Part shown: positions 1 through 64,000 of the stretch, one piece after another
How positions within the stretch are numbered: position 1 is the stretch's first letter
Layout of the letters: each line of letters begins with the position of its first letter
Origin: Lentisphaerales bacterium
GTDB taxonomy: Bacteria > Verrucomicrobiota > Kiritimatiellia > JAUXFM01
NCBI GenBank assembly: GCA_030622955.1
Contig: JAUXFM010000001.1
Location: forward strand, 4,185-68,184
Direction: 5' to 3'
DNA length: 64,000 nucleotides
The notes under the pieces: generated by a model
What the model was told of the DNA's origin: nothing
Seen by the model: the letters and a program-made list of their open reading frames with translations, nothing else
Database searches by the model: none
Program-made: the position numbers and the translations under genes

Positions 1-258
1 GCCCGACTCAAAGAACGATATGATTTCTGGGCCCCTTTTGAAGGTGTTGTAGTTTCGGGTCATGTCGGCGAGGTGAAACCCGGTCCCAAGATCTTTCAAC
101 ACTTGCTGCAGAAGTACGATCTCACGGCCGGGGAATGCGTCTTTATTGATGATGCCCAGCGCAATGTTGATGGCGCCATGAGAATGGGCATCAATGCAAT
201 TCTGTTCGAATCCCACTCCCAATGCCGTTCCGAGCTCTTCCCTCTTCTGCAGGACTAG
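1..258 (+). CDS. HAD-superfamily hydrolase, C-terminal fragment (5' end outside window)
   Basis: Open frame from base 1 with no stop. The C-terminal portion '...GEVKPGPKIFQHLLQKYDLTAGECVFIDDAQRNVDGAMRMGINAIL' is a typical HAD motif III/IV region (K...DD). Confidence 0.6.
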   Translation, partial: ARLKERYDFWAPFEGVVVSGHVGEVKPGPKIFQHLLQKYDLTAGECVFIDDAQRNVDGAMRMGINAILFESHSQCRSELFPLLQD

Positions 259-555
259 AGCGCTTGAAGAAATACTGTAGCCGCAGGGGTGTGGCAAATT
301 GTTTTGAGCTCATGTCGCGCGGGCCCAGATGCAAAACCTGCTGCTGGCAAGCAAACAGTTCAAAGATCAAGTCTCCATCCTGACTCGCGGCGACCCGCTT
401 TGACGCGTAGTCCCCCAGCTTTCGGATTGCACTCGCCATGCTGGCGGATCACATAGCGTCAATCCTTATCACTTAATACCCCTTGCATCACCTGTTTCCA
501 CTTGTTAATACTCATATGCATTACACACATATTGTTAATTCTGAAGGGAAGCAAC

Positions 556-1917
556 ATGCCGAAAATTACATTGCTGGGTGCCGGAAGCGGCTTTACACGC
601 CCTCTGTTCACAGACATTCTCCTGATTAAAGGTATCAAGCGCGGCACAATCGGACTCGTCGACATTGATGCCAAGCGCCTACAGGTGAACGTTCGCCTGA
701 TAAAACGTATCCTGCAAATGCTCGGAAAAGAGAAGCAGTGGAAGCTTGAAGCATCGACAGACCGCCGCAAGATACTCAAAGGCACCGATTACCTGATCAG
801 CACGATCGAAGTTGCCGGCGTCAAGTGCGTACGAGCCGACAATGATATCCCCCTCAAATACGGTATCGATCAATGCATCGGTGACACCATGGGCCCGGGC
901 GGCATCATGAAATCTCTCCGTACGCTGCCGGGTCTTCTCGCCCTCATTGCCGATGCCAAGAAGTACTGTCCAAAAGCACTGATCATGAACTATACCAACC
1001 CGATGTCGGTCATGACGCTCGGAGCCCTGCGCTCTAGTGATATGCCGTTCATCGGACTCTGTCACGGCGTACAGGCCACGTCCCGCGAGATCGCCAAGCT
1101 ACTCGACATCAAATACAATGACCTGATCTGGGAATGCGGCGGCATCAATCACATGGCCTGGTTCACCAGGGTCTCACACAAGGGCAAGGATCTGATCCCT
1201 GCAATACAGGCACTGGCTGACGACCCTGTGGCTTTGAAAAGGGAACCCATCCGCCTCGATATGGCCAAACATTTCGGGTACTTCTCAACAGAAACTAGCG
1301 GGCACTCCTCAGAATACGTCCCCTACTACCGCAAACGCAAGGACCTGATCAAAAAACACTGCGGAAAGCGCTACAATGGCGAGAGCAGCTTCTACGCAAA
1401 CAACTGGCCTCGCTGGCGAAAAGAATGCGACAAACAACGCCGCGAACAGGCAAATGGCAAACAGGAGATCAAACTCACACGCAGCGTTGAATATGCCGCC
1501 GAAATCATCGAAGGCCACTTTCTCGGTCAACGCAGAGTCATTAATGCATCCGTCGCGAACACCGGCCTGATCCCAAATCTGCCGCAAACGGGCGTCGTCG
1601 AAGTTCCTGTAGTGGTCGATCAACACGGTTTCACCCCGACCTATTTCGGGCCCCTGCCGGAGCAGTGTGCCGCACTCTGTCGCAGCAATATGGCACTGTT
1701 CGAGCTCACGGTGGACGGCATCCTGCGCGGCGATCGCGAAGCGATCATCCATGCAATGATGCTCGACCCTCTCTCGGCTGCCGTCTGCTCGCCCGGCGAA
1801 ATCCGCAGCATGGCCGAAGAGCTGTTCAAAGCGGAGAAGAACTACATTCCGAAATGGACGGCAGCAAAACGAAAAGCCAAAGCCGTTAAGAAGAAGGCGA
1901 GCAAGAAAAGAGCGTAA
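556..1917 (+). CDS. Family 4 glycoside hydrolase (NAD-dependent alpha-glucosidase/alpha-galactosidase-like)
   Basis: The N-terminus 'MPKITLLGAGSGFT' is a GH4 Rossmann NAD-binding signature, and the product is ~450 aa. A GAAGGGA RBS precedes the ATG at 556. It has an unusual Lys-rich C-terminal tail (KWTAAKRKAKAVKKKASKKRA). Confidence 0.7.
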   Translation: MPKITLLGAGSGFTRPLFTDILLIKGIKRGTIGLVDIDAKRLQVNVRLIKRILQMLGKEKQWKLEASTDRRKILKGTDYLISTIEVAGVKCVRADNDIPLKYGIDQCIGDTMGPGGIMKSLRTLPGLLALIADAKKYCPKALIMNYTNPMSVMTLGALRSSDMPFIGLCHGVQATSREIAKLLDIKYNDLIWECGGINHMAWFTRVSHKGKDLIPAIQALADDPVALKREPIRLDMAKHFGYFSTETSGHSSEYVPYYRKRKDLIKKHCGKRYNGESSFYANNWPRWRKECDKQRREQANGKQEIKLTRSVEYAAEIIEGHFLGQRRVINASVANTGLIPNLPQTGVVEVPVVVDQHGFTPTYFGPLPEQCAALCRSNMALFELTVDGILRGDREAIIHAMMLDPLSAAVCSPGEIRSMAEELFKAEKNYIPKWTAAKRKAKAVKKKASKKRA

Positions 1918-2092
1918 GCTGCAAGAACGCGCTGGCAGAAGCATCTTCGCGATTACGCAAAGACCACATGTTCCGAACAGCAACGCAAAACAAATAGGCT
2001 CTGGCATGCTCAACTGTGCCGCATATGCCGTGCTTGCGTTCTTGATCGAACCTATTTTGATTGCTATTATCCTCTGAACCGACAGGGGGTAC

Positions 2093-2746
2093 ATGATGTT
2101 CTTGTTCAACAGAAACCAGGTCGTCCTTGCAAAACTAGACGATTTCTTCACTTCCAATATCCAGTGTCTCGACCTCTTTTCCGAGGCAATTGATCACCTT
2201 CTGAAGAATGGTATTGATGACGTCTTCTGCGAGAAGGTTGCGTCAACGCATAAGAAGGAATCGAAAGCCGACGATGTACGACGCGAGATCGAAGAGGTTC
2301 TGTACAGAAAAGCGCTACTCCCTGAATCCCGTCGGGATATTCTGCAAATGGTCGAGCTGACCGACCACATCGCCAACCGCTGCGAATCGATCCTTAACCA
2401 ACTCGAAACTCAGCGGGTCATGCTCCCCGAATTCCTGCACGGGGATATCAAGGAAGAAATTCGCATTTCCGTCAAATGCGTAGATGCCCTTGTCGCTGCC
2501 GCTAAAGGCGTACTTGGCAGCATGGCCCCTAAGAAAGTACAGGAACTTGTCGCTGCGATTGATGCTTACGAAAGCGAATGCGATACACTCGAGCGGAAGA
2601 TGATCAGGGCCATTTTCAAGAGCGAGCTCGAGCTGGCGGAGAAACTCTTGCTTAAAGAGATCGTTCTGCAGGTCGGCGGCATAACTGACCATTGCGAAAA
2701 CGCGGCCGACTTCCTCATGATATTCCACATCAAGCGCCAGGTGTAG
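2093..2746 (+). CDS. DUF47/PhoU-like phosphate transport regulator-related protein (TIGR00153-like)
   Basis: ~217 aa helical protein directly followed by a PiT transporter, which is the canonical DUF47-pit pair. Confidence 0.65.
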   Translation: MMFLFNRNQVVLAKLDDFFTSNIQCLDLFSEAIDHLLKNGIDDVFCEKVASTHKKESKADDVRREIEEVLYRKALLPESRRDILQMVELTDHIANRCESILNQLETQRVMLPEFLHGDIKEEIRISVKCVDALVAAAKGVLGSMAPKKVQELVAAIDAYESECDTLERKMIRAIFKSELELAEKLLLKEIVLQVGGITDHCENAADFLMIFHIKRQV

Positions 2747-2748
2747 TC

Positions 2749-3675
2749 ATGCTTCCTTATCTTGGAGCCGTCTTTCTCGGTTGGAGTCTTGGCGCCAACG
2801 ACTCGGCCAATACCTTCGGCACGGCCGTGGGAACAAGGATAGTATCGTATCGCAATGCTACCCTTCTCATCGCTCTGTTCGTCACCATAGGTGCATACAT
2901 GCAAGGCAGTGGCGGCATAGAAACACTCGGTAAGCTCACGCCTCAAACGGACCATACCGCAGTAATCTGCCTGTTCGCGGCAGCCATTACTGTGGCTGCA
3001 ATGACCCTGTTAAAATTACCTGTCAGTACATCGCAAGCGGCCATTGGCTCCATTGTCGGGGTCGGCCTGATGCAGAAATCCCTGGATCTGTCCCGACTCA
3101 CGAAGGTCATCGTCTGTTGGATCGGCACACCACTGGGCGCAATAGTGATCTGCTTTATCATCTACCATGTGTTACGCATTGTTATCCGTATCTGGCAACC
3201 ATCTATCTTCGTGTATGATCCGGTGATGCGCTGGGCATTGATTGTCTGTGGCTGCTACAGTGCATATGCACTCGGCGCAAACAACGTCGCGAACGTCTCT
3301 GCGGTCCTTATCAGCGCAGAGATACTCACTCCGATCGATGGCCGCCTGTTCGGCGGGCTGGCCATTGCACTCGGCGCACTCACATTCAGCCGAGGCGTCA
3401 TGACAACTGTCGGCAAAGGCATAATCAAACTTGATGTCTTCTCATCGCTTTGCTGCGTACTATCCCTTGCCATTACAGTTCATATATATGCCGTGGCAGG
3501 TGTCCCGGTCTCCACGTCACAGGGGATCATAGGAGCAGTGCTCGGGATAGGGTTCGTGAAAGGGCTCCAGACAGTGAATGGCAGAATGCTCGTGCGCGTT
3601 CTTTGCGGATGGCTTGCAACGCCGTTCATTGCTGCGGCAATAGCAGCGCTACTAATGTTTTTGTTTCTGAACTGA
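2749..3675 (+). CDS. pit: Inorganic phosphate transporter, PiT family
   Basis: The 'GANDSANTFGTAVG' motif (GANDxAN, PiT signature) occurs twice-repeated in a polytopic membrane protein. The ATG lies 3 nt after the DUF47 stop. Confidence 0.85.
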   Translation: MLPYLGAVFLGWSLGANDSANTFGTAVGTRIVSYRNATLLIALFVTIGAYMQGSGGIETLGKLTPQTDHTAVICLFAAAITVAAMTLLKLPVSTSQAAIGSIVGVGLMQKSLDLSRLTKVIVCWIGTPLGAIVICFIIYHVLRIVIRIWQPSIFVYDPVMRWALIVCGCYSAYALGANNVANVSAVLISAEILTPIDGRLFGGLAIALGALTFSRGVMTTVGKGIIKLDVFSSLCCVLSLAITVHIYAVAGVPVSTSQGIIGAVLGIGFVKGLQTVNGRMLVRVLCGWLATPFIAAAIAALLMFLFLN

Positions 3676-3799
3676 CCGTCAGGATCCCCGGCGCGTGCCA
3701 GGGCATTGCCGGCTACTGGCTCCTGACACACCGATGGGAGAACATCATCACTGGCACGGCTACCTCATCATGTTGTGCCGTGAATCCCAGTCAGACGGA

Positions 3800-4741
3800 T
3801 TAGCCGGACCTTGTCGCCCTTCCACGATTATTAAGGTAGACCCCGACGATCACCATCGCACCACCGGCCAACAGGGAAGGATGAAGACCCTCGTCCAGGC
3901 AGGCAACCCCGAATACAACGGCAAAAAGCGGAACCGTATTGATAAAGATCCCGCTGCGCGATGGACCCAGAACCCTGATCGCCTTGTAATACCAGTAGTA
4001 GCCTATGGCCGTGGCAAATATGGCAAGATACAGGATCAGCAACCAGTCGAAACCGCGTGCATCAACTATCTCCCCCGCCAGGTCCCATCTGATCGCACAG
4101 GGCAACAACATGAATGTCCCAAAAATGCAGGACCAGGTCACCGCATGCAGTGGCGACATGGTCTTCATGACCAGCTTGCCGGCAAGAGAATAGGTGGTCC
4201 AACTGACAACACATCCGAGAATCATCAGGTCGCCACGCTGTATCCCACCTCTCATCAAGTCAAATGGGTTGCCGCTAGAGATCACGACCGCCACACCGGA
4301 AAACGACAGCAGCGCACCCAGAATGCCCAACACTCCAATCTTCTCTTTCATGAAGATCGCCGAGACAATTGCGATACAAACGGGTGTACATGCAACGATC
4401 AATGCAGCACGGTTAGATTGGATCGCTTGCAGTCCGGTGAAGAAGAACAGGCTATACGCAAAAATACCCGTTGCACCCAGAAAGAACATGGCAAAGAACT
4501 GTCGCCCCTTGAGGCGGGGGAACCTGCCGTCAATAACGCGACACATCAACAACATGGCAACAGATGCAATTGCGAATCTCAGGAAGGCAGAATTTACAGG
4601 ATGAAGCGACCGGCCAAGCACGCGGCCCGCCGACCAGGTAGCACCCCATAGCGCCATCGCACTGATAAGCATCAGGTAGACAAGAAGCGATGATCGCCTT
4701 CTTGCTGCCCTGGTTTTGCAGGTTTTCTGTTGATTACTCAT
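3800..4741 (-). CDS. DMT superfamily (EamA-like) transporter
   Basis: 10-TM duplicated EamA-type architecture, ~314 aa from the internal Met start 'MSNQQK'. The ORF extends to 4813, so the start is uncertain. Confidence 0.6.
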   Translation of the reverse strand: MSNQQKTCKTRAARRRSSLLVYLMLISAMALWGATWSAGRVLGRSLHPVNSAFLRFAIASVAMLLMCRVIDGRFPRLKGRQFFAMFFLGATGIFAYSLFFFTGLQAIQSNRAALIVACTPVCIAIVSAIFMKEKIGVLGILGALLSFSGVAVVISSGNPFDLMRGGIQRGDLMILGCVVSWTTYSLAGKLVMKTMSPLHAVTWSCIFGTFMLLPCAIRWDLAGEIVDARGFDWLLILYLAIFATAIGYYWYYKAIRVLGPSRSGIFINTVPLFAVVFGVACLDEGLHPSLLAGGAMVIVGVYLNNRGRATRSG

Positions 4742-4855
4742 AAGGCAATAGGGAAGCGTAATGCATGCCAACTCAGGTGGCAATAGAGAGACCGCGTTGT
4801 TTTTCCGTCCCATTTGCCATGCTCAGGAAAAAACCCTGTGCAGCACCCAGCTTGG

Positions 4856-5542
4856 TTATGGCTCAAACTTGTAGCCAACCCGCGGGACGGTTCTGATATG
4901 CTTGGTGGGCTTGATCTTCGTACGCAGACTGGCAACAAAGTTATCAACGGTCCGCTCGGTGCCTTCGTAGTCCCATCCCCAGACCTTCTCCAGAATAGCC
5001 TCACGAGTAAACACCTGCCCCGGCGAAGATGCAAGCAAGTGCAGAAGATCGAATTCTTTTGCTGATAAATCAACTTTCTTGCCAACCACCAATACCGACC
5101 TGCCAAGAGGATCGATCGCGACATCACCTATCAACAGCTCTGGTGCACTCTGCTGCTCTGTGCGTTTCCTGCGCAGCATGACCTCTATCCGTGCGATCAA
5201 CTCCGGCAGATCAAACGGCTTGGTCATGTAATCATCCGCTCCCAGATTCAGCCCCTCTACCTTGTCAAGGGTAGCGTTTCGCGCCGACAGGATCAGGACA
5301 GGCGTATTCTCGCCGCGCTTACGCAGTTCCTCGAGAATATCGAGCCCGGTCCAACAGGGCATCATAATATCGAGAACGATAAGATCCTGCCGAGAATCGA
5401 ACGCCATCTTCATTCCCTGCTCGCCATCGGCCGCCTTGAGGACTTTATAGCCTTCAAGTTCAAGATTCATCGCCAGCCCTTCGCGAAGCGATGTGTCGTC
5501 CTCAATGATCAGAATCGTTGCCTTTGCCACCTCGCTAGTCAT
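4856..5542 (-). CDS. OmpR-family two-component response regulator
   Basis: REC domain ('ILIIEDD...VLDIMMP') plus a winged-helix Trans_reg_C ('VWGWDYEGTERTVDNFVASLRTKI'). Confidence 0.9.
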   Translation of the reverse strand: MTSEVAKATILIIEDDTSLREGLAMNLELEGYKVLKAADGEQGMKMAFDSRQDLIVLDIMMPCWTGLDILEELRKRGENTPVLILSARNATLDKVEGLNLGADDYMTKPFDLPELIARIEVMLRRKRTEQQSAPELLIGDVAIDPLGRSVLVVGKKVDLSAKEFDLLHLLASSPGQVFTREAILEKVWGWDYEGTERTVDNFVASLRTKIKPTKHIRTVPRVGYKFEP

Positions 5543-6462
5543 GGGGTCTCGATCTCCGCCGGAAGCCGTATGGTAAAGATGGTGCCTTTGCCCTTGGAGC
5601 TCTTCACGGCAATCGTACCTTCATGGCGCTTCACAAGGTAATGGACAATTGCAAGGCCCAGCCCCACCCCGCTTGAACCGACGTCCTCACCTTCTGCTCG
5701 ATAGAATGGTTCGAAGATCTTGCACGCGTCCTTCTCGCTCAGACCAATTCCGTTATCTTCGACCTGAATCACCACTTCGCTCTGATCATCATGAACAATG
5801 ACCCTGATCTGCTTGTCACCACCTGAATACTTGTGTGCGTTGGTGAGCAGGTTCAGTACAATGCCGTTCAGCGCCCTGGCATCGTGCTTCACCTTCAACC
5901 GACTTTCGATCGAGGCGGTCAACGACCACTCGACTGGCGGAATCATCGACTTGAATTGCTCCACTGCACCTTCTACTGCTCCTGTAACCGTTGCCACATT
6001 CATGTCCAGTGGCATCCGATCTCTTGAAGATGCACGCCAGGTCAGTATTCGGTCGATCATGACGTCCAACCATTCAGTTTCGCGCAAGATAGTAGCGATA
6101 CATTGTGCAGCCTTTTCCGGATCGCCCTTGAGTTTGTCTGACTGCAGTGTTTGAGCGTAGAGCCGTATCGCACTGAGCGGCGTACGGAACTCATGTGATA
6201 CATTTGCAACGAAATCCGACTGCAATCTTGCCAATCGTGCTTTGCGCCCCGTCAAGACCACCGCTGTCAGACCACAACCTGCCGCGGTGGCAGCGAACGA
6301 AATGACCAGTATCCCCGTGACAATGCCACCAGCGTCTTTTGCGAAGACAAGCGCAACGATCCCAGCAGCACTCGACAACAGGACGGGCAACAGTACGCCT
6401 ACGGCGATGATGACAATAACGCTCGTCAGGTTAAGATGCAGGTTAAGATGTGACCGTTTCAT
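5539..6462 (-). CDS. Sensor histidine kinase (2 TM, HisKA + HATPase_c)
   Basis: H-box 'VANVSHEFRTPLSAI', and N/G1/G2 boxes 'LLTNAHKYS', 'DNGIGL', 'GSSGVGLGLAIV'. It overlaps the RR gene by 4 bp. Confidence 0.9.
   Translation of the reverse strand: MKRSHLNLHLNLTSVIVIIAVGVLLPVLLSSAAGIVALVFAKDAGGIVTGILVISFAATAAGCGLTAVVLTGRKARLARLQSDFVANVSHEFRTPLSAIRLYAQTLQSDKLKGDPEKAAQCIATILRETEWLDVMIDRILTWRASSRDRMPLDMNVATVTGAVEGAVEQFKSMIPPVEWSLTASIESRLKVKHDARALNGIVLNLLTNAHKYSGGDKQIRVIVHDDQSEVVIQVEDNGIGLSEKDACKIFEPFYRAEGEDVGSSGVGLGLAIVHYLVKRHEGTIAVKSSKGKGTIFTIRLPAEIETP
6427..6450. repeat. Perfect 12-bp tandem duplication (caggttaagatg x2) inside the HK N-terminus (HLNLHLNL)
   Basis: Read directly: 6427-6438 equals 6439-6450. 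Confidence 0.9.
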
Positions 6463-6759
6463 ACGCCCAAACTCCTGCCGCCATTCTGCGCGATATCTGC
6501 CCGAGATTCAACCGAACAATGCCAGAGGTTGAAGCACGGAGCCGGAACGAGAAGGCTCGAATCCAGAAAGACGATCCGTCCGATCGGTCAGATCCAGCTA
6601 ATCTCTGATGTTCAGGAGCCCGGCACAGGAAAGGCTGTAGGCTGCAAGATTGCAGGGGAATCCGCAAGAATACTCACTGCCTCGCGAGTACCACCGCGTG
6701 GCGTATTCTGAGACGAACACCTGCACAGCATGCAAAAGGGACAACAGGCACAGCAACTA

Positions 6760-8238
6760 TCAACGTACATGCAATTCACAGACACGTCGAAAATGATAGC
6801 CTGTGATCGCGAGGGTGACGGCGAGCGGCAGAAGCGCCGGGCGTCTGAACGACGTCCATAAAACCAGCTTCCAATACTGCCAACGCTCCTTCCCTGCGAT
6901 GCCCAGCTTGAACATCGAACGAAAGAACGCCTTGATCTCGCTCCAGGGCGTCGGCGCAACAACTGTCGGCCCACGAAACTCCCGCAAAAACGTTCTTACC
7001 CTCTCATAGTAATGTCGTGGCGCATATATATGGTTAAGGATTTCCCTGTAGCCATGGTGGAGTCGCTCCAGATCCATCGCCGGAATGATATTCGTCGTCC
7101 CTTCGACATTGTTGCCCGACCCGGAACCCACTATCCGCCCCTCCTCCTCCAACCTCTCATAGAGTTTCGTGCCTAGTGGCGCCTGCAGCAGACCGACCAT
7201 CGCAGTGGCGATCCCGCTCTTCTGGATGAACTCTATCTGACGCTTGAAGATCGACGGCTTATCGCTGTCGAATCCGACAATGAATCCGCCCTGCACCTGC
7301 ATTCCGGCACGCTGGATACGTTTCACGTCCTCTATCAGGTCGCGATTGTTGTTCTGTTTCTTATTGCATTCTGCAAGTGAGCATTCGTCAGGTGTCTCGA
7401 TACCGATGAACACCATGTCGAATCCCGCTTCCGACATCATGTTCATCAGTTCCTGGTCATCTGCAAGATCGATCGATGCTTCCGTATGAAACGTGATGCT
7501 CTTCTTGTCTTTGCGCCATTTGATCAAACGTGGCAGGAGATCCTCCTTGAGTAGACGTTTATTCCCAATAAAGTTGTCATCGACAAAGAAGACTCGTCCG
7601 TGCCAGCCGGAATCATACATCGTATCCAATTCATGCAAAATCTGGTCCGTTTGTTTTGCACGCACACGCTTTCCAAGCAGTGAAGTGATATTGCAAAAAT
7701 CACAATTGAACGGACAGCCACGCGAGTACTGGATAGCCATCGCCTGGTAACGTTTCTGGTCGATCAGGTCCCAATGCGGTGCAGGAGTTTGCGCCATGTC
7801 GGCAAACTGGTCCGACGTATAGATTCGTTTTGCGCAATCGTCCTCAAGATCTTTGAGGAACATCGGCAATGTTATTTCCGCTTCGTTGAGGACGAGGTGG
7901 TCGATATCTTTAAACACATCCTGCTCCATCGTGAAGAGCGGTCCACCGCCAACAATCGTCAGGTTGTGTTCCCTGCAGCGTTCGATGATTCTCTGTGCGG
8001 CAGCTTTCTGGACGATCATTCCGCTGATGAATGCGTAGTCAGCCCATTCCATGTCGCTGTCCCGCAATGCGCGGGTGTTGAGATCAACAAGGCGCTTATC
8101 CCATTCTTCAGGAAGCAGCCCTGCGACGGTCATGAGACCGAGTGGTGGAAATGCGGCCTTCTTGCCGACAAAACTCAGTGCATGTTTAAAACTCCAAAAA
8201 GTGTCTGGAAACTCTGGGTAGATAAGTAGAATATTCAT
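6760..8238 (-). CDS. B12-binding radical SAM protein with C-terminal DUF4070-like domain
   Basis: An N-terminal cobalamin-binding-like region is followed by the 'CPFNCDFC' radical-SAM CxxxCxxC motif, and the product is ~490 aa. This is the same architecture as the HpnP/HpnR/BchE-class methyltransferases. Confidence 0.8.
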   Translation of the reverse strand: MNILLIYPEFPDTFWSFKHALSFVGKKAAFPPLGLMTVAGLLPEEWDKRLVDLNTRALRDSDMEWADYAFISGMIVQKAAAQRIIERCREHNLTIVGGGPLFTMEQDVFKDIDHLVLNEAEITLPMFLKDLEDDCAKRIYTSDQFADMAQTPAPHWDLIDQKRYQAMAIQYSRGCPFNCDFCNITSLLGKRVRAKQTDQILHELDTMYDSGWHGRVFFVDDNFIGNKRLLKEDLLPRLIKWRKDKKSITFHTEASIDLADDQELMNMMSEAGFDMVFIGIETPDECSLAECNKKQNNNRDLIEDVKRIQRAGMQVQGGFIVGFDSDKPSIFKRQIEFIQKSGIATAMVGLLQAPLGTKLYERLEEEGRIVGSGSGNNVEGTTNIIPAMDLERLHHGYREILNHIYAPRHYYERVRTFLREFRGPTVVAPTPWSEIKAFFRSMFKLGIAGKERWQYWKLVLWTSFRRPALLPLAVTLAITGYHFRRVCELHVR

Positions 8239-8672
8239 AGCGAACCCTCCCTTTCCTGTTCAATGGTTAACGTGCATTGTTGCAGGCCCATGTCACCGTT
8301 TTGTCATGGGGGATTGGAAATGCGAGATATATTACATACATGCGTGTTCTAAACATTAACGGACACGGGGAAAGCGATCGAACCCAGCAGTCCGGCAGAA
8401 ATCACACCCACCTGGCCTGAGCAAGTCAAAGGGCCCAACCACATCTACAGCGTTTAGTCACAAGAAAGAAGAAACATTCAACTTGCAACAGCTCACCCTC
8501 CGAAACCTCTTGACCTGCACAGCCTTGCGACACAAATTGGCGAAAGAATGGTTGGGCTTGAAACTAACAAGCAGAATCCAGGAGAAGTCCAATAGGTTTG
8601 AAGTTATGACTTTCCCAACCTGTTGTCCGTGGTTTGGTCTTCCAATCAAGCCAATGATCCAGCGATGGCTTA

Positions 8673-9464
8673 TTACAGACTGTTGCGATAGGCAGATGGT
8701 GACATGCCTACACGTTGCTTGAACTGGCGTGAGAAGAAGTAGATATCTTTATAACCCAGTTCTTCGGCAATCTGACCAACCGGTAGATCCGACTGTCGCA
8801 GCAGTTCGCGTGCGCGCGTGACGCGAGAATCTATTACGTAGTTATGGATCGATATGCCCGTGACCCGCTGAAAATCGCGCCGAAGCGTGCTGACTCCTAT
8901 CCCCATGCGTTTCGCAAGCTTCCTGTAGTCGATCTCAAACGAAACCGAAAAGTCCAATTCGAGCAACACTCTATCGAGCCATTCATCCTGCTTCTCTTGC
9001 ATCGCCCTGCGCTCGGCCAAATCAATGAACAGACGCTCCAAGAGATTGACCGTGCGTGCATTTGTCCATCGCCCCCTGGCCTCGGCCGCAGCAAGTACTT
9101 CGTCGAACATCGCTTCATGTACTGATGCATCGCCAGGCTGCGGTTCGTGGAAGATCAGGCCCTCTGCAATCCAGTGCTGTACCTGTGGACCCGTGAATGC
9201 AATGTAACGATGATGCCAGTACTCGTGACCAGGCGCACAATGAAAGATCGTATGCGGCCCAGGGTAGCTCGGAAAGAACCAGCATCCCTCAAGGCGATAC
9301 CTGCGCGCATCATAGGAGATGTCTATGGCCCCGGCAGATATCATCTGAAGCACGTGATATCCCTCAAACCTCTTATCCACCCGCGCATCACAACGCGGCC
9401 GTTTACTGTAATGCAGTATGTTGAGCCCTATCATATAGTGCAAATGATATAACAGATATTCCAT
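8673..9464 (-). CDS. AraC-family transcriptional regulator
   Basis: The C-terminal double HTH 'IAEELGYKDIYFFSRQFKQRVGMSPSAYR' is typical AraC, and there is an N-terminal cupin-like sensor domain. Confidence 0.85.
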   Translation of the reverse strand: MEYLLYHLHYMIGLNILHYSKRPRCDARVDKRFEGYHVLQMISAGAIDISYDARRYRLEGCWFFPSYPGPHTIFHCAPGHEYWHHRYIAFTGPQVQHWIAEGLIFHEPQPGDASVHEAMFDEVLAAAEARGRWTNARTVNLLERLFIDLAERRAMQEKQDEWLDRVLLELDFSVSFEIDYRKLAKRMGIGVSTLRRDFQRVTGISIHNYVIDSRVTRARELLRQSDLPVGQIAEELGYKDIYFFSRQFKQRVGMSPSAYRNSL

Positions 9465-9513
9465 TGCAGCAATAACAATGGCTTGTATAGCATGATTGGC
9501 GAGGTGACACGTT

Positions 9514-10653
9514 ATGCAAACTGACGCATGTGCAATATTTGATGTCGGAGAATTGCCGGAGCTGTACCGGGTCGATCAGGAAAGGATCGAACTGGCGAAG
9601 GCGAGGCAGGCGGCTGTATTTCGTGGCGAGAAGCCTGACCGATGGCCTGTCCTGCTGGGGGGCGATCGAACGGAAGAACAGAAACGAATCCCTTCACCCA
9701 ATCTACAGGAAGCCTTCAATGACATAGAGCTCATGATCTGCCAGCAGATGCGCGCCGCATGTGGAACCGCCAATTCAGGAAGCGATGCCGTGCCGTCAGT
9801 GCGCGGGAATTACGGTGTTGCCGTTCTGCTTGCCACGCTCGGACTGGAGCAACAAACATTCCCGGATAAGATGCCTTGGCCCAAGGACCACCTGACCAAG
9901 GAGCAAATCGCAGATCTTACGCCGGATGCTATCAAGATCCAGGGCACATTTGAGCGTGGCCTGAACTTCATGCGGCGTCATATGGAGATCATGAAGGAAT
10001 CGCCTGCAATCTATTGCATGGATACGCAGGGCCCCTTCGATCTTGCACATCTCATCATGGGCGATGAGATCTACTATGCCCTCTACGACGCGCCCGATCT
10101 CGTCCACCACCTGCTCGAGTTCTGTCTCGCACTCAACATCAGGGCACATGAGATGATGAAGGAGATCTCGGGCGAAGCAATGAATGAGTGTTATCACAGT
10201 TGTCAGCTTTACTCTGATTGCATGGGTATCCGCATATGCGAAGATACAACAGTCCTGATATCGCCTGATGCAATGCAGGAGTTCGCCCTCCCCTACACGC
10301 AGCGGTTGGCTCAACACTTCGGTGGAGCATGGGTCCACTACTGTGGCCGCAACGACCACTTGACGCGTGCGGCATGCGCAATGCCTGAGATCCGAGCGAT
10401 CAACTTTGGTCATATTCCGGGGCACCAGCACGACCACCCATTCGAAGAGGACATGCAGTGTTGCGCGGAAACCGGCACGGTTCTTTTCGGCAACTGGCCC
10501 CGCTTCGATGACGAGAGCGGTAAGAACTACTTGCGCCGCATGTATAAATGGGCGTCAAAGGGCGTTCTCGTTACAAACGTTGGCGCCGCACTTCATGGCG
10601 GCGATCCGCTCCCCTCGCGAGAGGCGGTGCTTGACTTCTGGTATGGGATGTAG
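9514..10653 (+). CDS. Uroporphyrinogen-decarboxylase (URO-D) family protein (function unknown)
   Basis: The middle region 'GPFDLAHLIMGDE...DAPDLVHHLLEF...ISPDAMQEFALPYTQRL' fits the URO-D/MtaA-family pattern. The gene is divergent from the AraC gene. Confidence 0.45.
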   Translation: MQTDACAIFDVGELPELYRVDQERIELAKARQAAVFRGEKPDRWPVLLGGDRTEEQKRIPSPNLQEAFNDIELMICQQMRAACGTANSGSDAVPSVRGNYGVAVLLATLGLEQQTFPDKMPWPKDHLTKEQIADLTPDAIKIQGTFERGLNFMRRHMEIMKESPAIYCMDTQGPFDLAHLIMGDEIYYALYDAPDLVHHLLEFCLALNIRAHEMMKEISGEAMNECYHSCQLYSDCMGIRICEDTTVLISPDAMQEFALPYTQRLAQHFGGAWVHYCGRNDHLTRAACAMPEIRAINFGHIPGHQHDHPFEEDMQCCAETGTVLFGNWPRFDDESGKNYLRRMYKWASKGVLVTNVGAALHGGDPLPSREAVLDFWYGM

Positions 10654-10857
10654 CCCGCCCTACCTAGCCATCGCGCTTTGGTCGCATATAGGCAGGGAGC
10701 CCCAAGCCTATCGCATATCTCGGCGATCATCTGGCCTTCGGGAACAATGCAGGTTTTGTTCATAACTGAGATCCTGCCTCGATCCCCTTCCTGCTCCTCT
10801 ACTTGAAGCATCCTGCGATCCAATAACCGATGGATCAACATACCCTGCGTCGCACAG

Positions 10858-11730
10858 TTATTCAGTACTGCTATGCCGAAGCGCTTCAACACCACCAATG
10901 ACATCAAGCAGTTCAGCGGTTATGCTGTCCTGGCGCACAGACTGGTATTGCCCTGTGAGCCTGAGAAGCCGCTCCTCAATGTTACTGCCTGCCGATGTCA
11001 TGGAAAGAAGACGCGCGCCGTTCTCACTGCAATGACTCTCAACAAGAGCACGGTACAACTCTATGAAAAAATACTCCTCAATGAACGATCCGATCAGCTC
11101 CTCAGGCGGAGCCGTCAGTAGCGGCTCACTACGAAAGGCATCTGCTCTGCCCTCATTGAGCATGTCCCTTGTCGGTGGCAACACGCGCCGCACGTTCTCA
11201 CGAAATCGGCCCATGCCATCATACGCATTGTAAACGAAGTGCAGTTCAACGCTGCCAAGTTCTACGTATTTCTCGAAGACCTGGGCAGCAAGTTCAGGAA
11301 TTTGTATCTTGATGCCCTCTAATCCAGTTGGTGACGGAGCCGACAGAACCGGCTCAATGTCACGCATGGCCAGGATTTCAGAACCGCGTCGACCAATCAC
11401 AATGAAATCGACCTCGCCATCGGTTTCTTTCTCGAAAGCCAATGCGGCCTGGACAACACGTTCGTTGTATGTGCCACACAACCCCTGGTCACTCGCAAAG
11501 ACAAGAGCCATGCGCCGCCCTTCGGTCGCCAGGCCTGCCCTCATGACATCAGACCTATTAAGCAGAACACCCAGACAGGTTTCAACCACTTCACTGCAGG
11601 GTCGAATGGCAGCAAGCGCCGACTCTGCCCGGCGTACGTAAATGGCGGCGAGATTGCGCATGGCGTTAACGATCTCGCCCAGCTTCTTGACGCTGTCCAG
11701 CGTGCGCTGTAATTCCCGCAGTTCAGCCAT
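10858..11730 (-). CDS. atpG: ATP synthase gamma subunit (N-ATPase operon)
   Basis: Gamma-subunit hallmarks: N-terminus 'MAELRELQRTLDSVKKLGEIVNAMRNLAA' and C-terminus 'ITAELLDVIGGVEAL'. Confidence 0.9.
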   Translation of the reverse strand: MAELRELQRTLDSVKKLGEIVNAMRNLAAIYVRRAESALAAIRPCSEVVETCLGVLLNRSDVMRAGLATEGRRMALVFASDQGLCGTYNERVVQAALAFEKETDGEVDFIVIGRRGSEILAMRDIEPVLSAPSPTGLEGIKIQIPELAAQVFEKYVELGSVELHFVYNAYDGMGRFRENVRRVLPPTRDMLNEGRADAFRSEPLLTAPPEELIGSFIEEYFFIELYRALVESHCSENGARLLSMTSAGSNIEERLLRLTGQYQSVRQDSITAELLDVIGGVEALRHSSTE

Positions 11731-11732
11731 GT

Positions 11733-13247
11733 CTATCCCTTGAACCGGGCTCTCACGCCCTCCGCGAACGAGTCAATGGCCGATGCATCCGCAACTGCGA
11801 GTTTCTCGCCGGCCTCAATTCGAGCCAGCAATTCCGACAGTTGTTCTGGGGCCTCCCGGCGCAAGCTCTGTTCAAAAGCACGCACCTGTTCGACATCCAG
11901 TTCGTTCAGAATGTCGCTGGAAGCTATCTTAAGGATCACCACCTGCAAAGCAAGAGAGATCGGATCATTCGCAAGCTGCTTGAGGATTTCTCTCAACCGC
12001 TTCCCCTTTTCCAGGGCTGCTCGGGTATCTTCTTCCAGCGTTGTGCCGAACTTCGTGAACTGCTCAAGTTCAAGGAACTGGGTATAGGTCAACCGCAGTT
12101 GCTGGGCAAGACTCTTCATGGCAGGAATCTGCGTCTTGCTGCCAACACGACTGACGCTCAACCCGATATCTACTGCCGGCAAGAAACCCGATTGATAAAG
12201 CTCTGGGCTGAGATAGACCTGGCCATCAGTTATCGAGATCAGGTTAGTGGGTATATAAGCAGAAATGTTCTGCGCCTGCGTCTCAATGATCGGCAGAGCC
12301 GTCTGAGATCCCCCGCCATGCTTCTCGTCAAGCTGTGTTGCGCGCTCCAGCAGGCGAGAATGAATGAAAAATACATCGCCTGGATAGGCTTCACGGCCGG
12401 GTGGCCTTCTCATTAGAAGACTGAGCTCACGATAGGTTTGCGCGTGTTTCGTCAGGTCATCGTACACAACAAGGGTGTCACGACCCTGCTCCATGAAGAA
12501 CTCGCTTATCGTGCAACCGGCGTAGGGCGTGATGAATTGCAGCCCGGGGGATGAGTCGGCGTCGGCTACAACAACCACTGTATGGTCCATGGCGCCGCAT
12601 TCGCGCAGGGTTTTAATGATGCGGGCAACCGATGATGCTCTCTGACCGACCGACACGTAAACGCAAATCACACCCGTCTTCGCCTGGTTAATAATCGCAT
12701 CAATCGCAATAGTAGTCTTCCCCGTGCTACGATCGCCGATTATCAGTTGTCTCTGGCCACAGCCGATAGGAATCAAGGAATCGACGGATTTCAGACCCGT
12801 CGACAGCGGCTTCACGACGGGAGAGCGGGCAAGAATCGCAGGTGCTTCTTTCTCGATCGGATCGTAGCGTTCAGCTGCTACGGGGGAACCCCCATCGAGA
12901 GGATTGCCCAGCGGGTCAATAACACGTCCCACAAGGTTGTCGCCCACCGGCGTACGTGCAACTTCCCCCGTACATTCAACAGTCTCACCGGCCATGATAT
13001 CCGTATCATCGCCGAGCAGGACACAGCCGATCTCGTCTTCGTCGACATTGAACGCCATGCCGGTGACAACGTGAGAGAAACGTATCAGCTCAAGCGACCT
13101 GGCGCTCGGCAATCCCGAGATCCTGGCAATTCCGTCACCTGCACTGACTATTCTGCCGATCTCGCTGGTACGTGGTTCAACAGGAGCCGCGGCCGCGGAT
13201 TTCTCCAGGCTCGCCAGGGCCTGCCGGCTTGTTTCAAGAATACTCAC
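11733..13247 (-). CDS. atpA: ATP synthase alpha subunit (N-ATPase operon)
   Basis: Walker A 'GDRSTGKTTIA', and the product is 504 aa. Confidence 0.95.
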   Translation of the reverse strand: MSILETSRQALASLEKSAAAAPVEPRTSEIGRIVSAGDGIARISGLPSARSLELIRFSHVVTGMAFNVDEDEIGCVLLGDDTDIMAGETVECTGEVARTPVGDNLVGRVIDPLGNPLDGGSPVAAERYDPIEKEAPAILARSPVVKPLSTGLKSVDSLIPIGCGQRQLIIGDRSTGKTTIAIDAIINQAKTGVICVYVSVGQRASSVARIIKTLRECGAMDHTVVVVADADSSPGLQFITPYAGCTISEFFMEQGRDTLVVYDDLTKHAQTYRELSLLMRRPPGREAYPGDVFFIHSRLLERATQLDEKHGGGSQTALPIIETQAQNISAYIPTNLISITDGQVYLSPELYQSGFLPAVDIGLSVSRVGSKTQIPAMKSLAQQLRLTYTQFLELEQFTKFGTTLEEDTRAALEKGKRLREILKQLANDPISLALQVVILKIASSDILNELDVEQVRAFEQSLRREAPEQLSELLARIEAGEKLAVADASAIDSFAEGVRARFKG

Positions 13248-14005
13248 TTGCTGTCATCCTTTTCTTCAGCAACATCGACGGACACCATCTCACGTACACG
13301 GACCAGTACATCGGACAAGCTGGCATCAACGGCCGAGGAACTGAACTCCACACGCGCACCTGCAATCAGGTCATCGTCTGTCTTGAATTCGATCTCTACA
13401 GATGTCCCGGCCACTTTGTGAATTCGTTCGGTTATCTTCTTGCGATCGACCTCGGCAAGTTCCAGGGCGCTGATCACACGCACAGGAAGTTCTTCATCGG
13501 ACGACGTGTCTGCTGGCGCACCAACCTTGTCAAGTTCTGCGAGCAGACGTTCCTGTAGCCGTGATTGCAGATCCACATCGACCAGCTTGCGCAGGATGTC
13601 GCCAGCAACGGCCACTCCTGTGTTTACAATATCCTGCTGCAGCGTCTTCCTGGCCTCGCGGGATTCGCGTTCATAGACGCGTTTCAGGTTCGCGATCTCT
13701 GTCTCTGCACCTCTAGTCGCCTTCTCGAGAAGCTTGTCGGCGGCATCTGCCGCTGATTTGCTTGCTTTAGCCCGGATCTCATCCGCTTCCTGTGCGGCGC
13801 GAGCCAGCTTACTCTCGTACTCCTGTTTCGCCTGTTCAGCTTTCTCGGTCTCTTCTTTGGCTTCCTGCTGCGCATCCTCAATGGATTTCCGACGCGATTC
13901 CAGAACGCCCAAGAGCGGCTTATGCAGTAACTTCCACAAAAGCCCCACAAGAATAATGAAGTTGATAACGGCAAATCCGAACGACAGCCAACTGAATTCC
14001 AACAT
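13244..14005 (-). CDS. atpF: ATP synthase subunit b (long N-ATPase-type b; no separate delta gene)
   Basis: A single N-terminal TM is followed by a long charged coiled coil, 253 aa in total. It overlaps atpA by 4 bp. Confidence 0.8.
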   Translation of the reverse strand: MLEFSWLSFGFAVINFIILVGLLWKLLHKPLLGVLESRRKSIEDAQQEAKEETEKAEQAKQEYESKLARAAQEADEIRAKASKSAADAADKLLEKATRGAETEIANLKRVYERESREARKTLQQDIVNTGVAVAGDILRKLVDVDLQSRLQERLLAELDKVGAPADTSSDEELPVRVISALELAEVDRKKITERIHKVAGTSVEIEFKTDDDLIAGARVEFSSSAVDASLSDVLVRVREMVSVDVAEEKDDSK

Positions 14006-14029
14006 GACGAATATCTCCGTTGGGTCAGA

Positions 14030-14320
14030 CTACTTCACGAATAGGATAATGAACGCCATTACCAGACAGTATATTGCGGTGGATTCCACCATCGCCAATC
14101 CGACAAACAGCGTACGAGAGACCGTACCGCCGGCGTCAGGCTGTCTTGCTATGGAATCGAGGGCCTGGGCCAGGGCTTTCCCTTCGGCGAACGCGGGACC
14201 AACCGAACCAATAGCTATAGTGGCACCTGCCACTATATATCGAACCATTTGCAGGAGCGTTTCCGCCTCCAATTGGGCTACTTCCATACTCTTAGCTACT
14301 TCTACTGCGACTTCATTCAT
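14030..14320 (-). CDS. atpE: ATP synthase c subunit (Na+-binding-type motif)
   Basis: The second helix carries 'ESTAIY', which has the Na+-coordinating E-S-T...Y spacing of Ilyobacter c-subunits. The start is chosen at the 'MNEVAVE' Met, so it is uncertain by a few codons. Confidence 0.8.
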   Translation of the reverse strand: MNEVAVEVAKSMEVAQLEAETLLQMVRYIVAGATIAIGSVGPAFAEGKALAQALDSIARQPDAGGTVSRTLFVGLAMVESTAIYCLVMAFIILFVK

Positions 14321-15062
14321 TCTTCGTATCTCCTTTCGGGGATGTGGTTGCGACTTTCTCTTTGACGGTACGCCGCTCAACCACTGCCCCGATATAAACA
14401 AGAGCCAGTACCGTAAATATGTATGCCTGGATAGCTGCCGTGATCAGGCTGAGAATGGAAAGAAAAAGTGTCAGCACAAAGGCTACTGGCATGAAAACAA
14501 CCGCATAGCCCTTGACTACCGTTGTCACAACACCCACAACAACCAGCAGCAGAAACTCGCCGCTCATTATGTTGCCGAAAAGGCGAATCGCCAGCGACAA
14601 GGTCCGCGTGATTTCACCAAGCAGATTGAATGGAAGCATGAAGGGATTCGGCTGAAGATAACTGCGCGCATACTTGCTCATACCTTTCGAAGAAATCCCA
14701 TAAAACGGCACTGAGCAGAATACGATCATGGCCAGTGCCACAGTAACACTCAAATCGCCCGTTGGACTACTCAAACCCGGAATCATGCCCACCAGGTTAG
14801 CCGTAAACACGAACAGGAACAACGTGCCAGCGAGAGGAATAAATGGTTTCGGGTCACTGCGAACGATTTCCCTGATCAGCGAGCAGAGCTGTTCCATGAA
14901 CATTTCGAACATACTCTGGAGCCTGCCCATCCGACCGAGACGAATACCACGCGAGAGAAAGAGGGAGAGCAGGAGCAGAAACACCATCACTCCCCAGGTA
15001 GCATATGCGCTCTGCGGGACATGTTGCAGAATTAACACCAGTTTGTTCATTACTTCAGGCAT
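14313..15062 (-). CDS. atpB: ATP synthase a subunit
   Basis: 5-TM protein with the conserved 'LSLAIRLFGNIMSGE' Arg-containing helix. Confidence 0.9.
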   Translation of the reverse strand: MPEVMNKLVLILQHVPQSAYATWGVMVFLLLLSLFLSRGIRLGRMGRLQSMFEMFMEQLCSLIREIVRSDPKPFIPLAGTLFLFVFTANLVGMIPGLSSPTGDLSVTVALAMIVFCSVPFYGISSKGMSKYARSYLQPNPFMLPFNLLGEITRTLSLAIRLFGNIMSGEFLLLVVVGVVTTVVKGYAVVFMPVAFVLTLFLSILSLITAAIQAYIFTVLALVYIGAVVERRTVKEKVATTSPKGDTKNE

Positions 15063-15381
15063 CCTGTTTGTCTTCTTCGACTGCCTCTCTCTTCACCATG
15101 CGCGATACGAGGAGGCGCGCAACTATAGCGCCGACAGTTCCTGAAAGCATGGCTGCTGCTATCTTCTCACCCGGCAGGTTGACAGCCACCAGCACCAGGA
15201 TCACGCCGACAATCAAAATACGCGCGTAGAGAGCTGCCGGTACAACCCAGAGCGGCCCGCTCTTCTTCAACACATAGTTAACCTGGAGCCGGATAGACAG
15301 AAAGAACAATCCGCCAAACACAAACCCCACCACCAGGGAAACCAGCCAGCCAACAAACCCCATACCCATCAGTTCTTTCAT
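15055..15381 (-). CDS. atpR: N-ATPase accessory membrane protein AtpR
   Basis: Small 3-TM protein with a conserved intramembrane Arg, sitting between atpQ and atpB as in N-ATPase operons. Confidence 0.65.
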   Translation of the reverse strand: MKELMGMGFVGWLVSLVVGFVFGGLFFLSIRLQVNYVLKKSGPLWVVPAALYARILIVGVILVLVAVNLPGEKIAAAMLSGTVGAIVARLLVSRMVKREAVEEDKQDA

Positions 15382-15673
15382 ATCTTCTCCTTAATCATCC
15401 GCCAGGCTGTGATGCAACCTATAATGACCCCCACAAGCAAAAAAAAGACCGTGAAGATCTGCGCGGAATCTAATCGGCCATCAAGCCATCTGCCCAGCAA
15501 CACTCCCAGGGCAGCAGGAACAGAAATGGACCATCCGACTGTCCCGGCCATGCCGACAGATCGCCAGAACGAGGAATCACCATCTCGCACATGCTCTTCG
15601 TGCCGTTCCCGTCTGCGCTGGACCTCTGCCAAAAATGCATCCCTTCCTCTTCCGCGCTCTGCCTTCTCCGCAG

Positions 15674-15677
<4 letters not shown>
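15378..15677 (-). CDS. atpQ: N-ATPase accessory protein AtpQ (AtpI/AtpZ-like)
   Basis: 99 aa 2-TM protein located between atpC and atpR. Confidence 0.65.
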
Positions 15678-17634
<1,957 letters not shown>

Positions 17635-17777
17635 TTAGTTTCTGGCTTTGCGGCTCAAATTGTGACATCTGGCCAAACGCCCATGTTGGCTCAATGGACG
17701 AGCTAGAGCCTTGAGATTTCTGGATCGCATGATCAAATCTGCAAGTCAATCCTCTTTGTGAATTGTGAAGACGTGCG

Positions 17778-17786
17778 CCCCCCCCC
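17778..17786. repeat. Homopolymeric C9 tract just 3' of tRNA-Glu
   Basis: Read directly. Confidence 0.9.
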
Positions 17787-17851
17787 TTCTCTGCAAATGC
17801 ACAAGAGGTCGCGATTGCGGTTATAGCCTATGGATAAAAGGTGTCATCGAG

Positions 17852-17927
17852 ATGGCGCGCCCACGGGGAGTCGAACCCCGCTTACCAGGATGAAAACCTG
17901 GTGTCCTAAACCGATAGACGATGGGCG
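17852..17927 (-). tRNA. tRNA-Glu (anticodon UUC)
   Basis: The reverse complement folds as a cloverleaf. It has a 7-bp acceptor stem GCGCCCA/TGGGCGC, anticodon stem CCAGG/CCTGG with loop TTTTCAT (UUC), a T-arm CGGGG-TTCGACT-CCCCG, and an encoded CCA. Confidence 0.85.
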
Positions 17928-18061
17928 CACTGTTCTGCAAGCATGCGGAAGATACCATAAACAGGACTCCGCACAACAAAAAAACAGCAAATCTCCCGAA
18001 ATACCGGGCATTTCAAAAGACTTGCCCAAATTGCCATTCAGTTTTATCATTTAAGGAGCTC

Positions 18062-18733
18062 ATGCGCAAATATCTGTCGGTTAAGAATCTTGAACAGGCC
18101 CTGATATTGGCGAGTGTCTGCACCGTGATGTCGATACCACGCATGTCAATGGGCAAAATGCCGTTGCAGTGGTGTATCCCTTCCGCCGTCTGCTGCCTGA
18201 CACTTGTTGCCGGCGCTGCCACCGCATGGGGGAAGTACGCAGGACTCCCGGGCATCTTTCCGACTTCCCGGAGATCGCTGGTGGGCGTACTGGCGGCTAT
18301 CCTGCTGGGCCTGGTGTTCGTGCCCGTCAGAATGATGATGGATCCAACAGTGAAAGAGATCTTCGCCAGGGATCTTACGCCTGAAGCGATGTCTCTCATC
18401 TATCCCACAACACTAACGGGCTGCGTTGCGCTCGTGCTCTGGGCCGCGAGTTTCGGGGTGCTCTTCTTCCAGGCAGGCACGATCTCTTTCCTCGCACGGC
18501 TGACAGGCCGTAGGTCAATAGCCGTCGCCGGATCGGTTGCACTGCGGCTCTACGTGATGCACATGAAGATGGCCAGCAGAGAAGTGGAGTCCCTCCCCTT
18601 CATGCTGGCGGGGACCACCATAGTCGGACTGGTCACCGCCATGCTTTACATTAAAGGCGGGCTACCGGCAGCAATGGCCTTCGCTGCAACAGTTGATAGC
18701 AGACATTTCCTTCTACTCGCCGGAGAAGAATAG
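18062..18733 (+). CDS. Hypothetical polytopic membrane protein
   Basis: The ORF has 5-6 hydrophobic helices and no recognisable family. The start is at ATG 18062, after the tRNA. Confidence 0.4.
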   Translation: MRKYLSVKNLEQALILASVCTVMSIPRMSMGKMPLQWCIPSAVCCLTLVAGAATAWGKYAGLPGIFPTSRRSLVGVLAAILLGLVFVPVRMMMDPTVKEIFARDLTPEAMSLIYPTTLTGCVALVLWAASFGVLFFQAGTISFLARLTGRRSIAVAGSVALRLYVMHMKMASREVESLPFMLAGTTIVGLVTAMLYIKGGLPAAMAFAATVDSRHFLLLAGEE

Positions 18734-18908
18734 GAGCGGCGTGAAAGCAATGGCGGCGGGCGTTTCTCTCCTGGAAAGTGCCCCACCTGAATATCTGTCC
18801 GTGCGCGGGGAACAGTGGGCGCTTGGCAATAGCTTTGCCAACGTTGGAGATCGCAGTGGCCACCTCATCACCGACCCAGGTGATCTCTTTCGCCTGCTCT
18901 TTGAAATA

Positions 18909-18917
18909 GGGGGGGGG
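18909..18917. repeat. Homopolymeric G9 tract in convergent intergenic region
   Basis: Read directly. Confidence 0.9.
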
Positions 18918-18998
18918 CAGCCACTAGTGCTCGAGCGACTTGAGTGACCGGATCTGGTTCTTGAGCGCTGGATGTTATATTCATCACGCTGGGAATTC

Positions 18999-19718
18999 CT
19001 ATTTTCTGCGCAAGGCGCTGAAATGTTTCAGAACGGGCTCAAGTGTCTTGTAACTGTCAAGCGTTGTTGACACTATCAGGCGGCCTGCACCAAAATCATA
19101 GCTTGCAAATGCGCCTTCCGGAAACTTCGCACCTAATCCTTCGAAATACGCTTTGGCCGTTGTCTTCTTGATGCCCTGCACGCGCCACTGCTCTATGGCA
19201 TAGGTCCTGGTGAACAGACGCGGCGTGTCTTCTGTGGTCTCCCTGGCAAGGAGCACCGAGTTATTGCGTATCTTCACGGACAAGCCGCTCACCATTGCAA
19301 TTGTATTAAGCAGCTCCTCAAGGGTCATCGTCGACCCTGAGAACGTAATAGCGCCAACATTGTCATCCTTCTTGACGTTCAGGATGATGTTGACCCCTGT
19401 CTTGTCGGGATCCTGCGCCTTGGACTGATACCGGAGAAAGGTCACAACATCCTGCATGTCGGCCGCTCTGAAATCGATCTTCGGGATCTTTATGATCTTC
19501 AGCTTCTGCTCAACGGTCAATGTAGATTTCTTGATCTCATTCTTGGCTCTAACCAGCACGTATTCTTTCTTATCGACCAGGACCTTGGCGCCAGTCTTGT
19601 CACTGAACGGACCAAAGATCTTGCCAGTGCTCTTCTCCTGGAGGTAGAAGAGTTCAGCGCTCGCGAGTTGCGTGAAAATGACAAAAGAACAGACTGCAAA
19701 CAGTAAACATTTCTTCAT
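18999..19718 (-). CDS. Hypothetical secreted protein (signal peptide; Lys-rich; lower-GC gene)
   Basis: Signal peptide 'MKKCLLFAVCSFVIFTQLASA'. The gene is visibly more AT-rich than its neighbours. Confidence 0.5.
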   Translation of the reverse strand: MKKCLLFAVCSFVIFTQLASAELFYLQEKSTGKIFGPFSDKTGAKVLVDKKEYVLVRAKNEIKKSTLTVEQKLKIIKIPKIDFRAADMQDVVTFLRYQSKAQDPDKTGVNIILNVKKDDNVGAITFSGSTMTLEELLNTIAMVSGLSVKIRNNSVLLARETTEDTPRLFTRTYAIEQWRVQGIKKTTAKAYFEGLGAKFPEGAFASYDFGAGRLIVSTTLDSYKTLEPVLKHFSALRRK

Positions 19719-19912
19719 AGCGAATCTCCCACGAGACAGTAATTAGTTATAGCACAGGAAAGGTGAGCAGACAAGAGAGACGCAGGCGGTAGAGAATTTT
19801 TCAAGCGGCAACACACAAGTCGGAGCCAAAAGAAACTCTCGGCTCTTCACTGTAGGCCCCTATAAGGCATATTCGCCCTATTATGAGGAGAAGGATGCAT
19901 CAGCCACTCAAG

Positions 19913-20980
19913 TCACATCCCACGCCCCAGGAAGTCAACAGTGATGATCTCGGGCTTGCAATAGACGCGCAGCGGGGGTGATGATGCACCCAAACCTGAC
20001 GTCACGAACAAGTGCGTATCATCAAGCTTGAAATGACCATGACAGAAACGCCGCCCGTACTTGGACGGTATCACCAATGGCCCAATGAAAGGTAACCGCC
20101 CCTGCCCACCGTGAAAATGTCCGGCAAAAACCGCATCGGCCCCTGCCTCGCTCAAGTCGTAGATATTATCCGGCGTATGTGTCAACGCCAGCAGCAGATC
20201 GCCATTCGTTTTCTGAGGTAAACGGTAATCCTTGCAACCCCATGGTGCATCATACCCGCAGATGATCGCATTATGGTCACTCGAAATCGGCACTTTTGCC
20301 GTCTCTCCGCTGAGCAATATCAGCCCACACTCTCGAAGCGTCCGGGCAACATCATCGCCCCCTACCCAATGGTCATGATTGCCCAGCACGGCAAAGGTCC
20401 CGCATTTTGCCTTCATCTTTGCCAGAATCCCCGGCAGCAACGGAATCCAATGGTGTTCTGAAACAAAATCCCCGGCCATGAATATGACATCGGGCTCTGC
20501 CGCCACAGCACGTCGGAGCGCAGCCTTGTAGTAACTGATCGGAAACAGGTCATTAACATGCAGGTCGCTCATGAGCACAACCCTGAAGCGATCGAACTGC
20601 CATTTCTCGTTCCTGATCTCGTATCGACGTTCTGCGAGATCGAAGGTCGTAAAAGGTTTCACGAGAGAGATGTGCGTGTTGCTGCTTTCGACAGGCGCCG
20701 GCGCTGCGCACTGCCGCCCGAGCATCGCGTCGCGAATCTCGTTCAGGAGCAGGATGATCACTATCGCAATCGGGGCCCCGAGCCATGCAGAAAGCCCGAG
20801 ATAATACCCGCCGACCACTGGCGCAAGTACCAGTGCGGCAAGAAACGAGAGCAAGACCCAGCGCTTGGCATTACCATCGCACATGTGCAACAAACGTCGG
20901 CTGAACAGGACCATGTAGACGGTCATCCCGCCAATGCCGTACAAACCGGCCGCAAGAATGTTATCCCAATTTAGCATCAT
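19913..20980 (-). CDS. Membrane-anchored metallophosphoesterase (calcineurin-like, YkuE/YaeI-type)
   Basis: Three N-terminal TMs, then MPP motifs 'DLHVND', 'GDFVSEHHW', 'GNHDHW', 'GHFHGGQ'. Confidence 0.8.
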   Translation of the reverse strand: MMLNWDNILAAGLYGIGGMTVYMVLFSRRLLHMCDGNAKRWVLLSFLAALVLAPVVGGYYLGLSAWLGAPIAIVIILLLNEIRDAMLGRQCAAPAPVESSNTHISLVKPFTTFDLAERRYEIRNEKWQFDRFRVVLMSDLHVNDLFPISYYKAALRRAVAAEPDVIFMAGDFVSEHHWIPLLPGILAKMKAKCGTFAVLGNHDHWVGGDDVARTLRECGLILLSGETAKVPISSDHNAIICGYDAPWGCKDYRLPQKTNGDLLLALTHTPDNIYDLSEAGADAVFAGHFHGGQGRLPFIGPLVIPSKYGRRFCHGHFKLDDTHLFVTSGLGASSPPLRVYCKPEIITVDFLGRGM

Positions 20981-21258
20981 TCCCGTTCCTGTAATTTCCT
21001 TCTGACCACATAATAATCGAACAGCACATGGCCAATCCTTGCCAGTATCATACCGGGCAATGCCAGGGCCACCATGATTCTAACCAACAGGAAGAATCCT
21101 GCCAGCAAGAGGGTAGTCCCTGGCACATGCTCGCCAGCGGCGAAGATTACTGACATAACATTGTTCGCCGCAAGATAATGAATCAGAACAACGTGCAGGA
21201 AGAGCAGGCCAAAGATCTCAATGCAGCTCACAATCATCGTTTTCCGCCAGTTTCTCAT
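20977..21258 (-). CDS. Small hypothetical membrane protein (3 TM, 93 aa)
   Basis: Its start overlaps the upstream gene by 4 bp and its stop overlaps the downstream gene by 4 bp. This fits translational coupling within an operon. Confidence 0.45.
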   Translation of the reverse strand: MRNWRKTMIVSCIEIFGLLFLHVVLIHYLAANNVMSVIFAAGEHVPGTTLLLAGFFLLVRIMVALALPGMILARIGHVLFDYYVVRRKLQERE

Positions 21259-22448
21259 TGGCCGGTTCCCGCAGTTAACATGGCAAACATGATAGCGTCC
21301 CCCAGCGGACCGCCGACAACAAAATTGAATTTGTCCTTCTTCTTGAATGGTGCACCACAGACATACGCAGTACCGACCAACTTGGAATAGTAAATCTGAT
21401 CGCCATGGATCCTGCTACCAGAGATCAAGAAACCCGTGGGAGAAAGGCCCAGCCCACAGACAACTGGCCCGGAATCAATATCGCCGCATTGTTCCAACGG
21501 TTCCGCCGAGCCCGAATACTCCCTGACGCCACCAAAACCAAATATCGTTCGGGCAAGTGAACGACTCGTCGCGTCATAAAGATCCTCCGAGAATTCCATA
21601 TCCGCGAAAGAAAGAAAGTAGAGTCCAAGCGCCGTACCTGATCCACGCGGTTCGTCAACCGGCCTTCCATCAGACAGAACGCACTGGTAGAGCAAACCAC
21701 TTTCCTTATCGACATACCTCATCCGGCACGTCGCGACCCATTCGGCAAGGAACTCAGAGTGATCAACGCCACTGGCTTTTCCATGCAACCCGATAGAGCC
21801 TATGACTGCACAATTGTCCACTGGGTAATATTCAGAGGGATACGATTCTATGAGAGAGATATCACTCTGCTCTACCCGCTTCCTCAGAGCCCCGGTAATA
21901 CTGTCGTTCAAGTCTGCGTACTTGGAATCCGGATCCACGAGCCTATGAAGTCCAAGCACCATGTTGAAATAACCCAGGTATGCAGCATGCGCCGAGTCCT
22001 TTGATAGCGAGTCGATCGGATCATCACCCCACATCTCTCTATCGAACTTCCTGACCTCTTCAGAAAGTAATCGCTCAATACAGGCGTCCATCAGTCGCTC
22101 ATGTTTCTCACGTAATTCAGGGTGCGCTAGAGCAGTCTGGCCATACCCCATTGCCGCCATCGTGTAGGTGCCGAACAACCACTCGCCATTGAATTGGGAT
22201 GACCCCGTCGTGAAATCGTTTCTGGAAAGATCGGTCAGCAACCATTCCGCTACGCCATTTCCGAGCGCTCGATGTAGTTCCAGTTTGCCGTCATACCATT
22301 TGCCTGCGTCGCGACGTGCCCAGAAGCGTGGGAGCAAGCAGGAACCTATGACAAACAAGAGAATCCCGACCATGAATCTGAGAGCGCCAAGGCGCAGGCG
22401 CAGACCCAACGGAACAGGGCTCTTACCACATGTGCTTTTCTTGATCAT
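21255..22448 (-). CDS. N-terminally membrane-anchored protein with linalool dehydratase/isomerase (LDI)-like (alpha/alpha)6-barrel domain (paralog A)
   Basis: Blocks 'GEWLFGTYTMAAMGYG...ELR', 'WGDDPID...YLGYFNMVLGLHRLV', 'YPVDNCAVIGSIGL' and 'DIDSGPV' align, by recall, to Castellaniella LDI ('EAWEL...', 'WGDWEEDGFGTDPIE..YKGHLNLMYGLYQLV', 'NYFVQCNSVAYLSL'). The same ~330-aa domain recurs in the next large gene. Confidence 0.55.
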   Translation of the reverse strand: MIKKSTCGKSPVPLGLRLRLGALRFMVGILLFVIGSCLLPRFWARRDAGKWYDGKLELHRALGNGVAEWLLTDLSRNDFTTGSSQFNGEWLFGTYTMAAMGYGQTALAHPELREKHERLMDACIERLLSEEVRKFDREMWGDDPIDSLSKDSAHAAYLGYFNMVLGLHRLVDPDSKYADLNDSITGALRKRVEQSDISLIESYPSEYYPVDNCAVIGSIGLHGKASGVDHSEFLAEWVATCRMRYVDKESGLLYQCVLSDGRPVDEPRGSGTALGLYFLSFADMEFSEDLYDATSRSLARTIFGFGGVREYSGSAEPLEQCGDIDSGPVVCGLGLSPTGFLISGSRIHGDQIYYSKLVGTAYVCGAPFKKKDKFNFVVGGPLGDAIMFAMLTAGTGQ

Positions 22449-22724
22449 TCACATTTTCCGCCGTAACCCCTCAATCCACAGCAAGCTTCCTGCGATGACA
22501 AAGATGGGGGCAAGAACAATGCCGCCGAGATACGCGACGACATAGGTAAGGCCTAATATAGCCGACAGATACTGCCCTGATCCTGCCGCACCTACGGTGC
22601 CGCAGAGGATGCTCGTGTAATTCCTGAGCCCGAACAGGTCGCACAGGACAAGGAACAACACCAGTAGCACAGCACGACCGAGAAGGCCACCTGTCGACAT
22701 AAACTTGCTTCTGCCCGTCTTCAT
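22449..22724 (-). CDS. Small hypothetical membrane protein (2-3 TM, 91 aa)
   Basis: Tightly packed between the two LDI-like genes, with a 4-bp overlap with the upstream gene. Confidence 0.45.
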   Translation of the reverse strand: MKTGRSKFMSTGGLLGRAVLLVLFLVLCDLFGLRNYTSILCGTVGAAGSGQYLSAILGLTYVVAYLGGIVLAPIFVIAGSLLWIEGLRRKM

Positions 22725-25075
22725 CTCGCCCCCCTTGAACTCAGATCACCATCGCACCTGCGCTCGATAAGATCCCACAATGGCCCCATCACCATTGCGT
22801 AGAGCATAACCGCGTCGCCAACCTGATTACTCGCGCAATAGCGAAGTTGCCCCTTCTTTTCGATCGGGAACCCGCCAAACTCCAGGGATGTGAGCAGATC
22901 CTGGAGATACGAGAAATCACCAAAAGCACTCGCACCAACGAAGGCCAATCCACTAGAACCGGCACTTATCTCTACAATAGGTATTACAGGACCCGAATCA
23001 ATATCCACCGGGCTGCGCCATGATTCAGGCCATTCCTTTGCATAGCCACAGCCGAACAACGTCTTGCCAAGTTCTTTCTTCGCACGCCGGTACTGATCTT
23101 CGGCAAATTCTCCGTCAACGAGTTGCAGGCAATGAGCTGCCAGCCAGATAGATGATCCTTCGGGCCCATCGAACGGTGTCCCATCGAACCCATAACTGGA
23201 GATGAGCAAACCCGTATCTGAATGTACCAGTTCCTGTTTTGCCGCCTTGATCCATTCGTCCAGGAACTCGCTGTGATCAAGCCCATCGAGAGCATCTGAA
23301 GCCTTGATGGCTGCCAGTGCTATGGAATTGCAGAAGACCCAGCATTCGTTGGGATAGCTCTCACCTGAGAACACAGGACTTTGCTTCATACATTTCACCA
23401 TGAGCTCAACCCGTTCCTGGAGGAGCGGCTTGTATTCCGACTTCTCTTCGACAAGTCTGCGCGCCGCCAGCATCAATGCAATCTCGCCGTCTTGAAAGAT
23501 GCTTCGGCCGGGTTTTGCAACGAAATTGCCCGTCCTTGCGTAGTCCAGGAGGAAGTAATAGATACCATGCTCCTTCTCAAGGCGAATGGTCTCGTCGATT
23601 ATTGAGTCCATAATATCGAGGTAGACGCCTTTTGATGACGGCTCACGCAACGCCATGTTGCTCAACGACAGAACGAGGAAGGTCCGCCCCATGAAATCCC
23701 ACTCAGCATTGCTCGCCCGCATCCTGGTTATCTCCTCCTTGCGCAGTGATGGATTCGACCATAGCTCGATATGTCTCGATGCGAGCGCATGCGCTTTGGG
23801 CGGGATGTTCTTTCCTCCAAAGTACTCATACACATCCTGCTTGAAGAAGATGTGAAGGCTGGGCAACCAGATGGCCGTAGCAATCCCCAACGCCAACAGC
23901 CCTTTCCCAATCCGATGTGCCCTCTCCGAAAAGCTCTCTTTCTTTGCATCGGCAGGCCGTAGAGTTTTCGCCATTCCTGTTTTTTTGCAAAAAGCATCGC
24001 ATACCAATTCTGCGATCACCGCGCATTCCAATCCAAACGGCAGGTAGCCGGCATAACCGAGTATCGGCATTTCGAACAATGTGAGCTTGTGCACGAACGG
24101 TACTTCGTAGATCCATTTCGCGACACTGAAGAAGTTCCACATCTCCCACAAGAACCCGCAGATCAGGGCTGCCATGGCAAGAAGGTAGAGCTTACGCCAC
24201 TTCCCTTTACTGATCCGCGCAAAGATCGTGGCTTCACCGCAGATGCATCTGAGCGCGGTCATGATGCATAGCGGCGAAAGCCAGAGCAGGGGAAATAGAT
24301 AACTCGGGTACAGCCCGATCAACGCAAGACCTCCAGCAGAGATGCTAAGTATCGGCCATGCCAGCGTGCGTGGATCCCGAGCTTCGATCCTTGCAAAATC
24401 GTCCAGTCCGGCCCCGATACGCGGATAGGAGTCGAGCAGTTCGTATGTCCCCATCACCGCCGGCAGGACTGTAGAAAACGGGAGTGTCGCGAAAAGGAAG
24501 TATTGGAGTGATGACAGGTCCTGTATGCCTTCGTAGTACCAGTTCTGTACGAATCGATTGAGATATTCGAAGAACCACCAGAACACGGCGCTGAACAGGA
24601 AGAGCAATATGAAATATTTTGGGCGATCCTTTAGCATACAGCGTCCTGTACGCCGGAGCGTCAGGCCGTTGATTACCAAGACATAGCCGAACCAGATCGG
24701 ACTAAACGTGAACTGCTGGAACGGGGCGAACCATGTGAACCTGTTCCACGCGAGCAGCCAGGTCGTGACTATGAGCACCAGGCCAAGCCAGCCCCACCAG
24801 GGAAACGCAATCTTCAATGAGCTGCCCGGATCAATGTTCTTCCGCCATTTGTAGACTCGTATATCGAATGGCAAAATTACCGCCAGCAGCATGACCGCGA
24901 GCGCAACGAAATGGATCCAGGAGAAATCCGCATGGGGCACGTACCAGGTCAAAGGCGGAAACTCGGCATATTTCGAGATCGACACCCCCTTGATCCAGAC
25001 CCCGATGAGCGGCAATCCGATCAGCATCGCGAGTGAGATACCGAGCCATAGAGCTCGTCTGACTCTTCCACTCAT
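22721..25075 (-). CDS. Fusion protein: ~440-aa Trp-rich polytopic membrane domain + C-terminal LDI-like (alpha/alpha)6-barrel domain (paralog B)
   Basis: The N-terminal half has ~10 hydrophobic helices rich in W/F/Y. The C-terminal half ('DHSEFLDEWIKA...DTGLL...DGPEGS...EFAEDQY...VDIDSGPV...NQVGDAVM') is clearly paralogous (~35% identity) to 21255-22448. It retains both LDI-like Cys positions ('NEC...FCNSIA'). Confidence 0.6.
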   Translation of the reverse strand: MSGRVRRALWLGISLAMLIGLPLIGVWIKGVSISKYAEFPPLTWYVPHADFSWIHFVALAVMLLAVILPFDIRVYKWRKNIDPGSSLKIAFPWWGWLGLVLIVTTWLLAWNRFTWFAPFQQFTFSPIWFGYVLVINGLTLRRTGRCMLKDRPKYFILLFLFSAVFWWFFEYLNRFVQNWYYEGIQDLSSLQYFLFATLPFSTVLPAVMGTYELLDSYPRIGAGLDDFARIEARDPRTLAWPILSISAGGLALIGLYPSYLFPLLWLSPLCIMTALRCICGEATIFARISKGKWRKLYLLAMAALICGFLWEMWNFFSVAKWIYEVPFVHKLTLFEMPILGYAGYLPFGLECAVIAELVCDAFCKKTGMAKTLRPADAKKESFSERAHRIGKGLLALGIATAIWLPSLHIFFKQDVYEYFGGKNIPPKAHALASRHIELWSNPSLRKEEITRMRASNAEWDFMGRTFLVLSLSNMALREPSSKGVYLDIMDSIIDETIRLEKEHGIYYFLLDYARTGNFVAKPGRSIFQDGEIALMLAARRLVEEKSEYKPLLQERVELMVKCMKQSPVFSGESYPNECWVFCNSIALAAIKASDALDGLDHSEFLDEWIKAAKQELVHSDTGLLISSYGFDGTPFDGPEGSSIWLAAHCLQLVDGEFAEDQYRRAKKELGKTLFGCGYAKEWPESWRSPVDIDSGPVIPIVEISAGSSGLAFVGASAFGDFSYLQDLLTSLEFGGFPIEKKGQLRYCASNQVGDAVMLYAMVMGPLWDLIERRCDGDLSSRGAR

Positions 25076-25113
25076 AGCAAACCCTCTGTCAACGACATGA
25101 AACAGGACATGAA

Positions 25114-25380
25114 TTAGTCATCTTTGCTTTTCTTCTTCGCCCACCTGGTACTGATTGCAGTCACGAGCATGCAGAAACACATGACCCCCGCCCCGATCAA
25201 CAACCCTGCGAGCAGGCCCGTTGCGGCTGCATATCGCACGATCTTAGTTGCGCCGGTGAACAGGCACTCACTGGCGAATTCCGGTGAGATCAATGCGAGT
25301 ACAACTCCAAAGATCGAACCCAGCAATGCCGAGAACAACGCCGCCCCCAACACGTACAAGAAACCTATTACTGCTTTCAT
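25114..25380 (-). CDS. Small hypothetical membrane protein (2 TM, ~88 aa)
   Basis: A GGAGGGA RBS precedes the ATG at 25380. The product is hydrophobic with a basic tail. Confidence 0.45.
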   Translation of the reverse strand: MKAVIGFLYVLGAALFSALLGSIFGVVLALISPEFASECLFTGATKIVRYAAATGLLAGLLIGAGVMCFCMLVTAISTRWAKKKSKDD

Positions 25381-25496
25381 TTCTTCCCTCCTTCTTTCTT
25401 TATAATAGATCAACCTATTTGTCTTACTCGCGGGGACCCGACTACGCTCAGACATGGCTTCATCGCGGCATGCCGCCGTCTCCATCTTGCATGAGA

Positions 25497-26210
25497 TTAA
25501 CCGAGAGCGCCACACCATGCGCGCCACAAGTATTCATAGAAGTTACTGCTAAATGCGTTCGGGTTAAAGAACGGGACCGGCATATCCGGGCGCGCCAGGT
25601 ATGGACTCATCAGCCATGAGAGTTGGCAACCGGCGAACCCGGACACCAGTATCCACGCCGCCAACACTCGCCCTGCGAGAGCGCGCGAACCTGTCAACAA
25701 TCCCAGCAGCTTGTATAATCGAACGTTCCCCACAATGCCGCAGGCGCCAATTACTCCGGCATGCAGGGTGAGTAATGTCCTATAGACAATCATCGCTGAT
25801 GGCGCCGTGTGATCCGGCACCTGTGTCACTACGAACAGCGCCACCGGACTCAACCCACCAAGAAGCATGGATGTGATCGCAAATGCTACCAGCATCGCCA
25901 CAAGCACTTTCTTCATGGAAAGGTCCGCGCCCATAACTCTTGCCAACATGTAATTGATAAGCGTGCTTACGATCACGACCGCGACTATAAGGAGCGGCAT
26001 CTTCAGTAATGAATAGCAGGCTTGCCTCGCCGAGCGCCAGATACCAAAGACAGCTCCATACGGGATGGTCCCGGCAGCGATCGCAAGACAGCATCCCGTG
26101 ATAATCGATCGAATCTGATTTTCAGACTTGATCCCCTGAAGCAGCCGATCGTCCATGCGACAGATAGGGCCGGGCCCGTAATCAGTCCAGCTCTGTAGAA
26201 TACTTATCAT
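25497..26210 (-). CDS. Hypothetical 5-6 TM membrane protein (Yip1-like architecture)
   Basis: Hydrophobicity pattern. It overlaps the upstream gene by 4 bp. Confidence 0.4.
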   Translation of the reverse strand: MISILQSWTDYGPGPICRMDDRLLQGIKSENQIRSIITGCCLAIAAGTIPYGAVFGIWRSARQACYSLLKMPLLIVAVVIVSTLINYMLARVMGADLSMKKVLVAMLVAFAITSMLLGGLSPVALFVVTQVPDHTAPSAMIVYRTLLTLHAGVIGACGIVGNVRLYKLLGLLTGSRALAGRVLAAWILVSGFAGCQLSWLMSPYLARPDMPVPFFNPNAFSSNFYEYLWRAWCGALG

Positions 26211-26974
26211 TCGAAACTTCTGAATATGTGCGTAATGAATGATTTCTTCCCCTGCAATCTGAACCCATCGTACTCACCAATAAGCGGACGGAGCACAGTG
26301 CACATCTGCAGGGCTACCAGCACAAAGATGATGCTCCACAACCTGACAAGTTTCAGGCTGCGCTTGTTGAGGAGCAGAAATGCTTTCTTGAGGAGCTCCA
26401 ACCCGAAGCCCATGCCGACCAGCCAGAAAAGCAGGTGCGTGAATCCCATGAAGCCGATGGTATCGGTCGATTGCGAGAAGATCCATGCGACCGGCGCAAA
26501 CCCGATCAACAACAACGAGCTGAGCGCAAGCGTCGCCAGGAGCAGATTCCAGACCTGCGAGAATGACTGATCGCCTCCGCAAATGCAGGAGAAGATGTAC
26601 AGGCTCGGCAGGCATATGAGTGCACTCGCGTAGAGCCCGATGGTCACCTTCAAGGGTGCCATCCATAGCTGGTGTCCCCCTGAAAAGAATCCCATCACCA
26701 CACCATAGCCGATCATGCAAAGCGATATGATCAGAAGCAATGAGGCACAGACTCCCCGCGAGTTGCCCTTGATGATCTCGTAGATCACGCGTGCAGGACG
26801 CTTGAGGATTTCCTCGATTACTGAGGTGGTCGCCGTGCCTTTTTCCATCGGCTCGAAATTGCTCTCGAAGCCCTTCTTGTCACTCGGAGGTATCGATGGC
26901 GGCTTTGCTGCAAAACAATCCCCGGCCTCTTTCATCGTTCCGCGTATCTTCTCAACATAATCCTCGTCCTGCAT
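26207..26974 (-). CDS. Hypothetical membrane protein with ~75-aa cytoplasmic N-domain + 5 TM (Yip1-like architecture)
   Basis: Hydrophobicity pattern. It is first in the overlapping pair. Confidence 0.4.
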   Translation of the reverse strand: MQDEDYVEKIRGTMKEAGDCFAAKPPSIPPSDKKGFESNFEPMEKGTATTSVIEEILKRPARVIYEIIKGNSRGVCASLLLIISLCMIGYGVVMGFFSGGHQLWMAPLKVTIGLYASALICLPSLYIFSCICGGDQSFSQVWNLLLATLALSSLLLIGFAPVAWIFSQSTDTIGFMGFTHLLFWLVGMGFGLELLKKAFLLLNKRSLKLVRLWSIIFVLVALQMCTVLRPLIGEYDGFRLQGKKSFITHIFRSFE

Positions 26975-27063
26975 CGCACCCTCCTTTTGCGGCTACCCAC
27001 AAAGTGCTTTGTTTCGCAAAGCCATCAAGCAACAAATATCTCGTGATGTCATGATTGGGTTCC

Positions 27064-27447
27064 TTAAGCTTTCACTGCCCTAGTCAAAAATGCGGTGAGG
27101 TCTTTCTTCTTCTCCGCTGGCATTGCAGCGGCGGCACCCTTCAGAACTTCGGAGAGAGCGCTGAGGTATTCACTGAAGCGATCCAGTCCTTTGTCTGAGA
27201 GGCCAACGGTCGTTCGCGGTTTCGAATCGACAAATGATTTCCTTATCTTAATCACCTTCGCTTCCTCGAGGACCTTGAGATGGCGGTTCAGATTGCCGTC
27301 GGTCAGGTTGCACTGCTCTTTCAATTCCGTGAAGGAAAGTCCTTCCTGCGCTCCGCAGAGCGCTGACATGATCGAGAGTCTATTTGGTTCATGGAATATC
27401 TTCTCAAGCGCTTCATATGGATTCTGATTATCTTCTTTGCGTTTCAT
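27064..27447 (-). CDS. Winged-helix transcriptional regulator (HTH_34-like)
   Basis: 'LSFTELKEQCNLTDGNLNRHLKVLEEAKVIKI' is a classic wHTH recognition helix plus wing, 127 aa. Confidence 0.65.
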   Translation of the reverse strand: MKRKEDNQNPYEALEKIFHEPNRLSIMSALCGAQEGLSFTELKEQCNLTDGNLNRHLKVLEEAKVIKIRKSFVDSKPRTTVGLSDKGLDRFSEYLSALSEVLKGAAAAMPAEKKKDLTAFLTRAVKA

Positions 27448-27459
27448 GATCTTCGCCCT

Positions 27460-28092
27460 TCATTTCTTGTTGAATTGTTTTTCAAATCGATTCGAACCGT
27501 GCAGGACTATGCCTCCGATGGTTTCGCCGGCACAGAACGCTATTCCCATCGGCCAGGGATTGAGAAAAGAGACCTGCGTGGCGAGACAGAATGCGCCAAA
27601 GAGAATGTAACCAAGCCCAATAATGTAGATAGGCCGTGGCAGTGAGAGCCGGTACGCCACCTGGGCAAGTCCATACAGGCACATCCAGATTCCTAAAAGA
27701 AGGTCGTATTGCCCCGCAAGGATAACAGCCACGCTCAGCACGGCCCCTACTACAAGAGCGGGGATGGCATCAATGGCAGGTTTCGCCTGTCGGAAATCGC
27801 GCTGCACGACAGGATTGAAGAGGAACCAGTATGCGAGTGCTCCGTAGTTAAGAACGAGCGCAAGGGTGAGGATGATACCCCACCCGATCAGGTGTGCGTT
27901 CGGTATTGCAGGCACTTCGCCAGAGTCCAGGACGGCTGCGCCAGCTAATGCTCCGAGTCCTGAAATGATGCGTGCCGGACCCGAATAGCCTTTGAAAAAC
28001 CTCTTTTCGAGCACGTATTCCTGGACTTTTCTGACCTGTGCCAGCGCATCATGTATATGATTAGCTATCATCTCATCCAGATCGTATCCCAT
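27460..28092 (-). CDS. Hypothetical membrane protein (4-5 TM)
   Basis: Hydrophobic ORF immediately upstream of the wHTH regulator on the same strand. Confidence 0.4.
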   Translation of the reverse strand: MGYDLDEMIANHIHDALAQVRKVQEYVLEKRFFKGYSGPARIISGLGALAGAAVLDSGEVPAIPNAHLIGWGIILTLALVLNYGALAYWFLFNPVVQRDFRQAKPAIDAIPALVVGAVLSVAVILAGQYDLLLGIWMCLYGLAQVAYRLSLPRPIYIIGLGYILFGAFCLATQVSFLNPWPMGIAFCAGETIGGIVLHGSNRFEKQFNKK

Positions 28093-28300
28093 CGCAAAGT
28101 ACTTTGCAACACAAAGTTTTGGCTTTTTTCAAATTGGCCAGCAAGCAAGGATATTGCGTGATTTCCCCGCCTTTGGGATTGATTGAGATAGGGCTGATAG
28201 GATAGGCTTCCGGCCATATGCGATCCCCCGGAGGGCAAATGTGCCCCTCTTGGTTAATTTTTTCGCATATCTCAAGATTCACTTAATAAGGGAGGAAACG

Positions 28301-30403
28301 ATGAGAACTGATCTGATACTTGGCTCACTCGCCGCAGGTGTTGCGGCCCTTGTCTTCGCCGTATGGAAATCAGCATGGGTCAACAAACAGGACGCGGGCA
28401 CAGATAAAATGAAGGAAATCGGCGCCGCAATCCGTGATGGCTCTATGGCTTTTCTTTCTCGCGAGTACAAAGTACTTGGCATATTTGTCATCGCAGTCGC
28501 CGCCCTCCTTGCCTGGGGCAACTCATCATGGGTTAGGCTGGTTGCAGTTTCTTTTGTTGTTGGTGCGGTCTGCTCGGGTATTGCCGGCTTCTTCGGTATG
28601 CGCGTTGCAACGGCAGCCAATATGCGCACAACCCAGGGCGCACGCTCCGGCCTTTCCAAGGCGCTCCTCGTTGCTTTCTCAGGTGGCGCGGTGATGGGAA
28701 TGTGCGTGGTCGGACTCGGAATAGTTGGCTTGGCCACTCTTCTCCTTGTCTACACCCGCATAATTCCTAACGGTACATCGATTGAAGTCCTTCAGAGCAC
28801 CGTTCTTCCGATCGTCAATGGTTTTGCCATGGGTGCATCATCAATCGCACTCTTCGCACGTGTTGGTGGTGGCATCTATACGAAGGCCGCAGACGTTGGC
28901 GCAGACCTCGTCGGCAAAGTTGAAGCCGGCATCCCTGAGGATGATCCCCGCAACCCGGCCACCATCGCTGACAACGTTGGCGATAACGTGGGTGATGTTG
29001 CAGGCATGGGCGCTGACCTCTTCGAATCGTATGTTGGTTCGATAGTAGGTTCAATGGTGCTCGGCGCCGCCGCCGGCTCAGTAGAACTTGTGGTCCTCCC
29101 GCTCGTCATAGCAGGCGCTGGAATCATCGTTTCCATATTCGGCACTTTCTTCGTTAAAGTGAAAGAAGGTGGCAGCCCACAGGCCGCATTGAACGTAGGA
29201 ACGTTCGGCGCAGGAATCGTAATGGCGCTGTTGACTTATCCCCTCGTCCTGAAACTTGCACCCGCAACATTTGAGTATGCCGGTGTGACCTATCAGGCCA
29301 TCGGTATCTTCTGGGCAACGATCGCTGGCCTTGCTGCTGGTATTGCAATCGGTATGTTGACGGAATACTACACGGCGGAGAATCGTGGTCCGGTACGTAA
29401 GATTGCCAAGGCAGCAGAAACTGGCGCCGGTACCTGCATCATTGCAGGGCTCGGCACTGGAATGCTTTCCACTGCACTTCCGGTGATCTGCATTGGTGCG
29501 GCCATCATGGTTGCTTATCACTTTGCCGGTCTCTACGGCATAGCGATCGCAGCGCTTGGCATGCTGGCAACCACCGGCATCCAGCTCGCAGTTGATGCCT
29601 ATGGTCCAATCGCGGATAACGCAGGCGGCCTGGCCGAGATGGCGAAACTGGAACCCGAAGTGCGCAAGCGCACCGACAAGCTCGATGCAGTTGGCAACAC
29701 GACGGCAGCTATCGGCAAAGGGTTTGCCATCGGCTCAGCCGCGCTTACCGCATTGGCTCTGTTCGCAGCGTTCCGCACGACTGTTGGCATTGAGACGATC
29801 GATGTAACGAAGCCGACCATCATGGCTGGCCTGTTCCTCGGTGCAATGCTTCCCTTCCTGTTCTCATCATTCGCGATGGGCGCAGTTGGACGCGCAGCTT
29901 TTGCGATGATCGCTGAGGTCCGTCGTCAGTTCAAGGAAATCCCCGGCCTGCTGGCAGGCACAGGCAAAGCCGACTACGCCAAGTGCGTTGACATTTCCAC
30001 GGCAGCAGCTATTAAGGAAATGATCGTTCCTGGTCTAATCGCCATACTCACACCGGTCGTCGTAGGAATCGGCGGTGGTTACTTCCTTGGTTACAGGGAA
30101 GGCGCGGAGATGCTCGGCGGCGTGTTGGCCGGTGTTACAGTATCCGGCGTTATGATGGCGCTCTTCATGTCCAACGCAGGCGGCGCATGGGACAATGCCA
30201 AGAAATATATCGAAAGTGGTGCACTTGGCGGCAAGGGCTCAGAAGCGCACAAGGCAGCGGTGACTGGCGACACAGTCGGCGATCCTTTCAAGGACACCGC
30301 CGGTCCCTCGCTCAACATTCTTATCAAATTAATGAGTGTTGTTTCGCTGGTACTGGCCCCTATCCTTGCACGGTTGGCGGCTGCCGCTGCTAACGGAATG
30401 TGA
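28301..30403 (+). CDS. hppA: Membrane-integral pyrophosphatase, K+-dependent type (H+/Na+-translocating PPase)
   Basis: A GGAGG RBS precedes the ATG at 28301, and the product is ~700 aa with 16 TM. '[18 protein letters not shown]' has Ala at the K+-dependence determinant position (K+-independent enzymes have GNTTKA). Confidence 0.9.
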
Positions 30404-30422
30404 TTCCGATTAGAGAGCAGTC

Positions 30423-31193
30423 ATGAAGGCAACTTTTCTCGGCACGGGAACATCAATCGGTATTCCCGTAATCGGGTGCGACTGTCCCGTCTGCCGCTCT
30501 GAAGATCCCCGCAACAGGCGACTTCGTACGGGGCTCTTCCTCGAATCCGATCATTTCAACATCCTGATCGATACCCCGCCCGATTTTAGGGAGCAGGCGC
30601 TCACACACAACATCAGGCGCGTGGATGCCGTATTATTCACACACACACATGCCGACCACATCTTCGGGTTCGATGATATCCGCAGGTTCAACACTATCCA
30701 GCAAAGCGTGATCCCTGCTTACGGCTCCAGAGAATCGATTGCCGACCTGCTGCGAATCTTCGATTATGTCGGTACCGAGAAGGTGCCGGGCCTTTATCGA
30801 CCCCAGATCGAATTCTGCGAGATCACAGGACCGTTCAAACTTGGCAACATCAATATTGAGCCATTACGCGTTGAACATGGGCCTGGATTCGCGCTCGGAT
30901 TCCTTTTTCGACATGGTGATCAAACCTTCGGCTATGTTCCTGATTGCGGCGCGATGCCCGATGAAGTGGTCGAAAAACTCAGCGGTGTCGATGTCATGGT
31001 TCTCGACGCACTGAGACACAAGCCGCATCGGACCCATCTAACGCTTGAGGACAGCATCGGGCTTCTTCAGCGAATCGCTGCAAAACGCTCATTTGTCATC
31101 CACATGTGCCACGATCTCGATCATGAGGAGTTGTGCCGCACACTGCCAGACGGCATCAAACCGTCGTTCGACGGGCTGGTTGTGGAACTGTAG
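30423..31193 (+). CDS. MBL-fold metallo-hydrolase (PhnP/YhfI-like)
   Basis: 'HTHADHIFG' is an HxHxDH metallo-beta-lactamase motif, 256 aa. Confidence 0.75.
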   Translation: MKATFLGTGTSIGIPVIGCDCPVCRSEDPRNRRLRTGLFLESDHFNILIDTPPDFREQALTHNIRRVDAVLFTHTHADHIFGFDDIRRFNTIQQSVIPAYGSRESIADLLRIFDYVGTEKVPGLYRPQIEFCEITGPFKLGNINIEPLRVEHGPGFALGFLFRHGDQTFGYVPDCGAMPDEVVEKLSGVDVMVLDALRHKPHRTHLTLEDSIGLLQRIAAKRSFVIHMCHDLDHEELCRTLPDGIKPSFDGLVVEL

Positions 31194-31279
31194 CCAGCAG
31201 CTCCAGGATTTCCCTGCTTCGCGCTCGCTACACTCGTTGCTACGAAGGCCAAGCAGTGTTCAGCAAGGAAAGGCCCTTC

Positions 31280-32197
31280 TCATTTCATCAACGCCTCGAT
31301 GGTGTTCGACGTACTGCGACCTTCGACAATTTCGCATGTCATCAGCTTGCCGCCCCAACTCTCCACGAGTTCTTTCTCCTGCTTTACGCGATCCGCTTCG
31401 TAGCTACCGCCTTTGACATGAATCTCGGGCCGAAGCTCCTTAATCAATTCCAGAGGATCATCACCACTGAACGGACGGACACCCGCTACAGTCTCGAGCA
31501 TGGCAAGCGCATTGCTGCGTAGCGGAAGAGAGAAGATCGGGCGCTTGTCACCCTTGTAGGCCCGGACAGATTCATCGTCATTGATCAACACAACAAGCTC
31601 CCTGCCCTGCCCCGCAGCCTGTTCGAGGAATCGCAAATGCCCGATATGCAAGATGTCGAAACACCCGTTAACGGTGATCAATGGACGGGCATGTTCCGCC
31701 GCCTGCACCGGCGGAGCAATGTCTGCACTGATCGGCGTATGGCCCGCTCGCAGCGACTGAAGAATCATCTCAGTAGAGCAACCTTCAACAAGCCCCACTT
31801 CAACAACCGCATCAGCATGCGCCTGCGCTGGCTCGAAGCATGGATCGGCATCTCGCAATTCTTTGCAGTGCACAAAAGTGTAGGGCGCAAGCTGAGCGAA
31901 CAGTTCGGAACCCGGAGCTCCCTCAATGACCAACGCCGCGTCGCGCAGATGGGCCACACATTCCATCCGCTCATCAACAGTATGCCGCGGCCGCCCGTTT
32001 CCAGTATGCCCGCTTACAGATTCATCAGGCTCAACAATCACACACACAAGATCGGCATGCAGTGCCGCAGTCCTAACAGCTTTCAGGTTGCCCGGCTGCA
32101 GAAGATCAAAGGAGCCGGCAACAACTGCCACGGTCCGCCCGTCCTGCTGTTCAACAAACTGGTCCGGCGTAATGATCTTTTTTGATGAAGTGGCCAT
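31280..32197 (-). CDS. Tandem cytidylyl/adenylyltransferase-domain protein (RfaE domain II-like heptose-1-P adenylyltransferase repeat)
   Basis: Two nucleotidyltransferase alpha/beta motifs: 'VVAGSFDLLQPGNL' and 'TVNGCFDILHIGHLRFLEQAA'. Confidence 0.6.
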   Translation of the reverse strand: MATSSKKIITPDQFVEQQDGRTVAVVAGSFDLLQPGNLKAVRTAALHADLVCVIVEPDESVSGHTGNGRPRHTVDERMECVAHLRDAALVIEGAPGSELFAQLAPYTFVHCKELRDADPCFEPAQAHADAVVEVGLVEGCSTEMILQSLRAGHTPISADIAPPVQAAEHARPLITVNGCFDILHIGHLRFLEQAAGQGRELVVLINDDESVRAYKGDKRPIFSLPLRSNALAMLETVAGVRPFSGDDPLELIKELRPEIHVKGGSYEADRVKQEKELVESWGGKLMTCEIVEGRSTSNTIEALMK

Positions 32198-32211
32198 TGG
32201 GGTGCGAGCTA

Positions 32212-32982
32212 CTACTCAAGTGCTTTGACCGCGCCCATAATCGCGGAAGCGTCGTTAGAGAGCAGAACCTTCTTAATGCATTTCACATTGCCGTAACGCT
32301 CTTTTACTTCTTCCTGTTCCGACAATGTTTCGTCGTAGAGAACAACTGGGATAGCGCTGATGCTGGGCATCACGGCTACCAGTCCGGCAACAGCGCTACC
32401 ATTCAAGCGGGGCAAAACTTCTTTCACAATGATGACATCGGGTTTCTCGGCAGCCGCCTTCTCAAGAACTTCGGGTCCGCTCTCGACTATCTCAATGTCA
32501 TACCCGGATTCAGCTGCAGCCTTACTGATCTGCGCAGAAACTGCTGCATCATCCTCTGCAAGCAGGAGCTTCTTCGTTGTTCGCTCCTTCTTCGCAGCCA
32601 CGGCTTTTCTGCGTGACAATATTTCGCGGATCTTCCGAGCCAGTTCATCTTCCTGGCAGGGCTTGCCTATGAATCCATCAACATCAATGGTATCGAAGAA
32701 CTTCTCCATTGCCGAGCGAGCAGTCAGGACGAGTACGGGATACTTCGGCTTGCCGTCGGAAGATGATATACGCCGCAGGAATCCGAGCCCACCCATGCCG
32801 GGCATACTGATATCAAGCACGATAAGGTCTGGCGTAATGGTTTTCAGTTGCTCGAGGGCTTCCTCACCGCTCTGCGCAACAGTGACGTCGAAGTTGTCAA
32901 AGACAAGGAAATCCTCGAGCGAAATCAAGAGGTGCTTCTCGTCATCGACCAGCAGAATACGATCTTTCTTCTCATCACTCAT
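32212..32982 (-). CDS. Response regulator with two tandem receiver domains, no output domain
   Basis: REC1 'ILLVDDEKHL...LDISMPG', REC2 'KLLLAEDDAAV...'. Confidence 0.8.
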   Translation of the reverse strand: MSDEKKDRILLVDDEKHLLISLEDFLVFDNFDVTVAQSGEEALEQLKTITPDLIVLDISMPGMGGLGFLRRISSSDGKPKYPVLVLTARSAMEKFFDTIDVDGFIGKPCQEDELARKIREILSRRKAVAAKKERTTKKLLLAEDDAAVSAQISKAAAESGYDIEIVESGPEVLEKAAAEKPDVIIVKEVLPRLNGSAVAGLVAVMPSISAIPVVLYDETLSEQEEVKERYGNVKCIKKVLLSNDASAIMGAVKALE

Positions 32983-33005
32983 TGTATTCTCCTCTAACGT
33001 TCCAC

Positions 33006-34751
33006 CTACTTCTTCATATGATGTTTTGTCTTCATCACAATCTCCTCGACCTGGTCGAGGAGATTGTCCTGCTGCCAGGGCACACCCAGGGCGGGTATAC
33101 CCATGCCGTCAAGGATCTCCTGCTTGACGCCCTCTGCACTATCACCTGTTATGGCAACAAGCGGAATCTGACTCAAGTCAGAATTGCTCTTAAGTTTGGC
33201 GACCAGGACCCCGCCATCCATTCCGGGCCTGCTCCAGTCGAGACAAATGGCATCCATGACTATGTTGGGCAATATAGCCAGGGCCTCATCTCCGTTATCG
33301 GCCACATAAACCTGGTAGCCCTGCCCCGCGAATTGATTGACAAGCTCGTCTTTAACCGAACTCTCATCGGAAACTACGAGCAGGTTCGATGGCGGAACGA
33401 GCGGCACGCAGATCGACACCAATGTTCCCTTGGTTCTGTTCGGTGGCGGGCTCTTCAGCTCGATGCCGCCCCCGTGACGTTCCAGCAGTTCTTTGCATAT
33501 TGCCAGCCCAAGCCCCGTGCCGCTGACATATTCGCCGACCCTGAAATAACGCTCAGTGACCCTGTCCAGGTATTCTGGCTCGATCCCGATCCCATTGTCC
33601 TCGACCTCGAGAAAGAGAAAGTTCGGCACATCCGGATTCGCGCAGAGCCGGATCTCTACGGTGCCGTTCTGAGGCGTATACTGGATAGCGTTCTTGATTA
33701 CATTATATGCAATACGTTCCATCTTCTTGGGATCGCACTCGACGAAACCCGCGCCATCTGGAAGATGAACAACCAGTTCCTGATGCTGCGCCATGGCCTG
33801 GATCTTCAGCCCGTTAACAACACGCCTTATGAAACGGGCAAAAGGCAATCGCACAAGGCTCAAAGTAAGAGTATCTGCATCAAGCCTGCTCATATCCAGG
33901 ATATCCTCAACAGCGCGGGTCAGGCGCTGGCAATCCTCTTTAACCATGTGCAGGTACTCAAGAGCACGATCCGGAATATCCCCGACAACCCCCTTGAGCA
34001 TATTGTCGGCCATATAACTAATGGAGGTGAGAGGAGTTCTGAATTCATGAGAGACATTGGAGACGAATTGCATGCGCGCTTTGTCGTGCTCCTTCAACTG
34101 TACGATTGCATGCTTGAGCTCTTCCTCGATGCGAGTACGCTCAGCTATTTCGAGGTGCAGGTTCTCATTTGCCTTCGTGTGCTCCGCGACCTCACATTCA
34201 AGTTCATGGTGTGCGCATTGCAACGCTTCTTCTGCGTTACGGCGTGCAGTGACATCGCGGATGAAGAAACAAAGGTACTCGGCATTGGCCAGGCTAATGC
34301 GGCTGGATGAAATCTCCGCCGAAAAAAGCGTGGCATCCTTTCGCGCACAGTGTGCCTGAATCAGTGTGAATTGGTCATTCTCCAGGTTCCGTGAAATCGT
34401 CTCCAGCATGGACGGGTTCAGCCCAATAATAATATCGGAGATATTCTTGTTCCGGAGCTCTTTCTTGGTGCGTTCGAAAAAGAGGGTGGCCCTCACATTG
34501 GCATCGTTGATATAACCCTCTAGATCCGTGATGAAGGCTGCGTCATAGACGCCCTGGAACAACTCCTTGAAATCGGCTGTTTTTGTGGGGCCGAGCATCT
34601 TCTTCTTGTAATGATCGACTGCCAACGATCTGGCGGTTATGCGCTTGGCCTGCTTGTCGACAACAATTGGCTTGGCAGCGCTGCCGTCCGTTGGCAGGCA
34701 CGGCGAAATATCAATCAGCATTGTGCTGGCATGTAAACGCTTCGCAGCCAT
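33006..34751 (-). CDS. Cytoplasmic hybrid sensor histidine kinase (PAS-HisKA-HATPase-REC)
   Basis: H-box 'VSNVSHEFRTPLTSI', G-boxes 'DNGIGI'/'GTGLGLAI', a C-terminal receiver with 'LDWSRPGMDG', and no TM. The ORF extends to 34865, and the start is chosen at 'MAAKRL'. Confidence 0.8.
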   Translation of the reverse strand: MAAKRLHASTMLIDISPCLPTDGSAAKPIVVDKQAKRITARSLAVDHYKKKMLGPTKTADFKELFQGVYDAAFITDLEGYINDANVRATLFFERTKKELRNKNISDIIIGLNPSMLETISRNLENDQFTLIQAHCARKDATLFSAEISSSRISLANAEYLCFFIRDVTARRNAEEALQCAHHELECEVAEHTKANENLHLEIAERTRIEEELKHAIVQLKEHDKARMQFVSNVSHEFRTPLTSISYMADNMLKGVVGDIPDRALEYLHMVKEDCQRLTRAVEDILDMSRLDADTLTLSLVRLPFARFIRRVVNGLKIQAMAQHQELVVHLPDGAGFVECDPKKMERIAYNVIKNAIQYTPQNGTVEIRLCANPDVPNFLFLEVEDNGIGIEPEYLDRVTERYFRVGEYVSGTGLGLAICKELLERHGGGIELKSPPPNRTKGTLVSICVPLVPPSNLLVVSDESSVKDELVNQFAGQGYQVYVADNGDEALAILPNIVMDAICLDWSRPGMDGGVLVAKLKSNSDLSQIPLVAITGDSAEGVKQEILDGMGIPALGVPWQQDNLLDQVEEIVMKTKHHMKK

Positions 34752-34998
34752 CAAAGACCCTCTAATACTGGGTTCACGGAAGAAGAATCTTCGTTCCGCT
34801 TCCGCGAACATTGCGCCACAGAAAGGCGTGAATGTCAAGTGCCAGTCAAGAAACTCAGAGGGCACTCAAGGTTTGGCTCGTAATGACCTGCAGGAGTCTT
34901 TCGGACACAACCGGACAGCGACGACGACAACCGCCAGAAAAGGAATTGGCTTAAGAGAGGTTTTCTGGGAAACTTGCCTGCAATAGGCGGAAAGAAGC

Positions 34999-36009
34999 AT
35001 GAATATCTTCGCTGCGAGCAACGCATACATTTCTGACAGTGTTTTGATGGCATGGGCTGTGCTCATTTGCGCATTCATCGTTCTCGCCAAATGTGCCGAT
35101 GTCTTTGTCGATAGTTCCGTGGGGCTCGCCGAACGGTTCAAGATTCCCAAATTGATCATCGGCGTGGTACTCGTATCTCTTGCTACCACTGCACCTGAGC
35201 TGTCGGTTTCGCTTATCGCGGCTTTCGGCGACAACCCGGAAATGGCGATGGGAAATGCTGTTGGATCAGTAATCTGCAACAGCGGATTGGCCATGGGTCT
35301 GGCAGGACTGGTCGCTGCTTCAGCAATTGTCGTAAAGCCCAAGGAGCTCAAGATCTCAGGACTATTCCTTATTATAGTAGTCGTGGCATTCTCAATCCTA
35401 GTATTCCCTGACCATACCCTCAGCCGGTGGGAAGGCGCGACACTGGTGGCTCTCTTCTTCGCATACATCATCTTCCTTTTCAGACAGTACCGGGGCGGCC
35501 CTACCGAAGAGGAATCCAGGGAAGCCGACAAAGGCAAGGAAGCAGCCTGGCCAGGAAAGCTCGCTGCCATGTTCGCCATAGCCCTGCTGGGGATCCTTCT
35601 CTCCAGTAAGTTTATCGTTGTCTGTGCCGAAACGATCGCGCTTTCGTTCAATATCCCGCGCGCAGTCATTGCCGTGACACTGGTTGCGTTCGGCACCTCA
35701 GTGCCGGAAGTTGCCACCTGTATTTCCGCTGCAAGGAAACAGGAAGGCGCCATTGCCGTGGGCAATATCCTGGGCGCGAACATCATGAATGTCTGTTGGG
35801 TGGCCGGTGCTTCGGCGATTGTAAATGCGCTTGCGATCGGGACAAATGAGTTCTACTTCATGTTCCCGTCGATGTTTGTGCTGGTAATCGCGATGCTGGG
35901 AATGGTTTGGGTGAAGTTCCGGCTGACCAAGCGCAAGGGCCTCGTTCTCCTCCTCATCTACCTCACCTGGGCTGTCTCTTTCTTCTTCCTCTTCCCTCCC
36001 GGCTCATAA
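34999..36009 (+). CDS. Ca2+/cation antiporter, CaCA family (YrbG-like)
   Basis: The duplicated alpha-repeat motifs 'GDNPEMAMGNAVGS' and 'GTSVPEVATCI' mark this 10-TM protein. Confidence 0.85.
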   Translation: MNIFAASNAYISDSVLMAWAVLICAFIVLAKCADVFVDSSVGLAERFKIPKLIIGVVLVSLATTAPELSVSLIAAFGDNPEMAMGNAVGSVICNSGLAMGLAGLVAASAIVVKPKELKISGLFLIIVVVAFSILVFPDHTLSRWEGATLVALFFAYIIFLFRQYRGGPTEEESREADKGKEAAWPGKLAAMFAIALLGILLSSKFIVVCAETIALSFNIPRAVIAVTLVAFGTSVPEVATCISAARKQEGAIAVGNILGANIMNVCWVAGASAIVNALAIGTNEFYFMFPSMFVLVIAMLGMVWVKFRLTKRKGLVLLLIYLTWAVSFFFLFPPGS

Positions 36010-36382
36010 TCGTTTGCGCTGGTCGCTCTGCCCGGAATGCACGACGCAAAGCGGTAGAAACAGTAATGAATGATCCTAATGGTTCTTCCTTCAGTCTACG
36101 GCCTACAGTCTTCAGCCTCTCTTCCGCCATGTTGGGTCACTGCAACGTGTCCTTCGCAGCCAAGAGCGCAGCGAGGGCGAAGCAGGAAGCGGGAGATATG
36201 CTGGTGGGTAATGCCGCAAGCTCCTTACTCGGATGTTGGAAGTCGAGCGCGTTGGGTGTTCGATGTCTTCTTCATAACAGGGCCAATAGACCCTATAGTA
36301 GAGAAAAGAGAGATTCTTCCCTGAACACTGACACCTGAAACCTGTCTTGCCAAATCACCCCTCTCCCCACTACAGTGCCGCC

Positions 36383-36766
36383 ATGTTCAGAATGCTCATG
36401 GTTGCGATAGGCGGGGCAGTTGGCGCTGTTCTACGATACAAGCTCGGGGGACTGGTGCTGCATCATACCACCGCGTGGAAATTCCCGCTCTCTACGTTCG
36501 TTGTGAACATCGTCGGCTGCCTCGCAATAGGCATCCTCGGCGGGCTTGCAGAGAAGCACCACTTGTTAAGCCGCGAGTTGGAGCTTCTGTTGATCACCGG
36601 TCTCCTCGGCGGATTCACCACCTTCTCTGCCTTCGGACTTGAAACGGTCTGGTGCCTGCGGCGCGGGCTCTGGCAAATCGCCATCGCGAATGCAATGCTC
36701 AGTGTCCTTTGCGGCGTCGGCGCCGTGTGGCTGGGCATGATCATTGCCGGCGCTTCGAAAAGCTGA
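36383..36766 (+). CDS. crcB: Fluoride ion channel CrcB/FluC
   Basis: 'LLGGFTTFSAF' signature, ~127 aa, 4 TM. Confidence 0.85.
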   Translation: MFRMLMVAIGGAVGAVLRYKLGGLVLHHTTAWKFPLSTFVVNIVGCLAIGILGGLAEKHHLLSRELELLLITGLLGGFTTFSAFGLETVWCLRRGLWQIAIANAMLSVLCGVGAVWLGMIIAGASKS

Positions 36767-36905
36767 CAGAATGAGACCAATGTGCAGAATACGGCGATCC
36801 GACAATGCTGAGGACCCGCTCAGACACCATATCCCATAGGTCTAGTACGTCCCATAAGCCCCATCCGCCATTGCAATGGCTCGGGGCTTGATGTACCATC
36901 CGACC

Positions 36906-38186
36906 ATGCTCGACATTAAGCAGATCAGAGAAGACCCGGACGCTATCCGCGCAGGCATTGCCGCCCGCGCAGAGGACAACTCTGTTGTCGACAGACTCCT
37001 CGAACTCGACGCGAGCCGTCGCGCCATGCTCACGAATGTTGAGGAACTGAAGAGCAAGCGCAACAAGGCCTCAAAAGAAATCGGTGCCCTCAAGAAACAG
37101 GGCAAAGACACCACCGATACACAGGCGTCTGTCCGCGACCTAGGCAACCAGATCGACAAGATCGACGGGGAGATCAAGCAAGTCGACCAGGATCTCCGCG
37201 AACTGCTGATCCGCATCCCGAACCTGCCGCACAGCAGCACACCGCGCGGCGCCGACGAGTCGGGCAACGTACCAGTCTGCGAACATGGCGAGAAGAAGAC
37301 ATTCGACTTCAAGCCACGCACACATATCGAAATCGGCGAACACCTTTGCCTGTTCGATTTTCAGCGCGCTACACGTATGGCCGGCTCGGGCTTCCCGCTG
37401 CTTACAGGGCTCGGAGCACGACTCCAGCGCGCGCTCGTCCAGTTCATGCTCGACCTGCACCGCGAGGAACACGGCTATACAGAGATCTCGACGCCAATCC
37501 TCTGCGGCAGCAAAGCAATGACAGGCACCGGCCAACTCCCGAAACTTGACGATGATATGTATAAGCTACCCGGTGATGATCTTTACCTGATCCCTACCGG
37601 CGAGGTCCCACTGGTCAACATCTTCCGCGAAGAAATCATCGACCGCCCCATGCCCCTCTACCTCATGGCGCACACACAATGCTTCAGACGTGAAGCAGGC
37701 GCGGCAGGCAAGACAACGCGCGGCATGCTCCGCTTACACCAATTCGAAAAAGTCGAACTGGTCAAGATCGTTCATCCGGACAGCTCTTACGACGAACTTG
37801 AAAGCCTGCTCAAGAATGCGCTCACCGTTGTCGAACGACTCGAACTAAACTACCGCGTACTCGAGCTCTGCACCGGCGATATGAGCTTCGCTGCTGCGAA
37901 GTGCTACGACGTCGAGCTTTGGTCGCCGGGCCAGAACGACTGGCTCGAAGTCTCGTCCTGCAGTAACTGCGAAGCGTTCCAGGCACGACGCGCAGGAATC
38001 CGCTATCGGCGCGAAGACAAGAAGGTCGATTTCGTTCACACCCTTAACGGATCGGGTGTCGCCCTGCCCCGCCTAATAGTAGCCATCCTGGAGAATGGAC
38101 AGCAAGCAGACGGGACCGTTAAGCTGCCGGCAGTTCTTGTTCCTTATATGAATGGTATAGAGAAGCTGGAATTGCCTTCGGCTTGA
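36906..38186 (+). CDS. serS: Seryl-tRNA synthetase
   Basis: 'MLDIKQIRE' N-terminal coiled-coil arm and class II aaRS motifs, 427 aa. Confidence 0.95.
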   Translation: MLDIKQIREDPDAIRAGIAARAEDNSVVDRLLELDASRRAMLTNVEELKSKRNKASKEIGALKKQGKDTTDTQASVRDLGNQIDKIDGEIKQVDQDLRELLIRIPNLPHSSTPRGADESGNVPVCEHGEKKTFDFKPRTHIEIGEHLCLFDFQRATRMAGSGFPLLTGLGARLQRALVQFMLDLHREEHGYTEISTPILCGSKAMTGTGQLPKLDDDMYKLPGDDLYLIPTGEVPLVNIFREEIIDRPMPLYLMAHTQCFRREAGAAGKTTRGMLRLHQFEKVELVKIVHPDSSYDELESLLKNALTVVERLELNYRVLELCTGDMSFAAAKCYDVELWSPGQNDWLEVSSCSNCEAFQARRAGIRYRREDKKVDFVHTLNGSGVALPRLIVAILENGQQADGTVKLPAVLVPYMNGIEKLELPSA

Positions 38187-38286
38187 GAACGTTTGACGGT
38201 TGGGGTTGCGCAGCTCGAAAGGGGCGCCGTCTTACGAGTGAGGAAAAAGAAGCGACTCCAAGCGCGCAACCGATCAACGCAGCCCA

Positions 38287-39684
38287 ATGATCAAACAAAT
38301 AGAACAATCCATAGAAGAGAATGCTCTCATCCTGCCGGGACAGCACGTCCTTATCGGTGTCTCCGGTGGCGCTGATTCGGTAGCGCTGTTGCTCATGCTC
38401 AAGGAGCTGACCCCGAAGATCGGCTTCAAACTCACTGCCGCCCATCTCCACCATGGGATACGTGGTAAAGATGCCGATTCCGACCTGGAATTCGTCCACA
38501 AGCTAACCCGCAAACTGAAAATTCCTTTCGTTTCAGGGAAGACCAACGTCCCGGCCCTGGCCCGCCGAAAAGGGATCTCACTGGAGATGGCAGCACGCGA
38601 AGCACGCTATACCTTCTTTGCGAAGCAGGCCAAGAAATGCGGGGCCGATCTTGCCGTAACAGCACACAATGCCGATGATCAGGCGGAAACGATCCTGCTG
38701 AAGCTCTGCCGTGGCGCAGGCGCACGTGGCCTGGCCGGCATCTCGCACGAAACAGCCCTGAACGGCCTCCGGATCACGCGGCCCATGCTCGATGTCACAA
38801 GGGCCGAGGTGATCGCTTTCCTGAAGAACAGAAAGCAGTTATGGCGTGAAGACAGATCGAACAAGGATCTTTCTTTCCTGCGCAATCGCGTGCGCCACGA
38901 GATATTACCCCTGCTGCAGAAGAATCTGAACCCTAAACTCAAATCCGCGCTCACACGTACTGCCGACGTTCTGCAGGCGGAGGATGAATGGCTCGATCAT
39001 CTGACCAATGATCTAGTAACAGAATGCGAACAACCCGATGGGCTCATGCTCGGCATGTTCCTCTGCTACCCAAAAGCAGCGAGACGGCGCGTTCTCCTGC
39101 AATGGCTGGTGGCAAATGGCGTACCATCGGATTCTATCAGCTTTGACACTATCGAACAGATCAATGCCCTGGCCGCCGCGCGGCGCGGCACAGGCACCGT
39201 CACCGTCAGTGGCGCGTGGGTCCTCAATAAGGAATACGGGCTCCTCCATATCAGACCATCTACGTCAAGCTCACCTGTACCGCCTTTCGAACAGATAATC
39301 CGTATCCCCGGCGAAACGATCATGGCAGATATAGGGCTCCGCGTGATCACCTCAAGAGCGCCGGGAATTGCGAAAGGGAAACCCAGGGGACCGGCAACGT
39401 TTCCGGCACAGGCTTCGCTCAGCACAAAGGCTCTCGGACGAAAACAACTGTTGCTGCGTTCCTGGCGGCCCGGAGACAGGATCCGACCACTAGGAATGAA
39501 GGGCTCGAAGAAATTGCAGGACATCTTCGTAGATGCAAAGTTGCCGTGCATCCAACGTGCGTGCGTGCCGATCTTCGAATGCAAAGGTGAGATCGTCTGG
39601 CTGCCCGGCTATCGCATCGCGCGAGGCTGGGAGGTGAAGGATCCAGGCGAAGTCGCCATACAAATCAACGTCGAACTCGTCTAA
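38287..39684 (+). CDS. tilS: tRNA(Ile)-lysidine synthetase
   Basis: PP-loop 'GVSGGADSVALL'. Confidence 0.9.
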   Translation: MIKQIEQSIEENALILPGQHVLIGVSGGADSVALLLMLKELTPKIGFKLTAAHLHHGIRGKDADSDLEFVHKLTRKLKIPFVSGKTNVPALARRKGISLEMAAREARYTFFAKQAKKCGADLAVTAHNADDQAETILLKLCRGAGARGLAGISHETALNGLRITRPMLDVTRAEVIAFLKNRKQLWREDRSNKDLSFLRNRVRHEILPLLQKNLNPKLKSALTRTADVLQAEDEWLDHLTNDLVTECEQPDGLMLGMFLCYPKAARRRVLLQWLVANGVPSDSISFDTIEQINALAAARRGTGTVTVSGAWVLNKEYGLLHIRPSTSSSPVPPFEQIIRIPGETIMADIGLRVITSRAPGIAKGKPRGPATFPAQASLSTKALGRKQLLLRSWRPGDRIRPLGMKGSKKLQDIFVDAKLPCIQRACVPIFECKGEIVWLPGYRIARGWEVKDPGEVAIQINVELV

Positions 39685-39695
39685 CGCGATAATCG

Positions 39696-41822
39696 TTGCC
39701 AGCACAGGCCTTTCACGGTAGTATTTGCTCACTTGGGTCAGAAGAACATCGTATTTTGGAAGGACAGACTAACTTGGAAGAGCAACAGAACAAGGAACCG
39801 GCTACAGCCGAAAACAAACTTGACTCCAATCACCAGAAACTGCCAATTCGCGGCATTATCGGGTGGTTCATCGTCCTCACGCTTATGCTGCTGATGTGGC
39901 AGTTCTACAACAAGACCCAGGACCGCCCGGAACCCATCGATTTCTCACCCGATTTCGTTTCCTACATGACCAACGGGCTTATCGATAACTGCAAGGTGGT
40001 CCATGAAATATCTGGCTCACAGTACATCGAGGGCACGCTGAAGCCTGGCACTGTCGAAGCTGGCGAGAATCTCCAGTTCAAAGTTATCGTACATATGAGC
40101 GACGAACTGGAGAAGGATCTGCGCAAGTATAAGGTCAATTTCAGGCATGATCACCAGAACCCCATCATGTGGCAGATCATTTCGGGTGCGATCCCGGTAA
40201 TCCTGATACTCGCGGTGCTCTACTTCATGTTCATGCGACAAGTCAAGGCAGCCGGGCATGGCGCACTCAGCTTCGGCAAGAGTCGTGCGAAAATGCTGGC
40301 GCGGAACAAGCATAAAAAGACCTTCAAGGATGTCACCGGCATCGCGGAGGCCAAGGAAGAAGTGCAGGAGATCATCGAGTACCTGAAAGACCCCAAGAAG
40401 TTCCAGCGGCTGGGCGGCCGTGTCCCAAAAGGCATCCTCCTGCTGGGTCCTCCGGGCACAGGCAAGACATTGCTCGCTAAGGCTATCGCTGGTGAAGCAG
40501 ATGTGCCATTCTTCAGCATCAGCGGGTCCGACTTCGTCGAGATGTTCGTTGGTGTCGGGGCATCACGCGTACGTGATATGTTTGAACAGGGGAAGAAGAA
40601 CGCGCCATGCATAATCTTCATCGACGAAATCGATGCTGTCGGACGCAGCAGGTTTTCGGGCATTGGTGGCGGCCATGACGAACGTGAACAGACCTTGAAC
40701 GCACTGCTCGTCGAAATGGATGGCTTCGAGACACAGGAAGGTGTTCTGATCCTTGCGGCCACGAACAGACCTGATGTTCTCGACCCCGCATTGCTCCGGC
40801 CCGGCCGATTCGACAGGCAAATCAACATTGATCTTCCAACAATCGATGGCCGCGAAGCCATTCTCAAGATGCATGCGAAGAAGATCAAGCTGAACGACAA
40901 GGTTAAGCTGCGCCGCATAGCCAGGGGTACCCCTGGCTTCTCTGGAGCCGATCTTGAGAATCTCCTCAATGAAGCGGCATTGCTGGGAGCACGTCAGGAT
41001 AAGCAAACTGTTGACATCTCGGACCTCGAAGAAGCTCGTGACAAAGTTCGTTGGGGCCGGGAACGCAAGGCACGGGTCCTGGATGATAAGGACAAGAAAA
41101 TCACTGCCTACCATGAATCCGGTCATGCGCTTGTGACATTACTCGTTGAAGAAAGCGAACCATTGCACAAGATAACAATTATCCCGCGCGGCACAGCCTA
41201 TCTCGGCGCAACGATGCAGCTGCCCGAGAAAGACAGGTACCTTGAAGGAAAGACAAAGCTGCTCGGCACACTGGCAGGACTGATGGGCGGCCGTGTAGCT
41301 GAAAAACTTGTTTTTAACGAAATTACGTCCGGCGCCAGCTCAGACCTACAGCAAGCCACAAAGCTTGCACGCCTCATGATCTGCAGTTGGGGAATGAGCG
41401 AAGAACTCGGGCCCCAGACATTCGGACAACACGAGGAACTCCTGTTCCTCGGTCGAGAGATCAACCGATCCCAGGATTTTAGTGAGGACACGGCGCGAAA
41501 GATCGACGAAGAGGTCCACAAACTGCTCATAAATGCACAGAAACGAGCAACAGATCTCCTGACCGAGAATCGCGACAAGCTCGACATGATCGCGGAACTG
41601 CTGCTTGAACGTGAGACGCTTGACGGCCGCGATGTCAATGAACTCCTGAAGGAAGGCCGACTCCTTTCGGAAAAAGAACGCGCCAAGATCGATGCCGAAG
41701 AAGAAGAAGAGGAAAAGAAGGACACAGCTGATGGCGTCAACTCGGACGAAGAAGAGAAGCCGGAGAGCGCACCACCACCCGACGAGGATGCCGTAGAAAC
41801 CGATCCTGATCAGGAACAATGA
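39696..41822 (+). CDS. ftsH: ATP-dependent zinc metalloprotease FtsH
   Basis: Walker A 'GPPGTGKT', SRH, and Zn-binding 'HESGHAL'. The product has an acidic Glu-rich C-terminal tail. The exact start is uncertain. Confidence 0.95.
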
Positions 41823-42685
41823 GCAAAGGGACAGTCACCTGGAAATGCCGTGATAGGCTACTGGAGCTTGAGTCGCGCGCCCTGATAATGGGCATCGTGA
41901 ACGTGACACCGGATTCATTCTCTGATGGCGGTGAATATTTCAACACCGATGCTGCTGTCCACCGCGCTCTCGAAATGATAGACCAAGGAGCCGACATCAT
42001 CGATATTGGCGGCGAATCTACCCGGCCCGGCGCCAGTCCAACCAAACCCAGCCAGGAATTGGCCCGAATCCTGCCGGTCATCGAAGCCCTGTCCCGCCAG
42101 CACGACAACCTGATCTCAATCGATACACAGAAGGCCGAGGTGGCCGACAAGGCGCTGGCAGCGGGAGCTTCTATCATCAACGATGTTTCTGCGCTGTCCC
42201 AGGACCCCGGAATGCTCAAGGTGGCGGCTAGGTATGACGCAGGCGTGATCCTGATGCATATGCGGGGCGAGCCGCGCACAATGCAGGCTGACCCTCAATA
42301 TGACGATGTCGTCAATGATGTCAGCGACTATTTAAAGGAGAGGATCGAGATTTGTGTGCAAGCCGGACTCGAACGTGATACGCTTGCAGTGGATCCTGGG
42401 ATCGGGTTCGGCAAGACACTCGAACACAACCTTGCCCTCCTGGCGAACCTGAAGATCTTGGCCGCAGCAGGCCGACCCGTGGTCGTGGGATTGTCCAGGA
42501 AGAGCTTCCTGGGCAAGATAACAGGGCGCGAAACTGACCAACGACTTGCAGGAAGCCTTGCAGGTCTGGCATACTCAGTCCTGCAAGGCGCCCACATAAT
42601 GAGGGTTCACGATGTTGCGGAATCGGCAGACGTTGCAGCGGTACTAACAGCAATTGCGGGAGAAGCACGAGATGTCGTGGCTTGA
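41819..42685 (+). CDS. folP: Dihydropteroate synthase
   Basis: 'IMGIVNVTPDSFSDGG' pterin-binding signature. It overlaps ftsH by 4 bp. Confidence 0.9.
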   Translation: MSKGTVTWKCRDRLLELESRALIMGIVNVTPDSFSDGGEYFNTDAAVHRALEMIDQGADIIDIGGESTRPGASPTKPSQELARILPVIEALSRQHDNLISIDTQKAEVADKALAAGASIINDVSALSQDPGMLKVAARYDAGVILMHMRGEPRTMQADPQYDDVVNDVSDYLKERIEICVQAGLERDTLAVDPGIGFGKTLEHNLALLANLKILAAAGRPVVVGLSRKSFLGKITGRETDQRLAGSLAGLAYSVLQGAHIMRVHDVAESADVAAVLTAIAGEARDVVA

Positions 42686-43538
42686 TACAATTCAATCGAT
42701 CGGGCTGGTAGCCTGCATCGAGATCCTTGTGCTTACCGTTATCTTCTACTACCTGTTCCTTTTCTTTCGCGGGACACGTGGTGCACATGTTCTTGTCGGC
42801 CTGACATTGCTGATCATAATTCTTATCGGTGTGACACAGGTCTTCCACCTGGATGCACTGAACTGGGTCCTGCGCAGCTTGTCTGTATACTTGGCCGTTG
42901 CGCTTCTTGTCATCTTCCAGCCGGAGATTCGGCGCGCACTTGCGGAATTGGGCAAGCAACATGTTTTTGCTTCTACCGCAGGAAAGCATTCGCTGGTCGA
43001 CCAGGTCCTGCACGCTGTCAAATTCCTGGCCGATAGAAAGGTCGGGGCACTGATCGGTATCGAGGGAGAAATAGGCACCAGAGCGATCCAGGAAACGGGG
43101 ATTCGCATGGACACGAAAGTCATTCCCGAACTGCTCGCCAGCATGTTCTTTCCACACACGCCATTGCATGACGGCGGAGTAATCATCAGAAACAACAGGA
43201 TCGTGGCTGCAGGTTGTCTCTTCCCGCTCTCCCAGCGCACCGAGCTGAGCAAAACGCTCGGCACAAGACACCGGGCCGGCATAGGACTCACAGAGGAAAC
43301 GGATGCCGTGGTGATCATAGTATCTGAAGAAAGCGGCACAATATCCGTCGCCTATCGTGGACGGCTAATCCGTGATCTTGATGGCAGCCGATTGCGCCGC
43401 TTCCTTTCGGCCGTGATCTCCAAGGAAAGTAAACCGGAAAGCGCATGGGAACGTGCAAAAGAACAATTGGATCTTACCCCTGAGGGGATTGCCAAGTCAG
43501 AGAAGCGTGCGGAAGAGGAGAAGCGTGATGCCGAGTAG
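42672..43538 (+). CDS. cdaA: Diadenylate cyclase CdaA (c-di-AMP synthase)
   Basis: 3 N-terminal TMs plus a DAC domain: 'DGAVIIRNNRI', 'RHRAGIGLTEETDAVVIIVSEESG'. Confidence 0.9.
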   Translation: MSWLDTIQSIGLVACIEILVLTVIFYYLFLFFRGTRGAHVLVGLTLLIIILIGVTQVFHLDALNWVLRSLSVYLAVALLVIFQPEIRRALAELGKQHVFASTAGKHSLVDQVLHAVKFLADRKVGALIGIEGEIGTRAIQETGIRMDTKVIPELLASMFFPHTPLHDGGVIIRNNRIVAAGCLFPLSQRTELSKTLGTRHRAGIGLTEETDAVVIIVSEESGTISVAYRGRLIRDLDGSRLRRFLSAVISKESKPESAWERAKEQLDLTPEGIAKSEKRAEEEKRDAE

Positions 43539-44487
43539 GCTCAAAGAAATAAGAAGGATAATCCTCAATAACAGGGAACTGAAAATACTGTCCCTCCTCC
43601 TCGCGGCGATCAGCTGGTATGCGATACGTGGCATTATAAGTAATGAGCGGGACCTGGACGATGTACCACTGGAAATCCATGCGCCGCCGGGTGTAGCCAT
43701 CATGGGCCAGGCTGTCACAGAATTAGAGATCACAGTAAGGGGCTCCCGTGAAGACATAAGCAGGCTTATTGAGCAGAAAGATGACATCAAGGCGGTCCGT
43801 GAACTCAAAACCACCGAAATATCGGGCTCCCGCGAGATGCATATCAAGCCGAAGCACATTGTCGGGGTGCCGCGTGGCATAAGAGTCATAAGGGTACGGC
43901 CCTCGGAAGTGATGGTCGAACTTGATGCAGAAGGCGAAAAGGAAGTGCCTGTTAAGGCCAAGTATGAAGGGGAACCCTATGAGGCCCAGGTCGAAGCGGC
44001 TATCTGTGAACCCAAGACGGTCACAATATGGGGGCCTGTCAGGCGTCTTGAAAAAATGCCCTGGGTATTCACCGAAACCATTGATGTCGAAGGGCGAGGC
44101 AGCTCCTTTGAGAAGCGCGCCAAGATCGACACCCCATCCGATTCCGGCGTATCCCATGTGAAACCACAGGAAGTGACCGTAAGTGTCACAATCGTCAGAA
44201 AATCGACGAACAGGGAATGGAAGGAAATGCCGGTTACCGCGTTGCTGCCATCCGGCTCCGAATCACAAGTGTTCATCAAGCCAGCCGTTGTGAATGTCTC
44301 CCTCATGGGCCCGGCGTCGGCACTGGAAAACATAGGTGATGATTCGCTCAGGGCCTTTGTTGACTGCTCGCAACTGGCCATTCCGGGCGAATACGACCTG
44401 CCCGTAAAGGTCCACGTCCCGACCGCCATGGGCGTGGATGCAGCAGTAGAACCTGAAACCGTCAAGATTACCCTGAAGGCACCGTAG
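43525..44487 (+). CDS. cdaR: CdaA regulatory protein CdaR (YbbR-like domains)
   Basis: An N-terminal TM is followed by repeated YbbR beta-domains. It overlaps cdaA by 14 bp. Confidence 0.8.
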   Translation: MMPSRLKEIRRIILNNRELKILSLLLAAISWYAIRGIISNERDLDDVPLEIHAPPGVAIMGQAVTELEITVRGSREDISRLIEQKDDIKAVRELKTTEISGSREMHIKPKHIVGVPRGIRVIRVRPSEVMVELDAEGEKEVPVKAKYEGEPYEAQVEAAICEPKTVTIWGPVRRLEKMPWVFTETIDVEGRGSSFEKRAKIDTPSDSGVSHVKPQEVTVSVTIVRKSTNREWKEMPVTALLPSGSESQVFIKPAVVNVSLMGPASALENIGDDSLRAFVDCSQLAIPGEYDLPVKVHVPTAMGVDAAVEPETVKITLKAP

Positions 44488-44619
44488 TAGATTGTTGCGG
44501 TTTCCTGCAGGAGTAGCTATAGTTCACAAACCCTTGTGTCCCAATCGGGACAACAATGCCGGCACATGGAAAGGGTTCAAAGGGAACAAGCGGACGGGAT
44601 CATCTTATTTGGTTGAATC

Positions 44620-46944
44620 ATGGCTCCAAGCAAGAACTCAACAAACAAGGGATGGCTACAGGCATGGGGTATTCTGCTCATCGCGCTCTGCCTCTTTGTG
44701 ATACTCAGCCTCTTCTCCTACAATTGGAAGGATATCCGCTACCTCTGCAATCCGCCCAACTCCCCGCCATTCAACTTGATAGGCCCACTGGGAGCCTGGC
44801 TTTCCTACATACTTTTCATGACGTTCGGCATCAGCGCTTACAGCATTCCCTTTCTGCTCCTAGCGCTCGGAGTGATATTGATCGTCAAAAACGAGGACCG
44901 GGTCTGGCCGCGCATTGTCTGGGCCGCTGTCCTTCTGGTAGCCCTGGCCATGCTTCTCGATCTACGTCATACACATTGGACAGATCAATGCAGGAAACTG
45001 AACATCTTTGATCTGTCCGGCGGGTTCCTTGGCAGATTGCTGGCCGGGCAACTCCTTGTAAACGTACTGGGCCCGATCGGTACAGGAGCGCTCGCTGGCT
45101 GTGCAATTGTCGTGGCAGCCATCTTTCTTCCCGGTGTTGAGGTAATCGTCGTGGTCTACAAAAACATCGCCACGTTCTGTGTCTTCCTCTACGGGAAACT
45201 CCACTCCATGATCGATGAACACCAGGATGACCGTATGCGCCTGGAAAAAGAAGAACGCAAGGTAGAGCGACAGAGAAAGAAACTGGAACGTGCGGTCGCG
45301 AAGAAGGAGAAACCAACTCTCCAGGGTCAGCCTCCCATCGATGCGCCAGCCAAACCTGTTAAATCGGTCAAGGAATTGCTCGGGATCGGCAAAAAGAAGG
45401 CTGAAGCCAGAAAGGCCCCTAAAGCAACAGTTGCCGCACCTGAACCCACGACCGGCTTCTACAATCTTCCCCCTCTCTCCCTGCTCGATCAGGTGCCGCC
45501 ACCCAAGGATCGTGCCATCAAGAGTGACGTCAAAACCACCTCCAGGATCCTTCAGGAAACACTTGCAGAATTCGGTATTGAGGCCGAAGTCACCAATGTC
45601 GAGGGCGGCCCGGTGGTCACTCGCTACGAACTCCTGCCCGCGCCCGGCGTCCGGGTCGAAAGAATAGCGGGGCTGGGAAACAATATCGCTCTCTCGCTCA
45701 AGGCGACCAGTGTCCGTGTCCAAGCGCCCGTCCCAGGCAAGGGTGTCGTCGGCATCGAGGTGCCCAATGCCACATCGAGCATGGTATATCTCCGCGAAGT
45801 CCTCGAGAGTGAGGACTGGCAGAGCCACAAAGCACATCTCCCCCTCGCCTTGGGTAAGGATGTCGGAGGCAATGATCTTGTCGCCGATCTGGCAGCCATG
45901 CCGCACATGCTCGTTGCCGGTGCAACGGGCGCTGGAAAGACCGTCTGCATGAACTCGCTTCTTGCCGGTCTTCTCATGTCGCGTTCGCCCGGCGAACTCC
46001 GCTTGATGCTGATCGATCCCAAGATTGTCGAGTTCTCCGTCTATAACCATATCCCCCACCTCATCGCACCGGTCATAACCGACCCCAAGAAGGTTGTCTT
46101 TGGCCTGAGATGGGCAATTACTGAAATGGAGAAACGCTACAAACTTTTCGCCAAAGCTGGTGTGCGAAATATTGAAAGCTATAACAACAGGCCAGTCGAA
46201 CAGCAGACAGACCTCTTCCAGGACAATAGCCAGGAAGAACCGGGCGACTCCAAATTCCCTGCCAAGGTCCCTTACATAGTCATCGTCATCGACGAACTGG
46301 CAGACCTGATGCTCGTTGCTCAGGCCGATATCGAAAATTCTATCGCACGTCTAGCCCAGCTTTCCAGGGCCGTGGGAATTCATATGATCATCTCCACGCA
46401 ACGTCCTTCGGTAAATGTGATCACCGGCACCATCAAGGCGAACTTCCCCGCCCGCATCGCTTTCCAAGTGGCCCAGAAAGTTGACAGTCGCACGATCCTC
46501 GATGCCAACGGTGCAGAGAAACTGCTCGGCCGTGGCGACATGCTTTTTCAGCCGCCGGGCACGAGCAAACTCATCAGAGCGCAGGGCGCAATGTGTACTG
46601 ATGCCGAAATCAAGAGGGTCGTGGATTTCGTCAAAGAGCAGGCACAGCCCGCCTACGAAATCGAGGTCAAGCAGAAGATCGAGAGCAAGGGTCAGCCGAT
46701 GGACGACGAGTATGAGGATGAGGACATACTGGTCAAGGCAACCGAGATCATCCGCGAAACCCAACGAGCTTCGACATCTTCACTACAGCGCAGATTAAGA
46801 ATAGGCTATACGAGGGCGGCACGTGTGATGGATATCCTGGAAGAACGTGGCATTGTCGGCCCGCCGCGCGGATCCGAGCCACGTGAAATCCTTATTGATT
46901 TGGACTCTCAGATTCCGGATAATCCTGAATCGGTGGAGGAATAG
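44620..46944 (+). CDS. ftsK: DNA translocase FtsK/SpoIIIE
   Basis: 4 N-terminal TMs, a linker, Walker A 'GATGAGKTV', and a C-terminal gamma wHTH. Confidence 0.95.
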   Translation: MAPSKNSTNKGWLQAWGILLIALCLFVILSLFSYNWKDIRYLCNPPNSPPFNLIGPLGAWLSYILFMTFGISAYSIPFLLLALGVILIVKNEDRVWPRIVWAAVLLVALAMLLDLRHTHWTDQCRKLNIFDLSGGFLGRLLAGQLLVNVLGPIGTGALAGCAIVVAAIFLPGVEVIVVVYKNIATFCVFLYGKLHSMIDEHQDDRMRLEKEERKVERQRKKLERAVAKKEKPTLQGQPPIDAPAKPVKSVKELLGIGKKKAEARKAPKATVAAPEPTTGFYNLPPLSLLDQVPPPKDRAIKSDVKTTSRILQETLAEFGIEAEVTNVEGGPVVTRYELLPAPGVRVERIAGLGNNIALSLKATSVRVQAPVPGKGVVGIEVPNATSSMVYLREVLESEDWQSHKAHLPLALGKDVGGNDLVADLAAMPHMLVAGATGAGKTVCMNSLLAGLLMSRSPGELRLMLIDPKIVEFSVYNHIPHLIAPVITDPKKVVFGLRWAITEMEKRYKLFAKAGVRNIESYNNRPVEQQTDLFQDNSQEEPGDSKFPAKVPYIVIVIDELADLMLVAQADIENSIARLAQLSRAVGIHMIISTQRPSVNVITGTIKANFPARIAFQVAQKVDSRTILDANGAEKLLGRGDMLFQPPGTSKLIRAQGAMCTDAEIKRVVDFVKEQAQPAYEIEVKQKIESKGQPMDDEYEDEDILVKATEIIRETQRASTSSLQRRLRIGYTRAARVMDILEERGIVGPPRGSEPREILIDLDSQIPDNPESVEE

Positions 46945-46950
46945 GAATCC

Positions 46951-47580
46951 ATGGCCAGCTTGGGCGAAATACTACGCAGTCAGCGGACGGAACAGCAACG
47001 CACAATCTCGGAAGTCACTGCCGCCACCCATATGAAATCGGAAATCGTCGAGGCCCTTGAGCATGACGATTACCGCGCCATCCCCGCACCAATCTACGGG
47101 AAAGGTTTCGTCAGGCTCTACGCGGAGTATCTCGGCCTGGACCCGGAACCACTTATCACGATCTACATGCAGGGCGTGACAAGCGCCAAGCGGCCGTCAC
47201 TGCGTGCCGAAATGGGTTCTTTCAACGCACCACACGCGGAACCAGCGGCGCTGGAGCCGGTTCCCGAAGGCACGATCCCAAGAAAGCCGCGCAGCGAAAG
47301 CGCAGCCCTCAAATGGGTCCGGGAAACACTGCTCCCTTCTCTCTCGGAGTTAATCGCCAATCTACAGTTGAGAGAACGCTATGGCAGACTCTGCGAGTCG
47401 GGCAACCTTCCCAGGTGTATAGGCATCACGATCGGAGCACTGATTATCGTCCTGCTTCTCATGTCCACGATGAGTCAATGCGGCAAGCAACGTGAACGGA
47501 ATGAGACGGCGAAAACCGAGACGGAACCACGCGACCAAGTGACCTTCTCACGGCTACCGCCTGAGCCATACCTCGATTGA
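46951..47580 (+). CDS. RodZ-like HTH (XRE-type) membrane protein
   Basis: 'AIPAPIYGKGFVRLYAEYLGLD' is the RodZ N-domain, with one TM near the C-terminus. Confidence 0.6.
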   Translation: MASLGEILRSQRTEQQRTISEVTAATHMKSEIVEALEHDDYRAIPAPIYGKGFVRLYAEYLGLDPEPLITIYMQGVTSAKRPSLRAEMGSFNAPHAEPAALEPVPEGTIPRKPRSESAALKWVRETLLPSLSELIANLQLRERYGRLCESGNLPRCIGITIGALIIVLLLMSTMSQCGKQRERNETAKTETEPRDQVTFSRLPPEPYLD

Positions 47581-47668
47581 CTGTCCGGCAAGCCGATCAG
47601 CTGCAGCACGAGAATCCGAAATCCCTATGTAGAACAAGTCGAGGGCAGGCTGACAGACAGCAGAATAT

Positions 47669-49069
47669 ATGAGCACTGAACCTGATCATGCAGAACAACC
47701 TTTCACGGTTGGATTCATCAGCCTGGGCTGTGCCAAGAACCTGGTCGACTCAGAAACCATGGCGGGCAAGTTACTCGATGAACAGATCCTGCTGGCACAT
47801 GATCCTGAAGAGGCCGACATCATCATCATCAACACCTGTTCATTCATAAACGATGCGCGCGAGGAGTCAATAGAGATCATCCTCCAGACATGTGAACTGA
47901 AGAAAAACGGGCGCTGCCGCGCCATCATAGTAGCCGGCTGCATGCCGCAGCGCTACGAGCACGAACTAGAGATCAACCTGCCTGAAGTCGATGCGTTCAT
48001 CGGACTTGATGAACTTGAAAACGTCCCGGATATCGTAAGACGCCTTCAAAACGGCGAAAAGAACATATTCCAGGTCTCCAAGGCGCCAACGAAGCTCTAC
48101 GAGCCGGGCGAGACCAGGATGCTCTTCACCGGTGGACCCTATGCTTACGTGAAGATAGGCGACGGATGCAACCATCGTTGCGCGTTCTGCGCGATCCCTG
48201 CCATCCGTGGCCACCGTAGATCCCGAAGCATCAAGAACATTGTCGGCGAAGTGGAGCATCTCCTGGAAAATGGTGTGAGTGAGCTCAACTTGGTAAGCCA
48301 GGACGTCACATCTTATGGCAAGGATCGGCATGATGGCGCGGAGCTCTGCATTCTGCTAAAGGAACTCGCTTCTATCGGAGGAGAATTCTGGATCCGGCTC
48401 CTTTACGCTTTCCCTTCCCTCGTGACAGACGAACTCCTGGCAGTCATGGGGGAGACGGATGCGATCTGCAACTACCTGGATGTCCCTGTCCAACATTCTC
48501 ATCCCGAAATCCTTGCCACTATGCGGCGGGCCGGTACGACATCCTCTGTCCGTTCACTACCTCAACATGCGCGAACGATTGTGCCCGGCATCACGCTGCG
48601 CACCACTTGTCTTGTCGGTTTCCCCGGAGAGACGGATGAGCATTTCCAGCACCTTGCCTCCTATGCGAGGACGGCTCAATTTGATCATCTTGGGGTATTC
48701 ACCTACTCCTCCGAAGACGGCACCGCTGCAGCAGATCTCCCGCACCAAGTGAATTCCGCCCTGGCCGAGGAACGGCGCAGAAGACTTCTCTCGGCACAGC
48801 GTGATCTGCTCTTGGAGAAAAACGGCGAACTCATTGGTCAAGATGACAAGATTCTGCTAGAAATGCCGTCATCTGACAACGCTGGAGAATGGATTGCGCG
48901 GTCAAGACGCCAGGCGCCAGAAATTGATGGCGAGGTCATCGTGAGCAAGGTGCCTGCTGAATATAGAGCCGGTGCATTCGTCACGGTCACTTATACAGCC
49001 ATGGCGGAGTATGATATGCGCGCGGAATTCGCCAGCCTGCGCTCCGAAGGAGATGACAATGGCTCATGA
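47669..49069 (+). CDS. rimO: Ribosomal protein S12 methylthiotransferase RimO
   Basis: MTTase N-domain 'FISLGCAKNLVDSE', radical SAM 'CNHRCAFC', and a TRAM domain. Confidence 0.9.
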   Translation: MSTEPDHAEQPFTVGFISLGCAKNLVDSETMAGKLLDEQILLAHDPEEADIIIINTCSFINDAREESIEIILQTCELKKNGRCRAIIVAGCMPQRYEHELEINLPEVDAFIGLDELENVPDIVRRLQNGEKNIFQVSKAPTKLYEPGETRMLFTGGPYAYVKIGDGCNHRCAFCAIPAIRGHRRSRSIKNIVGEVEHLLENGVSELNLVSQDVTSYGKDRHDGAELCILLKELASIGGEFWIRLLYAFPSLVTDELLAVMGETDAICNYLDVPVQHSHPEILATMRRAGTTSSVRSLPQHARTIVPGITLRTTCLVGFPGETDEHFQHLASYARTAQFDHLGVFTYSSEDGTAAADLPHQVNSALAEERRRRLLSAQRDLLLEKNGELIGQDDKILLEMPSSDNAGEWIARSRRQAPEIDGEVIVSKVPAEYRAGAFVTVTYTAMAEYDMRAEFASLRSEGDDNGS

Positions 49070-49613
49070 CTGGGACATAAAATCACGCAGCAGTGCCTGC
49101 CACAGCTGCGAGGAACTATTCCTGGATCAGCAGGAATGCGTGTCCCGCCTTACCTTCACCGAAGAGGGCTACATGAGAAATGACTACTGTTCCAAATGCT
49201 GGGAAGGACAGGACCATGAACAGATGTTCACCAGCTTCTGGCAGGGCATTTTCAAGGCACCACCGGCAAAACCCGAAGAGGCCGTGAAGAAGGAAACCGC
49301 CGAAACTCTCCTTCGCTCCCTCATGGAAAAGAAAGATCCTGCCAACGGTAATGCCATATATATTCTCGCCGTTATGCTCGAACGCAAGCGGCTGCTGGCC
49401 GAACGTTCTATAAGGAAGAACAAGGATGGCACGCTAATCCGGGTTTACGAGCACAAGAAAACAGGCGAGACATTCCTTATCCCCGACCCCCAGCTCAAGC
49501 TCGACCAGCTCGAAGATGTCCAGGAAGAAGTCGTCATCATGCTCGGCGGCAAGCCGCCTGAAGAGCCCCAACCGGAAGGCGAAGACGAGGAAAACGAGGA
49601 TGGAGACGACTGA
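49059..49613 (+). CDS. Hypothetical Cys-rich protein (putative zinc ribbon) with acidic C-terminal tail
   Basis: 'CHSCEE...CSKCWEG' CxxC...CxxC. It overlaps the rimO stop by 11 bp. The tail is 'EEPQPEGEDEENEDGDD'. Confidence 0.45.
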   Translation: MAHDWDIKSRSSACHSCEELFLDQQECVSRLTFTEEGYMRNDYCSKCWEGQDHEQMFTSFWQGIFKAPPAKPEEAVKKETAETLLRSLMEKKDPANGNAIYILAVMLERKRLLAERSIRKNKDGTLIRVYEHKKTGETFLIPDPQLKLDQLEDVQEEVVIMLGGKPPEEPQPEGEDEENEDGDD

Positions 49614-49692
49614 TCAGTTATCCCTGGCCGCAAGGTTCGAGCTCGGCCAGCAGTCATCAGTGTTGAGATTTTTCGATCAACGAATCAACTAA

Positions 49693-51279
49693 TTGACCAT
49701 TCTCCGAACAATGCTCGATGTTAAGATAATGAGCGGTGAGATTCTTGACGGGCTGGGCGGCCCGGCACGCAGGGCTGATATCGGCATCACCGACGACCGC
49801 ATAACAGATATCGGCGACCTCTCCACAGCAGAAGCCACAAGCACGATCGACGCAAAAGGAAAATACATTGCCCCGGGTTTCATCGATGCACATTCGCATT
49901 CTGATGCCTATCTCCTGATCGAACCCTCTGCCCAAAGCAAGATCCACCAGGGCATCACAACAGAAATCGTGGGCAACTGCGGCGCATCCGCCGCTCCGCT
50001 GACAGGCGCATACAAGCTACCATCCGACTGGCGCGACAAGACATTCCCCGCAGAATGGAGTACTGTCGCAGAATACAGATCGGTCTTCGAGCAAGTCAAA
50101 CCCGCCATTAATGCCGCAATGCTGATCGGCCACAATACGCTGCGTGCGGGAGTCGTTGGATATGATGATCGCGCCGCAACCCGAGAAGAAATGGAAAGAA
50201 TGAAAACGCTTCTCGAGCAAGCGCTTGAAGAAGGTGGCCGGGGACTGAGCACGGGGCTTATCTATGCGCCAGGTATGTTCGCTCCGACTGAGGAGATTAT
50301 CGAATTGGCTACTGTCGCCGCGGGTTGCAGCGGAATCTACAGCTCACATATGAGAAACGAAGGTAGCGAGCTTCTCGCTGCGATCACTGAAGCAATCTCC
50401 ATAGGCAGGAACACTGGAATCAGGGTCCAGATCTCCCACCTCAAGGCTGCAGGTAAGAACAACTGGAATAAGCTCGATGAGGCCATTGCACTTGTTGAAG
50501 AAGCACGTGATGAAGGATTGACGATCTTCGCGGATCGCTACCCCTATACTGCCGGCTGCACTGACCTAGATGTCATCTTTCCGAATTGGGCCGCTGAGGG
50601 AGGAGCAGATGCCATCCTTGTGCGGCTTGCCGACAAACAGCAACGCAAGCGGTTGCACAAAGACCTACTAAAAACTCGTTCGGAGCGGGATTGGGACTGC
50701 ATCATGATCAGTTCAACAGAACATCCCGACAATCTCGAGTTCCAGGGCAGGAAATTGACAGACGTTGCTTCCGAACTCAACACTGACCCAGTTGATGCTG
50801 CTCTTCGCCTGGTCGAAAAGGATCGCCTCAAGACACAGGCTTTCTTCTTTGGCCTAAGCGAAGAGAACCAATGGCATGTGCTCGGACTGCCCTGGGTCAT
50901 GCTGGGAACCGATGCATCGCTCCGAGCTAATACTGGGCAATTAAGCAAGGACTATCCGCACCCGAGGGCATTCGGTTCATTCCCGCTCTTCCTGAAAGCA
51001 TCTCTTGACGGCAGGACGGTTCCGCTACCGGAGGCCATCAAGAAAATGACAAGCCTGGCCGCGCAGCAATTCGATCTACCAGACAGAGGCAGTCTTGAAA
51101 TCGGCAAAGTTGCAGACATAGTGATCTTCAACCCAAAGCACGTTGAAGCAACCGCTTCCTATGCACGACCGCGCGAACTTGCCAAGGGAATCGATGAAGT
51201 CATCGTCAACGGAATCGTTACGATCAAATCCGGCAGGCCCACCGGTTCGTACGCCGGCCGCTTCCTCGCACAAAACTGA
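49693..51279 (+). CDS. N-acyl-D-amino-acid deacylase (D-aminoacylase) family amidohydrolase
   Basis: 'GFIDAHSHSD' metal-binding HxH and an amidohydrolase fold, 528 aa. Confidence 0.8.
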   Translation: MTILRTMLDVKIMSGEILDGLGGPARRADIGITDDRITDIGDLSTAEATSTIDAKGKYIAPGFIDAHSHSDAYLLIEPSAQSKIHQGITTEIVGNCGASAAPLTGAYKLPSDWRDKTFPAEWSTVAEYRSVFEQVKPAINAAMLIGHNTLRAGVVGYDDRAATREEMERMKTLLEQALEEGGRGLSTGLIYAPGMFAPTEEIIELATVAAGCSGIYSSHMRNEGSELLAAITEAISIGRNTGIRVQISHLKAAGKNNWNKLDEAIALVEEARDEGLTIFADRYPYTAGCTDLDVIFPNWAAEGGADAILVRLADKQQRKRLHKDLLKTRSERDWDCIMISSTEHPDNLEFQGRKLTDVASELNTDPVDAALRLVEKDRLKTQAFFFGLSEENQWHVLGLPWVMLGTDASLRANTGQLSKDYPHPRAFGSFPLFLKASLDGRTVPLPEAIKKMTSLAAQQFDLPDRGSLEIGKVADIVIFNPKHVEATASYARPRELAKGIDEVIVNGIVTIKSGRPTGSYAGRFLAQN

Positions 51280-51545
51280 TTTCATCCCGCTACTCCCAAG
51301 AGCAATGCGCATGTGAATGTTCGCCTGATTGCTATGCCGCTCCAGGACCGTACGATCCGCCTTAGCCCTATCTCAATGGATGCTGCAAGGATCTGTTCGC
51401 TAAATCTGGGCAACATGTCGCAAACAATTCAGTCTTGTGCATTTTCCGAACAGGCACAAATACATACACGCCATATATGCTTGTAGAGCTATCCCTCTGG
51501 AGTTAATGTCTTTGGCTTACCAACCACATTTCGCAGGAGGGAACC

Positions 51546-53525
51546 ATGCGAGCAAAAGACTGTCTACTGTTATCCCTGATTCTAGCCACTGCCCTCGTCG
51601 TCACAGCACAGGAAGACGATGTCGTTGTTACGGCAACACGAATGCCGAGAATGCGTTCCAAGGTTCCTGCCTCCGTCACAATGATCGACAGCAAGAAGCT
51701 GAAGACGCTGCCAGCCAGGAATCTTGACGATCTGCTTCAGTCGGAAAGCGGTGTATTCGTTCTACGCACAACAGGCATGGGCGGAGGACTTCCCTCCCAG
51801 ATAAACTTCCGCGGTATTCCGGGTCAGCACAGCACACTGCTACTCATCGACAATATGCCGCTAAACGAAGGCATATCGGGTTACCTCGGAATAAATGAAC
51901 TCCCCCTCAATGCAATCGACCACATCGAGGTCGTACGTGGTCCCTTCTCCAACCTTTACGGAACCGACGCCTTTGGCGGCGTCATTCATGCCTTCACTCC
52001 TTCTCCTGAAAACCTGCCGAATGTGAGCGCCTCCTACGAGCTTGGTAACGAAGACCTGAGGGCTGTTTCATTCCAGTGCAGTGCAGGGACGGAGAAGCTC
52101 GGCATCATCATCGATGCCGATAAACGTGATACGGACAACTACCTTGGCCGCGACGACGTAACAAAACGTTTCTGGATTGCAGAGCAGGGCCAGTTCATTG
52201 AAGTTGAAACAGCGGCAGATAACTACGACTACGAAGAGGAGCGTCTCTTTCTTAAAGCCGTCATGCAGGCCGGTTCCGCTCATAAGATCGCGCTACAAGG
52301 CAGATACCTGAAGAGTGAGCTTGGCTATGGGATTACGAGTCTTTTTCCGTTGATACCCGTATCCGCCGAGGATTCGATGCAAATAGAGACCGGCATGGGT
52401 GGCCTCGAATGGCAGTTCAAGGCAAACAACAAGGTCAGCACGGTAATGCGCGCGTATTATCGAGAACAGAGCCGCGAAACAATCGGTCTCGACATGGCTC
52501 GACTCATGCCCAGTATCTCCAGGGCCGAGAATGAGGATTGGAAGATTGAGGGCGCCATCGAACTTACCACCGACGCAGGACACACCATCTATGTTGCTGC
52601 AGATTTCTGGCAGGATGATGCAGATTTCTCACCACCAATGAATCCTGTTACCGCCGCACCCTTCCTCATGACGGCAGGCCGCGAGGTCGATGCCGACAAC
52701 CTTGGCGTCTATCTCCAGGATGAGATTCCGCTTGGGGATAGCTGTACAGTTGTAGCAGGTGTTCGGATCGACGAGCATTCAACTTTCGGATCAGCGGTCT
52801 CTCCCAAGGTTGGATTGTCATTTGACGTGAACGATCAGCTTGTCGTCCGGACATCGTTGGGTCGTGCATTCCGCGCCCCTTCCCTGCTTGAGCTGTATCA
52901 GCCTGATGTTGTCTTCGGAAACATAACCTTCTCCGCCAATCCTGAACTGAACCCCGAATACGTTGTGTCTGCAGATATCGGCATTGATTACATGCCGGCT
53001 GACAATCTCACCTTGCGTGCAGATGTTTTCGGTAATGATATGGCTGACCTGATCGGGAAGCGCGTTGAAGGCGCTTCGCTCTCGTTCGACAATGTGACCG
53101 ACGCATGGTCGGCAGGTTTAGAGTTTGGAGCCGATTGGCAGGCCAATGATGCAATCGCCATAAACGCTGACGCAACCTGGCAGCAGACGGAAGACCAGGA
53201 GACGGACATGGACCTCGAACACATGCCCGAGCTGATGCTTGGCCTTGGTCTACATGCGAAGAAGCAGGTCAAGAACGTCCAATTGAGCTGCTCCTTAACC
53301 GAGACTTACGTTGGAGAACGTGGTTACGTAGATTTTGCCAGTGGCGTCTGGGTGGAAATGGACGATTATTGGAGAGCGGATGTCGCAATCAAGGGGTCCA
53401 TGGGTAATACCTCATGGATCGGTGTATCGGTCGAAAACTTGTTCGACGAACTCTACCAGGAATCGCCCCTGATGGTACATGCGCCAGGCAGGCTCTATTC
53501 AGTCACGGTCGGCATTGAATATTAA
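51546..53525 (+). CDS. TonB-dependent outer-membrane receptor
   Basis: Signal peptide, TonB box 'DDVVVTATR', plug domain, and a 22-strand barrel. Confidence 0.85.
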   Translation: MRAKDCLLLSLILATALVVTAQEDDVVVTATRMPRMRSKVPASVTMIDSKKLKTLPARNLDDLLQSESGVFVLRTTGMGGGLPSQINFRGIPGQHSTLLLIDNMPLNEGISGYLGINELPLNAIDHIEVVRGPFSNLYGTDAFGGVIHAFTPSPENLPNVSASYELGNEDLRAVSFQCSAGTEKLGIIIDADKRDTDNYLGRDDVTKRFWIAEQGQFIEVETAADNYDYEEERLFLKAVMQAGSAHKIALQGRYLKSELGYGITSLFPLIPVSAEDSMQIETGMGGLEWQFKANNKVSTVMRAYYREQSRETIGLDMARLMPSISRAENEDWKIEGAIELTTDAGHTIYVAADFWQDDADFSPPMNPVTAAPFLMTAGREVDADNLGVYLQDEIPLGDSCTVVAGVRIDEHSTFGSAVSPKVGLSFDVNDQLVVRTSLGRAFRAPSLLELYQPDVVFGNITFSANPELNPEYVVSADIGIDYMPADNLTLRADVFGNDMADLIGKRVEGASLSFDNVTDAWSAGLEFGADWQANDAIAINADATWQQTEDQETDMDLEHMPELMLGLGLHAKKQVKNVQLSCSLTETYVGERGYVDFASGVWVEMDDYWRADVAIKGSMGNTSWIGVSVENLFDELYQESPLMVHAPGRLYSVTVGIEY

Positions 53526-53544
53526 ACCAGGAAGGATATAAATC

Positions 53545-54909
53545 ATGAATACGAAGCAACTATCACTGATCTCTATGGCTCTTGTCGCCACATCTGTGCT
53601 CGCAGCTGATCCCTCGGGCTGGCGCGTCGATGGAACCGGAAGATTCCCCAATGCGGATATACCCACAACATGGTCCGCCACTGAGAACGTGATCTGGAAG
53701 AAGGAGCTGCCCGACCGGTCTAATGCGTCACCTATCGTGATTGGCGACAAGATCTTTATCTGTATTGAGCCAACAACGCTGGCATGCCTGTCGACCAAAG
53801 ATGGTTCCATTCTGTGGAAGAAGGATAACGCTTACGCCGATGTCCTGACGGCGGATGAGGTCACAAGCAACAAGGAAGCCGACAAATCCATCGGCGCGCT
53901 AATGAAAACGTCCAAAACTTTGAGGAAACAAAAGAAACAACTGGAAAACAACCTCAAGAACGACGCCCAGAACGCTGAACTGAAAGAGCGGCTCAAAAAG
54001 ATATCCAAAGAAGGAAAGAAAGTAAACGAGCAGCTCAAGAAGCTTGAGATACATGCGTCACCACGCAAACATAAAGTCACGGGGAACTCAAGCCCCACGC
54101 CAGTGTCGGATGGACAACACGTTTACGTTCTCTATGGAACCGGCATTGCTGCATGCTACGATCTCAGCGGCAACCGTGTCTGGGCAAGAATTGTCGAGAA
54201 ACCGACACACGGCTGGGGACATTGCATATCCCCCCTTCTCATCGGCGACACACTGATCATGCACGTGCGCAACGTCTATGGGCTGAACAAGAAGACAGGT
54301 GCAGAGAAGTGGAAGCATCCAAGCGAAGCTCGTTGGGGTTCCCCGATCAAGGCAAGAGTCGGTGAAAATGACTACGCGGTAACAGCCAATGGCGAGATCC
54401 TGGATCCAAAAGATGGAAAAGACCTGACCGGGAAACTCTTCAAGCTTGCTTACAATTCACCGATGGTTGAAGGCAACGTTCTCTACTTCGTGCAAGCTAA
54501 GGGTAAGGCATTCGAATTACCTGACACACTTGACGCCGACAATAAACCGAAAGAGCTCTGGAAAACAGGTCTTAAAGGTGATCGCTTCTACGCCTCGCCG
54601 GTCTACCACAATGGCCTGATCTACGCCATCGTCCGCGGACGCACAATGAGCGTACTTGATGCCAAAGACGGCACCGTGCTCTATTCAAAGAAACTTGCAT
54701 TCAAGGGCACACCCTATCCAAGCATGATCCTGCTCGGCGACAAGATATGTGTCAGTTCCGATGATGGCACATCGATAATAGTAGAGCCTGGCCGCGAGTA
54801 CAAGGAGCTGGCGGTTAACAAGCTGGAGCCATTCCGGAGCTGCCCCGTTGTAGCGCAGAATCGGATGTACATTCGTACGCTGAAGCACCTCTACTGCATC
54901 GGAAAATAG
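53545..54909 (+). CDS. PQQ-like beta-propeller repeat protein with internal Lys-rich coiled-coil insertion (paralog 1)
   Basis: Signal peptide and repeated 'G..Y..D..G..LW' blades. A ~70-aa 'KQKKQLENNLKNDAQNAELKERLKKISKEGKKVNEQLKKLE' insert lies between blades. Confidence 0.7.
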   Translation: MNTKQLSLISMALVATSVLAADPSGWRVDGTGRFPNADIPTTWSATENVIWKKELPDRSNASPIVIGDKIFICIEPTTLACLSTKDGSILWKKDNAYADVLTADEVTSNKEADKSIGALMKTSKTLRKQKKQLENNLKNDAQNAELKERLKKISKEGKKVNEQLKKLEIHASPRKHKVTGNSSPTPVSDGQHVYVLYGTGIAACYDLSGNRVWARIVEKPTHGWGHCISPLLIGDTLIMHVRNVYGLNKKTGAEKWKHPSEARWGSPIKARVGENDYAVTANGEILDPKDGKDLTGKLFKLAYNSPMVEGNVLYFVQAKGKAFELPDTLDADNKPKELWKTGLKGDRFYASPVYHNGLIYAIVRGRTMSVLDAKDGTVLYSKKLAFKGTPYPSMILLGDKICVSSDDGTSIIVEPGREYKELAVNKLEPFRSCPVVAQNRMYIRTLKHLYCIGK

Positions 54910-54931
54910 ACTGGCTCGATGCACCTGCTCT

Positions 54932-55225
54932 TCACGCCCTCAGGGTCAGTCCTCTTATTACGGTATTCGCGCATTTCCGAAGTGTTTTCTTCAATATCAC
55001 AATTCCTTGTGTTGAGGAATTCTCAACAGAATCAATGTGCTTTATCATGTTCGAAATAACACCATCTCGAGACTCCACCTCATCCCTTTGTGAGGCACCA
55101 TTGTTCTGGTATATGACAACCAGGCAGGAACAGTACATAGTCCAGCCTGTCCTTGAATATCTTATCGCCTTCGTCCCCCGATTCATCACGTGATAAACTG
55201 CTCGAGCATATTCAATCCTTGGCAT
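54932..55225 (-). pseudogene. Degraded IS200/IS605-family (Transposase_17 / RAYT-like) transposase remnant
   Basis: N-terminus 'MPRIEYARAVYHVMNRG' matches the conserved 'PRIEYPGAxYHVxNRGN' start of IS200-like/REP-associated tyrosine transposases. The remainder diverges and is truncated (97 aa versus the ~150-300-aa intact transposase). Confidence 0.5.
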
Positions 55226-55350
55226 ACACCACCGTCAAACAACCCTTCTTAATCGTCAATACCTATTTAAGAGGCCTACGGCAATAATCCGTGACAGTGA
55301 TCATTGGCATTGCTAGACTCTGCCTGCTAATCGATAACCAATCAGCAAGG

Positions 55351-56574
55351 GTTTGCCATATGCACAAGTCATGCCTTGTATTCACTCTGATATTGATCCT
55401 GGCCTCATGCCTGTCAGTACAGGCGGTAGATTACGCCCAGTGGCGCGGATCTGAGCGTAATGGACATTCCGAGGAAACGAGCCTACTCAAGAAGTGGCCT
55501 TCGTCGGGGCCAAAGCAGCTCTGGAACACGAGCGGCTTTGGCCAGGGCTATTCCAGCCCGGCGCTCGCCGGACAGAACATATACTTGACCGGTGTTGTGA
55601 ACGGACAGTTCACCCTCTTCTGTCTCGACCTGAAAGGAAACGTCAAATGGAAGAAACAGGCAGGACGCGGTTGGACTAAGAGCTATCCCGGTGCACGTTC
55701 CACTCCGACCATCGACGGCAGGTGTGTCTATGTCATGTCGGGATACGGTGAGACATCCTGTTTCGACGCAAAGACAGGTTCCCGGAAGTGGTCGGTAAAC
55801 ACGCTCAAGAGATTCAATGGCAAGAACATCAAGTGGGGCATTTCAGAGTCGTTGCTGGTCGAAGGCAACAACGTAATCTGTACACCTGGCGGACCTGATG
55901 CGTCGATTGTCGCCCTCAATAAGAACACCGGCTCAACTGTGTGGGTCAGCAAAGGCATCAGTGAACTCTCTGCTTACTGCTCCCCTATCAGCATAACACA
56001 GGGTGGCAAACGCATCATCATCACGATGCTGGCAAATAACATCGTTGGGCTCAACGCCAAGAACGGCAAGCTGCTCTGGAAGCATCCCCACTCGAATAAG
56101 TGGAAAGCCCATGCGGTCACCCCTATTCACCATGAGGGGATGATCTACTGCACCAGTGGCTACGGCTTTGGTGGAGTCATGCTCAAGCTCAACAACAGCG
56201 GCACAAGTGTCCAGAAAGTATGGACTAACAAAGATCTCGATTGCCACCACGGCGGCGTTGTCATGGTCGACGGTCAGATCTACGGCACGAGTCATCGTGG
56301 CGCTTGGGTATGCCTCGATTGGAAGAACGGCACCGTCAAATACAAGGAACGAGGGATCGGCAAAGGATCCTGCATCTACGCTGACGGCATGCTCTACGGC
56401 TACAGCGAAAAGGGCACCTGCGGCCTGATCAAGACATCATCTAGCGGCTATGATCTCAGAAGTTCGTTCAAGATCAACCAGGGCAGTGGAGAACACTGGG
56501 CGCATCCGGTCGTGGCAGGCGGGGTGATGTATATAAGGCACGGCAATACGCTCATGGCGTACAAGTTGAAATGA
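55351..56574 (+). CDS. PQQ-like beta-propeller repeat protein (paralog 2)
   Basis: Signal peptide 'MHKSCLVFTLILILASCLSVQA' and repeated 'G..YC.D..TG...W' blades. Confidence 0.75.
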   Translation, partial: VCHMHKSCLVFTLILILASCLSVQAVDYAQWRGSERNGHSEETSLLKKWPSSGPKQLWNTSGFGQGYSSPALAGQNIYLTGVVNGQFTLFCLDLKGNVKWKKQAGRGWTKSYPGARSTPTIDGRCVYVMSGYGETSCFDAKTGSRKWSVNTLKRFNGKNIKWGISESLLVEGNNVICTPGGPDASIVALNKNTGSTVWVSKGISELSAYCSPISITQGGKRIIITMLANNIVGLNAKNGKLLWKHPHSNKWKAHAVTPIHHEGMIYCTSGYGFGGVMLKLNNSGTSVQKVWTNKDLDCHHGGVVMVDGQIYGTSHRGAWVCLDWKNGTVKYKERGIGKGSCIYADGMLYGYSEKGTCGLIKTSSSGYDLRSSFKINQGSGEHWAHPVVAGGVMYIRHGNTLMAYKLK

Positions 56575-56739
56575 TGACCTGAACACTTAGTTAGTCAATC
56601 CTGCCCTGCAGGAATCTGGATTACGCCGTCTGTGCGGTTGCCGCGACCTGGAAATATCGAGCTTTAAAGGTCAAGCCGAAGACGCCCTTCCCAGCGCATT
56701 CCCAATTCTCAATGCACGCCGAAAGCCATTCTGCACCCA

Positions 56740-59700
56740 CTATTCATCGCGCAACGCTGTAACAAGCGATCTTCTCATTCCGGCCAGCGCAGCAACCGCA
56801 GTGAGGAGGAAGCCTGTTGCAGCGATTCCTGCAAACATCACCAGCATCAAGCCGTAAGGCACTTTCGTTCCTGCCGATGTGAAACTCGGCCACAATGCCG
56901 TGCATGCGGCCGCCACTCCCAGCAATAGTCCGTATGCAATCAGGAACCAGTGCTCCGCAATGACCAGCCTGCAAACAGCACTCCGCGAATACCCGATGCA
57001 TCTGAGCACCGCAATCTCGCACCTACGTTCCAGAATATTGCGAAGAACGACCGCAGCCGTACCAACTGTTCCGAGCAACAAACCCAATCCGCCCAGCAAA
57101 AGAAAGATCGAAAGATATGTCGATTCGACCGCATAAAATTCTTCAAGTCGCTGCGTTGCGGGAACCAGATCCAATCCAACCCTCGCAAAATCGGCAGACA
57201 ACTCGGCCGCGATCCTATCGCTGTCATCACCCGCCCCATCAACCAACATCACCCGGTATCCTCCATCTGATGGATAGAGCCTGTTAAAATGACTTCGGGA
57301 AATAAGTATTGAACCCTGGAACACCGAAAGCTTCATCGGCAGTTTTCCCACGAGTTTAATTAATACCTGCTTCCCTGTCTCATCCCTGTAGATCAGCGCA
57401 TCGCCATCAATGGGGCCCACTTTCATCTGCAGCCCCCACATCGCCGTGTTGCCGTCGCCTGCAAGCGCAGGAATTGCGCCATCAGCCCTGACTTCTTCAA
57501 GAAGTGACCATGGATTGACTTCCTCATTTGCTGACACAAAAGAACCACGGCTTATCATATCCGTCGGATCGATGCCCAGAAGCTTTGGCGATTGCGCGCG
57601 GTTAAGGTTGAGACAACCGGCATCATCGCCACTGCGCATCTTGATCAATACAATGTCGAGTTTCGGCAACTCTGAACGTGAGCGAATTGGTGAATTCCCA
57701 CCCGCATCTTCCAGCAAAGCGGCAGTTGTCTCGCCGAACAAATCAAATCCGCCGGTACCGGACGATCCTTCTCCCGCATGAAGCGTTACATCTTCTTTCA
57801 TGGCCAGCACGGCAAATACCATAAAACAACCGGATGCCAGCAAGGCAGCAATTACGAGGCTGCGCCCACGCCGACGTGTTGCCGTCCGCACAGCCAGCCC
57901 ATGAAATGACAATCTTCCTGTTCCTCCGCGCATACTAATTCTACCAAGCACGTACGCGAGAAATGCAATACCTGCCACCAACAGTAACGCACCCGCGCCA
58001 AAGAATATAAAGGCCGTATCACGGGCATCTGTCACATCAGCCCAAACAACGAGACCTGCTGCCAGCATGGCTGTTGTGATGGATATGGGAAGCGGAAGCT
58101 TTGATCGATTGGTAGCCGGGGCAAGTGCGGCATCATTCCGCAACAATCCGGCAACAGACATAAGCATCCTCTTCGCCATCACCACTCTCATTACCAGCAT
58201 CGCACAAATGGCGGTTACTATGCCACCTGCCAGAACCGTACCTGGCGCCACGTGGTATTGGATTGTCGATCCGGCTATTGCGCCCTGCCAATGATTCGTC
58301 AGCCCCCATATCAACAATCGAGTATAGAGAATGCCAAGAAGAGCCCCGAGAATTGCACCCATGCATGCGACAATACAGCCTTCAAGAAGAAATACCTTCC
58401 TCGTTTGACCACGTGTGAAACCAAGCGCCAGCAGCGTCCCTATATGCTCTGAGCGCTGCTCCACAGCAAATACAAAGACCATTCCACTGAGCAACAGGGC
58501 CGCTGTGATGAGAAAGAAACTCATGCTCGCGAATAGCTGTCCAAAATCCATCCCCTGTCGCACCGCCGCCTTCGCTTCCTGATTGACCGGCACAAAGAAA
58601 AGGCCAAGCGAACTGGCCGACAGCTTCTTCTTAAGGCTACAGGTAAGCTCAGCTCCATCGTCAGATTCAATTCTGACACCGGACAGATTGCCAAAGCGAT
58701 TGGCCCACATCTCCTGGCCCGCCACGAGCGTAACAAACGCTTTTGGCGTGGCCCGATATTTGCCCCAATATTGCTCGTTCTTCTCATCATTCAGTAATTC
58801 GTCATCCATGGGCATGCTGACATCCCAGCTGGCGCAGCGCTCGACATCCGCCAGACCAGGAAAACGCGGTACGAGTTCTTTTTCAATGCCAAGGGAAGCC
58901 ATCTTTACAATGCTGTGAACAGCAAATGTACGTGTTCTTTCGATGAACTCGTTGCCGTCTGTCAGTTCATAGTATTTAAGATCAAGACTGTCGCCTGCCC
59001 TCGCATCCAGCTCTCTTGCCACCCATTCGTTGATTATGATTTGGTCATCCCTCATATCTGCCGGCACGATACCAAGACGGCAACCGGATGTAGGCTGAAT
59101 CGCGGTTACGAATGAATAAGGAGTGCCCACATCGCCATTCTTCTTTCTGATGTCGTTCACGAGATAAGTCAGCGCTCCAACAGTGCCCGGTGTTTTCAGC
59201 GCAGCGGCGGCTGTCTCTCTCTGCAAAAAGATGCGCTCACTTTCAAGTTGAACAATCCGCTTACTTGCAGATGATTCCATCCTCATTCCGACGTCATCCG
59301 GCTCCCATACCCTTTCCAGTATACGTTGCGCATCGCTGCAGCTTGTCTCTGCATCCGACGCCCCCTTGGCAAGTAGCAGGTTGATCTTATCTTCCAGGCC
59401 AATGATCTTCTGCAACCATCCAAGATCAACAAAGACATTGTACGGTGCAATCTGATTGGCGGATAAGCTGAACCTACCAAGCTCATCGTCCTGTACAATT
59501 CGAGATATTTCGAGGAGCACCTGCACTGAAGTCCGATCCCTTCTGAAGGACAGGGGTGCCTCTTCGGGCATGAGTCCCGGCCTCATCAAGCGGACCGACA
59601 CTTCATCCCCCACAACGGCATCGAGCGCTTCGGCTACCTTCACGCTCAATGCTATGGTGCCAGGAGCAATTGCCTCCCCACCTCCGTCAGCAAAACTCCA

Positions 59701-60057
59701 GAAGCCGACAGCAACACCCAGTACCTGAACATTATTGACCTGCTTTCGCCATGCGCTTTCCGGCTCCTGATGCACCACGACGCCGGGCAATTGCAATGCC
59801 CCAGTTGCATCGAGAGCATCGTCCCCGTTCAATTCCTCGGCCAATCTGCCGCTAAAGAAACGGTTCCGGCTATATATGGCACTCTCAGTCTTGCCCAACC
59901 GCAAGAGAGCAAGACGGCGCAGGCTGTATCGAACCGAATCACCGACAAGCAGTGACCCTGTAAGAACTATGGCTGCGACCATGACGCTGAGGCAAACACA
60001 GGCATTCGTTCGCCGATTGAATCTGATACTGTTAATGACAAGCTTAGTGAAAGTCAT
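56740..60057 (-). CDS. ABC transporter permease, duplicated FtsX/MacB-type (two 4-TM permease modules with large periplasmic domains)
   Basis: 1105 aa with two FtsX-like TM bundles, and it is coupled to the ATPase gene by a 4-bp overlap. Confidence 0.8.
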   Translation of the reverse strand: MTFTKLVINSIRFNRRTNACVCLSVMVAAIVLTGSLLVGDSVRYSLRRLALLRLGKTESAIYSRNRFFSGRLAEELNGDDALDATGALQLPGVVVHQEPESAWRKQVNNVQVLGVAVGFWSFADGGGEAIAPGTIALSVKVAEALDAVVGDEVSVRLMRPGLMPEEAPLSFRRDRTSVQVLLEISRIVQDDELGRFSLSANQIAPYNVFVDLGWLQKIIGLEDKINLLLAKGASDAETSCSDAQRILERVWEPDDVGMRMESSASKRIVQLESERIFLQRETAAAALKTPGTVGALTYLVNDIRKKNGDVGTPYSFVTAIQPTSGCRLGIVPADMRDDQIIINEWVARELDARAGDSLDLKYYELTDGNEFIERTRTFAVHSIVKMASLGIEKELVPRFPGLADVERCASWDVSMPMDDELLNDEKNEQYWGKYRATPKAFVTLVAGQEMWANRFGNLSGVRIESDDGAELTCSLKKKLSASSLGLFFVPVNQEAKAAVRQGMDFGQLFASMSFFLITAALLLSGMVFVFAVEQRSEHIGTLLALGFTRGQTRKVFLLEGCIVACMGAILGALLGILYTRLLIWGLTNHWQGAIAGSTIQYHVAPGTVLAGGIVTAICAMLVMRVVMAKRMLMSVAGLLRNDAALAPATNRSKLPLPISITTAMLAAGLVVWADVTDARDTAFIFFGAGALLLVAGIAFLAYVLGRISMRGGTGRLSFHGLAVRTATRRRGRSLVIAALLASGCFMVFAVLAMKEDVTLHAGEGSSGTGGFDLFGETTAALLEDAGGNSPIRSRSELPKLDIVLIKMRSGDDAGCLNLNRAQSPKLLGIDPTDMISRGSFVSANEEVNPWSLLEEVRADGAIPALAGDGNTAMWGLQMKVGPIDGDALIYRDETGKQVLIKLVGKLPMKLSVFQGSILISRSHFNRLYPSDGGYRVMLVDGAGDDSDRIAAELSADFARVGLDLVPATQRLEEFYAVESTYLSIFLLLGGLGLLLGTVGTAAVVLRNILERRCEIAVLRCIGYSRSAVCRLVIAEHWFLIAYGLLLGVAAACTALWPSFTSAGTKVPYGLMLVMFAGIAATGFLLTAVAALAGMRRSLVTALRDE

Positions 60058-60740
60058 TGTGTTTGTTTCAACACGCCATCGCTCAATTCATAAACATGCT
60101 CCAGCTCCACGGCCCATAGCGATGCATGCGTGACCACGACCATGGCGACCCCATCCTTATCATTGATGTCGGTCAACAAATTCATGAGTGATTCAGCCGA
60201 TTTGTGGTCAAGCGAACCGGTAGGTTCATCCGCCAGCAGCAGAATCGGCCTATTGATTAGAGCCCGTGCAACGGCAACTCTCTGACATTCGCCACCTGAC
60301 AATTGACCGGGCCTGTAGTCCAGCCGATCGGACAACCCCACCCTGTCGAGTAAGTGTCTTGCATATTTCTCAACTTCTTCACCTTGATTCTGATTTACGA
60401 GAGTAGGCACGAGCACGTTCTCCAACGCCGTACATTGCGGCAGCAGATGGTGTAGCTGAAATATGAAGCCTATCTCGCTGTTTCGGGCGGCTGCAATATC
60501 CTTCTCGTCGAGCCGGGCTGCATCTCTGCCTTCAAGCATGACCTTGCCGGTGCTCGGCTTGTCAAGCAGCCCCATAATGTTAAGCAATGTGCTCTTACCT
60601 GATCCTGAAGGCCCCGTCACAGCCAGAGCATCGCTCTTCGATATGCTGATGCTGACGCCCTTGAGAATCATTTCAGGCGCAGTAACAACATCGTAAGATT
60701 TAGTAACATTCTCCAGTCGCAGGATGTTTTCTATGTTCAT
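60054..60740 (-). CDS. ABC transporter ATP-binding protein (LolD/MacB-type)
   Basis: Walker A 'GPSGSGKST', signature 'LSGGECQRVAVARAL', and Walker B 'LLLADEPTGSLD'. Confidence 0.9.
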   Translation of the reverse strand: MNIENILRLENVTKSYDVVTAPEMILKGVSISISKSDALAVTGPSGSGKSTLLNIMGLLDKPSTGKVMLEGRDAARLDEKDIAAARNSEIGFIFQLHHLLPQCTALENVLVPTLVNQNQGEEVEKYARHLLDRVGLSDRLDYRPGQLSGGECQRVAVARALINRPILLLADEPTGSLDHKSAESLMNLLTDINDKDGVAMVVVTHASLWAVELEHVYELSDGVLKQTQ

Positions 60741-61933
60741 TTCTTCTCCCCAAAAGCCACGAGGCGACCACCCACCGTCCCCACAACAATCAAGCCGTGA
60801 GCAACAGAGGGCTCGGTTAACTTCTCACCCAGCACATATGACCATAGCGTCTCGCCCGTCTTCACCGACAACATATAGATTGTGCTTTCACCACTCACTA
60901 TGACCTTGTCGCCTGCTACAACTGGCGAAGATAGATGTAGATCGTCAATCTTGAATGACCAATCTGTCTGCCCGCTCTTACGATCCATCGAATAGGCAAT
61001 GCCATCTAGATTGGCAAGAATCACAGAATCTCTTGTCAGGGCCGGTGTTGGGAATGGATCATTGTGTCTGGCATCCGAATCCGCATTCTTCCAGAGTATG
61101 TCTTGCGTATTCAAGTTAATGGCAAAGACCTCTCCAGTTCTTGTCACGAAGACACCGTAATTCACGTCAATAGCCGCGCCACCTGCCATTTCCCGAGAAT
61201 GTGTGCGCCCATCATTTCCTTTTGGTTCGCTCAATTCAATCGCACTGAGTTTATCTCCATTCCTCGTCGAAACGATCTGAACAGTACAATCACAATCCCC
61301 GAACACTATCTTGGCACCTGTAACTGAAGGCGAGCCGGCAGAAGGTGCCGCACCGCGGGCAACCCATATCTTCTTTCCGCTATCGACATCGATGCAATGG
61401 AGATCCCCCTCCGGCCAAGTGATTGCCAAGGCCGCCTCCTGCTTGGCGCTCACTGTGCAGGCAGCTACCGAGTTCAGCACGTTTGTGCCGGCCTTGTATT
61501 GCCAGGCCTGCAGGCCCGTAGCACCATCAAATGCATATACCGTCCCGCTCTTGCCGCCGATGACAACCTTATCCTTGATCAAAACAGTGGCGCCTGTGAA
61601 ATACTCCTGCTCTCTGACACCATCCTTGGGCCTTGCAACAGTGGACCATCGTTCCTTCCCATCAAGATCCACGGCATAGACAATTCCATCATCTGTGGTG
61701 AAATAGATATACTTACCAATGGTCGGAGCGCGATCAATGCTCCCGTTCGCCCGGAATCGCCAACGGCGTACAGGCTTATCGGGCACAGTACAACGCGCCA
61801 CGCCGGACAGCGATCTGTTCCCATGATAGGTAGGCCAATCCGCCCGAGCCGACCAGATCGGCTCTGCTTGCACACAGCGCAATGCTACGAACAACATCGC
61901 GCACAATACAACATACTTTCCAAGCTTAATCAT
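60737..61933 (-). CDS. PQQ-like beta-propeller repeat protein (paralog 3)
   Basis: Signal peptide 'MIKLGKYVVLCAMLFVALRCVQA' and PQQ/BamB-like blades. It overlaps the ATPase gene by 4 bp and the GT1 gene by 8 bp. Confidence 0.75.
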   Translation of the reverse strand: MIKLGKYVVLCAMLFVALRCVQAEPIWSARADWPTYHGNRSLSGVARCTVPDKPVRRWRFRANGSIDRAPTIGKYIYFTTDDGIVYAVDLDGKERWSTVARPKDGVREQEYFTGATVLIKDKVVIGGKSGTVYAFDGATGLQAWQYKAGTNVLNSVAACTVSAKQEAALAITWPEGDLHCIDVDSGKKIWVARGAAPSAGSPSVTGAKIVFGDCDCTVQIVSTRNGDKLSAIELSEPKGNDGRTHSREMAGGAAIDVNYGVFVTRTGEVFAINLNTQDILWKNADSDARHNDPFPTPALTRDSVILANLDGIAYSMDRKSGQTDWSFKIDDLHLSSPVVAGDKVIVSGESTIYMLSVKTGETLWSYVLGEKLTEPSVAHGLIVVGTVGGRLVAFGEKK

Positions 61934-63215
61934 TAAGTTGACTGTAAACTGCAATTGTGTTCTCTGCCATCTTTTCGATACTGAAATTCTCCGCAACATT
62001 GTCGCGGCCCTTTCGGCCCAGCTCAACAGCACGCGATTTATCCAGGAGAATCGATTTCAAGGCGGAAACCAATGCGCCCTCTTCGTCCGGCGCATATGTG
62101 ATTCCACCTCCAGTGGCTTCGACAATTTCAGGAAATGCGCCGACAGCAGGCTGCACCACCGGCACACCTGACGCCATCGCTTCTATGAGATACGTCCCGA
62201 ACGCTTCGCCGCCGGGCACAGGCACCGAAAGCACCGAAAGCTGACTCAAGAATTCGATGCGTGATATTTTGTCAAACTTCTCAAGTATTTCCACATCCCC
62301 TTCAACGCCGGCGGCCCTGAACCGATCTTGAACGCTCCGCACGAACTCCCGCGATCCTGCCGTCACTCCGCCCGTAGCTTTGAACTTCAGCATCTTCAAT
62401 CTTTCATCTCTCTTCAATTCGATGAATGCATCCGCAAGAGCGCCGAAGCCGGCCGATTCCGAGATCCTCGACAAATATCCCAACAATGGCGGATCCACAA
62501 CGTCCGGGGATACCTGGTAATCAGAATGGTTCAGCCCGACAGGCACAACATGCAATTGCTCATCCAAAAGCTTCATGCGTTCCTTCATGCGCTGACCGTA
62601 ATACCTGCTCACGGAGATGAACGCATCCACATCCTTCGCGCGCTCGGCGAAAATGGCCCATGCTTCATCGGCATCGCCCCGCGCCATGGCATCCAGCCAT
62701 CCATCCTCGTCCTGCAGCGAGCACACAATTTTCGCGCCGGTCTTCTTCCTCAACTCCCTGACAAGCCCAAGCAGAAGCGCATTCGACAAATGAATGATGT
62801 CCGGCTTAACCTCTCTGCTCAACCATTCTACAAGGTGCTCCAGTTCCTCGGCCTGTCCGCCCGACTCCCCCCTCAACATGGAAATCGTCATGCTCGCCAA
62901 ACCACTGGCCTTGACCGAGCCCTCGCGCTGAGCCGCCTGCCTGAGCACGTTCTCAGTCTTCAAGATGCGGCACAACCACTGTGGCATGTGTTTCAAAAAG
63001 GGATATCGATGTTTCAGATACATCTCGACAGCGCTGAAAAACACCGGGATATCCTTGGTGACATCTTCACCAATCGCGAACAGCGGAAGGTACATCGGCA
63101 CAACCGTCACATCATGGTCATGCTTCCTGAACTCGCGGAACAGTTCACCATCACGCATACAGTTCTGACAGTAGAACGTGTCGCCGGAACCAGGAACTAT
63201 GTAGGCTATCTTCAT
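61926..63215 (-). CDS. Glycosyltransferase family 1 (GT4-like)
   Basis: The C-terminal GT-B nucleotide-sugar fold 'GGEAFGTYLIEAMASGVPVV' lies in this 429-aa product. Confidence 0.8.
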   Translation of the reverse strand: MKIAYIVPGSGDTFYCQNCMRDGELFREFRKHDHDVTVVPMYLPLFAIGEDVTKDIPVFFSAVEMYLKHRYPFLKHMPQWLCRILKTENVLRQAAQREGSVKASGLASMTISMLRGESGGQAEELEHLVEWLSREVKPDIIHLSNALLLGLVRELRKKTGAKIVCSLQDEDGWLDAMARGDADEAWAIFAERAKDVDAFISVSRYYGQRMKERMKLLDEQLHVVPVGLNHSDYQVSPDVVDPPLLGYLSRISESAGFGALADAFIELKRDERLKMLKFKATGGVTAGSREFVRSVQDRFRAAGVEGDVEILEKFDKISRIEFLSQLSVLSVPVPGGEAFGTYLIEAMASGVPVVQPAVGAFPEIVEATGGGITYAPDEEGALVSALKSILLDKSRAVELGRKGRDNVAENFSIEKMAENTIAVYSQLND

Positions 63216-63371
63216 TATCAGGGATGAGGGATGAAACCTGAGGCCTGAGCCATAGAAAGTGAAAAGAGCGAGCGTCCCACATTCAACATCGAACGCCGAA
63301 TACCGAAGTGAAGAGTCTTTACTAATCTATCCGGCAATCGCACTACACATGCTCGGTTCATGCTCCCGCCC

Positions 63372-64000
63372 TCACATGGATGTTGGATATTGAGCGTTCG
63401 ATGTTTGCTTCTCCTGGCCAGCACCTTCCCTGAACGCGAGTGCTCCTGTGGGGCATCTTCTCACACATTCTTCCGCAGCGCTGCCCAATCCATCGCTCAT
63501 GTTCCCGCCAAAAGGCACCGCAATACCTGTATCCATCCCACGATTCACAAAACTGAGGCCGGGCTCAATGCCGCGCTTCTCCGTGATGCGGACACAGAGC
63601 CCGCACAGAATGCATTTCCCCTGCTCGAAGACTATTTCCGGATGCTCGACATTCTGTTCATAGGTTCTTCGCTCGGCTGCTTTGAATTCGCGCTGCAGAG
63701 CATTGCATCGATCGGAATAGTCTCGTAATCGACATGCATCAGCTTTCCTGCAATCACAATGAAGGCAGCGGCGCGATTCGTCTCTTACCTGCCCGGGAGT
63801 CGGCGCGATGTCTTCGACCCCTGGATCAATTCGACCGACAGGCTCGGCTTGTGCAAGGAACAGGTCCTTTTCAGCGTCATGTAATCGTCCGATGGTCGAG
63901 TTGAAGCGCCGCCACGTTTCGTTCGCCTTGCCCGTCTCCAGGTAACTGCCGACGAGATTTGCCAATCGCTTCCCCTCACCAACAGCATGAATAACAGTTC
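63372..64000 (-). CDS. 4Fe-4S ferredoxin-domain protein, C-terminal part (5' end beyond window)
   Basis: Cys clusters 'CLHCDCRKADAC', 'CILCGLCVRI' and 'CVRRCPTG' (CxxCxxCxxxCP-type). The ORF runs to the window edge. Confidence 0.5.
   Translation of the reverse strand, partial: TVIHAVGEGKRLANLVGSYLETGKANETWRRFNSTIGRLHDAEKDLFLAQAEPVGRIDPGVEDIAPTPGQVRDESRRCLHCDCRKADACRLRDYSDRCNALQREFKAAERRTYEQNVEHPEIVFEQGKCILCGLCVRITEKRGIEPGLSFVNRGMDTGIAVPFGGNMSDGLGSAAEECVRRCPTGALAFREGAGQEKQTSNAQYPTSM

Follow-up and report, generated by a model that had tools for sequence, protein, structure and literature searches.

Two linalool dehydratase-like barrels in a membrane-protein gene array of a Lentisphaerales bacterium: conservation and candidate functions

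A 64,000-nucleotide stretch of DNA from a Lentisphaerales bacterium (the window, meaning the whole stretch analysed) carries five closely spaced genes, A to E, whose predicted products include two barrels resembling linalool dehydratase/isomerase (LDI). Which of these genes belong together, and on what kind of molecule could their products act? The interpretation given in a preliminary description of A–E was only partly borne out. These five genes make up the distal half of an array of ten genes on one strand, M-R-U3-U2-U1-A-B-C-D-E, with the following features.

M, 27460..28092, minus strand: 210-aa multi-pass membrane protein, the array's first gene
R, 27064..27447, minus strand: 127-aa winged-helix regulator (HTH_34 / ArsR-SmtB-like)
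U3, 26207..26974, minus strand: 255-aa 5-TM protein, Yip1-like by homolog annotation
U2, 25497..26210, minus strand: 237-aa membrane protein, weak U3 paralog
U1, 25114..25527, minus strand: small 2-TM ORF, uncertain start
A, 22721-25075, minus strand: 784-aa ORF
A residues 1-366 (An module), 23978..25075, minus strand: W/F/Y-rich 10-TM domain
A residues 367-411, 23843..23977, minus strand: K/R-rich cytoplasmic linker and TM11 (predicted)
A residues 412-784 and stop, 22721..23842, minus strand: LDI-like (alpha/alpha)6 barrel, fused subfamily
B, 22449-22724, minus strand: 91-aa ORF, 2-TM micro-protein
C, 21255-22448, minus strand: 397-aa ORF, signal-anchored LDI-like barrel, stand-alone subfamily
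D, 20977-21258, minus strand: 93-aa ORF, 2-3-TM micro-protein, partner of C
E, 19913-20980, minus strand: 355-aa ORF, membrane-anchored calcineurin-like metallophosphoesterase

Gene junctions, conserved neighbours and the phosphoesterase

The A/B (...gcgagATGA), C/D (...ggccaATGA) and D/E (...cgggaATGA) junctions each showed a 4-bp overlap, and B and C met at a 0-bp junction (...atgtgaATG). The ORFs and junctions agree with the preliminary description, in which the five minus-strand genes were chained by their starts and stops, and the reading of A–E as one translationally coupled gene array is supported. Upstream, U3 and U2 also overlapped by 4 bp (ATGA), and the start of U1 is uncertain because its longest ORF runs into the end of U2.

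The winged-helix regulator noted upstream on the same strand was identified as an HTH_34 protein: R matched PF13601 (E 4.3e-21, 75.3 bits against a gathering score of 27) and also HTH_20 (E 3.8e-10). M, with about five hydrophobic segments, had no match in Pfam, NCBIfam or PADLOC. Its homologs (45–61% identity) directly adjoined an HTH_34 gene in about 25 PVC loci; the order M-R-An recurred in about 25 PVC loci, with R kept beside M and upstream of the 10-TM gene. U3 had 3521 homologs, recurred in the cluster and was accompanied there by U2, its weak paralog (BLASTP E 6e-4, 28% over 100 aa); a homolog of U1 was seen only in locus L093. The earlier label of Yip1-like for the upstream membrane proteins is supported only indirectly, by a U3 homolog (P0388, 54% identity) that carries PF04893 and is named Yip1 family protein; neither U3 nor U2 itself matched Pfam even at E<=10. 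By sequence comparison, the array is this organism's version of a conserved cluster of the PVC superphylum, comprising a membrane protein, an HTH_34 regulator, Yip1-like proteins and a W-rich 10-TM protein that is either fused to a barrel or adjacent to one. The cargo downstream of M-R-An varied (rSAM, CreD, ATP-grasp, VIT-like, exosortase-like), and B12-radical-SAM/DUF4070 genes lay within the cluster in at least seven distinct loci.

Hydropathy analysis confirmed the two micro-membrane proteins, with two TM helices in B and two to three in D. Homologs of B came after the fused-type barrel in L001, L015, L019 and L022. A small gene (~90 aa, 2–3 TM) stood directly 3′ of the C homolog in 71 of 76 untruncated loci from many phyla, and 65 of these 71 D-type ORFs started with NTGA, overlapping the TGA stop. 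D was detected by tblastn in 40 loci, its exact sequence was not found in the protein collection, and the D-type consensus read ..lh..L...la......lla.G.h.p.....la..Fl..Rl...l.lPG..l.r. Comparison of B with D did not establish homology. The conserved unit, as judged from these loci, is an LDI-like gene with a coupled downstream small TM gene. Outside PVC, the neighbours of C-D were heterogeneous (MatE, S8 peptidase, ADH).

E contains a Metallophos domain (PF00149, 42.6 bits against a gathering score of 21.5) behind three N-terminal TM helices, as expected for the membrane metallophosphoesterase described earlier. Its best NCBIfam matches were YaeI (111.4 bits) and LpxG of Chlamydiae (74 bits), which share the domain and the N-terminal TM anchor; however, both scores are far under the equivalog cutoffs of 188 and 350, and E is no conserved cluster member. 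The preliminary description had proposed that A–E constitute a dedicated, obligate hydratase/isomerase-plus-phosphoesterase machine. The 4/0/4/4-bp chaining favours such a machine, as does the closest relative, L013, whose cluster likewise includes a Metallophos gene. On the other hand, among ~170 related loci E-like genes occurred in only two others, with 26–27% identity and not in the same place, the L013 gene lying between U2 and An and the L046 gene 2 kb downstream; A-B and C-D each occurred without the other and without E. The neighbourhood survey thus tells against a conserved five-gene cassette; the obligate machine is largely refuted and, in our estimate, very unlikely, and E appears to be a lineage-specific addition.

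The LDI-like barrels and their active-site positions

Residues 45–394 of C aligned with residues 412–764 of A (27% identity, E 2e-36), confirming that C and the C-terminal part of A are paralogs. All the shared blocks listed beforehand were present in this alignment, namely DHSEFL.EW, (E/D)(S/T)GLL, DG.P.D.P.GS, EF.ED.Y, DIDSGPV and (L/V)GDA.M. The proposed likeness to LDI was also borne out. A matched PF18566 with 26.1 bits, exactly equal to the gathering score; C had no match in the Pfam search and matched the LDI of the PDB by phmmer (E 2.8e-8). The profiles of the C family (E 1e-14) and of the fused, A-type family (E 2.8e-12) both found LDI, which was the closest fold for the (alpha/alpha)6 barrel. 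These comparisons and the predicted fold indicate that the cluster holds two LDI-family (alpha/alpha)6 barrels. The fused subfamily shows the invariant motif ESYP-x-E-C-W-x-F-C-N, and C, like An, is very strongly conserved (50–60% identity across lineages).

The active-site positions of LDI were then located in both barrels. His129 of LDI, which we take to be an active-site residue with a catalytic role, corresponds to E531 in A, within an invariant DGE, and to the invariant Y160 in C. The two catalytic cysteines, a reduced pair, are C171 and C180 in PDB numbering, equal to C170 and C179 in PMC6600392, where the C170S and C179S variants were folded but inactive. In A, C171 aligned with Ser573 and C180 with Cys582, so that the fused copy keeps one catalytic cysteine and not both as had been stated; in C, the first is lost as described (Ser202), and the second is lost as well (Asp211). 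The invariant C578 of A paired with Tyr176 of LDI. The LDI active site is capped by a Cys48–Cys101 disulfide; the C101/C102 partner aligned with S129 in C, and the C48 region fell outside the alignment. Since A and C are without the full Cys171/Cys180/His129 set, neither is, on sequence, a canonical linalool dehydratase. The replacing residues are themselves invariant, being Glu/Ser/Cys/Cys in the A subfamily (E531, S573, C578 and C582) and Tyr/Ser/Tyr/Asp in the C subfamily, which argues against the simple view that one barrel is a dead copy.

That A and C could nevertheless be genuine monoterpene catabolic enzymes, either linalool dehydratase/isomerases or linalool isomerases of the Lis type, seems extremely improbable, although fold and sequence place them in the LDI family and Lis is also membrane-anchored. 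The C171 equivalent is Ser in both, and Ser variants of the LDI cysteines are inactive (PMC6600392); C180 is replaced by Asp in C, H129 by Glu or Tyr, and the disulfide partner C102 by Ser in C. Moreover, no acyclic-terpene-utilisation genes were located nearby, and the family is widespread in PVC and Myxococcota MAGs.

The An module, membrane topology and candidate functions

Hydropathy and composition confirmed the large Trp-rich membrane domain fused to one barrel: residues 1–366 of A comprise ten hydrophobic helices with 5.7% W, 8.4% F and 4.6% Y. An belongs to a large family, with no Pfam model and no solved-fold relative; its best structural neighbour, a weak one, was a lipid-binding Insig homolog. 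The motifs WWxFEYLNRF..NWxY and FWEMWN....KWxY, with invariant acidic and aromatic residues, fall by predicted topology where TM5 and TM9 end on the periplasmic side. In other loci, An was fused to LDI-like domains of three subtypes, and in Pontiella desulfatans it stands as a gene of its own, which shares 8 bp with the C homolog; separate there and fused in other loci, it gives a Rosetta-stone link between An and the barrel. Outside PVC, stand-alone An genes had no conserved neighbour.

An eleventh TM helix (382–410 in the predicted structure) precedes the barrel of A and would take it across the membrane; the linker before this helix holds 8–9 K/R. Hydropathy and the positive-inside rule, on which alone the topology calls are based, favour a periplasmic barrel for A, after TM11, and for C, after its signal anchor. 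A single metagenomic contig of 4.7 kb encodes a natural fusion of An to undecaprenyl-diphosphate synthase (UppS; PF01255, E 2.8e-78) whose linker lacks a TM helix, which supports the predicted cytoplasmic C-terminus of An. The predictions support placing the barrels on one membrane side, and for both they favour the periplasmic face of the inner membrane, with which the UppS fusion is consistent. The neighbourhood survey found no UppS gene near other related loci.

Our leading hypothesis, held tentatively, is that the array encodes an inducible periplasmic-face complex acting on a lipophilic, possibly polyisoprenoid, membrane molecule. An, with the invariant motifs of TM5 and TM9 predicted on its periplasmic side, would bind or present such a molecule at the outer leaflet; the most plausible candidates are a lipid of the polyisoprenoid type and a membrane-partitioning terpenoid. 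The tethered barrels would transform its head-group-proximal part by acid/base chemistry unlike that of LDI, B and D would anchor or complete their barrels, and E could be a lineage-specific accessory removing a phosphate or pyrophosphate ester. Expression would probably be switched by M controlling the ArsR-like repressor R, in analogy to the membrane sequestration of SdpI/SdpR. Hints of a lipophilic or isoprenoid substrate, which the preliminary description had also suggested, are indirect; they come from LDI and Lis, the two family members that have been characterised, which act on allylic terpene alcohols (PMC6600392, PMC4791888), from the one An::UppS fusion, from the B12-radical-SAM/DUF4070 genes inside the cluster, from the YaeI/LpxG-like membrane phosphoesterase here and in L013, and from the weak Insig-homolog neighbour of An. 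Counting against this explanation, the UppS link is a single fusion, and the neighbours of An and C-D outside PVC are not conserved; counting against the regulatory analogy, M is without SdpI similarity, the gene order is reversed, and a search found no operator-like inverted repeat.

Other functions were considered as well. We regard it as unlikely that the barrels process glycans in the periplasm as hydrolase-, epimerase- or lyase-like enzymes, with peptidoglycan, LPS/LOS or exopolysaccharide intermediates as substrates and with An handling the glycan or lipid-linked glycan. Rather doubtful is a protective role, in which the locus would be induced by a membrane-active compound from outside the cell (a toxic terpenoid, lipopeptide or peptide toxin) and would confer immunity or detoxify it. 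M would sense the compound and free the operon from R; on the outer side of the inner membrane, the compound would be bound, neutralised or modified by the Yip1-like proteins, An and the barrels. In favour of this, a ~210-aa membrane protein is paired with an ArsR-like regulator as in SdpI/SdpR (PMC2910880), the Yip1-family protein YknW takes part in SDP-toxin protection (PMC4887032), and variable cargo downstream of M-R-An is typical of stress or defence islands. However, the conservation of An and C is more like that of housekeeping envelope functions, PADLOC gave no matches except generic wHTH models, and the SdpI/SdpR analogy lacks sequence similarity for M. Equally doubtful, and bolder, is the idea that An is an unrecognised, widespread family of membrane proteins, either transporters or enzymes, handling polyprenyl-(pyro)phosphate or polyprenol, with the barrels and micro-proteins acting periplasmically on the allylic head-group end of these carriers. 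If this is true, lipid-carrier metabolism or quality control would have a new branch, present in PVC, Myxococcota and other phyla.

Comparison with known systems

Other (alpha/alpha)6 barrels, including AGE-family sugar epimerases, GH76/GH88/GH105 and class II terpene cyclases, are much more distant from A and C than LDI is, and among their catalytic motifs no DxDD and no GH catalytic pairs were identified in A or C. The head of the array resembles that of the sdp locus of Bacillus subtilis, where SdpI, a 207-aa 6-TM protein, adjoins the ArsR-family autorepressor SdpR (PMC2910880): in both, an ArsR-type wHTH gene adjoins a gene for a ~207–210-aa polytopic membrane protein at the head of an envelope-related operon. 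The order here is reversed relative to sdpRI, however, no sequence similarity could be detected between M and SdpI, and R matches the SdpR subfamily NF033789 weakly (E 8e-4, 19 bits against a cutoff of 100).

LDI is a periplasmic homopentamer with its active site at the subunit interface and acts on linalool, geraniol and myrcene. The enzyme of Castellaniella defragrans (LDI/LinD; PF18566; PDB 5i3t, 5g1u) is the closest relative of the A and C barrels in fold and sequence. Its essential Cys171/Cys180, His129 and Cys102 disulfide partner are replaced here, except that Cys180 is kept in A (the Cys102 position was aligned in C). LDI is soluble, whereas the proteins here are predicted to be membrane-tethered; each barrel gene is paired with a micro-membrane-protein gene, and one barrel is fused to a 10-TM domain.

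The preliminary description knew of no account of an LDI-like domain fused to a ten-helix aromatic-rich membrane domain together with an integral-membrane phosphoesterase; a membrane-anchored LDI homolog has already been published. Lis of Thauera linaloolentis 47Lol is an LDI homolog with four TM helices in a 139-aa N-terminal anchor; its activity resides in the inner membrane and its barrel is predicted to be cytosolic (PMC4791888). As in A, a polytopic N-terminal anchor precedes a C-terminal LDI-like domain, the resemblance being architectural only. In contrast to Lis, the anchor of A spans 411 aa with 11 TM helices and has at its core a conserved 10-TM family that also occurs independently, and the barrel of A is predicted to be periplasmic; moreover, Lis is encoded by an isolated gene outside any cluster. 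The undescribed part is therefore only the fusion to this particular 10-TM domain, and Lis provides a precedent for membrane-anchored enzymes of the LDI family.

Gene array and its surroundings

Five minus-strand ORFs were called, with coordinates matching those of the preliminary description exactly.

Genes A to E and the adjoining U1
22721-25075, minus, A: 784 aa ORF, 10-TM module (An, residues 1-366), eleventh helix and linalool dehydratase/isomerase (LDI)-like barrel
22449-22724, minus, B: 91 aa ORF, 2-TM micro-protein
21255-22448, minus, C: 397 aa ORF, stand-alone LDI-like barrel
20977-21258, minus, D: 93 aa ORF, micro-protein with 2-3 TM helices
19913-20980, minus, E: 355 aa ORF, Metallophos protein
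25114-25527, minus, U1: longest ORF, GTG start, 31-bp overlap with the end of U2

The junction sequences showed ATGA overlaps at A/B, C/D and D/E; at B/C, TGA was followed directly by ATG without a gap. U1 is located 38 bp upstream of A on the same strand, and a further ATGA overlap joins U2 and U3. R, an HTH_34 regulator, lies 89 bp upstream of U3, and M, a 210-aa membrane protein, 12 bp upstream of R. Since M, R, U3, U2 and U1 precede A to E on the same strand, these genes make up an array of ten genes spanning 28092 to 19913. Internal Met codons of U1 (e.g. MKAVIG...) would yield an approximately 87-aa 2-TM protein, and a single U1 homolog was observed, in locus L093. Promoter and terminator consensus scans gave no more sites than shuffled sequence, no inverted repeats were found in three intergenic regions, and a tRNA was the sole Rfam match. 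B, D, M, U1-U3 and An had no usable match in Pfam, NCBIfam or PADLOC.

Other features of the window
6760-8238, minus: B12-binding radical SAM protein, strong DUF4070 match (E 6.6e-40)
10858-17598, minus: complete F-type ATPase operon: beta, epsilon, (two small ORFs), a, (c), b/delta-fusion, alpha, gamma
17853-17928, minus: tRNA-Glu(TTC)
17921-18733, plus: 270-aa membrane ORF, very weak Rce1-like match (E 0.58)
18999-19718, minus: 239-aa protein, N-terminal signal-like helix, weak FecR_C match (E 0.004)
28241-30403, plus: membrane H+-pyrophosphatase (PF03030, E 7e-274), divergent from M

An OSCP (delta) segment is part of the ATPase b subunit, and the gene order is typical of N-type (Na+-translocating) operons, not of canonical atp operons. 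The radical SAM gene lies about 11.7 kb from E, past the ATPase operon; its product is 30% identical to radical SAM "cargo" of clusters elsewhere in which M and R accompany An. Because the plus-strand ORF from 17921 overlaps tRNA-Glu by 8 bp, it probably begins downstream of the listed start. The FecR_C-like gene shares its strand with E and follows it after 194 bp. No obvious inverted repeat was seen in the 148-bp divergent region between M and the H+-pyrophosphatase.

Two LDI-like barrels and their micro-proteins

Residues 45-394 of C aligned with residues 412-764 of A at 27% identity (E 2e-36), indicating paralogy, and every shared block named in the preliminary description was present in this alignment. 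Similarity to LDI of Castellaniella defragrans (PF18566) was apparent for both barrels: A scored exactly at the PF18566 gathering score, C matched LDI in PDB with E 2.8e-8, and the profiles of 43 C homologs and of the fused family matched LDI with E 1e-14 and 2.8e-12, respectively. Because these Pfam, phmmer-type and profile matches were all significant, the proposed LDI-likeness was upheld, and at the sequence level the homology of both barrels to LDI is solid.

LDI requires reduced Cys170 and Cys179 (C171 and C180 in PDB numbering), Ser variants at these positions being folded yet inactive, and its active site is capped by a Cys48-Cys101 disulfide (PMC6600392). LDI positions were mapped onto A and C through HMMER alignments.

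Residues aligned with LDI positions (PDB numbering)
LDI C171: A, Ser573; C, Ser202
LDI C180: A, Cys582; C, Asp211
LDI His129: A, Glu531; C, Tyr160
LDI Tyr176: A, Cys578; C, Tyr207
LDI Cys102: C, Ser129

The fused copy had been described as keeping both catalytic Cys, which is wrong in detail: the pair is Ser573/Cys582 in A and Ser202/Asp211 in C. At the replaced positions, DGE and ESYP.ECW.FCN were invariant in the fused-type subfamily, and Y160, Y203 and D211-N212 were invariant in the C-type subfamily. These subfamily-specific replacements argue that, judged from the aligned residues, neither A nor C is a canonical LDI; nor do they look like decayed copies, but like two pockets, each specialised differently.

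When genomes were scanned with the C profile, 137 matches were confirmed, and 80 loci were retained. They came from Verrucomicrobiota, Kiritimatiellia, Lentisphaerae/Victivallales and Planctomycetota, and also from Myxococcota, Sumerlaeota, Vulcanimicrobiota, Omnitrophota and others, many of them on MAG or metagenome contigs whose taxonomic assignment is uncertain. With genes in all related loci called by crude ORF heuristics, an 80-146-aa ORF with 2-3 hydrophobic helices began at or a few bases from the C-homolog stop in 71 of the 76 untruncated loci, and its start was NTGA in 65 of these 71, consistent with overlap of the upstream stop. Thus, C-D is a deeply conserved, translationally coupled pair. 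D itself was detected by tblastn in 40 loci, and its family consensus showed a conserved loop (S.(I/L)(F/L)A.G.H.P), predicted to be periplasmic, as well as Arg and Pro-Gly in TM2. The exact 93-aa D sequence was missing from a 15-billion-protein collection in which A, B, C and E were present. D was probably unannotated in the source assembly, or called with another start, and such micro-protein genes are likely under-annotated. Outside PVC, the upstream neighbours of C-D pairs were heterogeneous, none being consistent.

A B-like protein followed the fused-type barrel in four loci (L001, L015, L019 and L022). B and D have the same architecture, and their alignment, although co-linear, was weak (hhalign probability 24%, E 8.6e-4); homology between them is not claimed. 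In L019 (1827-5903) the order is M-R-C-(stand-alone fused-type barrel without An)-B-D, indicating that the two barrel/micro-protein modules are open to shuffling and that fusion is not obligatory for the fused-type barrel.

The An membrane module and M-R-An clusters

The structure model of A residues 1-366 had a pLDDT of 90.7 and a pTM of 0.86. An had no Pfam or NCBIfam match, and scanning 104 family members against Pfam assigned no family to An, the sole match being to one fusion with undecaprenyl-diphosphate synthase (UppS). Searching 1.84 billion cluster representatives returned 3851 proteins at E<=1e-3 and 961 at E<=1e-30 with a profile that also held barrel columns, the listed top matches being mostly stand-alone proteins of about 365 aa. 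Invariant residues include W110, W166, E170, W179, P205, P268, G307, W310, E311, W321, Y323, M336 and P337, among others. They form two alike motifs, WW.FEYLNRF..NW.Y and FWEMWN....KW.Y. By the predicted topology these motifs sit at the ends of TM5 and TM9 that face the periplasm, and in the model a short beta-hairpin comes after each. Inspection by eye suggested an internal duplication, which was not significant (hhalign E 0.011, probability 4%). An is a large, strongly conserved 10-TM family without a Pfam model or solved-fold relative.

In other loci An was fused to barrels of three subtypes, and in the cultured Pontiella desulfatans it is a separate gene with an 8-bp overlap with the C homolog (order M-R-...-An-C-D). 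This constitutes a Rosetta-stone link, and An is tied to LDI-like barrels in the PVC superphylum by fusion and gene adjacency. Two further fusions were found within M-R-An loci, in a small sample of one contig for UppS and two for an exosortase-like protein.

An fusions in related loci
L173:870-2894: An::UppS, 674 aa; An residues 31-383, UppS residues 425-645 (PF01255, E 2.8e-78)
L174:6001-7761 and L175:5430-7190: An::exosortase-like; PF09721 borderline (25.3 bits vs 25.7)

The An::UppS gene, on a single 4.7-kb contig, has M-R upstream and a B12/radical-SAM gene downstream. The exosortase-like fusions stand after M-R and before a protein of about 990 aa that has multiple TM helices and a weak VIT domain. 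In none of the other loci did UppS lie close to An.

Judged by hydropathy and K/R counts, A has its N-terminus inside and ten helices, after which a strongly basic linker (residues 364-388) and an eleventh helix lead to the barrel, placed outside. For C, the same analysis gives a basic N-terminus, a single helix and then the barrel. The linker to the cytoplasmic UppS lacks a hydrophobic segment, in independent agreement with a cytoplasmic C-terminus of the 10-TM module. Together, these patterns suggest that the barrels of A and C are most likely periplasmic, as in LDI.

About 25 PVC loci have M and R ahead of An, whereas their remaining genes vary: Yip1-like U3 and U2, CreD, ATP-grasp, M50 peptidase, an approximately 1000-aa VIT-like protein and, in at least 7 distinct loci, B12-radical-SAM/DUF4070 enzymes. 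When the neighbourhoods of 80 metagenomic An loci were clustered, no conserved neighbour emerged, the top clusters being spurious overlapping ORFs; outside PVC, stand-alone An genes lacked consistent neighbours. In L009 and L093, a membrane protein of about 250 aa encoded upstream of An was considered polyprenol/phytol-kinase-like and dropped, the motif lacking Pfam backing. E-like genes occurred in two other loci only, at other positions and with 26-27% identity. Hence the five genes do not hold as a conserved cassette, and E is a lineage-specific addition outside any such unit.

Possible function and comparison with known systems

Topology and every functional statement here are predictions. 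The barrels, of a terpene-alcohol enzyme family and predicted to face the periplasm, would each be tethered by a coupled micro-protein and physically tied to polytopic An, whose invariant acidic and aromatic residues would face the same side. This arrangement points to a complex that would handle, at the outer leaflet, an amphiphile embedded in the membrane. If a single substrate has to be named, an isoprenoid-type lipid is the best guess, from clues that are each weak: the precedent of LDI and of Lis, the linalool isomerase of Thauera linaloolentis; the lone UppS fusion; the recurrent B12-radical-SAM partners; and the YaeI/LpxG-like phosphoesterase. The main rival is a carbohydrate substrate for the barrels, proposed from the acidic invariant residues and the sugar-enzyme structural neighbours.

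An inducible envelope-protection role is also plausible, given that M-R is reminiscent of SdpI/SdpR, a pair whose membrane protein SdpI (about 207 aa) sequesters the ArsR-type autorepressor SdpR (PMC2910880), and that in Bacillus the Yip1 protein YknW helps to protect against a toxin (PMC4887032). However, M has no sequence similarity to SdpI, and the likeness is by analogy only. If the substrate is a polyisoprenoid lipid carrier, the cluster would bear on bacterial processing and recycling of such carriers; if not, it is still a testable conserved envelope module, for which the cultured carrier P. desulfatans allows genetics.

Pfam, NCBIfam, PADLOC, PDB and the searchable literature yielded no account of the An family, of C-D pairing or of an M-R-An cluster, and literature searches on LDI-like proteins in PVC or "LDI-like" families gave nothing relevant. 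Current knowledge of the LDI family comes from two terpene-catabolic enzymes. Most of its diversity consists of membrane-tethered proteins without the LDI catalytic residues, and members of the stand-alone (C) subfamily nearly always have a tiny membrane protein encoded alongside. Among known proteins, LDI and the membrane-anchored Lis come closest; Lis has 644 aa, 4 TM helices and 20% identity to LDI (PMC4791888). The A and C barrels agree with this family in fold and homology but not in the features of LDI catalysis, which places them within the LDI superfamily and not as LDI enzymes.

Follow-up and report, generated by a model that had tools for sequence, protein, structure and literature searches.

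Why should four membrane-protein genes and a winged-helix regulator gene stand directly ahead of a set of linalool dehydratase/isomerase (LDI)-like genes, and do the two groups form one functional unit? The question is raised by the window, by which we mean the whole 64-kb stretch of DNA that was analysed. A preliminary description had placed five consecutive minus-strand ORFs at 25114-28092, with the regulator at their head, and had proposed that they form one unit with the genes at 19913-25075. All five ORFs were present in a row when re-checked; the regulator (B), however, does not head the run, as a membrane protein gene (A) comes first. The genes and two operator-like motifs are arranged as follows:

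28095..28116, minus strand: O1, operator-like motif CTTTGTGTTGCAAAGTACTTTG, upstream of A
27460..28071, minus strand: gene A, 203-aa polytopic membrane protein, from its most likely start (ORF-table start 28092, 210 aa)
27064..27447, minus strand: gene B, 127-aa ArsR-like winged-helix regulator with Pfam HTH_34, 12 nt behind A
27000..27021, minus strand: O2, operator-like motif CTTTGCGAAACAAAGCACTTTG, inside the 89-nt B-C spacer
26207..26974, minus strand: gene C, 255-aa membrane protein, RBS AAAGGAGGG
25497..26210, minus strand: gene D, 237-aa paralogue of C, ATGA overlap with C
25114..25380, minus strand: gene E, 88-aa hydrophobic membrane micro-protein, GGAGG RBS
19913..25075, minus strand, as A to E: downstream genes, including an LDI-like pair and a phosphoesterase

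A, B, C, D and E were confirmed to be real, conserved genes rather than chance ORFs, and their homologues are not scattered and unlinked in other genomes. All of the 23 aligned homologues of A begin with MIANHIHD, and the ATG at 28092 directly adjoins the conserved operator-like palindrome, which makes 28071 most likely the true start of A. For E, the 137-aa version in the ORF table begins further upstream, at a GTG (25527), and thereby runs into D; the credible start is the ATG at 25380, with the previously described GGAGG 6 nt ahead of it. Two further details of the preliminary description also stand: the overlap of C and D, in which start and stop share ATGA and through which D is translationally coupled to C, and the 38-nt gap between E and the 784-aa LDI-like gene (start 25075). 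No RNA element was found in an Rfam search of 18500-28600. PADLOC and PHROGs searches matched only a generic wHTH, and a defence-system or phage reading was therefore dropped. Searches of a literature library on Yip1/Verrucomicrobia, HTH_34/PF13601, ispH regulation in Verrucomicrobia and Kiritimatiellae linalool dehydratase gave no account of this system.

The genes had been said to have no recognisable function. That is so for A, C, D and E, none of which matches Pfam or NCBIfam, but not for B, which matches Pfam HTH_34 (PF13601) at 4.3e-21 and 75.3 bits (cut-off 27) over profile positions 2-79 of 80. Its closest solved relative is PH1061 of Pyrococcus (1ub9; E 3e-10, residues 17-104). The two proteins are alike across the whole HTH_34 domain and differ in that B has a C-terminal extension of ~25 aa and belongs to a clade paired with A and with the motif CTTTG-N5-CAAAG; we know of no regulon or partner assigned to PH1061. 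Gene A encodes six predicted TM helices and an N-terminal helix with the conserved sequence MIANHIHDALAQV..GYSG.AR. It has 475 homologues at 55-68% identity, and an A-like family in Verrucomicrobiota is also homologous to it. When A and 23 homologues were compared with Pfam, SdpI was not matched and only marginal matches, to DUF4010 and DoxX_2, were seen; the A alignment used as a profile found nothing among PDB sequences, and a structure model of A had no informative solved structural relative.

The pairing of A with B is close to invariant. B lies within 300 nt behind A in 63 of 68 related Kiritimatiellia-type loci and overlaps A in two more (~65/68 neighbours), with coding regions overlapping by 11-17 nt in L084-L086. 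As A is hardly ever found apart from B and their coding regions often overlap, while the other apparently regulated genes vary, we suggest that A and B are interacting partners, and we propose that A is a membrane sensor acting with B. A could, on the other hand, be merely the first regulated gene. In the fullest form of that alternative, B itself senses a soluble ligand (an HMBPP/IPP-like metabolite, a metal or redox state) and A is the first regulated membrane protein, for instance a transporter or a protective protein. Direct ligand binding is usual for ArsR/MarR-type wHTH proteins, the ArsR/SmtB metalloregulator and BigR models give weak alignments to B, and the conserved His-x-His-Asp and polar intramembrane residues of A would equally fit transport. 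However, B is under the cut-off of every NCBIfam metalloregulator and SdpR model; it scores 35.5 bits against HTH_metalloreg (NF033788; cut-off 55), where only the HTH core (residues 16-70) is aligned, and the near inseparability of A and B contrasts with the variability of the other regulated genes. We regard a ligand-sensing B as a realistic but somewhat unlikely explanation.

What would join the A-B pair to the genes behind it is a motif, CTTTG-N5-CAAAG, which is followed by a third half-site (N2-CTTTG) in Kiritimatiellia-type genomes. It occurs upstream of A (O1) in 73 of 79 related loci, and a second copy (O2) stands between B and whichever gene comes next in 33 of 55; O2 was not detected in the other 22 of the 55 in a scan of ~420 nt after B. 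The gene that comes first behind O2 varies and may be C, E, the membrane domain that we call Nmem (see below), a radical SAM gene, DgkA or the family f14. The tripartite form was found 75 times in 730 kb of related loci, 74 times on the operon strand, and never in shuffles. The perfect CTTTG-N5-CAAAG occurs exactly twice in the window, at 28102-28116 and 27007-27021. O1 contains a perfect 14-bp palindrome, GCAAAGTACTTTG C (28107-28094), and overlaps a -35-like TTGCAA (28109-28104) that has TACGAT 17 nt further downstream, which suggests a promoter at O1; scanning the region for sigma-70 promoters and terminators did no better than with shuffles. O2 ends 25 nt ahead of the C start codon and has no convincing sigma-70 hexamers in the window, so that its role may be that of a roadblock, or it may lie at a promoter type outside the scan. 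The motif and terminator scans of the window gave no further operator site or terminator-like site between C and the downstream genes. The dyad symmetry of this palindromic motif points to recognition by a dimeric regulator and not by a sigma factor, and we propose that B is an autorepressor that binds O1 and O2. A factor other than B could also bind the motif.

The downstream genes encode, in order, a 784-aa fusion, a 91-aa protein, a 397-aa LDI-like protein, a 93-aa protein and a 355-aa, membrane-anchored metallophosphoesterase of YaeI/LpxG-like type, with consecutive genes ranging from a 4-nt overlap to adjacent. The N-terminal 360 aa of the fusion form a polytopic membrane domain (Nmem) that matched no known family in Pfam or NCBIfam. 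A homologue search with Nmem gave >5,000 proteins, all hypothetical and lacking both names and domains. The C-terminal half matches the Ldi profile (PF18566; E 7e-6, 26.1 bits, exactly at the cut-off); the 397-aa protein had no Pfam match. The 784-aa protein thus resembles linalool dehydratase/isomerase in its C-terminal half and differs from it in that the LDI-like domain is here fused to, or stands beside, a membrane domain, and its activity is predicted only.

We compared related loci by family clustering of all their ORFs. Counting the window and L004, 34 A-B loci have 4 kb or more of sequence downstream; in ~27 of these Nmem and/or an LDI-like domain follows A-B, and ~11 have C-D. The co-occurrence with the LDI-like cassette that had been named as a check thus exists in related genomes, and the proposal of one functional unit is supported, in the sense of a regulon that is modular and has a shared cis-element. 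Its recurrent downstream members vary among C-D, E, Nmem, LDI-like domains, CreD and B12-radical-SAM enzymes. Some loci have A-B and LDI genes without C-D (L084, L086), and others have C-D behind the palindrome with neither A-B nor LDI genes nearby (L081, L053). Gene order is shuffled, with C-D or D-C and with E in three positions, and membership is kept. CreD, an M50 peptidase, an ATP-grasp protein, Band_7 and DgkA were also seen among the neighbours. The 252-aa f14 and 172-aa fam6 families received no assignment from Pfam or NCBIfam, and a guess from sequence that f14 is a polyprenol-kinase-type protein, which those scans did not confirm, was dropped.

C and D had been described as having Yip1 architecture. 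The Yip1 family (PF04893) includes eukaryotic Yip1 and Yif1 and bacterial Yip1/DUF1282-type proteins such as YknW, and C and D resemble it in having five TM helices behind a cytoplasmic N-terminal region. In the model of C (pLDDT 85.7) the five-helix bundle follows the soluble region, with helices at 72-97, 105-131, 138-170, 173-202 and 208-227, mostly at pLDDT >85, and ~45 N-terminal residues of low confidence. One of 31 C relatives aligns with Pfam Yip1 almost end to end (positions 4-169 of 173), at 26.1 bits and below the cut-off of 28.6. No member exceeded the Pfam threshold, none of nine D relatives matched Yip1, and C and D of the window had no match in Pfam or NCBIfam, Yip1 included. 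Among the best 150 matches of the representative search, no distant members connected the C family with genuine Yip1 proteins, and C had no solved relative by fold or sequence, including in a PDB profile search with the C alignment. The term thus fits the architecture; C is, as judged by these comparisons, a distant, sub-threshold Yip1-like protein. Its family is large (>3,500 homologues, in 1,904 clusters at 50% identity) and differs from Yip1 in signature motifs specific to this PVC family (ICLPSLYIF, GFAPVAWIFSQST and LQMxTxLRP).

D, also a five-helix protein, is a paralogue of C (BLASTP E 8e-8). D adjoins C in 77 of 80 Verrucomicrobiota genomes, and natural D-C fusion proteins exist (P0262, P0288). 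C and D are therefore likely, from these genomic patterns, to work as a heterodimer, and in this they recall Yip1-Yif1, likewise two paralogues that apparently act together. E had no match in Pfam or NCBIfam. Its homologues, at 28-36% identity, occur in three related clusters, between O2 and C (L091), after D (L104) and before the Nmem gene (L107), and E is thus a variable yet recurrent cluster member.

In Verrucomicrobiota the synteny is A-like, B, IspH, D and C. Among the 80 loci there, IspH is present in 44, B in 42 and the A-like gene in 41. The neighbouring IspH exceeds the cut-off of the NCBIfam equivalog TIGR00216 (213.5 bits against 187.85) and matches Pfam LYTB at 3e-67; ispH encodes the last step of the MEP pathway and is absent from the window. 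Palindromic sites number 92 in 1.15 Mb of these genomes and 0 in shuffles, and essentially all lie ahead of an A-like gene, ispH or D/C. The palindrome precedes A-B, ispH-D-C and, apart from A-B, also C-D, including stand-alone C-D in L081-L083 and L053. An isoprenoid or envelope-lipid link of the regulon is only circumstantial. The regulon neighbours are of mixed kinds, which weakens an isoprenoid theme.

Taking these observations together, we suggest, with a probability of roughly 60%, that A and B are a regulatory module in which B acts on the motif, A signals to B, and C-D and the LDI-like genes belong to the regulon. A winged-helix dimer of B would bind the inverted repeat CTTTG-N5-CAAAG. 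At O1, which overlaps the putative A-B promoter, binding would make the A-B pair autoregulatory, and at O2 it would control C-D-E, the 784-, 91-, 397- and 93-aa genes and the phosphoesterase. A would sense the state of the membrane or envelope lipids and would control B, for instance by retaining it at the membrane as SdpI does SdpR. As a leading guess, the C-D heterodimer and the LDI-like genes would handle an isoprenoid or other envelope lipid; this guess comes from ispH, the LDI-like terpenoid-type domains, DgkA and the lipid-type phosphoesterase that are common to the regulon. The apparent co-regulation of the LDI-like proteins with membrane proteins speaks for a substrate among the membrane lipids and against monoterpene catabolism. 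A bolder version, which we consider speculative and rather unlikely, is that Verrucomicrobiota and Kiritimatiellia share, in A-B, a feedback circuit from membrane to DNA: A would report the state of isoprenoid-derived membrane lipids and B would set the expression of ispH, C-D and the Nmem/LDI-like genes.

The known system closest in logic is SdpI/SdpR of Bacillus subtilis, in which a membrane protein sequesters an ArsR-type autorepressor (PMC2910880). Both systems encode a small polytopic membrane protein and, with it, a winged-helix regulator of ArsR type. The palindrome upstream of A may correspond to an autoregulatory operator at the operon's promoter, and the logic proposed for A-B is that of SdpI/SdpR, with the membrane protein setting the amount of available repressor (PMC2910880). 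They differ in that A is not detectably related to SdpI, B is far under the SdpR cut-off, the membrane protein comes first in A-B, the reverse of sdpRI, and there is no toxin partner. The apparent reach of B is also wider, taking in a large, variable second operon via O2, and ispH in Verrucomicrobiota. The resemblance nevertheless raises a second alternative, an immunity or envelope-stress module of SdpRI type. A membrane-active toxin or peptide from outside would be detected by A, which would then release the regulon, and the genes downstream (C-D, CreD, M50 protease, Band_7, phosphoesterase and LDI-like) would protect and repair the envelope, with no specific isoprenoid role. A ~200-aa six-TM protein with an ArsR-type autorepressor is the matching architecture, and CreD, M50 and Band_7 are envelope genes. 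Against this, A has no SdpI Pfam match, B scores just 19.2 bits against the NCBIfam SdpR model (NF033789; cut-off 100), a toxin gene is absent nearby, PADLOC shows nothing beyond the generic wHTH, and a housekeeping-type gene such as ispH behind the same operator across Verrucomicrobiota fits poorly, so that we hold such a module to be improbable.

A third alternative is inherited synteny alone, with no functional relation between the five genes and the LDI-like operon and with the motif as a lineage-specific promoter element. It would agree with C-D standing alone in the genome of the closest C homologue (L081) and with LDI genes lying near C-D in only ~8 of 80 Verrucomicrobiota loci, but it is very hard to reconcile with a dyad-symmetric motif that suggests a dimeric regulator, occurs in perfect form nowhere else in the window, and stays with these genes when they are rearranged or unlinked, and with a membership that persists while gene order is shuffled.

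An A-B module with a regulon behind it, our preferred reading, would turn a series of hypothetical membrane proteins into a testable regulon, conserved across two PVC classes for which we know of few characterised regulators, and would supply candidates for its regulator and sensor, a precise operator sequence and core targets. It also draws attention to four large families without a Pfam model (A, C, D and Nmem), which together comprise thousands of sequences. If the ispH link is regulatory, it would offer an entry point to the bacterial control of the MEP pathway and of membrane isoprenoid lipids, which to our knowledge is poorly understood. Moreover, if the feedback-circuit reading is true, A-B would be a bacterial counterpart, in logic, of sterol-sensing control, and B would be among the first transcriptional regulators to be described that are dedicated to isoprenoid synthesis in bacteria.

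Five closely spaced ORFs lie on the minus strand from 28092 to 25114, immediately ahead of the gene for a 784-aa linalool dehydratase/isomerase-like (LDI-like) protein. The preliminary description had placed them correctly, including the 38-nt gap to the LDI-like gene and a terminal micro-protein with a GGAGG ribosome-binding site, which we take as 88 aa, setting aside a 137-aa ORF-table version. It had also put a regulator at the head of the run; instead, a membrane protein (A) comes first, and its start is most likely 28071 and not 28092, since all 23 aligned A homologues begin with MIANHIHD and the earlier ATG lies right against a palindrome that is itself conserved.

Genes and spacers of the run
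28092 or 28071 to 27460, minus: A, polytopic membrane protein, first of the run
27447-27064, minus: B, winged-helix regulator, starting 12 nt past A
89 nt, minus: spacer between B and C
26974-26207, minus: C, five-helix membrane protein, with the RBS AAAGGAGGG in front
26210-25497, minus: D, paralogue of C, in ATGA overlap with it
116 nt, minus: spacer between D and E
25380-25114, minus: E, micro-protein, GGAGG six nt 5' of its ATG
from 25075, minus: 784-aa LDI-like gene, 38 nt past E

Beyond 25075, gene spacing ranges from a 4-nt overlap to direct adjacency, through a metallophosphoesterase gene ending at 19913. After a further 194 nt lies a 239-aa protein (18999-19718, minus) whose N-terminus resembles a signal peptide and which matches FecR_C weakly (E 0.004); its homologues are absent from related clusters.

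None of the five genes was thought to have a recognisable function. This holds for A, C, D and E, which are strongly conserved although Pfam and NCBIfam scans returned no family for them, but not for B, a clear HTH_34 protein (75 bits against a Pfam cut-off of 27). B falls under every NCBIfam metalloregulator or SdpR cut-off, and the nearest relative with a solved structure is PH1061, itself uncharacterised. For A there are 475 homologues (55-68% identity) and 47 invariant columns in the alignment; its AlphaFold model is confident (pLDDT 88.5) and consists of an N-terminal helix and six TM helices. No informative solved relative was found for the model of either A or C.

The conserved palindrome was first hinted at by translating the regions 5' of A in its homologues; the upstream regions were then aligned, giving the consensus AAACTTTGTnTTGCAAAGTACTTTGC, which comprises three half-sites (CTTTG-N5-CAAAG-N2-CTTTG). 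This operator-like motif occurs upstream of A (copy O1) in 73 of 79 Kiritimatiellia-type loci, and a second copy (O2) is present in 33 of 55, no more than ~420 nt past B and directly before whichever downstream gene is first. The tripartite pattern has 75 sites in 730 kb of Kiritimatiellia-type loci, 74 of them on the operon strand, and none in shuffled sequence. Exactly two perfect sites of the bipartite core exist in the 64-kb window, at 28102-28116 before A and at 27007-27021; the second site (O2) ends 25 nt ahead of C. Verrucomicrobiota loci carry a 17-bp palindrome, ACTTTG-N5-CAAAGT, 92 times in 1.15 Mb (shuffles, 0), essentially always before an A-like gene, ispH, or D/C located apart from A-B (e.g., Brevifollis L053), and it also precedes the stand-alone C-D of L081-L083. 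In comparative genomics, the standard mark of a transcription factor that regulates itself, and of its regulon, is a dyad-symmetric site found at the factor's own operon and at a few genes located with it.

The palindrome in O1 overlaps a TTGCAA that resembles a -35 element, and TACGAT follows after 17 nt; the A mRNA would then be nearly leaderless in the window. In Verrucomicrobiota loci (L001-L080) the palindrome often ends 5-8 nt before the A-like ATG (L007 5824, L043 4981, L063 6244), which suggests either leaderless transcripts or an operator covering the start site. L046 has two operator-like copies (9003 and 9256) in a divergent intergenic region flanked by D-C on one strand and, on the other, by a 540-aa gene with an LDI-like gene behind it; transcription in either direction may be under the same regulator at this locus. 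Divergent from A in the window is an H+-translocating pyrophosphatase-like gene (28241-30403, plus), identified by eye from its translation; the ORF table begins it at GTG 28241, probably too far upstream, and MRTDLILG, ~20 codons in, looks like the true start. Because O1 lies in the intergenic region common to both genes, B could in principle affect this gene too.

Neighbourhoods were sampled around A (80 metagenome loci and three long contigs, all of Kiritimatiellia type) and around C (80 genome loci, nearly all Verrucomicrobiota). B follows A in essentially every A-centred locus with enough sequence: it begins within 300 nt in 63 of 68 loci and overlaps A in two more. Thirty-four loci, the window and L004 among them, extend 4 kb or more downstream; of these, ~27 carry an LDI-like domain and/or a homologue of Nmem, the 360-aa N-terminal polytopic membrane domain of the 784-aa protein (residues 1-~380; gene 22721-25075, minus), and ~11 carry C-D, which supports the functional unit suggested earlier. 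Other recurrent genes encode CreD, a B12-binding radical SAM enzyme, an M50 peptidase with an ATP-grasp protein, DgkA, and E. Gene order is fluid while the gene set persists: D-C replaces C-D elsewhere, and E, with homologues in three related clusters, takes three different positions.

Nmem is the commonest gene downstream of A-B and usually stands alone at ~365 aa; its homologues number over 5,000, every one annotated as hypothetical, and no Pfam family was found for it. The 784-aa protein fuses Nmem to an LDI-like domain, and in L086 the halves are separate neighbouring genes. The radical SAM enzyme lies ~1-5 kb past A in L096, L101, L102, L110, L120, L121, L123 and L156, directly behind an operator-like copy in L102 and L121; its best NCBIfam similarities, HpnJ and BchE, are far under their cut-offs.

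The usual Verrucomicrobiota operon reads A-like, B, IspH, D, C, with a membrane protein of 172 aa at the end. Homology between the A-like family and A is indicated by hhalign at 96.7%, and the IspH scores above the NCBIfam equivalog cut-off. D adjoins C in 77 of the 80 C-centred loci, contig ends cutting the remaining three, and IspH occurs in 44, B in 42, A-like in 41 and nearby LDI-like genes in ~8. C-D occurs on its own in L081, the genome in which the closest C homologue lies. A DUF1361 membrane protein (Pfam 2e-40) directly follows C in L019, L020 and nine other Verrucomicrobiota loci; in those carrying an LDI-like gene it sits between C and that gene, where Kiritimatiellia-type loci have Nmem.

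C has over 3,500 homologues (1,904 clusters at 50% identity) and 26 invariant columns, polar intramembrane residues among them. Its AlphaFold model, likewise confident (pLDDT 85.7), has five TM helices, and it is paralogous to D (E 8e-8). One C relative spans Pfam Yip1 end to end at 26.1 bits, just below the 28.6 threshold; the Yip1 architecture ascribed to these proteins is a fair description, but they are not established members of that family. In two natural D-C fusions among database proteins, P0262 (507 aa) and P0288 (491 aa), one extra TM helix joins the halves; this restores the topology, implying that D and C are parallel in the membrane, and supports a predicted parallel D-C heterodimer.

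We infer that O1 and O2 are binding sites of B, which probably acts there as a repressor. A would be its membrane-embedded signalling partner, much as SdpI is for SdpR, an ArsR-type autorepressor that it sequesters (PMC2910880); A is proposed as such because it alone stays with B almost without exception and often overlaps it translationally. A falls outside the SdpI family, and the two genes come in the opposite order. In the window, O2 would control C-D-E and probably also the whole LDI-like block to 19913, since no further operator-like or terminator-like site was found from C through that block.

This regulatory logic, in which a wHTH repressor controls its own operon and has a partner in the membrane, is already known in kind. 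The A, C-D and Nmem families, the operator sequence and the regulon composition appear to be undescribed: the literature searched yielded no description of them, or of a regulon including ispH across a phylum. Among the associated genes, ispH, LDI-type domains, DgkA and the YaeI/LpxG-like phosphoesterase suggest that isoprenoids or other envelope lipids are handled, and CreD, the M50 peptidase and Band_7 suggest envelope homeostasis more broadly. A less likely reading, with circumstantial support, is that the MEP pathway is under feedback control from membrane lipids through this system.

Follow-up and report, generated by a model that had tools for sequence, protein, structure and literature searches.

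A type VII ABC machine with coupled propeller and glycosyltransferase genes, possibly linked to an electron route to the periplasm, in a Lentisphaerales bacterium

The window analysed here, a stretch of 64,000 nucleotides from a Lentisphaerales bacterium, may carry the 3' end of a single envelope system that is conserved across multiple phyla and consists of two linked modules, a type VII ABC machine and an electron route to the periplasm, which is the reading we tentatively prefer. By sequence, fold and synteny, the first module is a type VII (MacB-superfamily) ABC machine; synteny also suggests that the ABC and redox modules work jointly. A preliminary description of this DNA had proposed an envelope assembly or export module with no more than candidate substrates, which is fair as far as an envelope module is concerned, but a reading in terms of pure export or assembly ignores the redox half.

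The families of all seven flagged genes were confirmed by Pfam and NCBIfam at the positions given in Table 1. As described before, the minus-strand genes run from the glycosyltransferase (GT) through PQQ3 and the ABC ATPase to the permease with overlaps of 8, 4 and 4 bp, and the opposite strand carries a TonB-dependent receptor and two further genes for secreted propellers. PQQ1 and PQQ2, though, are not upstream of the permease as had been stated, but downstream of it, convergent and tail to tail, with a gap of 165 bp. The unit extends past position 63215: on the same strand, a frame at 63372-63998 that ends 156 bp before the GT gene runs without a stop as far as the edge of the window. This truncated frame revealed 42% identity (E 4e-50) to residues 332-520 of a 522-aa GltD/NfnA-like protein at the equivalent position of a related locus (L002), together with Fer4_Nqo3 and PRK12814 matches. 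It is the only part of the redox module inside the window; judging from relatives, the rest probably lies upstream in this genome.

Table 1. Genes at the 3' end of the conserved locus and next to it, with positions in the window.
Feature	Position	Strand	Description
TonB-dependent receptor	51546-53525	+	plug and barrel domains; ends 20 bp 5' of PQQ1
PQQ1	53545-54909	+	secreted propeller, separate subfamily
PQQ2 (PQQ_B orthologue)	55360-56574 (probable start)	+	secreted propeller; ORF as listed from GTG at 55291
Permease	56740-60057	-	1105 aa, double FtsX, 10 TM helices
ABC ATPase	60054-60740	-	228 aa, MacB/LolD/YbbA class
PQQ3 (PQQ_A orthologue)	60737-61933	-	398 aa, secreted propeller
GT	61926-63215	-	429 aa, cytoplasmic GT-B glycosyltransferase
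GltD/NfnA-like iron-sulfur flavoprotein gene, 3' part	63372-64000	-	approximately the last 208 codons; cut by the window end

Relatives of the permease were found in at least 568 of 600 candidate stretches of species-representative genomes, the best 80 matches being near full-length, with 32-46% identity and labels from about ten phyla. The conserved locus comprises about 11-15 genes, usually in the order PQQ_B (one to four copies), NHL propeller, NapG-like, NapH-like, membrane-anchored PQQ_C, NuoE/F fusion, GltD/NfnA-like, PQQ_A, GT4, ABC and permease, so the flagged genes form only its 3' third and the window stops inside the GltD-like gene. Co-location of the four coupled genes in other genomes, on which the earlier proposal had been made to depend, was indeed seen: among 37 related loci with complete flanks (at least 8 kb on each side), the ABC gene was present in 36, PQQ_A in 27 and the GT in 26. 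The redox module lies no more than 10 kb away in 19 of these 37 loci. Six show the core but no redox genes in this range, eight lack both PQQ_A and GT, and verrucomicrobial relatives carry unrelated enzymes in place of the redox genes, which means that the coupling of core and redox genes is not obligatory. A reciprocal search of metagenomes from the NapH-like gene returned an identical order throughout, with one to four PQQ_B copies at the 5' end of the loci and with ABC and permease genes wherever the flank was long enough. In one locus (L004), where no GT separates the two, the GltD-like gene and PQQ_A share an overlap of 4 bp, which places both modules in one transcription unit. Dozens of independent loci, spread over many phyla, repeat the gene order, which is more than chance would produce. 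Cultured bacteria among the carriers are, for example, Pontiella desulfatans and Marinilabiliaceae JC017. We found no literature on this propeller/redox/ABC locus, and it apparently has not been described so far.

The permease displays two FtsX domains (Pfam) and 10 TM segments in its hydropathy profile, with a periplasmic domain 1 (PD1, residues 39-513) that is internally duplicated (hhalign probability 95%) and a periplasmic domain 2 (PD2, residues 753-980). The PD1 family counts 3431 representatives, nearly all of them about 1100 aa long, and the motif GDDASCLNLN including C815 is kept in at least 95% of 76 sequences. Its AF2 model (pLDDT 90.2, pTM 0.87) has E. coli YbbP as top Foldseek match (9ge7/9ge6, E 3e-15), followed by BceB, LolE and MacB. 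The permease is neither LolC/E nor MacB; a grouping with ordinary LolCDE systems, which had been named as an outcome that would speak against the earlier proposal, was not seen, as evidenced by 38.8 bits against TIGR02212 (cut-off 362), the single 10-TM chain and the YbbP fold. The ATPase (PF00005) reaches 251.6 bits for LolD (cut-off 307.75) and 189.9 bits for YbbA (cut-off 336), and its PDB matches include LolD (E 2e-57) and YbbA (E 8e-46). Its translation shows a Walker A GPSGSGKST, the signature LSGGECQR, a Walker B LLLADEPT and an H-loop.

The closest known system is YbbAP-TesA (PDB 9GE6-9GE8), for which the mechanism and a 2:1:1 stoichiometry have been described (PMC12646458). Both systems are of type VII, with a separate ATPase of the MacB/LolD class and one permease chain whose 10-helix fold arose by internal duplication and carries large periplasmic domains after TM1 and TM7. 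YbbAP owes its function to a partner in the periplasm that docks between these domains, and the genetically coupled propeller suggests the same here. In contrast, YbbP is only about 12% identical to the permease and is missed by both sequence and profile searches; it has 804 aa, whereas our permease has 1105 because PD1 is duplicated, and the ATPase scores below the YbbA cut-off. The partner candidates are 8-bladed propellers instead of an SGNH hydrolase, and YbbAP has neither the GT4 gene nor the iron-sulfur electron-transfer module of the locus. LolCDE-LolA and MacAB-TolC share FtsX-type transmembrane domains, MacB-type periplasmic core domains and a LolD/MacB-like ATPase, but possess a LolC/LolE heterodimer or a MacB homodimer with a fused NBD instead of a fused double permease, and no LolA, MacA (membrane-fusion) or TolC-type family was seen among the conserved neighbours of the permease locus.

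The three propellers, introduced as paralogs, are all propellers, but they are not interchangeable: PQQ3 corresponds to PQQ_A and PQQ2 to PQQ_B, two distinct orthologous groups each with a fixed position in the locus, and PQQ1 belongs to a separate family. The 398-aa form of PQQ3 is 100% identical to the NCBI gene call P0387, and its AF2 model (pLDDT 90.8) is an 8-bladed propeller with BamB as best fold match (TM 0.75-0.83, about 20% identity); tetrathionate hydrolase is also among the matches. PQQ3 has a BamB-like PQQ_2-type fold without a cofactor, and its orthologues stand two or three genes ahead of the permease (-2 or -3). It differs from BamB in its score (TIGR03300, 109 bits versus a cut-off of 285), in its signal peptidase I-type signal (ending VQA|EP) without a lipobox, and in that at least three distinct propeller families per locus hold fixed syntenic positions with ABC and redox genes. 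Lipoprotein signals, also considered before, were convincing in none of PQQ1, PQQ2 and PQQ3. PQQ2 matches PQQ_2 at 94 bits and is 40-47% identical to the propeller gene directly 3' of the permease in two related loci (L010 and L078); its start is probably the ATG at 55360, because its orthologues share the Met found at ORF position 24. PQQ_A, PQQ_B and PQQ_C conserve structural Gly/Trp and a few Cys, but no catalytic or cofactor-binding motif; the lack of a recognisable cofactor site in the propellers counts against the two-module reading.

The glycosyltransferase combines Glyco_transf_4 and Glycos_transf_1 domains, with every Pfam and NCBIfam match below equivalog cut-offs. The label "GT1" holds in the sense of the Pfam name 'Glycosyl transferases group 1', here with a Glyco_transf_4 N-domain, but not in the sense of CAZy GT1; we take this combination to be a CAZy GT4-type GT-B enzyme. 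Its relatives in the PDB include enzymes of the MshA, BshA and PimA types, no TM segment was predicted in it, and its family keeps an N-terminal FYCxxCxRD motif and C165. A product made in the cytoplasm by such an enzyme would depend on a flippase, but the locus has no conserved one, which likewise weighs against two modules.

As for the redox module, 16 Cys are conserved in the NapG-like protein, which also bears an RRxF Tat motif, and the NapH-like protein is polytopic (PF12801) with a CxxxCP and two CxxCxxCxxxCP motifs. NapH-like proteins have been described as modular conduits to extracytosolic oxidoreductases, typically periplasmic ones including the propeller enzymes ExaA and NirS (PMC8238504). 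The locus resembles such NapGH systems in that the PF12801 protein adjoins a Tat-exported poly-ferredoxin beside periplasmic propellers. It differs in that the NapH-like representative has no Pfam FMN-binding match, no ApbE-like neighbour is conserved, and no nitrate, nitrous oxide or organohalide reductase is present; its NapGH-like genes, which lie outside the window, come together with a type VII ABC system and with a NuoEF/GltD module of the cytoplasm. The full-length GltD-like orthologue best matches StnABC (8oh5_C, 9bov_A) and NfnA (9n5u_A), and the best PDB matches of the redox subunits to StnABC/NfnABC range from E 1e-91 to 1e-105. Like this Bfu family (PMC10482914, PMC11829005, PMC9304861), for which membrane-attached variants were anticipated (PMC9304861), the locus encodes NuoE and NuoF, here fused, and a second subunit with a NuoG-type 2Fe-2S N-terminus and a GltD-like FAD/NADPH domain. 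At about 520 aa versus 960-1180 aa, however, the GltD-like subunit lacks the C-terminal formate-dehydrogenase-like part, and the pair is set between membrane and periplasmic genes. NuoEF and GltD-like pairs also occur as ordinary central-metabolism transhydrogenases of anaerobes, a further point against a two-module system.

In the two-module reading, two copies of the ATPase would drive one YbbP-like permease, whose three MacB-type periplasmic subdomains (duplicated PD1 and PD2) stand raised above the membrane. ATP binding and hydrolysis would be transmitted as motion to these domains, as in YbbAP-TesA, LolCDE-LolA and FtsEX-EnvC, and the domains would act on a docked periplasmic partner or pass it a membrane-derived hydrophobic or glycosylated molecule. 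The likeliest partner is the translationally coupled PQQ_A (PQQ3), with PQQ_B (PQQ2) as a further candidate, and the coupled GT4 enzyme would most plausibly make or modify the substrate, for example a glycolipid. The second module, mostly past the window end, would carry electrons from cytoplasm to periplasm: the Bfu/Stn/NfnABC-like NuoE/F fusion and GltD/NfnA-like subunit would draw them from NAD(P)H or ferredoxin, and the NapH-like protein and the NapG-like protein, with a predicted four [4Fe-4S] clusters, would take them across the membrane, the membrane-anchored PQQ_C and a TM-anchored NHL propeller being encoded between and beside these genes. The electrons might be spent on a reduction of the same substrate or protein complex in the periplasm.

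The locus could instead serve glycolipid or lipid export only, with GT4 making a glycolipid, the ABC/permease extracting it from the inner membrane and the propellers acting as its chaperones on the way to the outer membrane, as in Lol or DevBCA systems, next to an unrelated respiratory or transhydrogenase operon of NuoEF/GltD/NapGH. This would fit the six loci whose core lacks redox genes and the other enzymes found in Verrucomicrobiota, the lipid-like substrates commonly extracted by type VII systems (PMC12646458), and the PimA-type lipid glycosyltransferases among the relatives of GT4. We nevertheless regard it as unlikely, since the redox genes hold a fixed order and orientation with the core in several phyla, from whichever end the search was begun, PQQ_A and the GltD-like gene overlap by 4 bp in L004, and PQQ_B, PQQ_C and NHL propeller genes are interleaved with the redox genes, which for this reason are not a separable housekeeping operon.

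It also seems improbable that the ABC/permease moves no substrate and, by mechanotransmission, switches on or assembles a periplasmic propeller redox enzyme fed by NapGH, comparable to FtsEX-EnvC and conceptually to NosDFY for NosZ. FtsEX-type systems do operate in this way (PMC12646458), periplasmic oxidoreductases, among them ExaA and NirS, are the typical partners of NapH-like conduits (PMC8238504), and 8-bladed propeller enzymes without a cofactor exist, as the tetrathionate hydrolase match of PQQ3 recalls; yet PQQ_A, PQQ_B and PQQ_C have no conserved catalytic or cofactor motif, and the tightly coupled GT4 enzyme would be left unexplained. Far less probable still, and largely refuted, is an ordinary LolCDE lipoprotein release, BAM accessory (BamB) or MacAB-type efflux system under generic annotation. 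The ATPase is closest to LolD, the propellers are automatically named 'BamB family', and some sources call the permease an 'ABC-type lipoprotein release' or 'antimicrobial peptide transport' permease, but the LolC/E, LolD, MacB and BamB equivalog models all remain far below their cut-offs, and the fused permease with its duplicated PD1, propellers without a conserved lipobox and the absence of MacA/TolC-type conserved neighbours do not fit either.

Among the remaining genes, the TonB-dependent receptor has heme and B12 receptor subfamilies as best NCBIfam matches, all far below cut-offs; with no homologue in the other 85 permease loci, it is a lineage-specific neighbour outside the conserved locus. 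The Lys-rich insertion reported in PQQ1 is present, spanning about 80 aa (roughly residues 95-175) between blades, Lys/Glu-rich and helical, with 18 Lys in 86 residues, but it can hardly be called unusual, since 14 of 16 sampled aligned relatives carry one. PQQ1 has 662 homologues, some of them in places without any ABC gene, and its nearest counterpart within the loci is the propeller part of the membrane-anchored PQQ_C, with 25-29% identity.

All genes listed in the preliminary description were recovered by ORF mapping and by Pfam/NCBIfam scans, and those of the glycosyltransferase (GT), the propeller PQQ3, the ABC ATPase and the permease overlap on the minus strand by 8, 4 and 4 bp, as had been reported. 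The start of PQQ3 is fixed, since its 398-aa form is identical to the NCBI gene call P0387. The Lys-rich insert of PQQ1 was likewise found, with 18 Lys per 86 residues. The placement of PQQ1 and PQQ2 upstream of the permease did not hold, both being convergent with it, nor does the minus-strand unit end at 63215, as a further frame stays open up to the window edge. The gap of about 450 bp between PQQ1 and the probable start of PQQ2 (54910-55359) holds just one antisense ORF of 97 aa (54932-55225) and has no Rfam match. The Rfam scan of the whole region of the finding gave no match, and scanning 51000-64000 for promoters and terminators was uninformative, with counts not above those of shuffled sequence.

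Genes of the propeller/ABC region in the window
Feature	Coordinates	Strand	Basis
TonB-dependent receptor	51546-53525	+	ORF map, Pfam/NCBIfam
PQQ1	53545-54909	+	ORF map, Pfam/NCBIfam
PQQ2	ORF 55291-56574, probable start 55360	+	ORF map, Pfam/NCBIfam
Permease, 1105 aa, two FtsX domains	56740-60057	-	ORF map, Pfam/NCBIfam
ABC ATPase	60054-60740	-	ORF map, Pfam/NCBIfam
PQQ3, secreted PQQ_2-type propeller	60737-61933	-	ORF map, Pfam/NCBIfam
GT-B glycosyltransferase	61926-63215	-	ORF map, Pfam/NCBIfam
GltD-like frame, cut by window edge	63372-63998	-	Open frame, alignment to relative

In a related locus, the corresponding place is taken by a 522-aa GltD-like protein, and the frame at the window edge matches its residues 332-520 (42% identity, E 4e-50). 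Of its own GltD-like protein the window includes just the C-terminal 208 aa, and the genes further upstream are deduced from relatives. The neighbourhoods of three permease homologues, from Pontiella desulfatans, a Kiritimatiellae MAG and a metagenome contig, were looked at first. Their upstream order is a small ferredoxin, a PF12801 NapH-like iron-sulfur protein of the membrane, a propeller of ~600 aa, a NuoE/NuoF fusion of ~780 aa and a GltD-like protein of ~520 aa, followed by GT (missing in one of the three loci), PQQ, ABC and permease genes; the metagenome contig shows a 4-bp overlap between the GltD-like and propeller genes. The conserved block is therefore larger than originally described.

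A permease alignment was used to scan a single genome of each species, and of the first 600 candidates at least 568 were confirmed as relatives. The best 80 of these at least 568 loci are labelled as Planctomycetota, Verrucomicrobiota, Hydrogenedentota, Lentisphaerota, Bacteroidota, Calditrichota, Spirochaetota, Nitrospirota, Desulfobacterota and Binatia, a wide spread, though MAG labels can err. ORFs of the permease loci were called and clustered, and the families were then mapped by tblastn, because antisense ORF artefacts could otherwise hide genes. Among the 37 permease loci with at least 8 kb on each side, the families found were ABC (36), orthologues of PQQ3, here PQQ_A (27), GT (26), the membrane-anchored propeller PQQ_C (21), GltD-like (19), NuoEF (18), orthologues of PQQ2, here PQQ_B (16), NapH-like (12), NapG-like (9) and NHL (8). 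Redox genes lie within 10 kb in 19 of these loci; six show the core alone (PQQ_A, GT, ABC and permease), four a differing verrucomicrobial accessory set, and eight neither PQQ_A nor GT.

In the reverse survey, metagenome contigs were scanned with a NapH-like alignment, yielding 80 loci with 10-kb flanks. Their order is almost invariant: PQQ_B (one to four copies), NHL, NapG-like, NapH-like, PQQ_C, NuoEF, GltD-like, PQQ_A, GT and ABC. The permease was seen in two of them, L116 and L165, because only there does enough of it lie within the flank to pass the coverage filter. NHL, NapG-like and PQQ_C genes are present in all 27 NapH-anchored loci of at least 14 kb and PQQ_B in 26, followed by NuoEF (24), GltD-like (23), PQQ_A (18), GT (17) and ABC (15), a drop that largely follows distance from the anchor gene. 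Co-location of the GT, PQQ, ABC and permease genes, a check proposed in the preliminary description, is thus confirmed from permease and NapH-like anchors alike; the synteny is strongly conserved in both directions, and the full unit comprises about 11-15 genes, all pointing the same way.

Hydropathy gives the permease 10 TM segments and two periplasmic domains, PD1 (residues 39-513) and PD2 (753-980). Its AlphaFold2 model is confident (pLDDT 90.2, pTM 0.87), and the top PDB matches of this model in Foldseek are E. coli YbbP (9ge7_A, E 3e-15; 9ge6_A, E 4e-14; TMt 0.45-0.60), followed by BceB, LolE, MacB and HrtB. It is remote from all five in sequence, and YbbP is absent from the matches of its sequence and profile searches. 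YbbP has a 10-helix fold that arose by internal duplication, with periplasmic domains following TM1 and TM7 (PMC12646458), and hydropathy, AlphaFold2 and Foldseek agree on this YbbAP-type arrangement for the permease. PD1 contains an internal repeat (residues ~101-194 against 294-390, hhalign probability 95%), which brings the permease to three periplasmic core units of the MacB type, whereas YbbP has two. PD1 alone as a query retrieved 3431 cluster representatives (50% clustering), 1617 of them with E <= 1e-30 and nearly all of ~1100 aa with the domain in the same place; the family so defined is large and coherent. Hundreds of full-length relatives share 41-49% identity with the permease, the named ones being Kiritimatiellae, including P. 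desulfatans, so that the window probably derives from a PVC bacterium resembling Kiritimatiellota. No domain fusions of the Rosetta-stone kind were found in longer homologues. In PD2, the motif GDDASCLNLN, including C815, is kept in at least 95% of 76 sequences. The periplasmic pair C408/C815 was considered as a redox site and dropped, because only C815 reaches this conservation family-wide.

That these genes form an ordinary Lol, Bam or Mac system deserves little weight, as memberships in LolCDE, MacB and BamB are rejected by curated cut-offs and by architecture. The ABC ATPase, whose translation shows all catalytic motifs, is nearest to LolD, followed by MacB, YbbA and FtsE, and falls under every equivalog cut-off; even for LolD, the closest class, it scores 251.6 bits with TIGR02211 (cut-off 307.75) and 225.7 with NF008639 (360). 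The permease does not group with LolCDE, a possibility raised in the preliminary description, since its scores are far under the cut-offs (TIGR02212 38.8 bits against 362, NF008357 18.6 against 439, TIGR02213 16.4 against 540) and its architecture differs: LolC and LolE are two separate 4-TM permeases of ~400 aa with one periplasmic domain each, while here a single polypeptide carries 10 TM segments and unequal periplasmic domains. The LolA-binding hook of LolC is not alignable, because these domains have no sequence similarity to LolC, and there is no LolA-like gene among the conserved neighbours of permease loci. MacB has its NBD fused N-terminally to a 4-TM FtsX domain and forms a homodimer, a membrane-fusion protein of the MacA type being encoded next to it, whereas the NBD here is a separate gene; NF007826 matches only the ATPase part, with 205 bits against 966, and the conserved neighbours include neither a membrane-fusion nor an OMF family. 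As regards Bam, the AlphaFold2 model of PQQ3 (pLDDT 90.8) is an eight-bladed propeller of the PQQ_2 type, as in BamB, which is its best fold match (TM 0.75-0.83, ~20% identity). Yet the three propellers reach no more than 109, 66 and 39 bits with TIGR03300 (cut-off 285), and there is no conserved lipobox Cys. The automatic names "BamB family" and "lipoprotein release permease" are thus misleading for these genes.

Orthology to YbbA/YbbP with a TesA partnership was also rejected: the ATPase reaches 189.9 bits against a YbbA cut-off of 336, YbbP was not retrieved, no SGNH hydrolase lies in the locus, and PD1 is duplicated. An assignment of the permease to the duplicated ADOP type failed as well (TIGR03434, 42.4 bits against 622.3).

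The propellers of the loci split into the distinct groups PQQ_A, PQQ_B and PQQ_C, and PQQ1 falls into none of them. PQQ_A adjoins the GT and ABC genes; PQQ_B either follows the permease immediately or stands at the locus's 5' end, and PQQ_C, with three N-terminal TM helices, always lies between the NapH-like and NuoEF genes. Signal peptides of the propellers are of the signal peptidase I type, with neither PQQ3 (...LRCVQA|EP) nor PQQ1 (...VLA|ADP) showing a lipobox; PQQ2 has a possible one (LASC), but its Cys is not conserved. The fold matches of PQQ3 include tetrathionate hydrolase, a cofactor-less enzyme. Membership in the PQQ-dependent dehydrogenases was rejected (TIGR03075 and TIGR03074, at most 52.9 bits against 480 and 832), and PF01011 gave marginal whole-protein scores only, with no significant stretch.

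PQQ1 is closest to the PQQ_C propellers, at 25-29% identity, and its family comprises 662 matches; of 16 members sampled, 14 carry the charged helical insert between the same blades. Relatives of PQQ1 are also found without ABC genes, so propellers of this type may build assemblies of their own, as far as gene contexts can tell. Such propellers, with the insert and with no ABC or permease gene nearby, were seen at loci L087 6244-10340 and L086 10001-12174; one context consists of three adjacent propeller genes (405, 466 and 476 aa), and in another a 245-aa protein with a faint match to a 4Fe-4S ferredoxin domain follows.

Both GT-B halves of the GT are recognised above cut-off (PF13439 40, PF13579 33, PF00534 52 and PF13692 53 bits), and no specific equivalog cut-off was reached in NCBIfam. 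Its earlier designation as GT1 stands insofar as Pfam group 1 matched; the Glyco_transf_4 N-domain is also there, so that it is not CAZy GT1 but presumably of the GT4 type. GT4 enzymes usually carry a Gly-rich loop where this protein has a FYCxxCxRD motif (residues 14-22), kept together with C165 in at least 85% of 38 orthologues. This replacement may point to metal binding or to redox sensitivity at the site.

The redox half is described here from orthologues in related loci. Their GltD-like protein matches the N-terminal 370 residues of StnABC/NfnABC subunits (8oh5_C, 9bov_A, 9n5u_A; E 1e-91 to 1e-105), and with a NuoG-type N-terminus, a GltD-like domain and NuoE/NuoF beside it the architecture in these loci is of the Bfu/Stn/NfnABC type. 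Besides its NuoE and NuoF domains, the NuoEF fusion includes a two-cluster ferredoxin domain. A twin-arginine motif is present in the NapG-like protein, whose 16 conserved Cys would suffice for four [4Fe-4S] clusters; CxxxCP pairs and two CxxCxxCxxxCP motifs occur in the NapH-like protein. NapH-like proteins are described as modular conduits to extracytosolic oxidoreductases (PMC8238504), and modules of the Bfu family as able to attach to membrane complexes, many clades being functionally uncharacterised (PMC9304861). The NHL protein is TM-anchored and highly conserved, with an invariant GCCNP motif; its profile search returned only generic NHL/PknD/TRIM matches.

By analogy to YbbAP-TesA, LolCDE-LolA and FtsEX-EnvC (PMC12646458), the ABC/permease pair would pass ATP-driven movement to its periplasmic domains and work with a docked partner, most likely PQQ_A. 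The GT would make available or modify a membrane-associated substrate, and a chain of NuoEF/GltD, NapH and NapG could supply this same propeller assembly in the periplasm with electrons taken from NAD(P)H or ferredoxin. We favour this combination of ABC machine, propeller partners, GT and electron chain tentatively, giving it somewhat less than an even chance. Synteny is the sole link between the ABC and redox halves, some lineages keep the core without redox genes, and the upstream redox genes of this genome are predicted from its relatives. Moreover, neither a cofactor site nor an acceptor for the electrons could be recognised, and no flippase is conserved in the locus. The remaining probability is shared by a system devoted purely to lipid export, one that activates an enzyme and, with little weight, an ordinary Lol, Bam or Mac system. 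The further claim, that a type VII ABC mechanotransducer and a NapGH-like conduit act jointly on one periplasmic assembly of four propeller kinds and so form an unrecognised class of envelope machine, is rather unlikely. Such a machine might, for example, reductively process a glycosylated lipid or another envelope molecule and then extract it or hand it off, and its carriers would be anaerobic polysaccharide-degrading bacteria of many phyla.

Every component is a known kind of protein. For the gene combination, nothing relevant turned up in the searchable literature, useful papers dealing only with single components; nor did the permease family with its YbbP-like fold and duplicated PD1, the propeller partners or the fixed NapGH/Bfu-like association turn up there. 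Type VII ABC systems owe their function to a periplasmic partner, and to our knowledge few such partners have been described, namely LolA, MacA, EnvC, TesA and BceS; BamB-like propellers are candidate partners of a new kind. If the combined ABC, propeller and electron-delivery reading is borne out, this would be, as far as could be found, the first case in which an ABC system of the mechanotransmission type is coupled to the delivery of electrons into the periplasm. Besides being widespread, the system occurs in cultured bacteria: P. desulfatans and Marinilabiliaceae JC017 are cultivable carriers, and its role is therefore directly testable. Draconibacterium, a genus that includes cultured members, appears in the permease survey through MAG labels only.

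Seven loci of Verrucomicrobiota (L026, L032, L044, L055, L072, L077 and L084) hold the permease family in another conserved context, the order being an Fe-alcohol dehydrogenase, PQQ_A, a HemN-like radical SAM enzyme, c18 (189 aa), a FAD halogenase/monooxygenase-like protein, GT4, a 4HBT thioesterase, c12 (190 aa, polytopic), a PaaK-like ligase, ABC, permease and c7, a secreted protein of ~247 aa. From its composition, this set looks like small-molecule or lipid biosynthesis replacing the redox module. The protein clusters c7, c12 and c18 have no Pfam/NCBIfam match, even at E <= 10, and a guess that c12 is a DMT-type flippase was dropped for want of such support. Genes resembling type II secretion or type IV pilus systems (secretin, GspE-/GspF-type, pseudopilins) directly adjoin the locus in Pontiella (L001 14227-23168) and also lie upstream in L018, L020, L021 and L022, from several Pirellulales MAGs, which may be chance.

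The remaining window is ordinary chromosome, with FtsK, a RimO/MiaB-type enzyme, H+-pyrophosphatase, two-component systems and one tRNA-Glu. A 784-aa ORF at 22721-25075 (-) has as its sole Pfam match a linalool dehydratase/isomerase domain, marginal with 26.1 bits exactly at the cut-off. The gene at 6760-8238 (-), unrelated to the propeller/ABC finding, encodes a radical SAM protein that is B12-binding and has a DUF4070 domain; it is adjoined by a histidine kinase/response regulator pair at 4856-6462.
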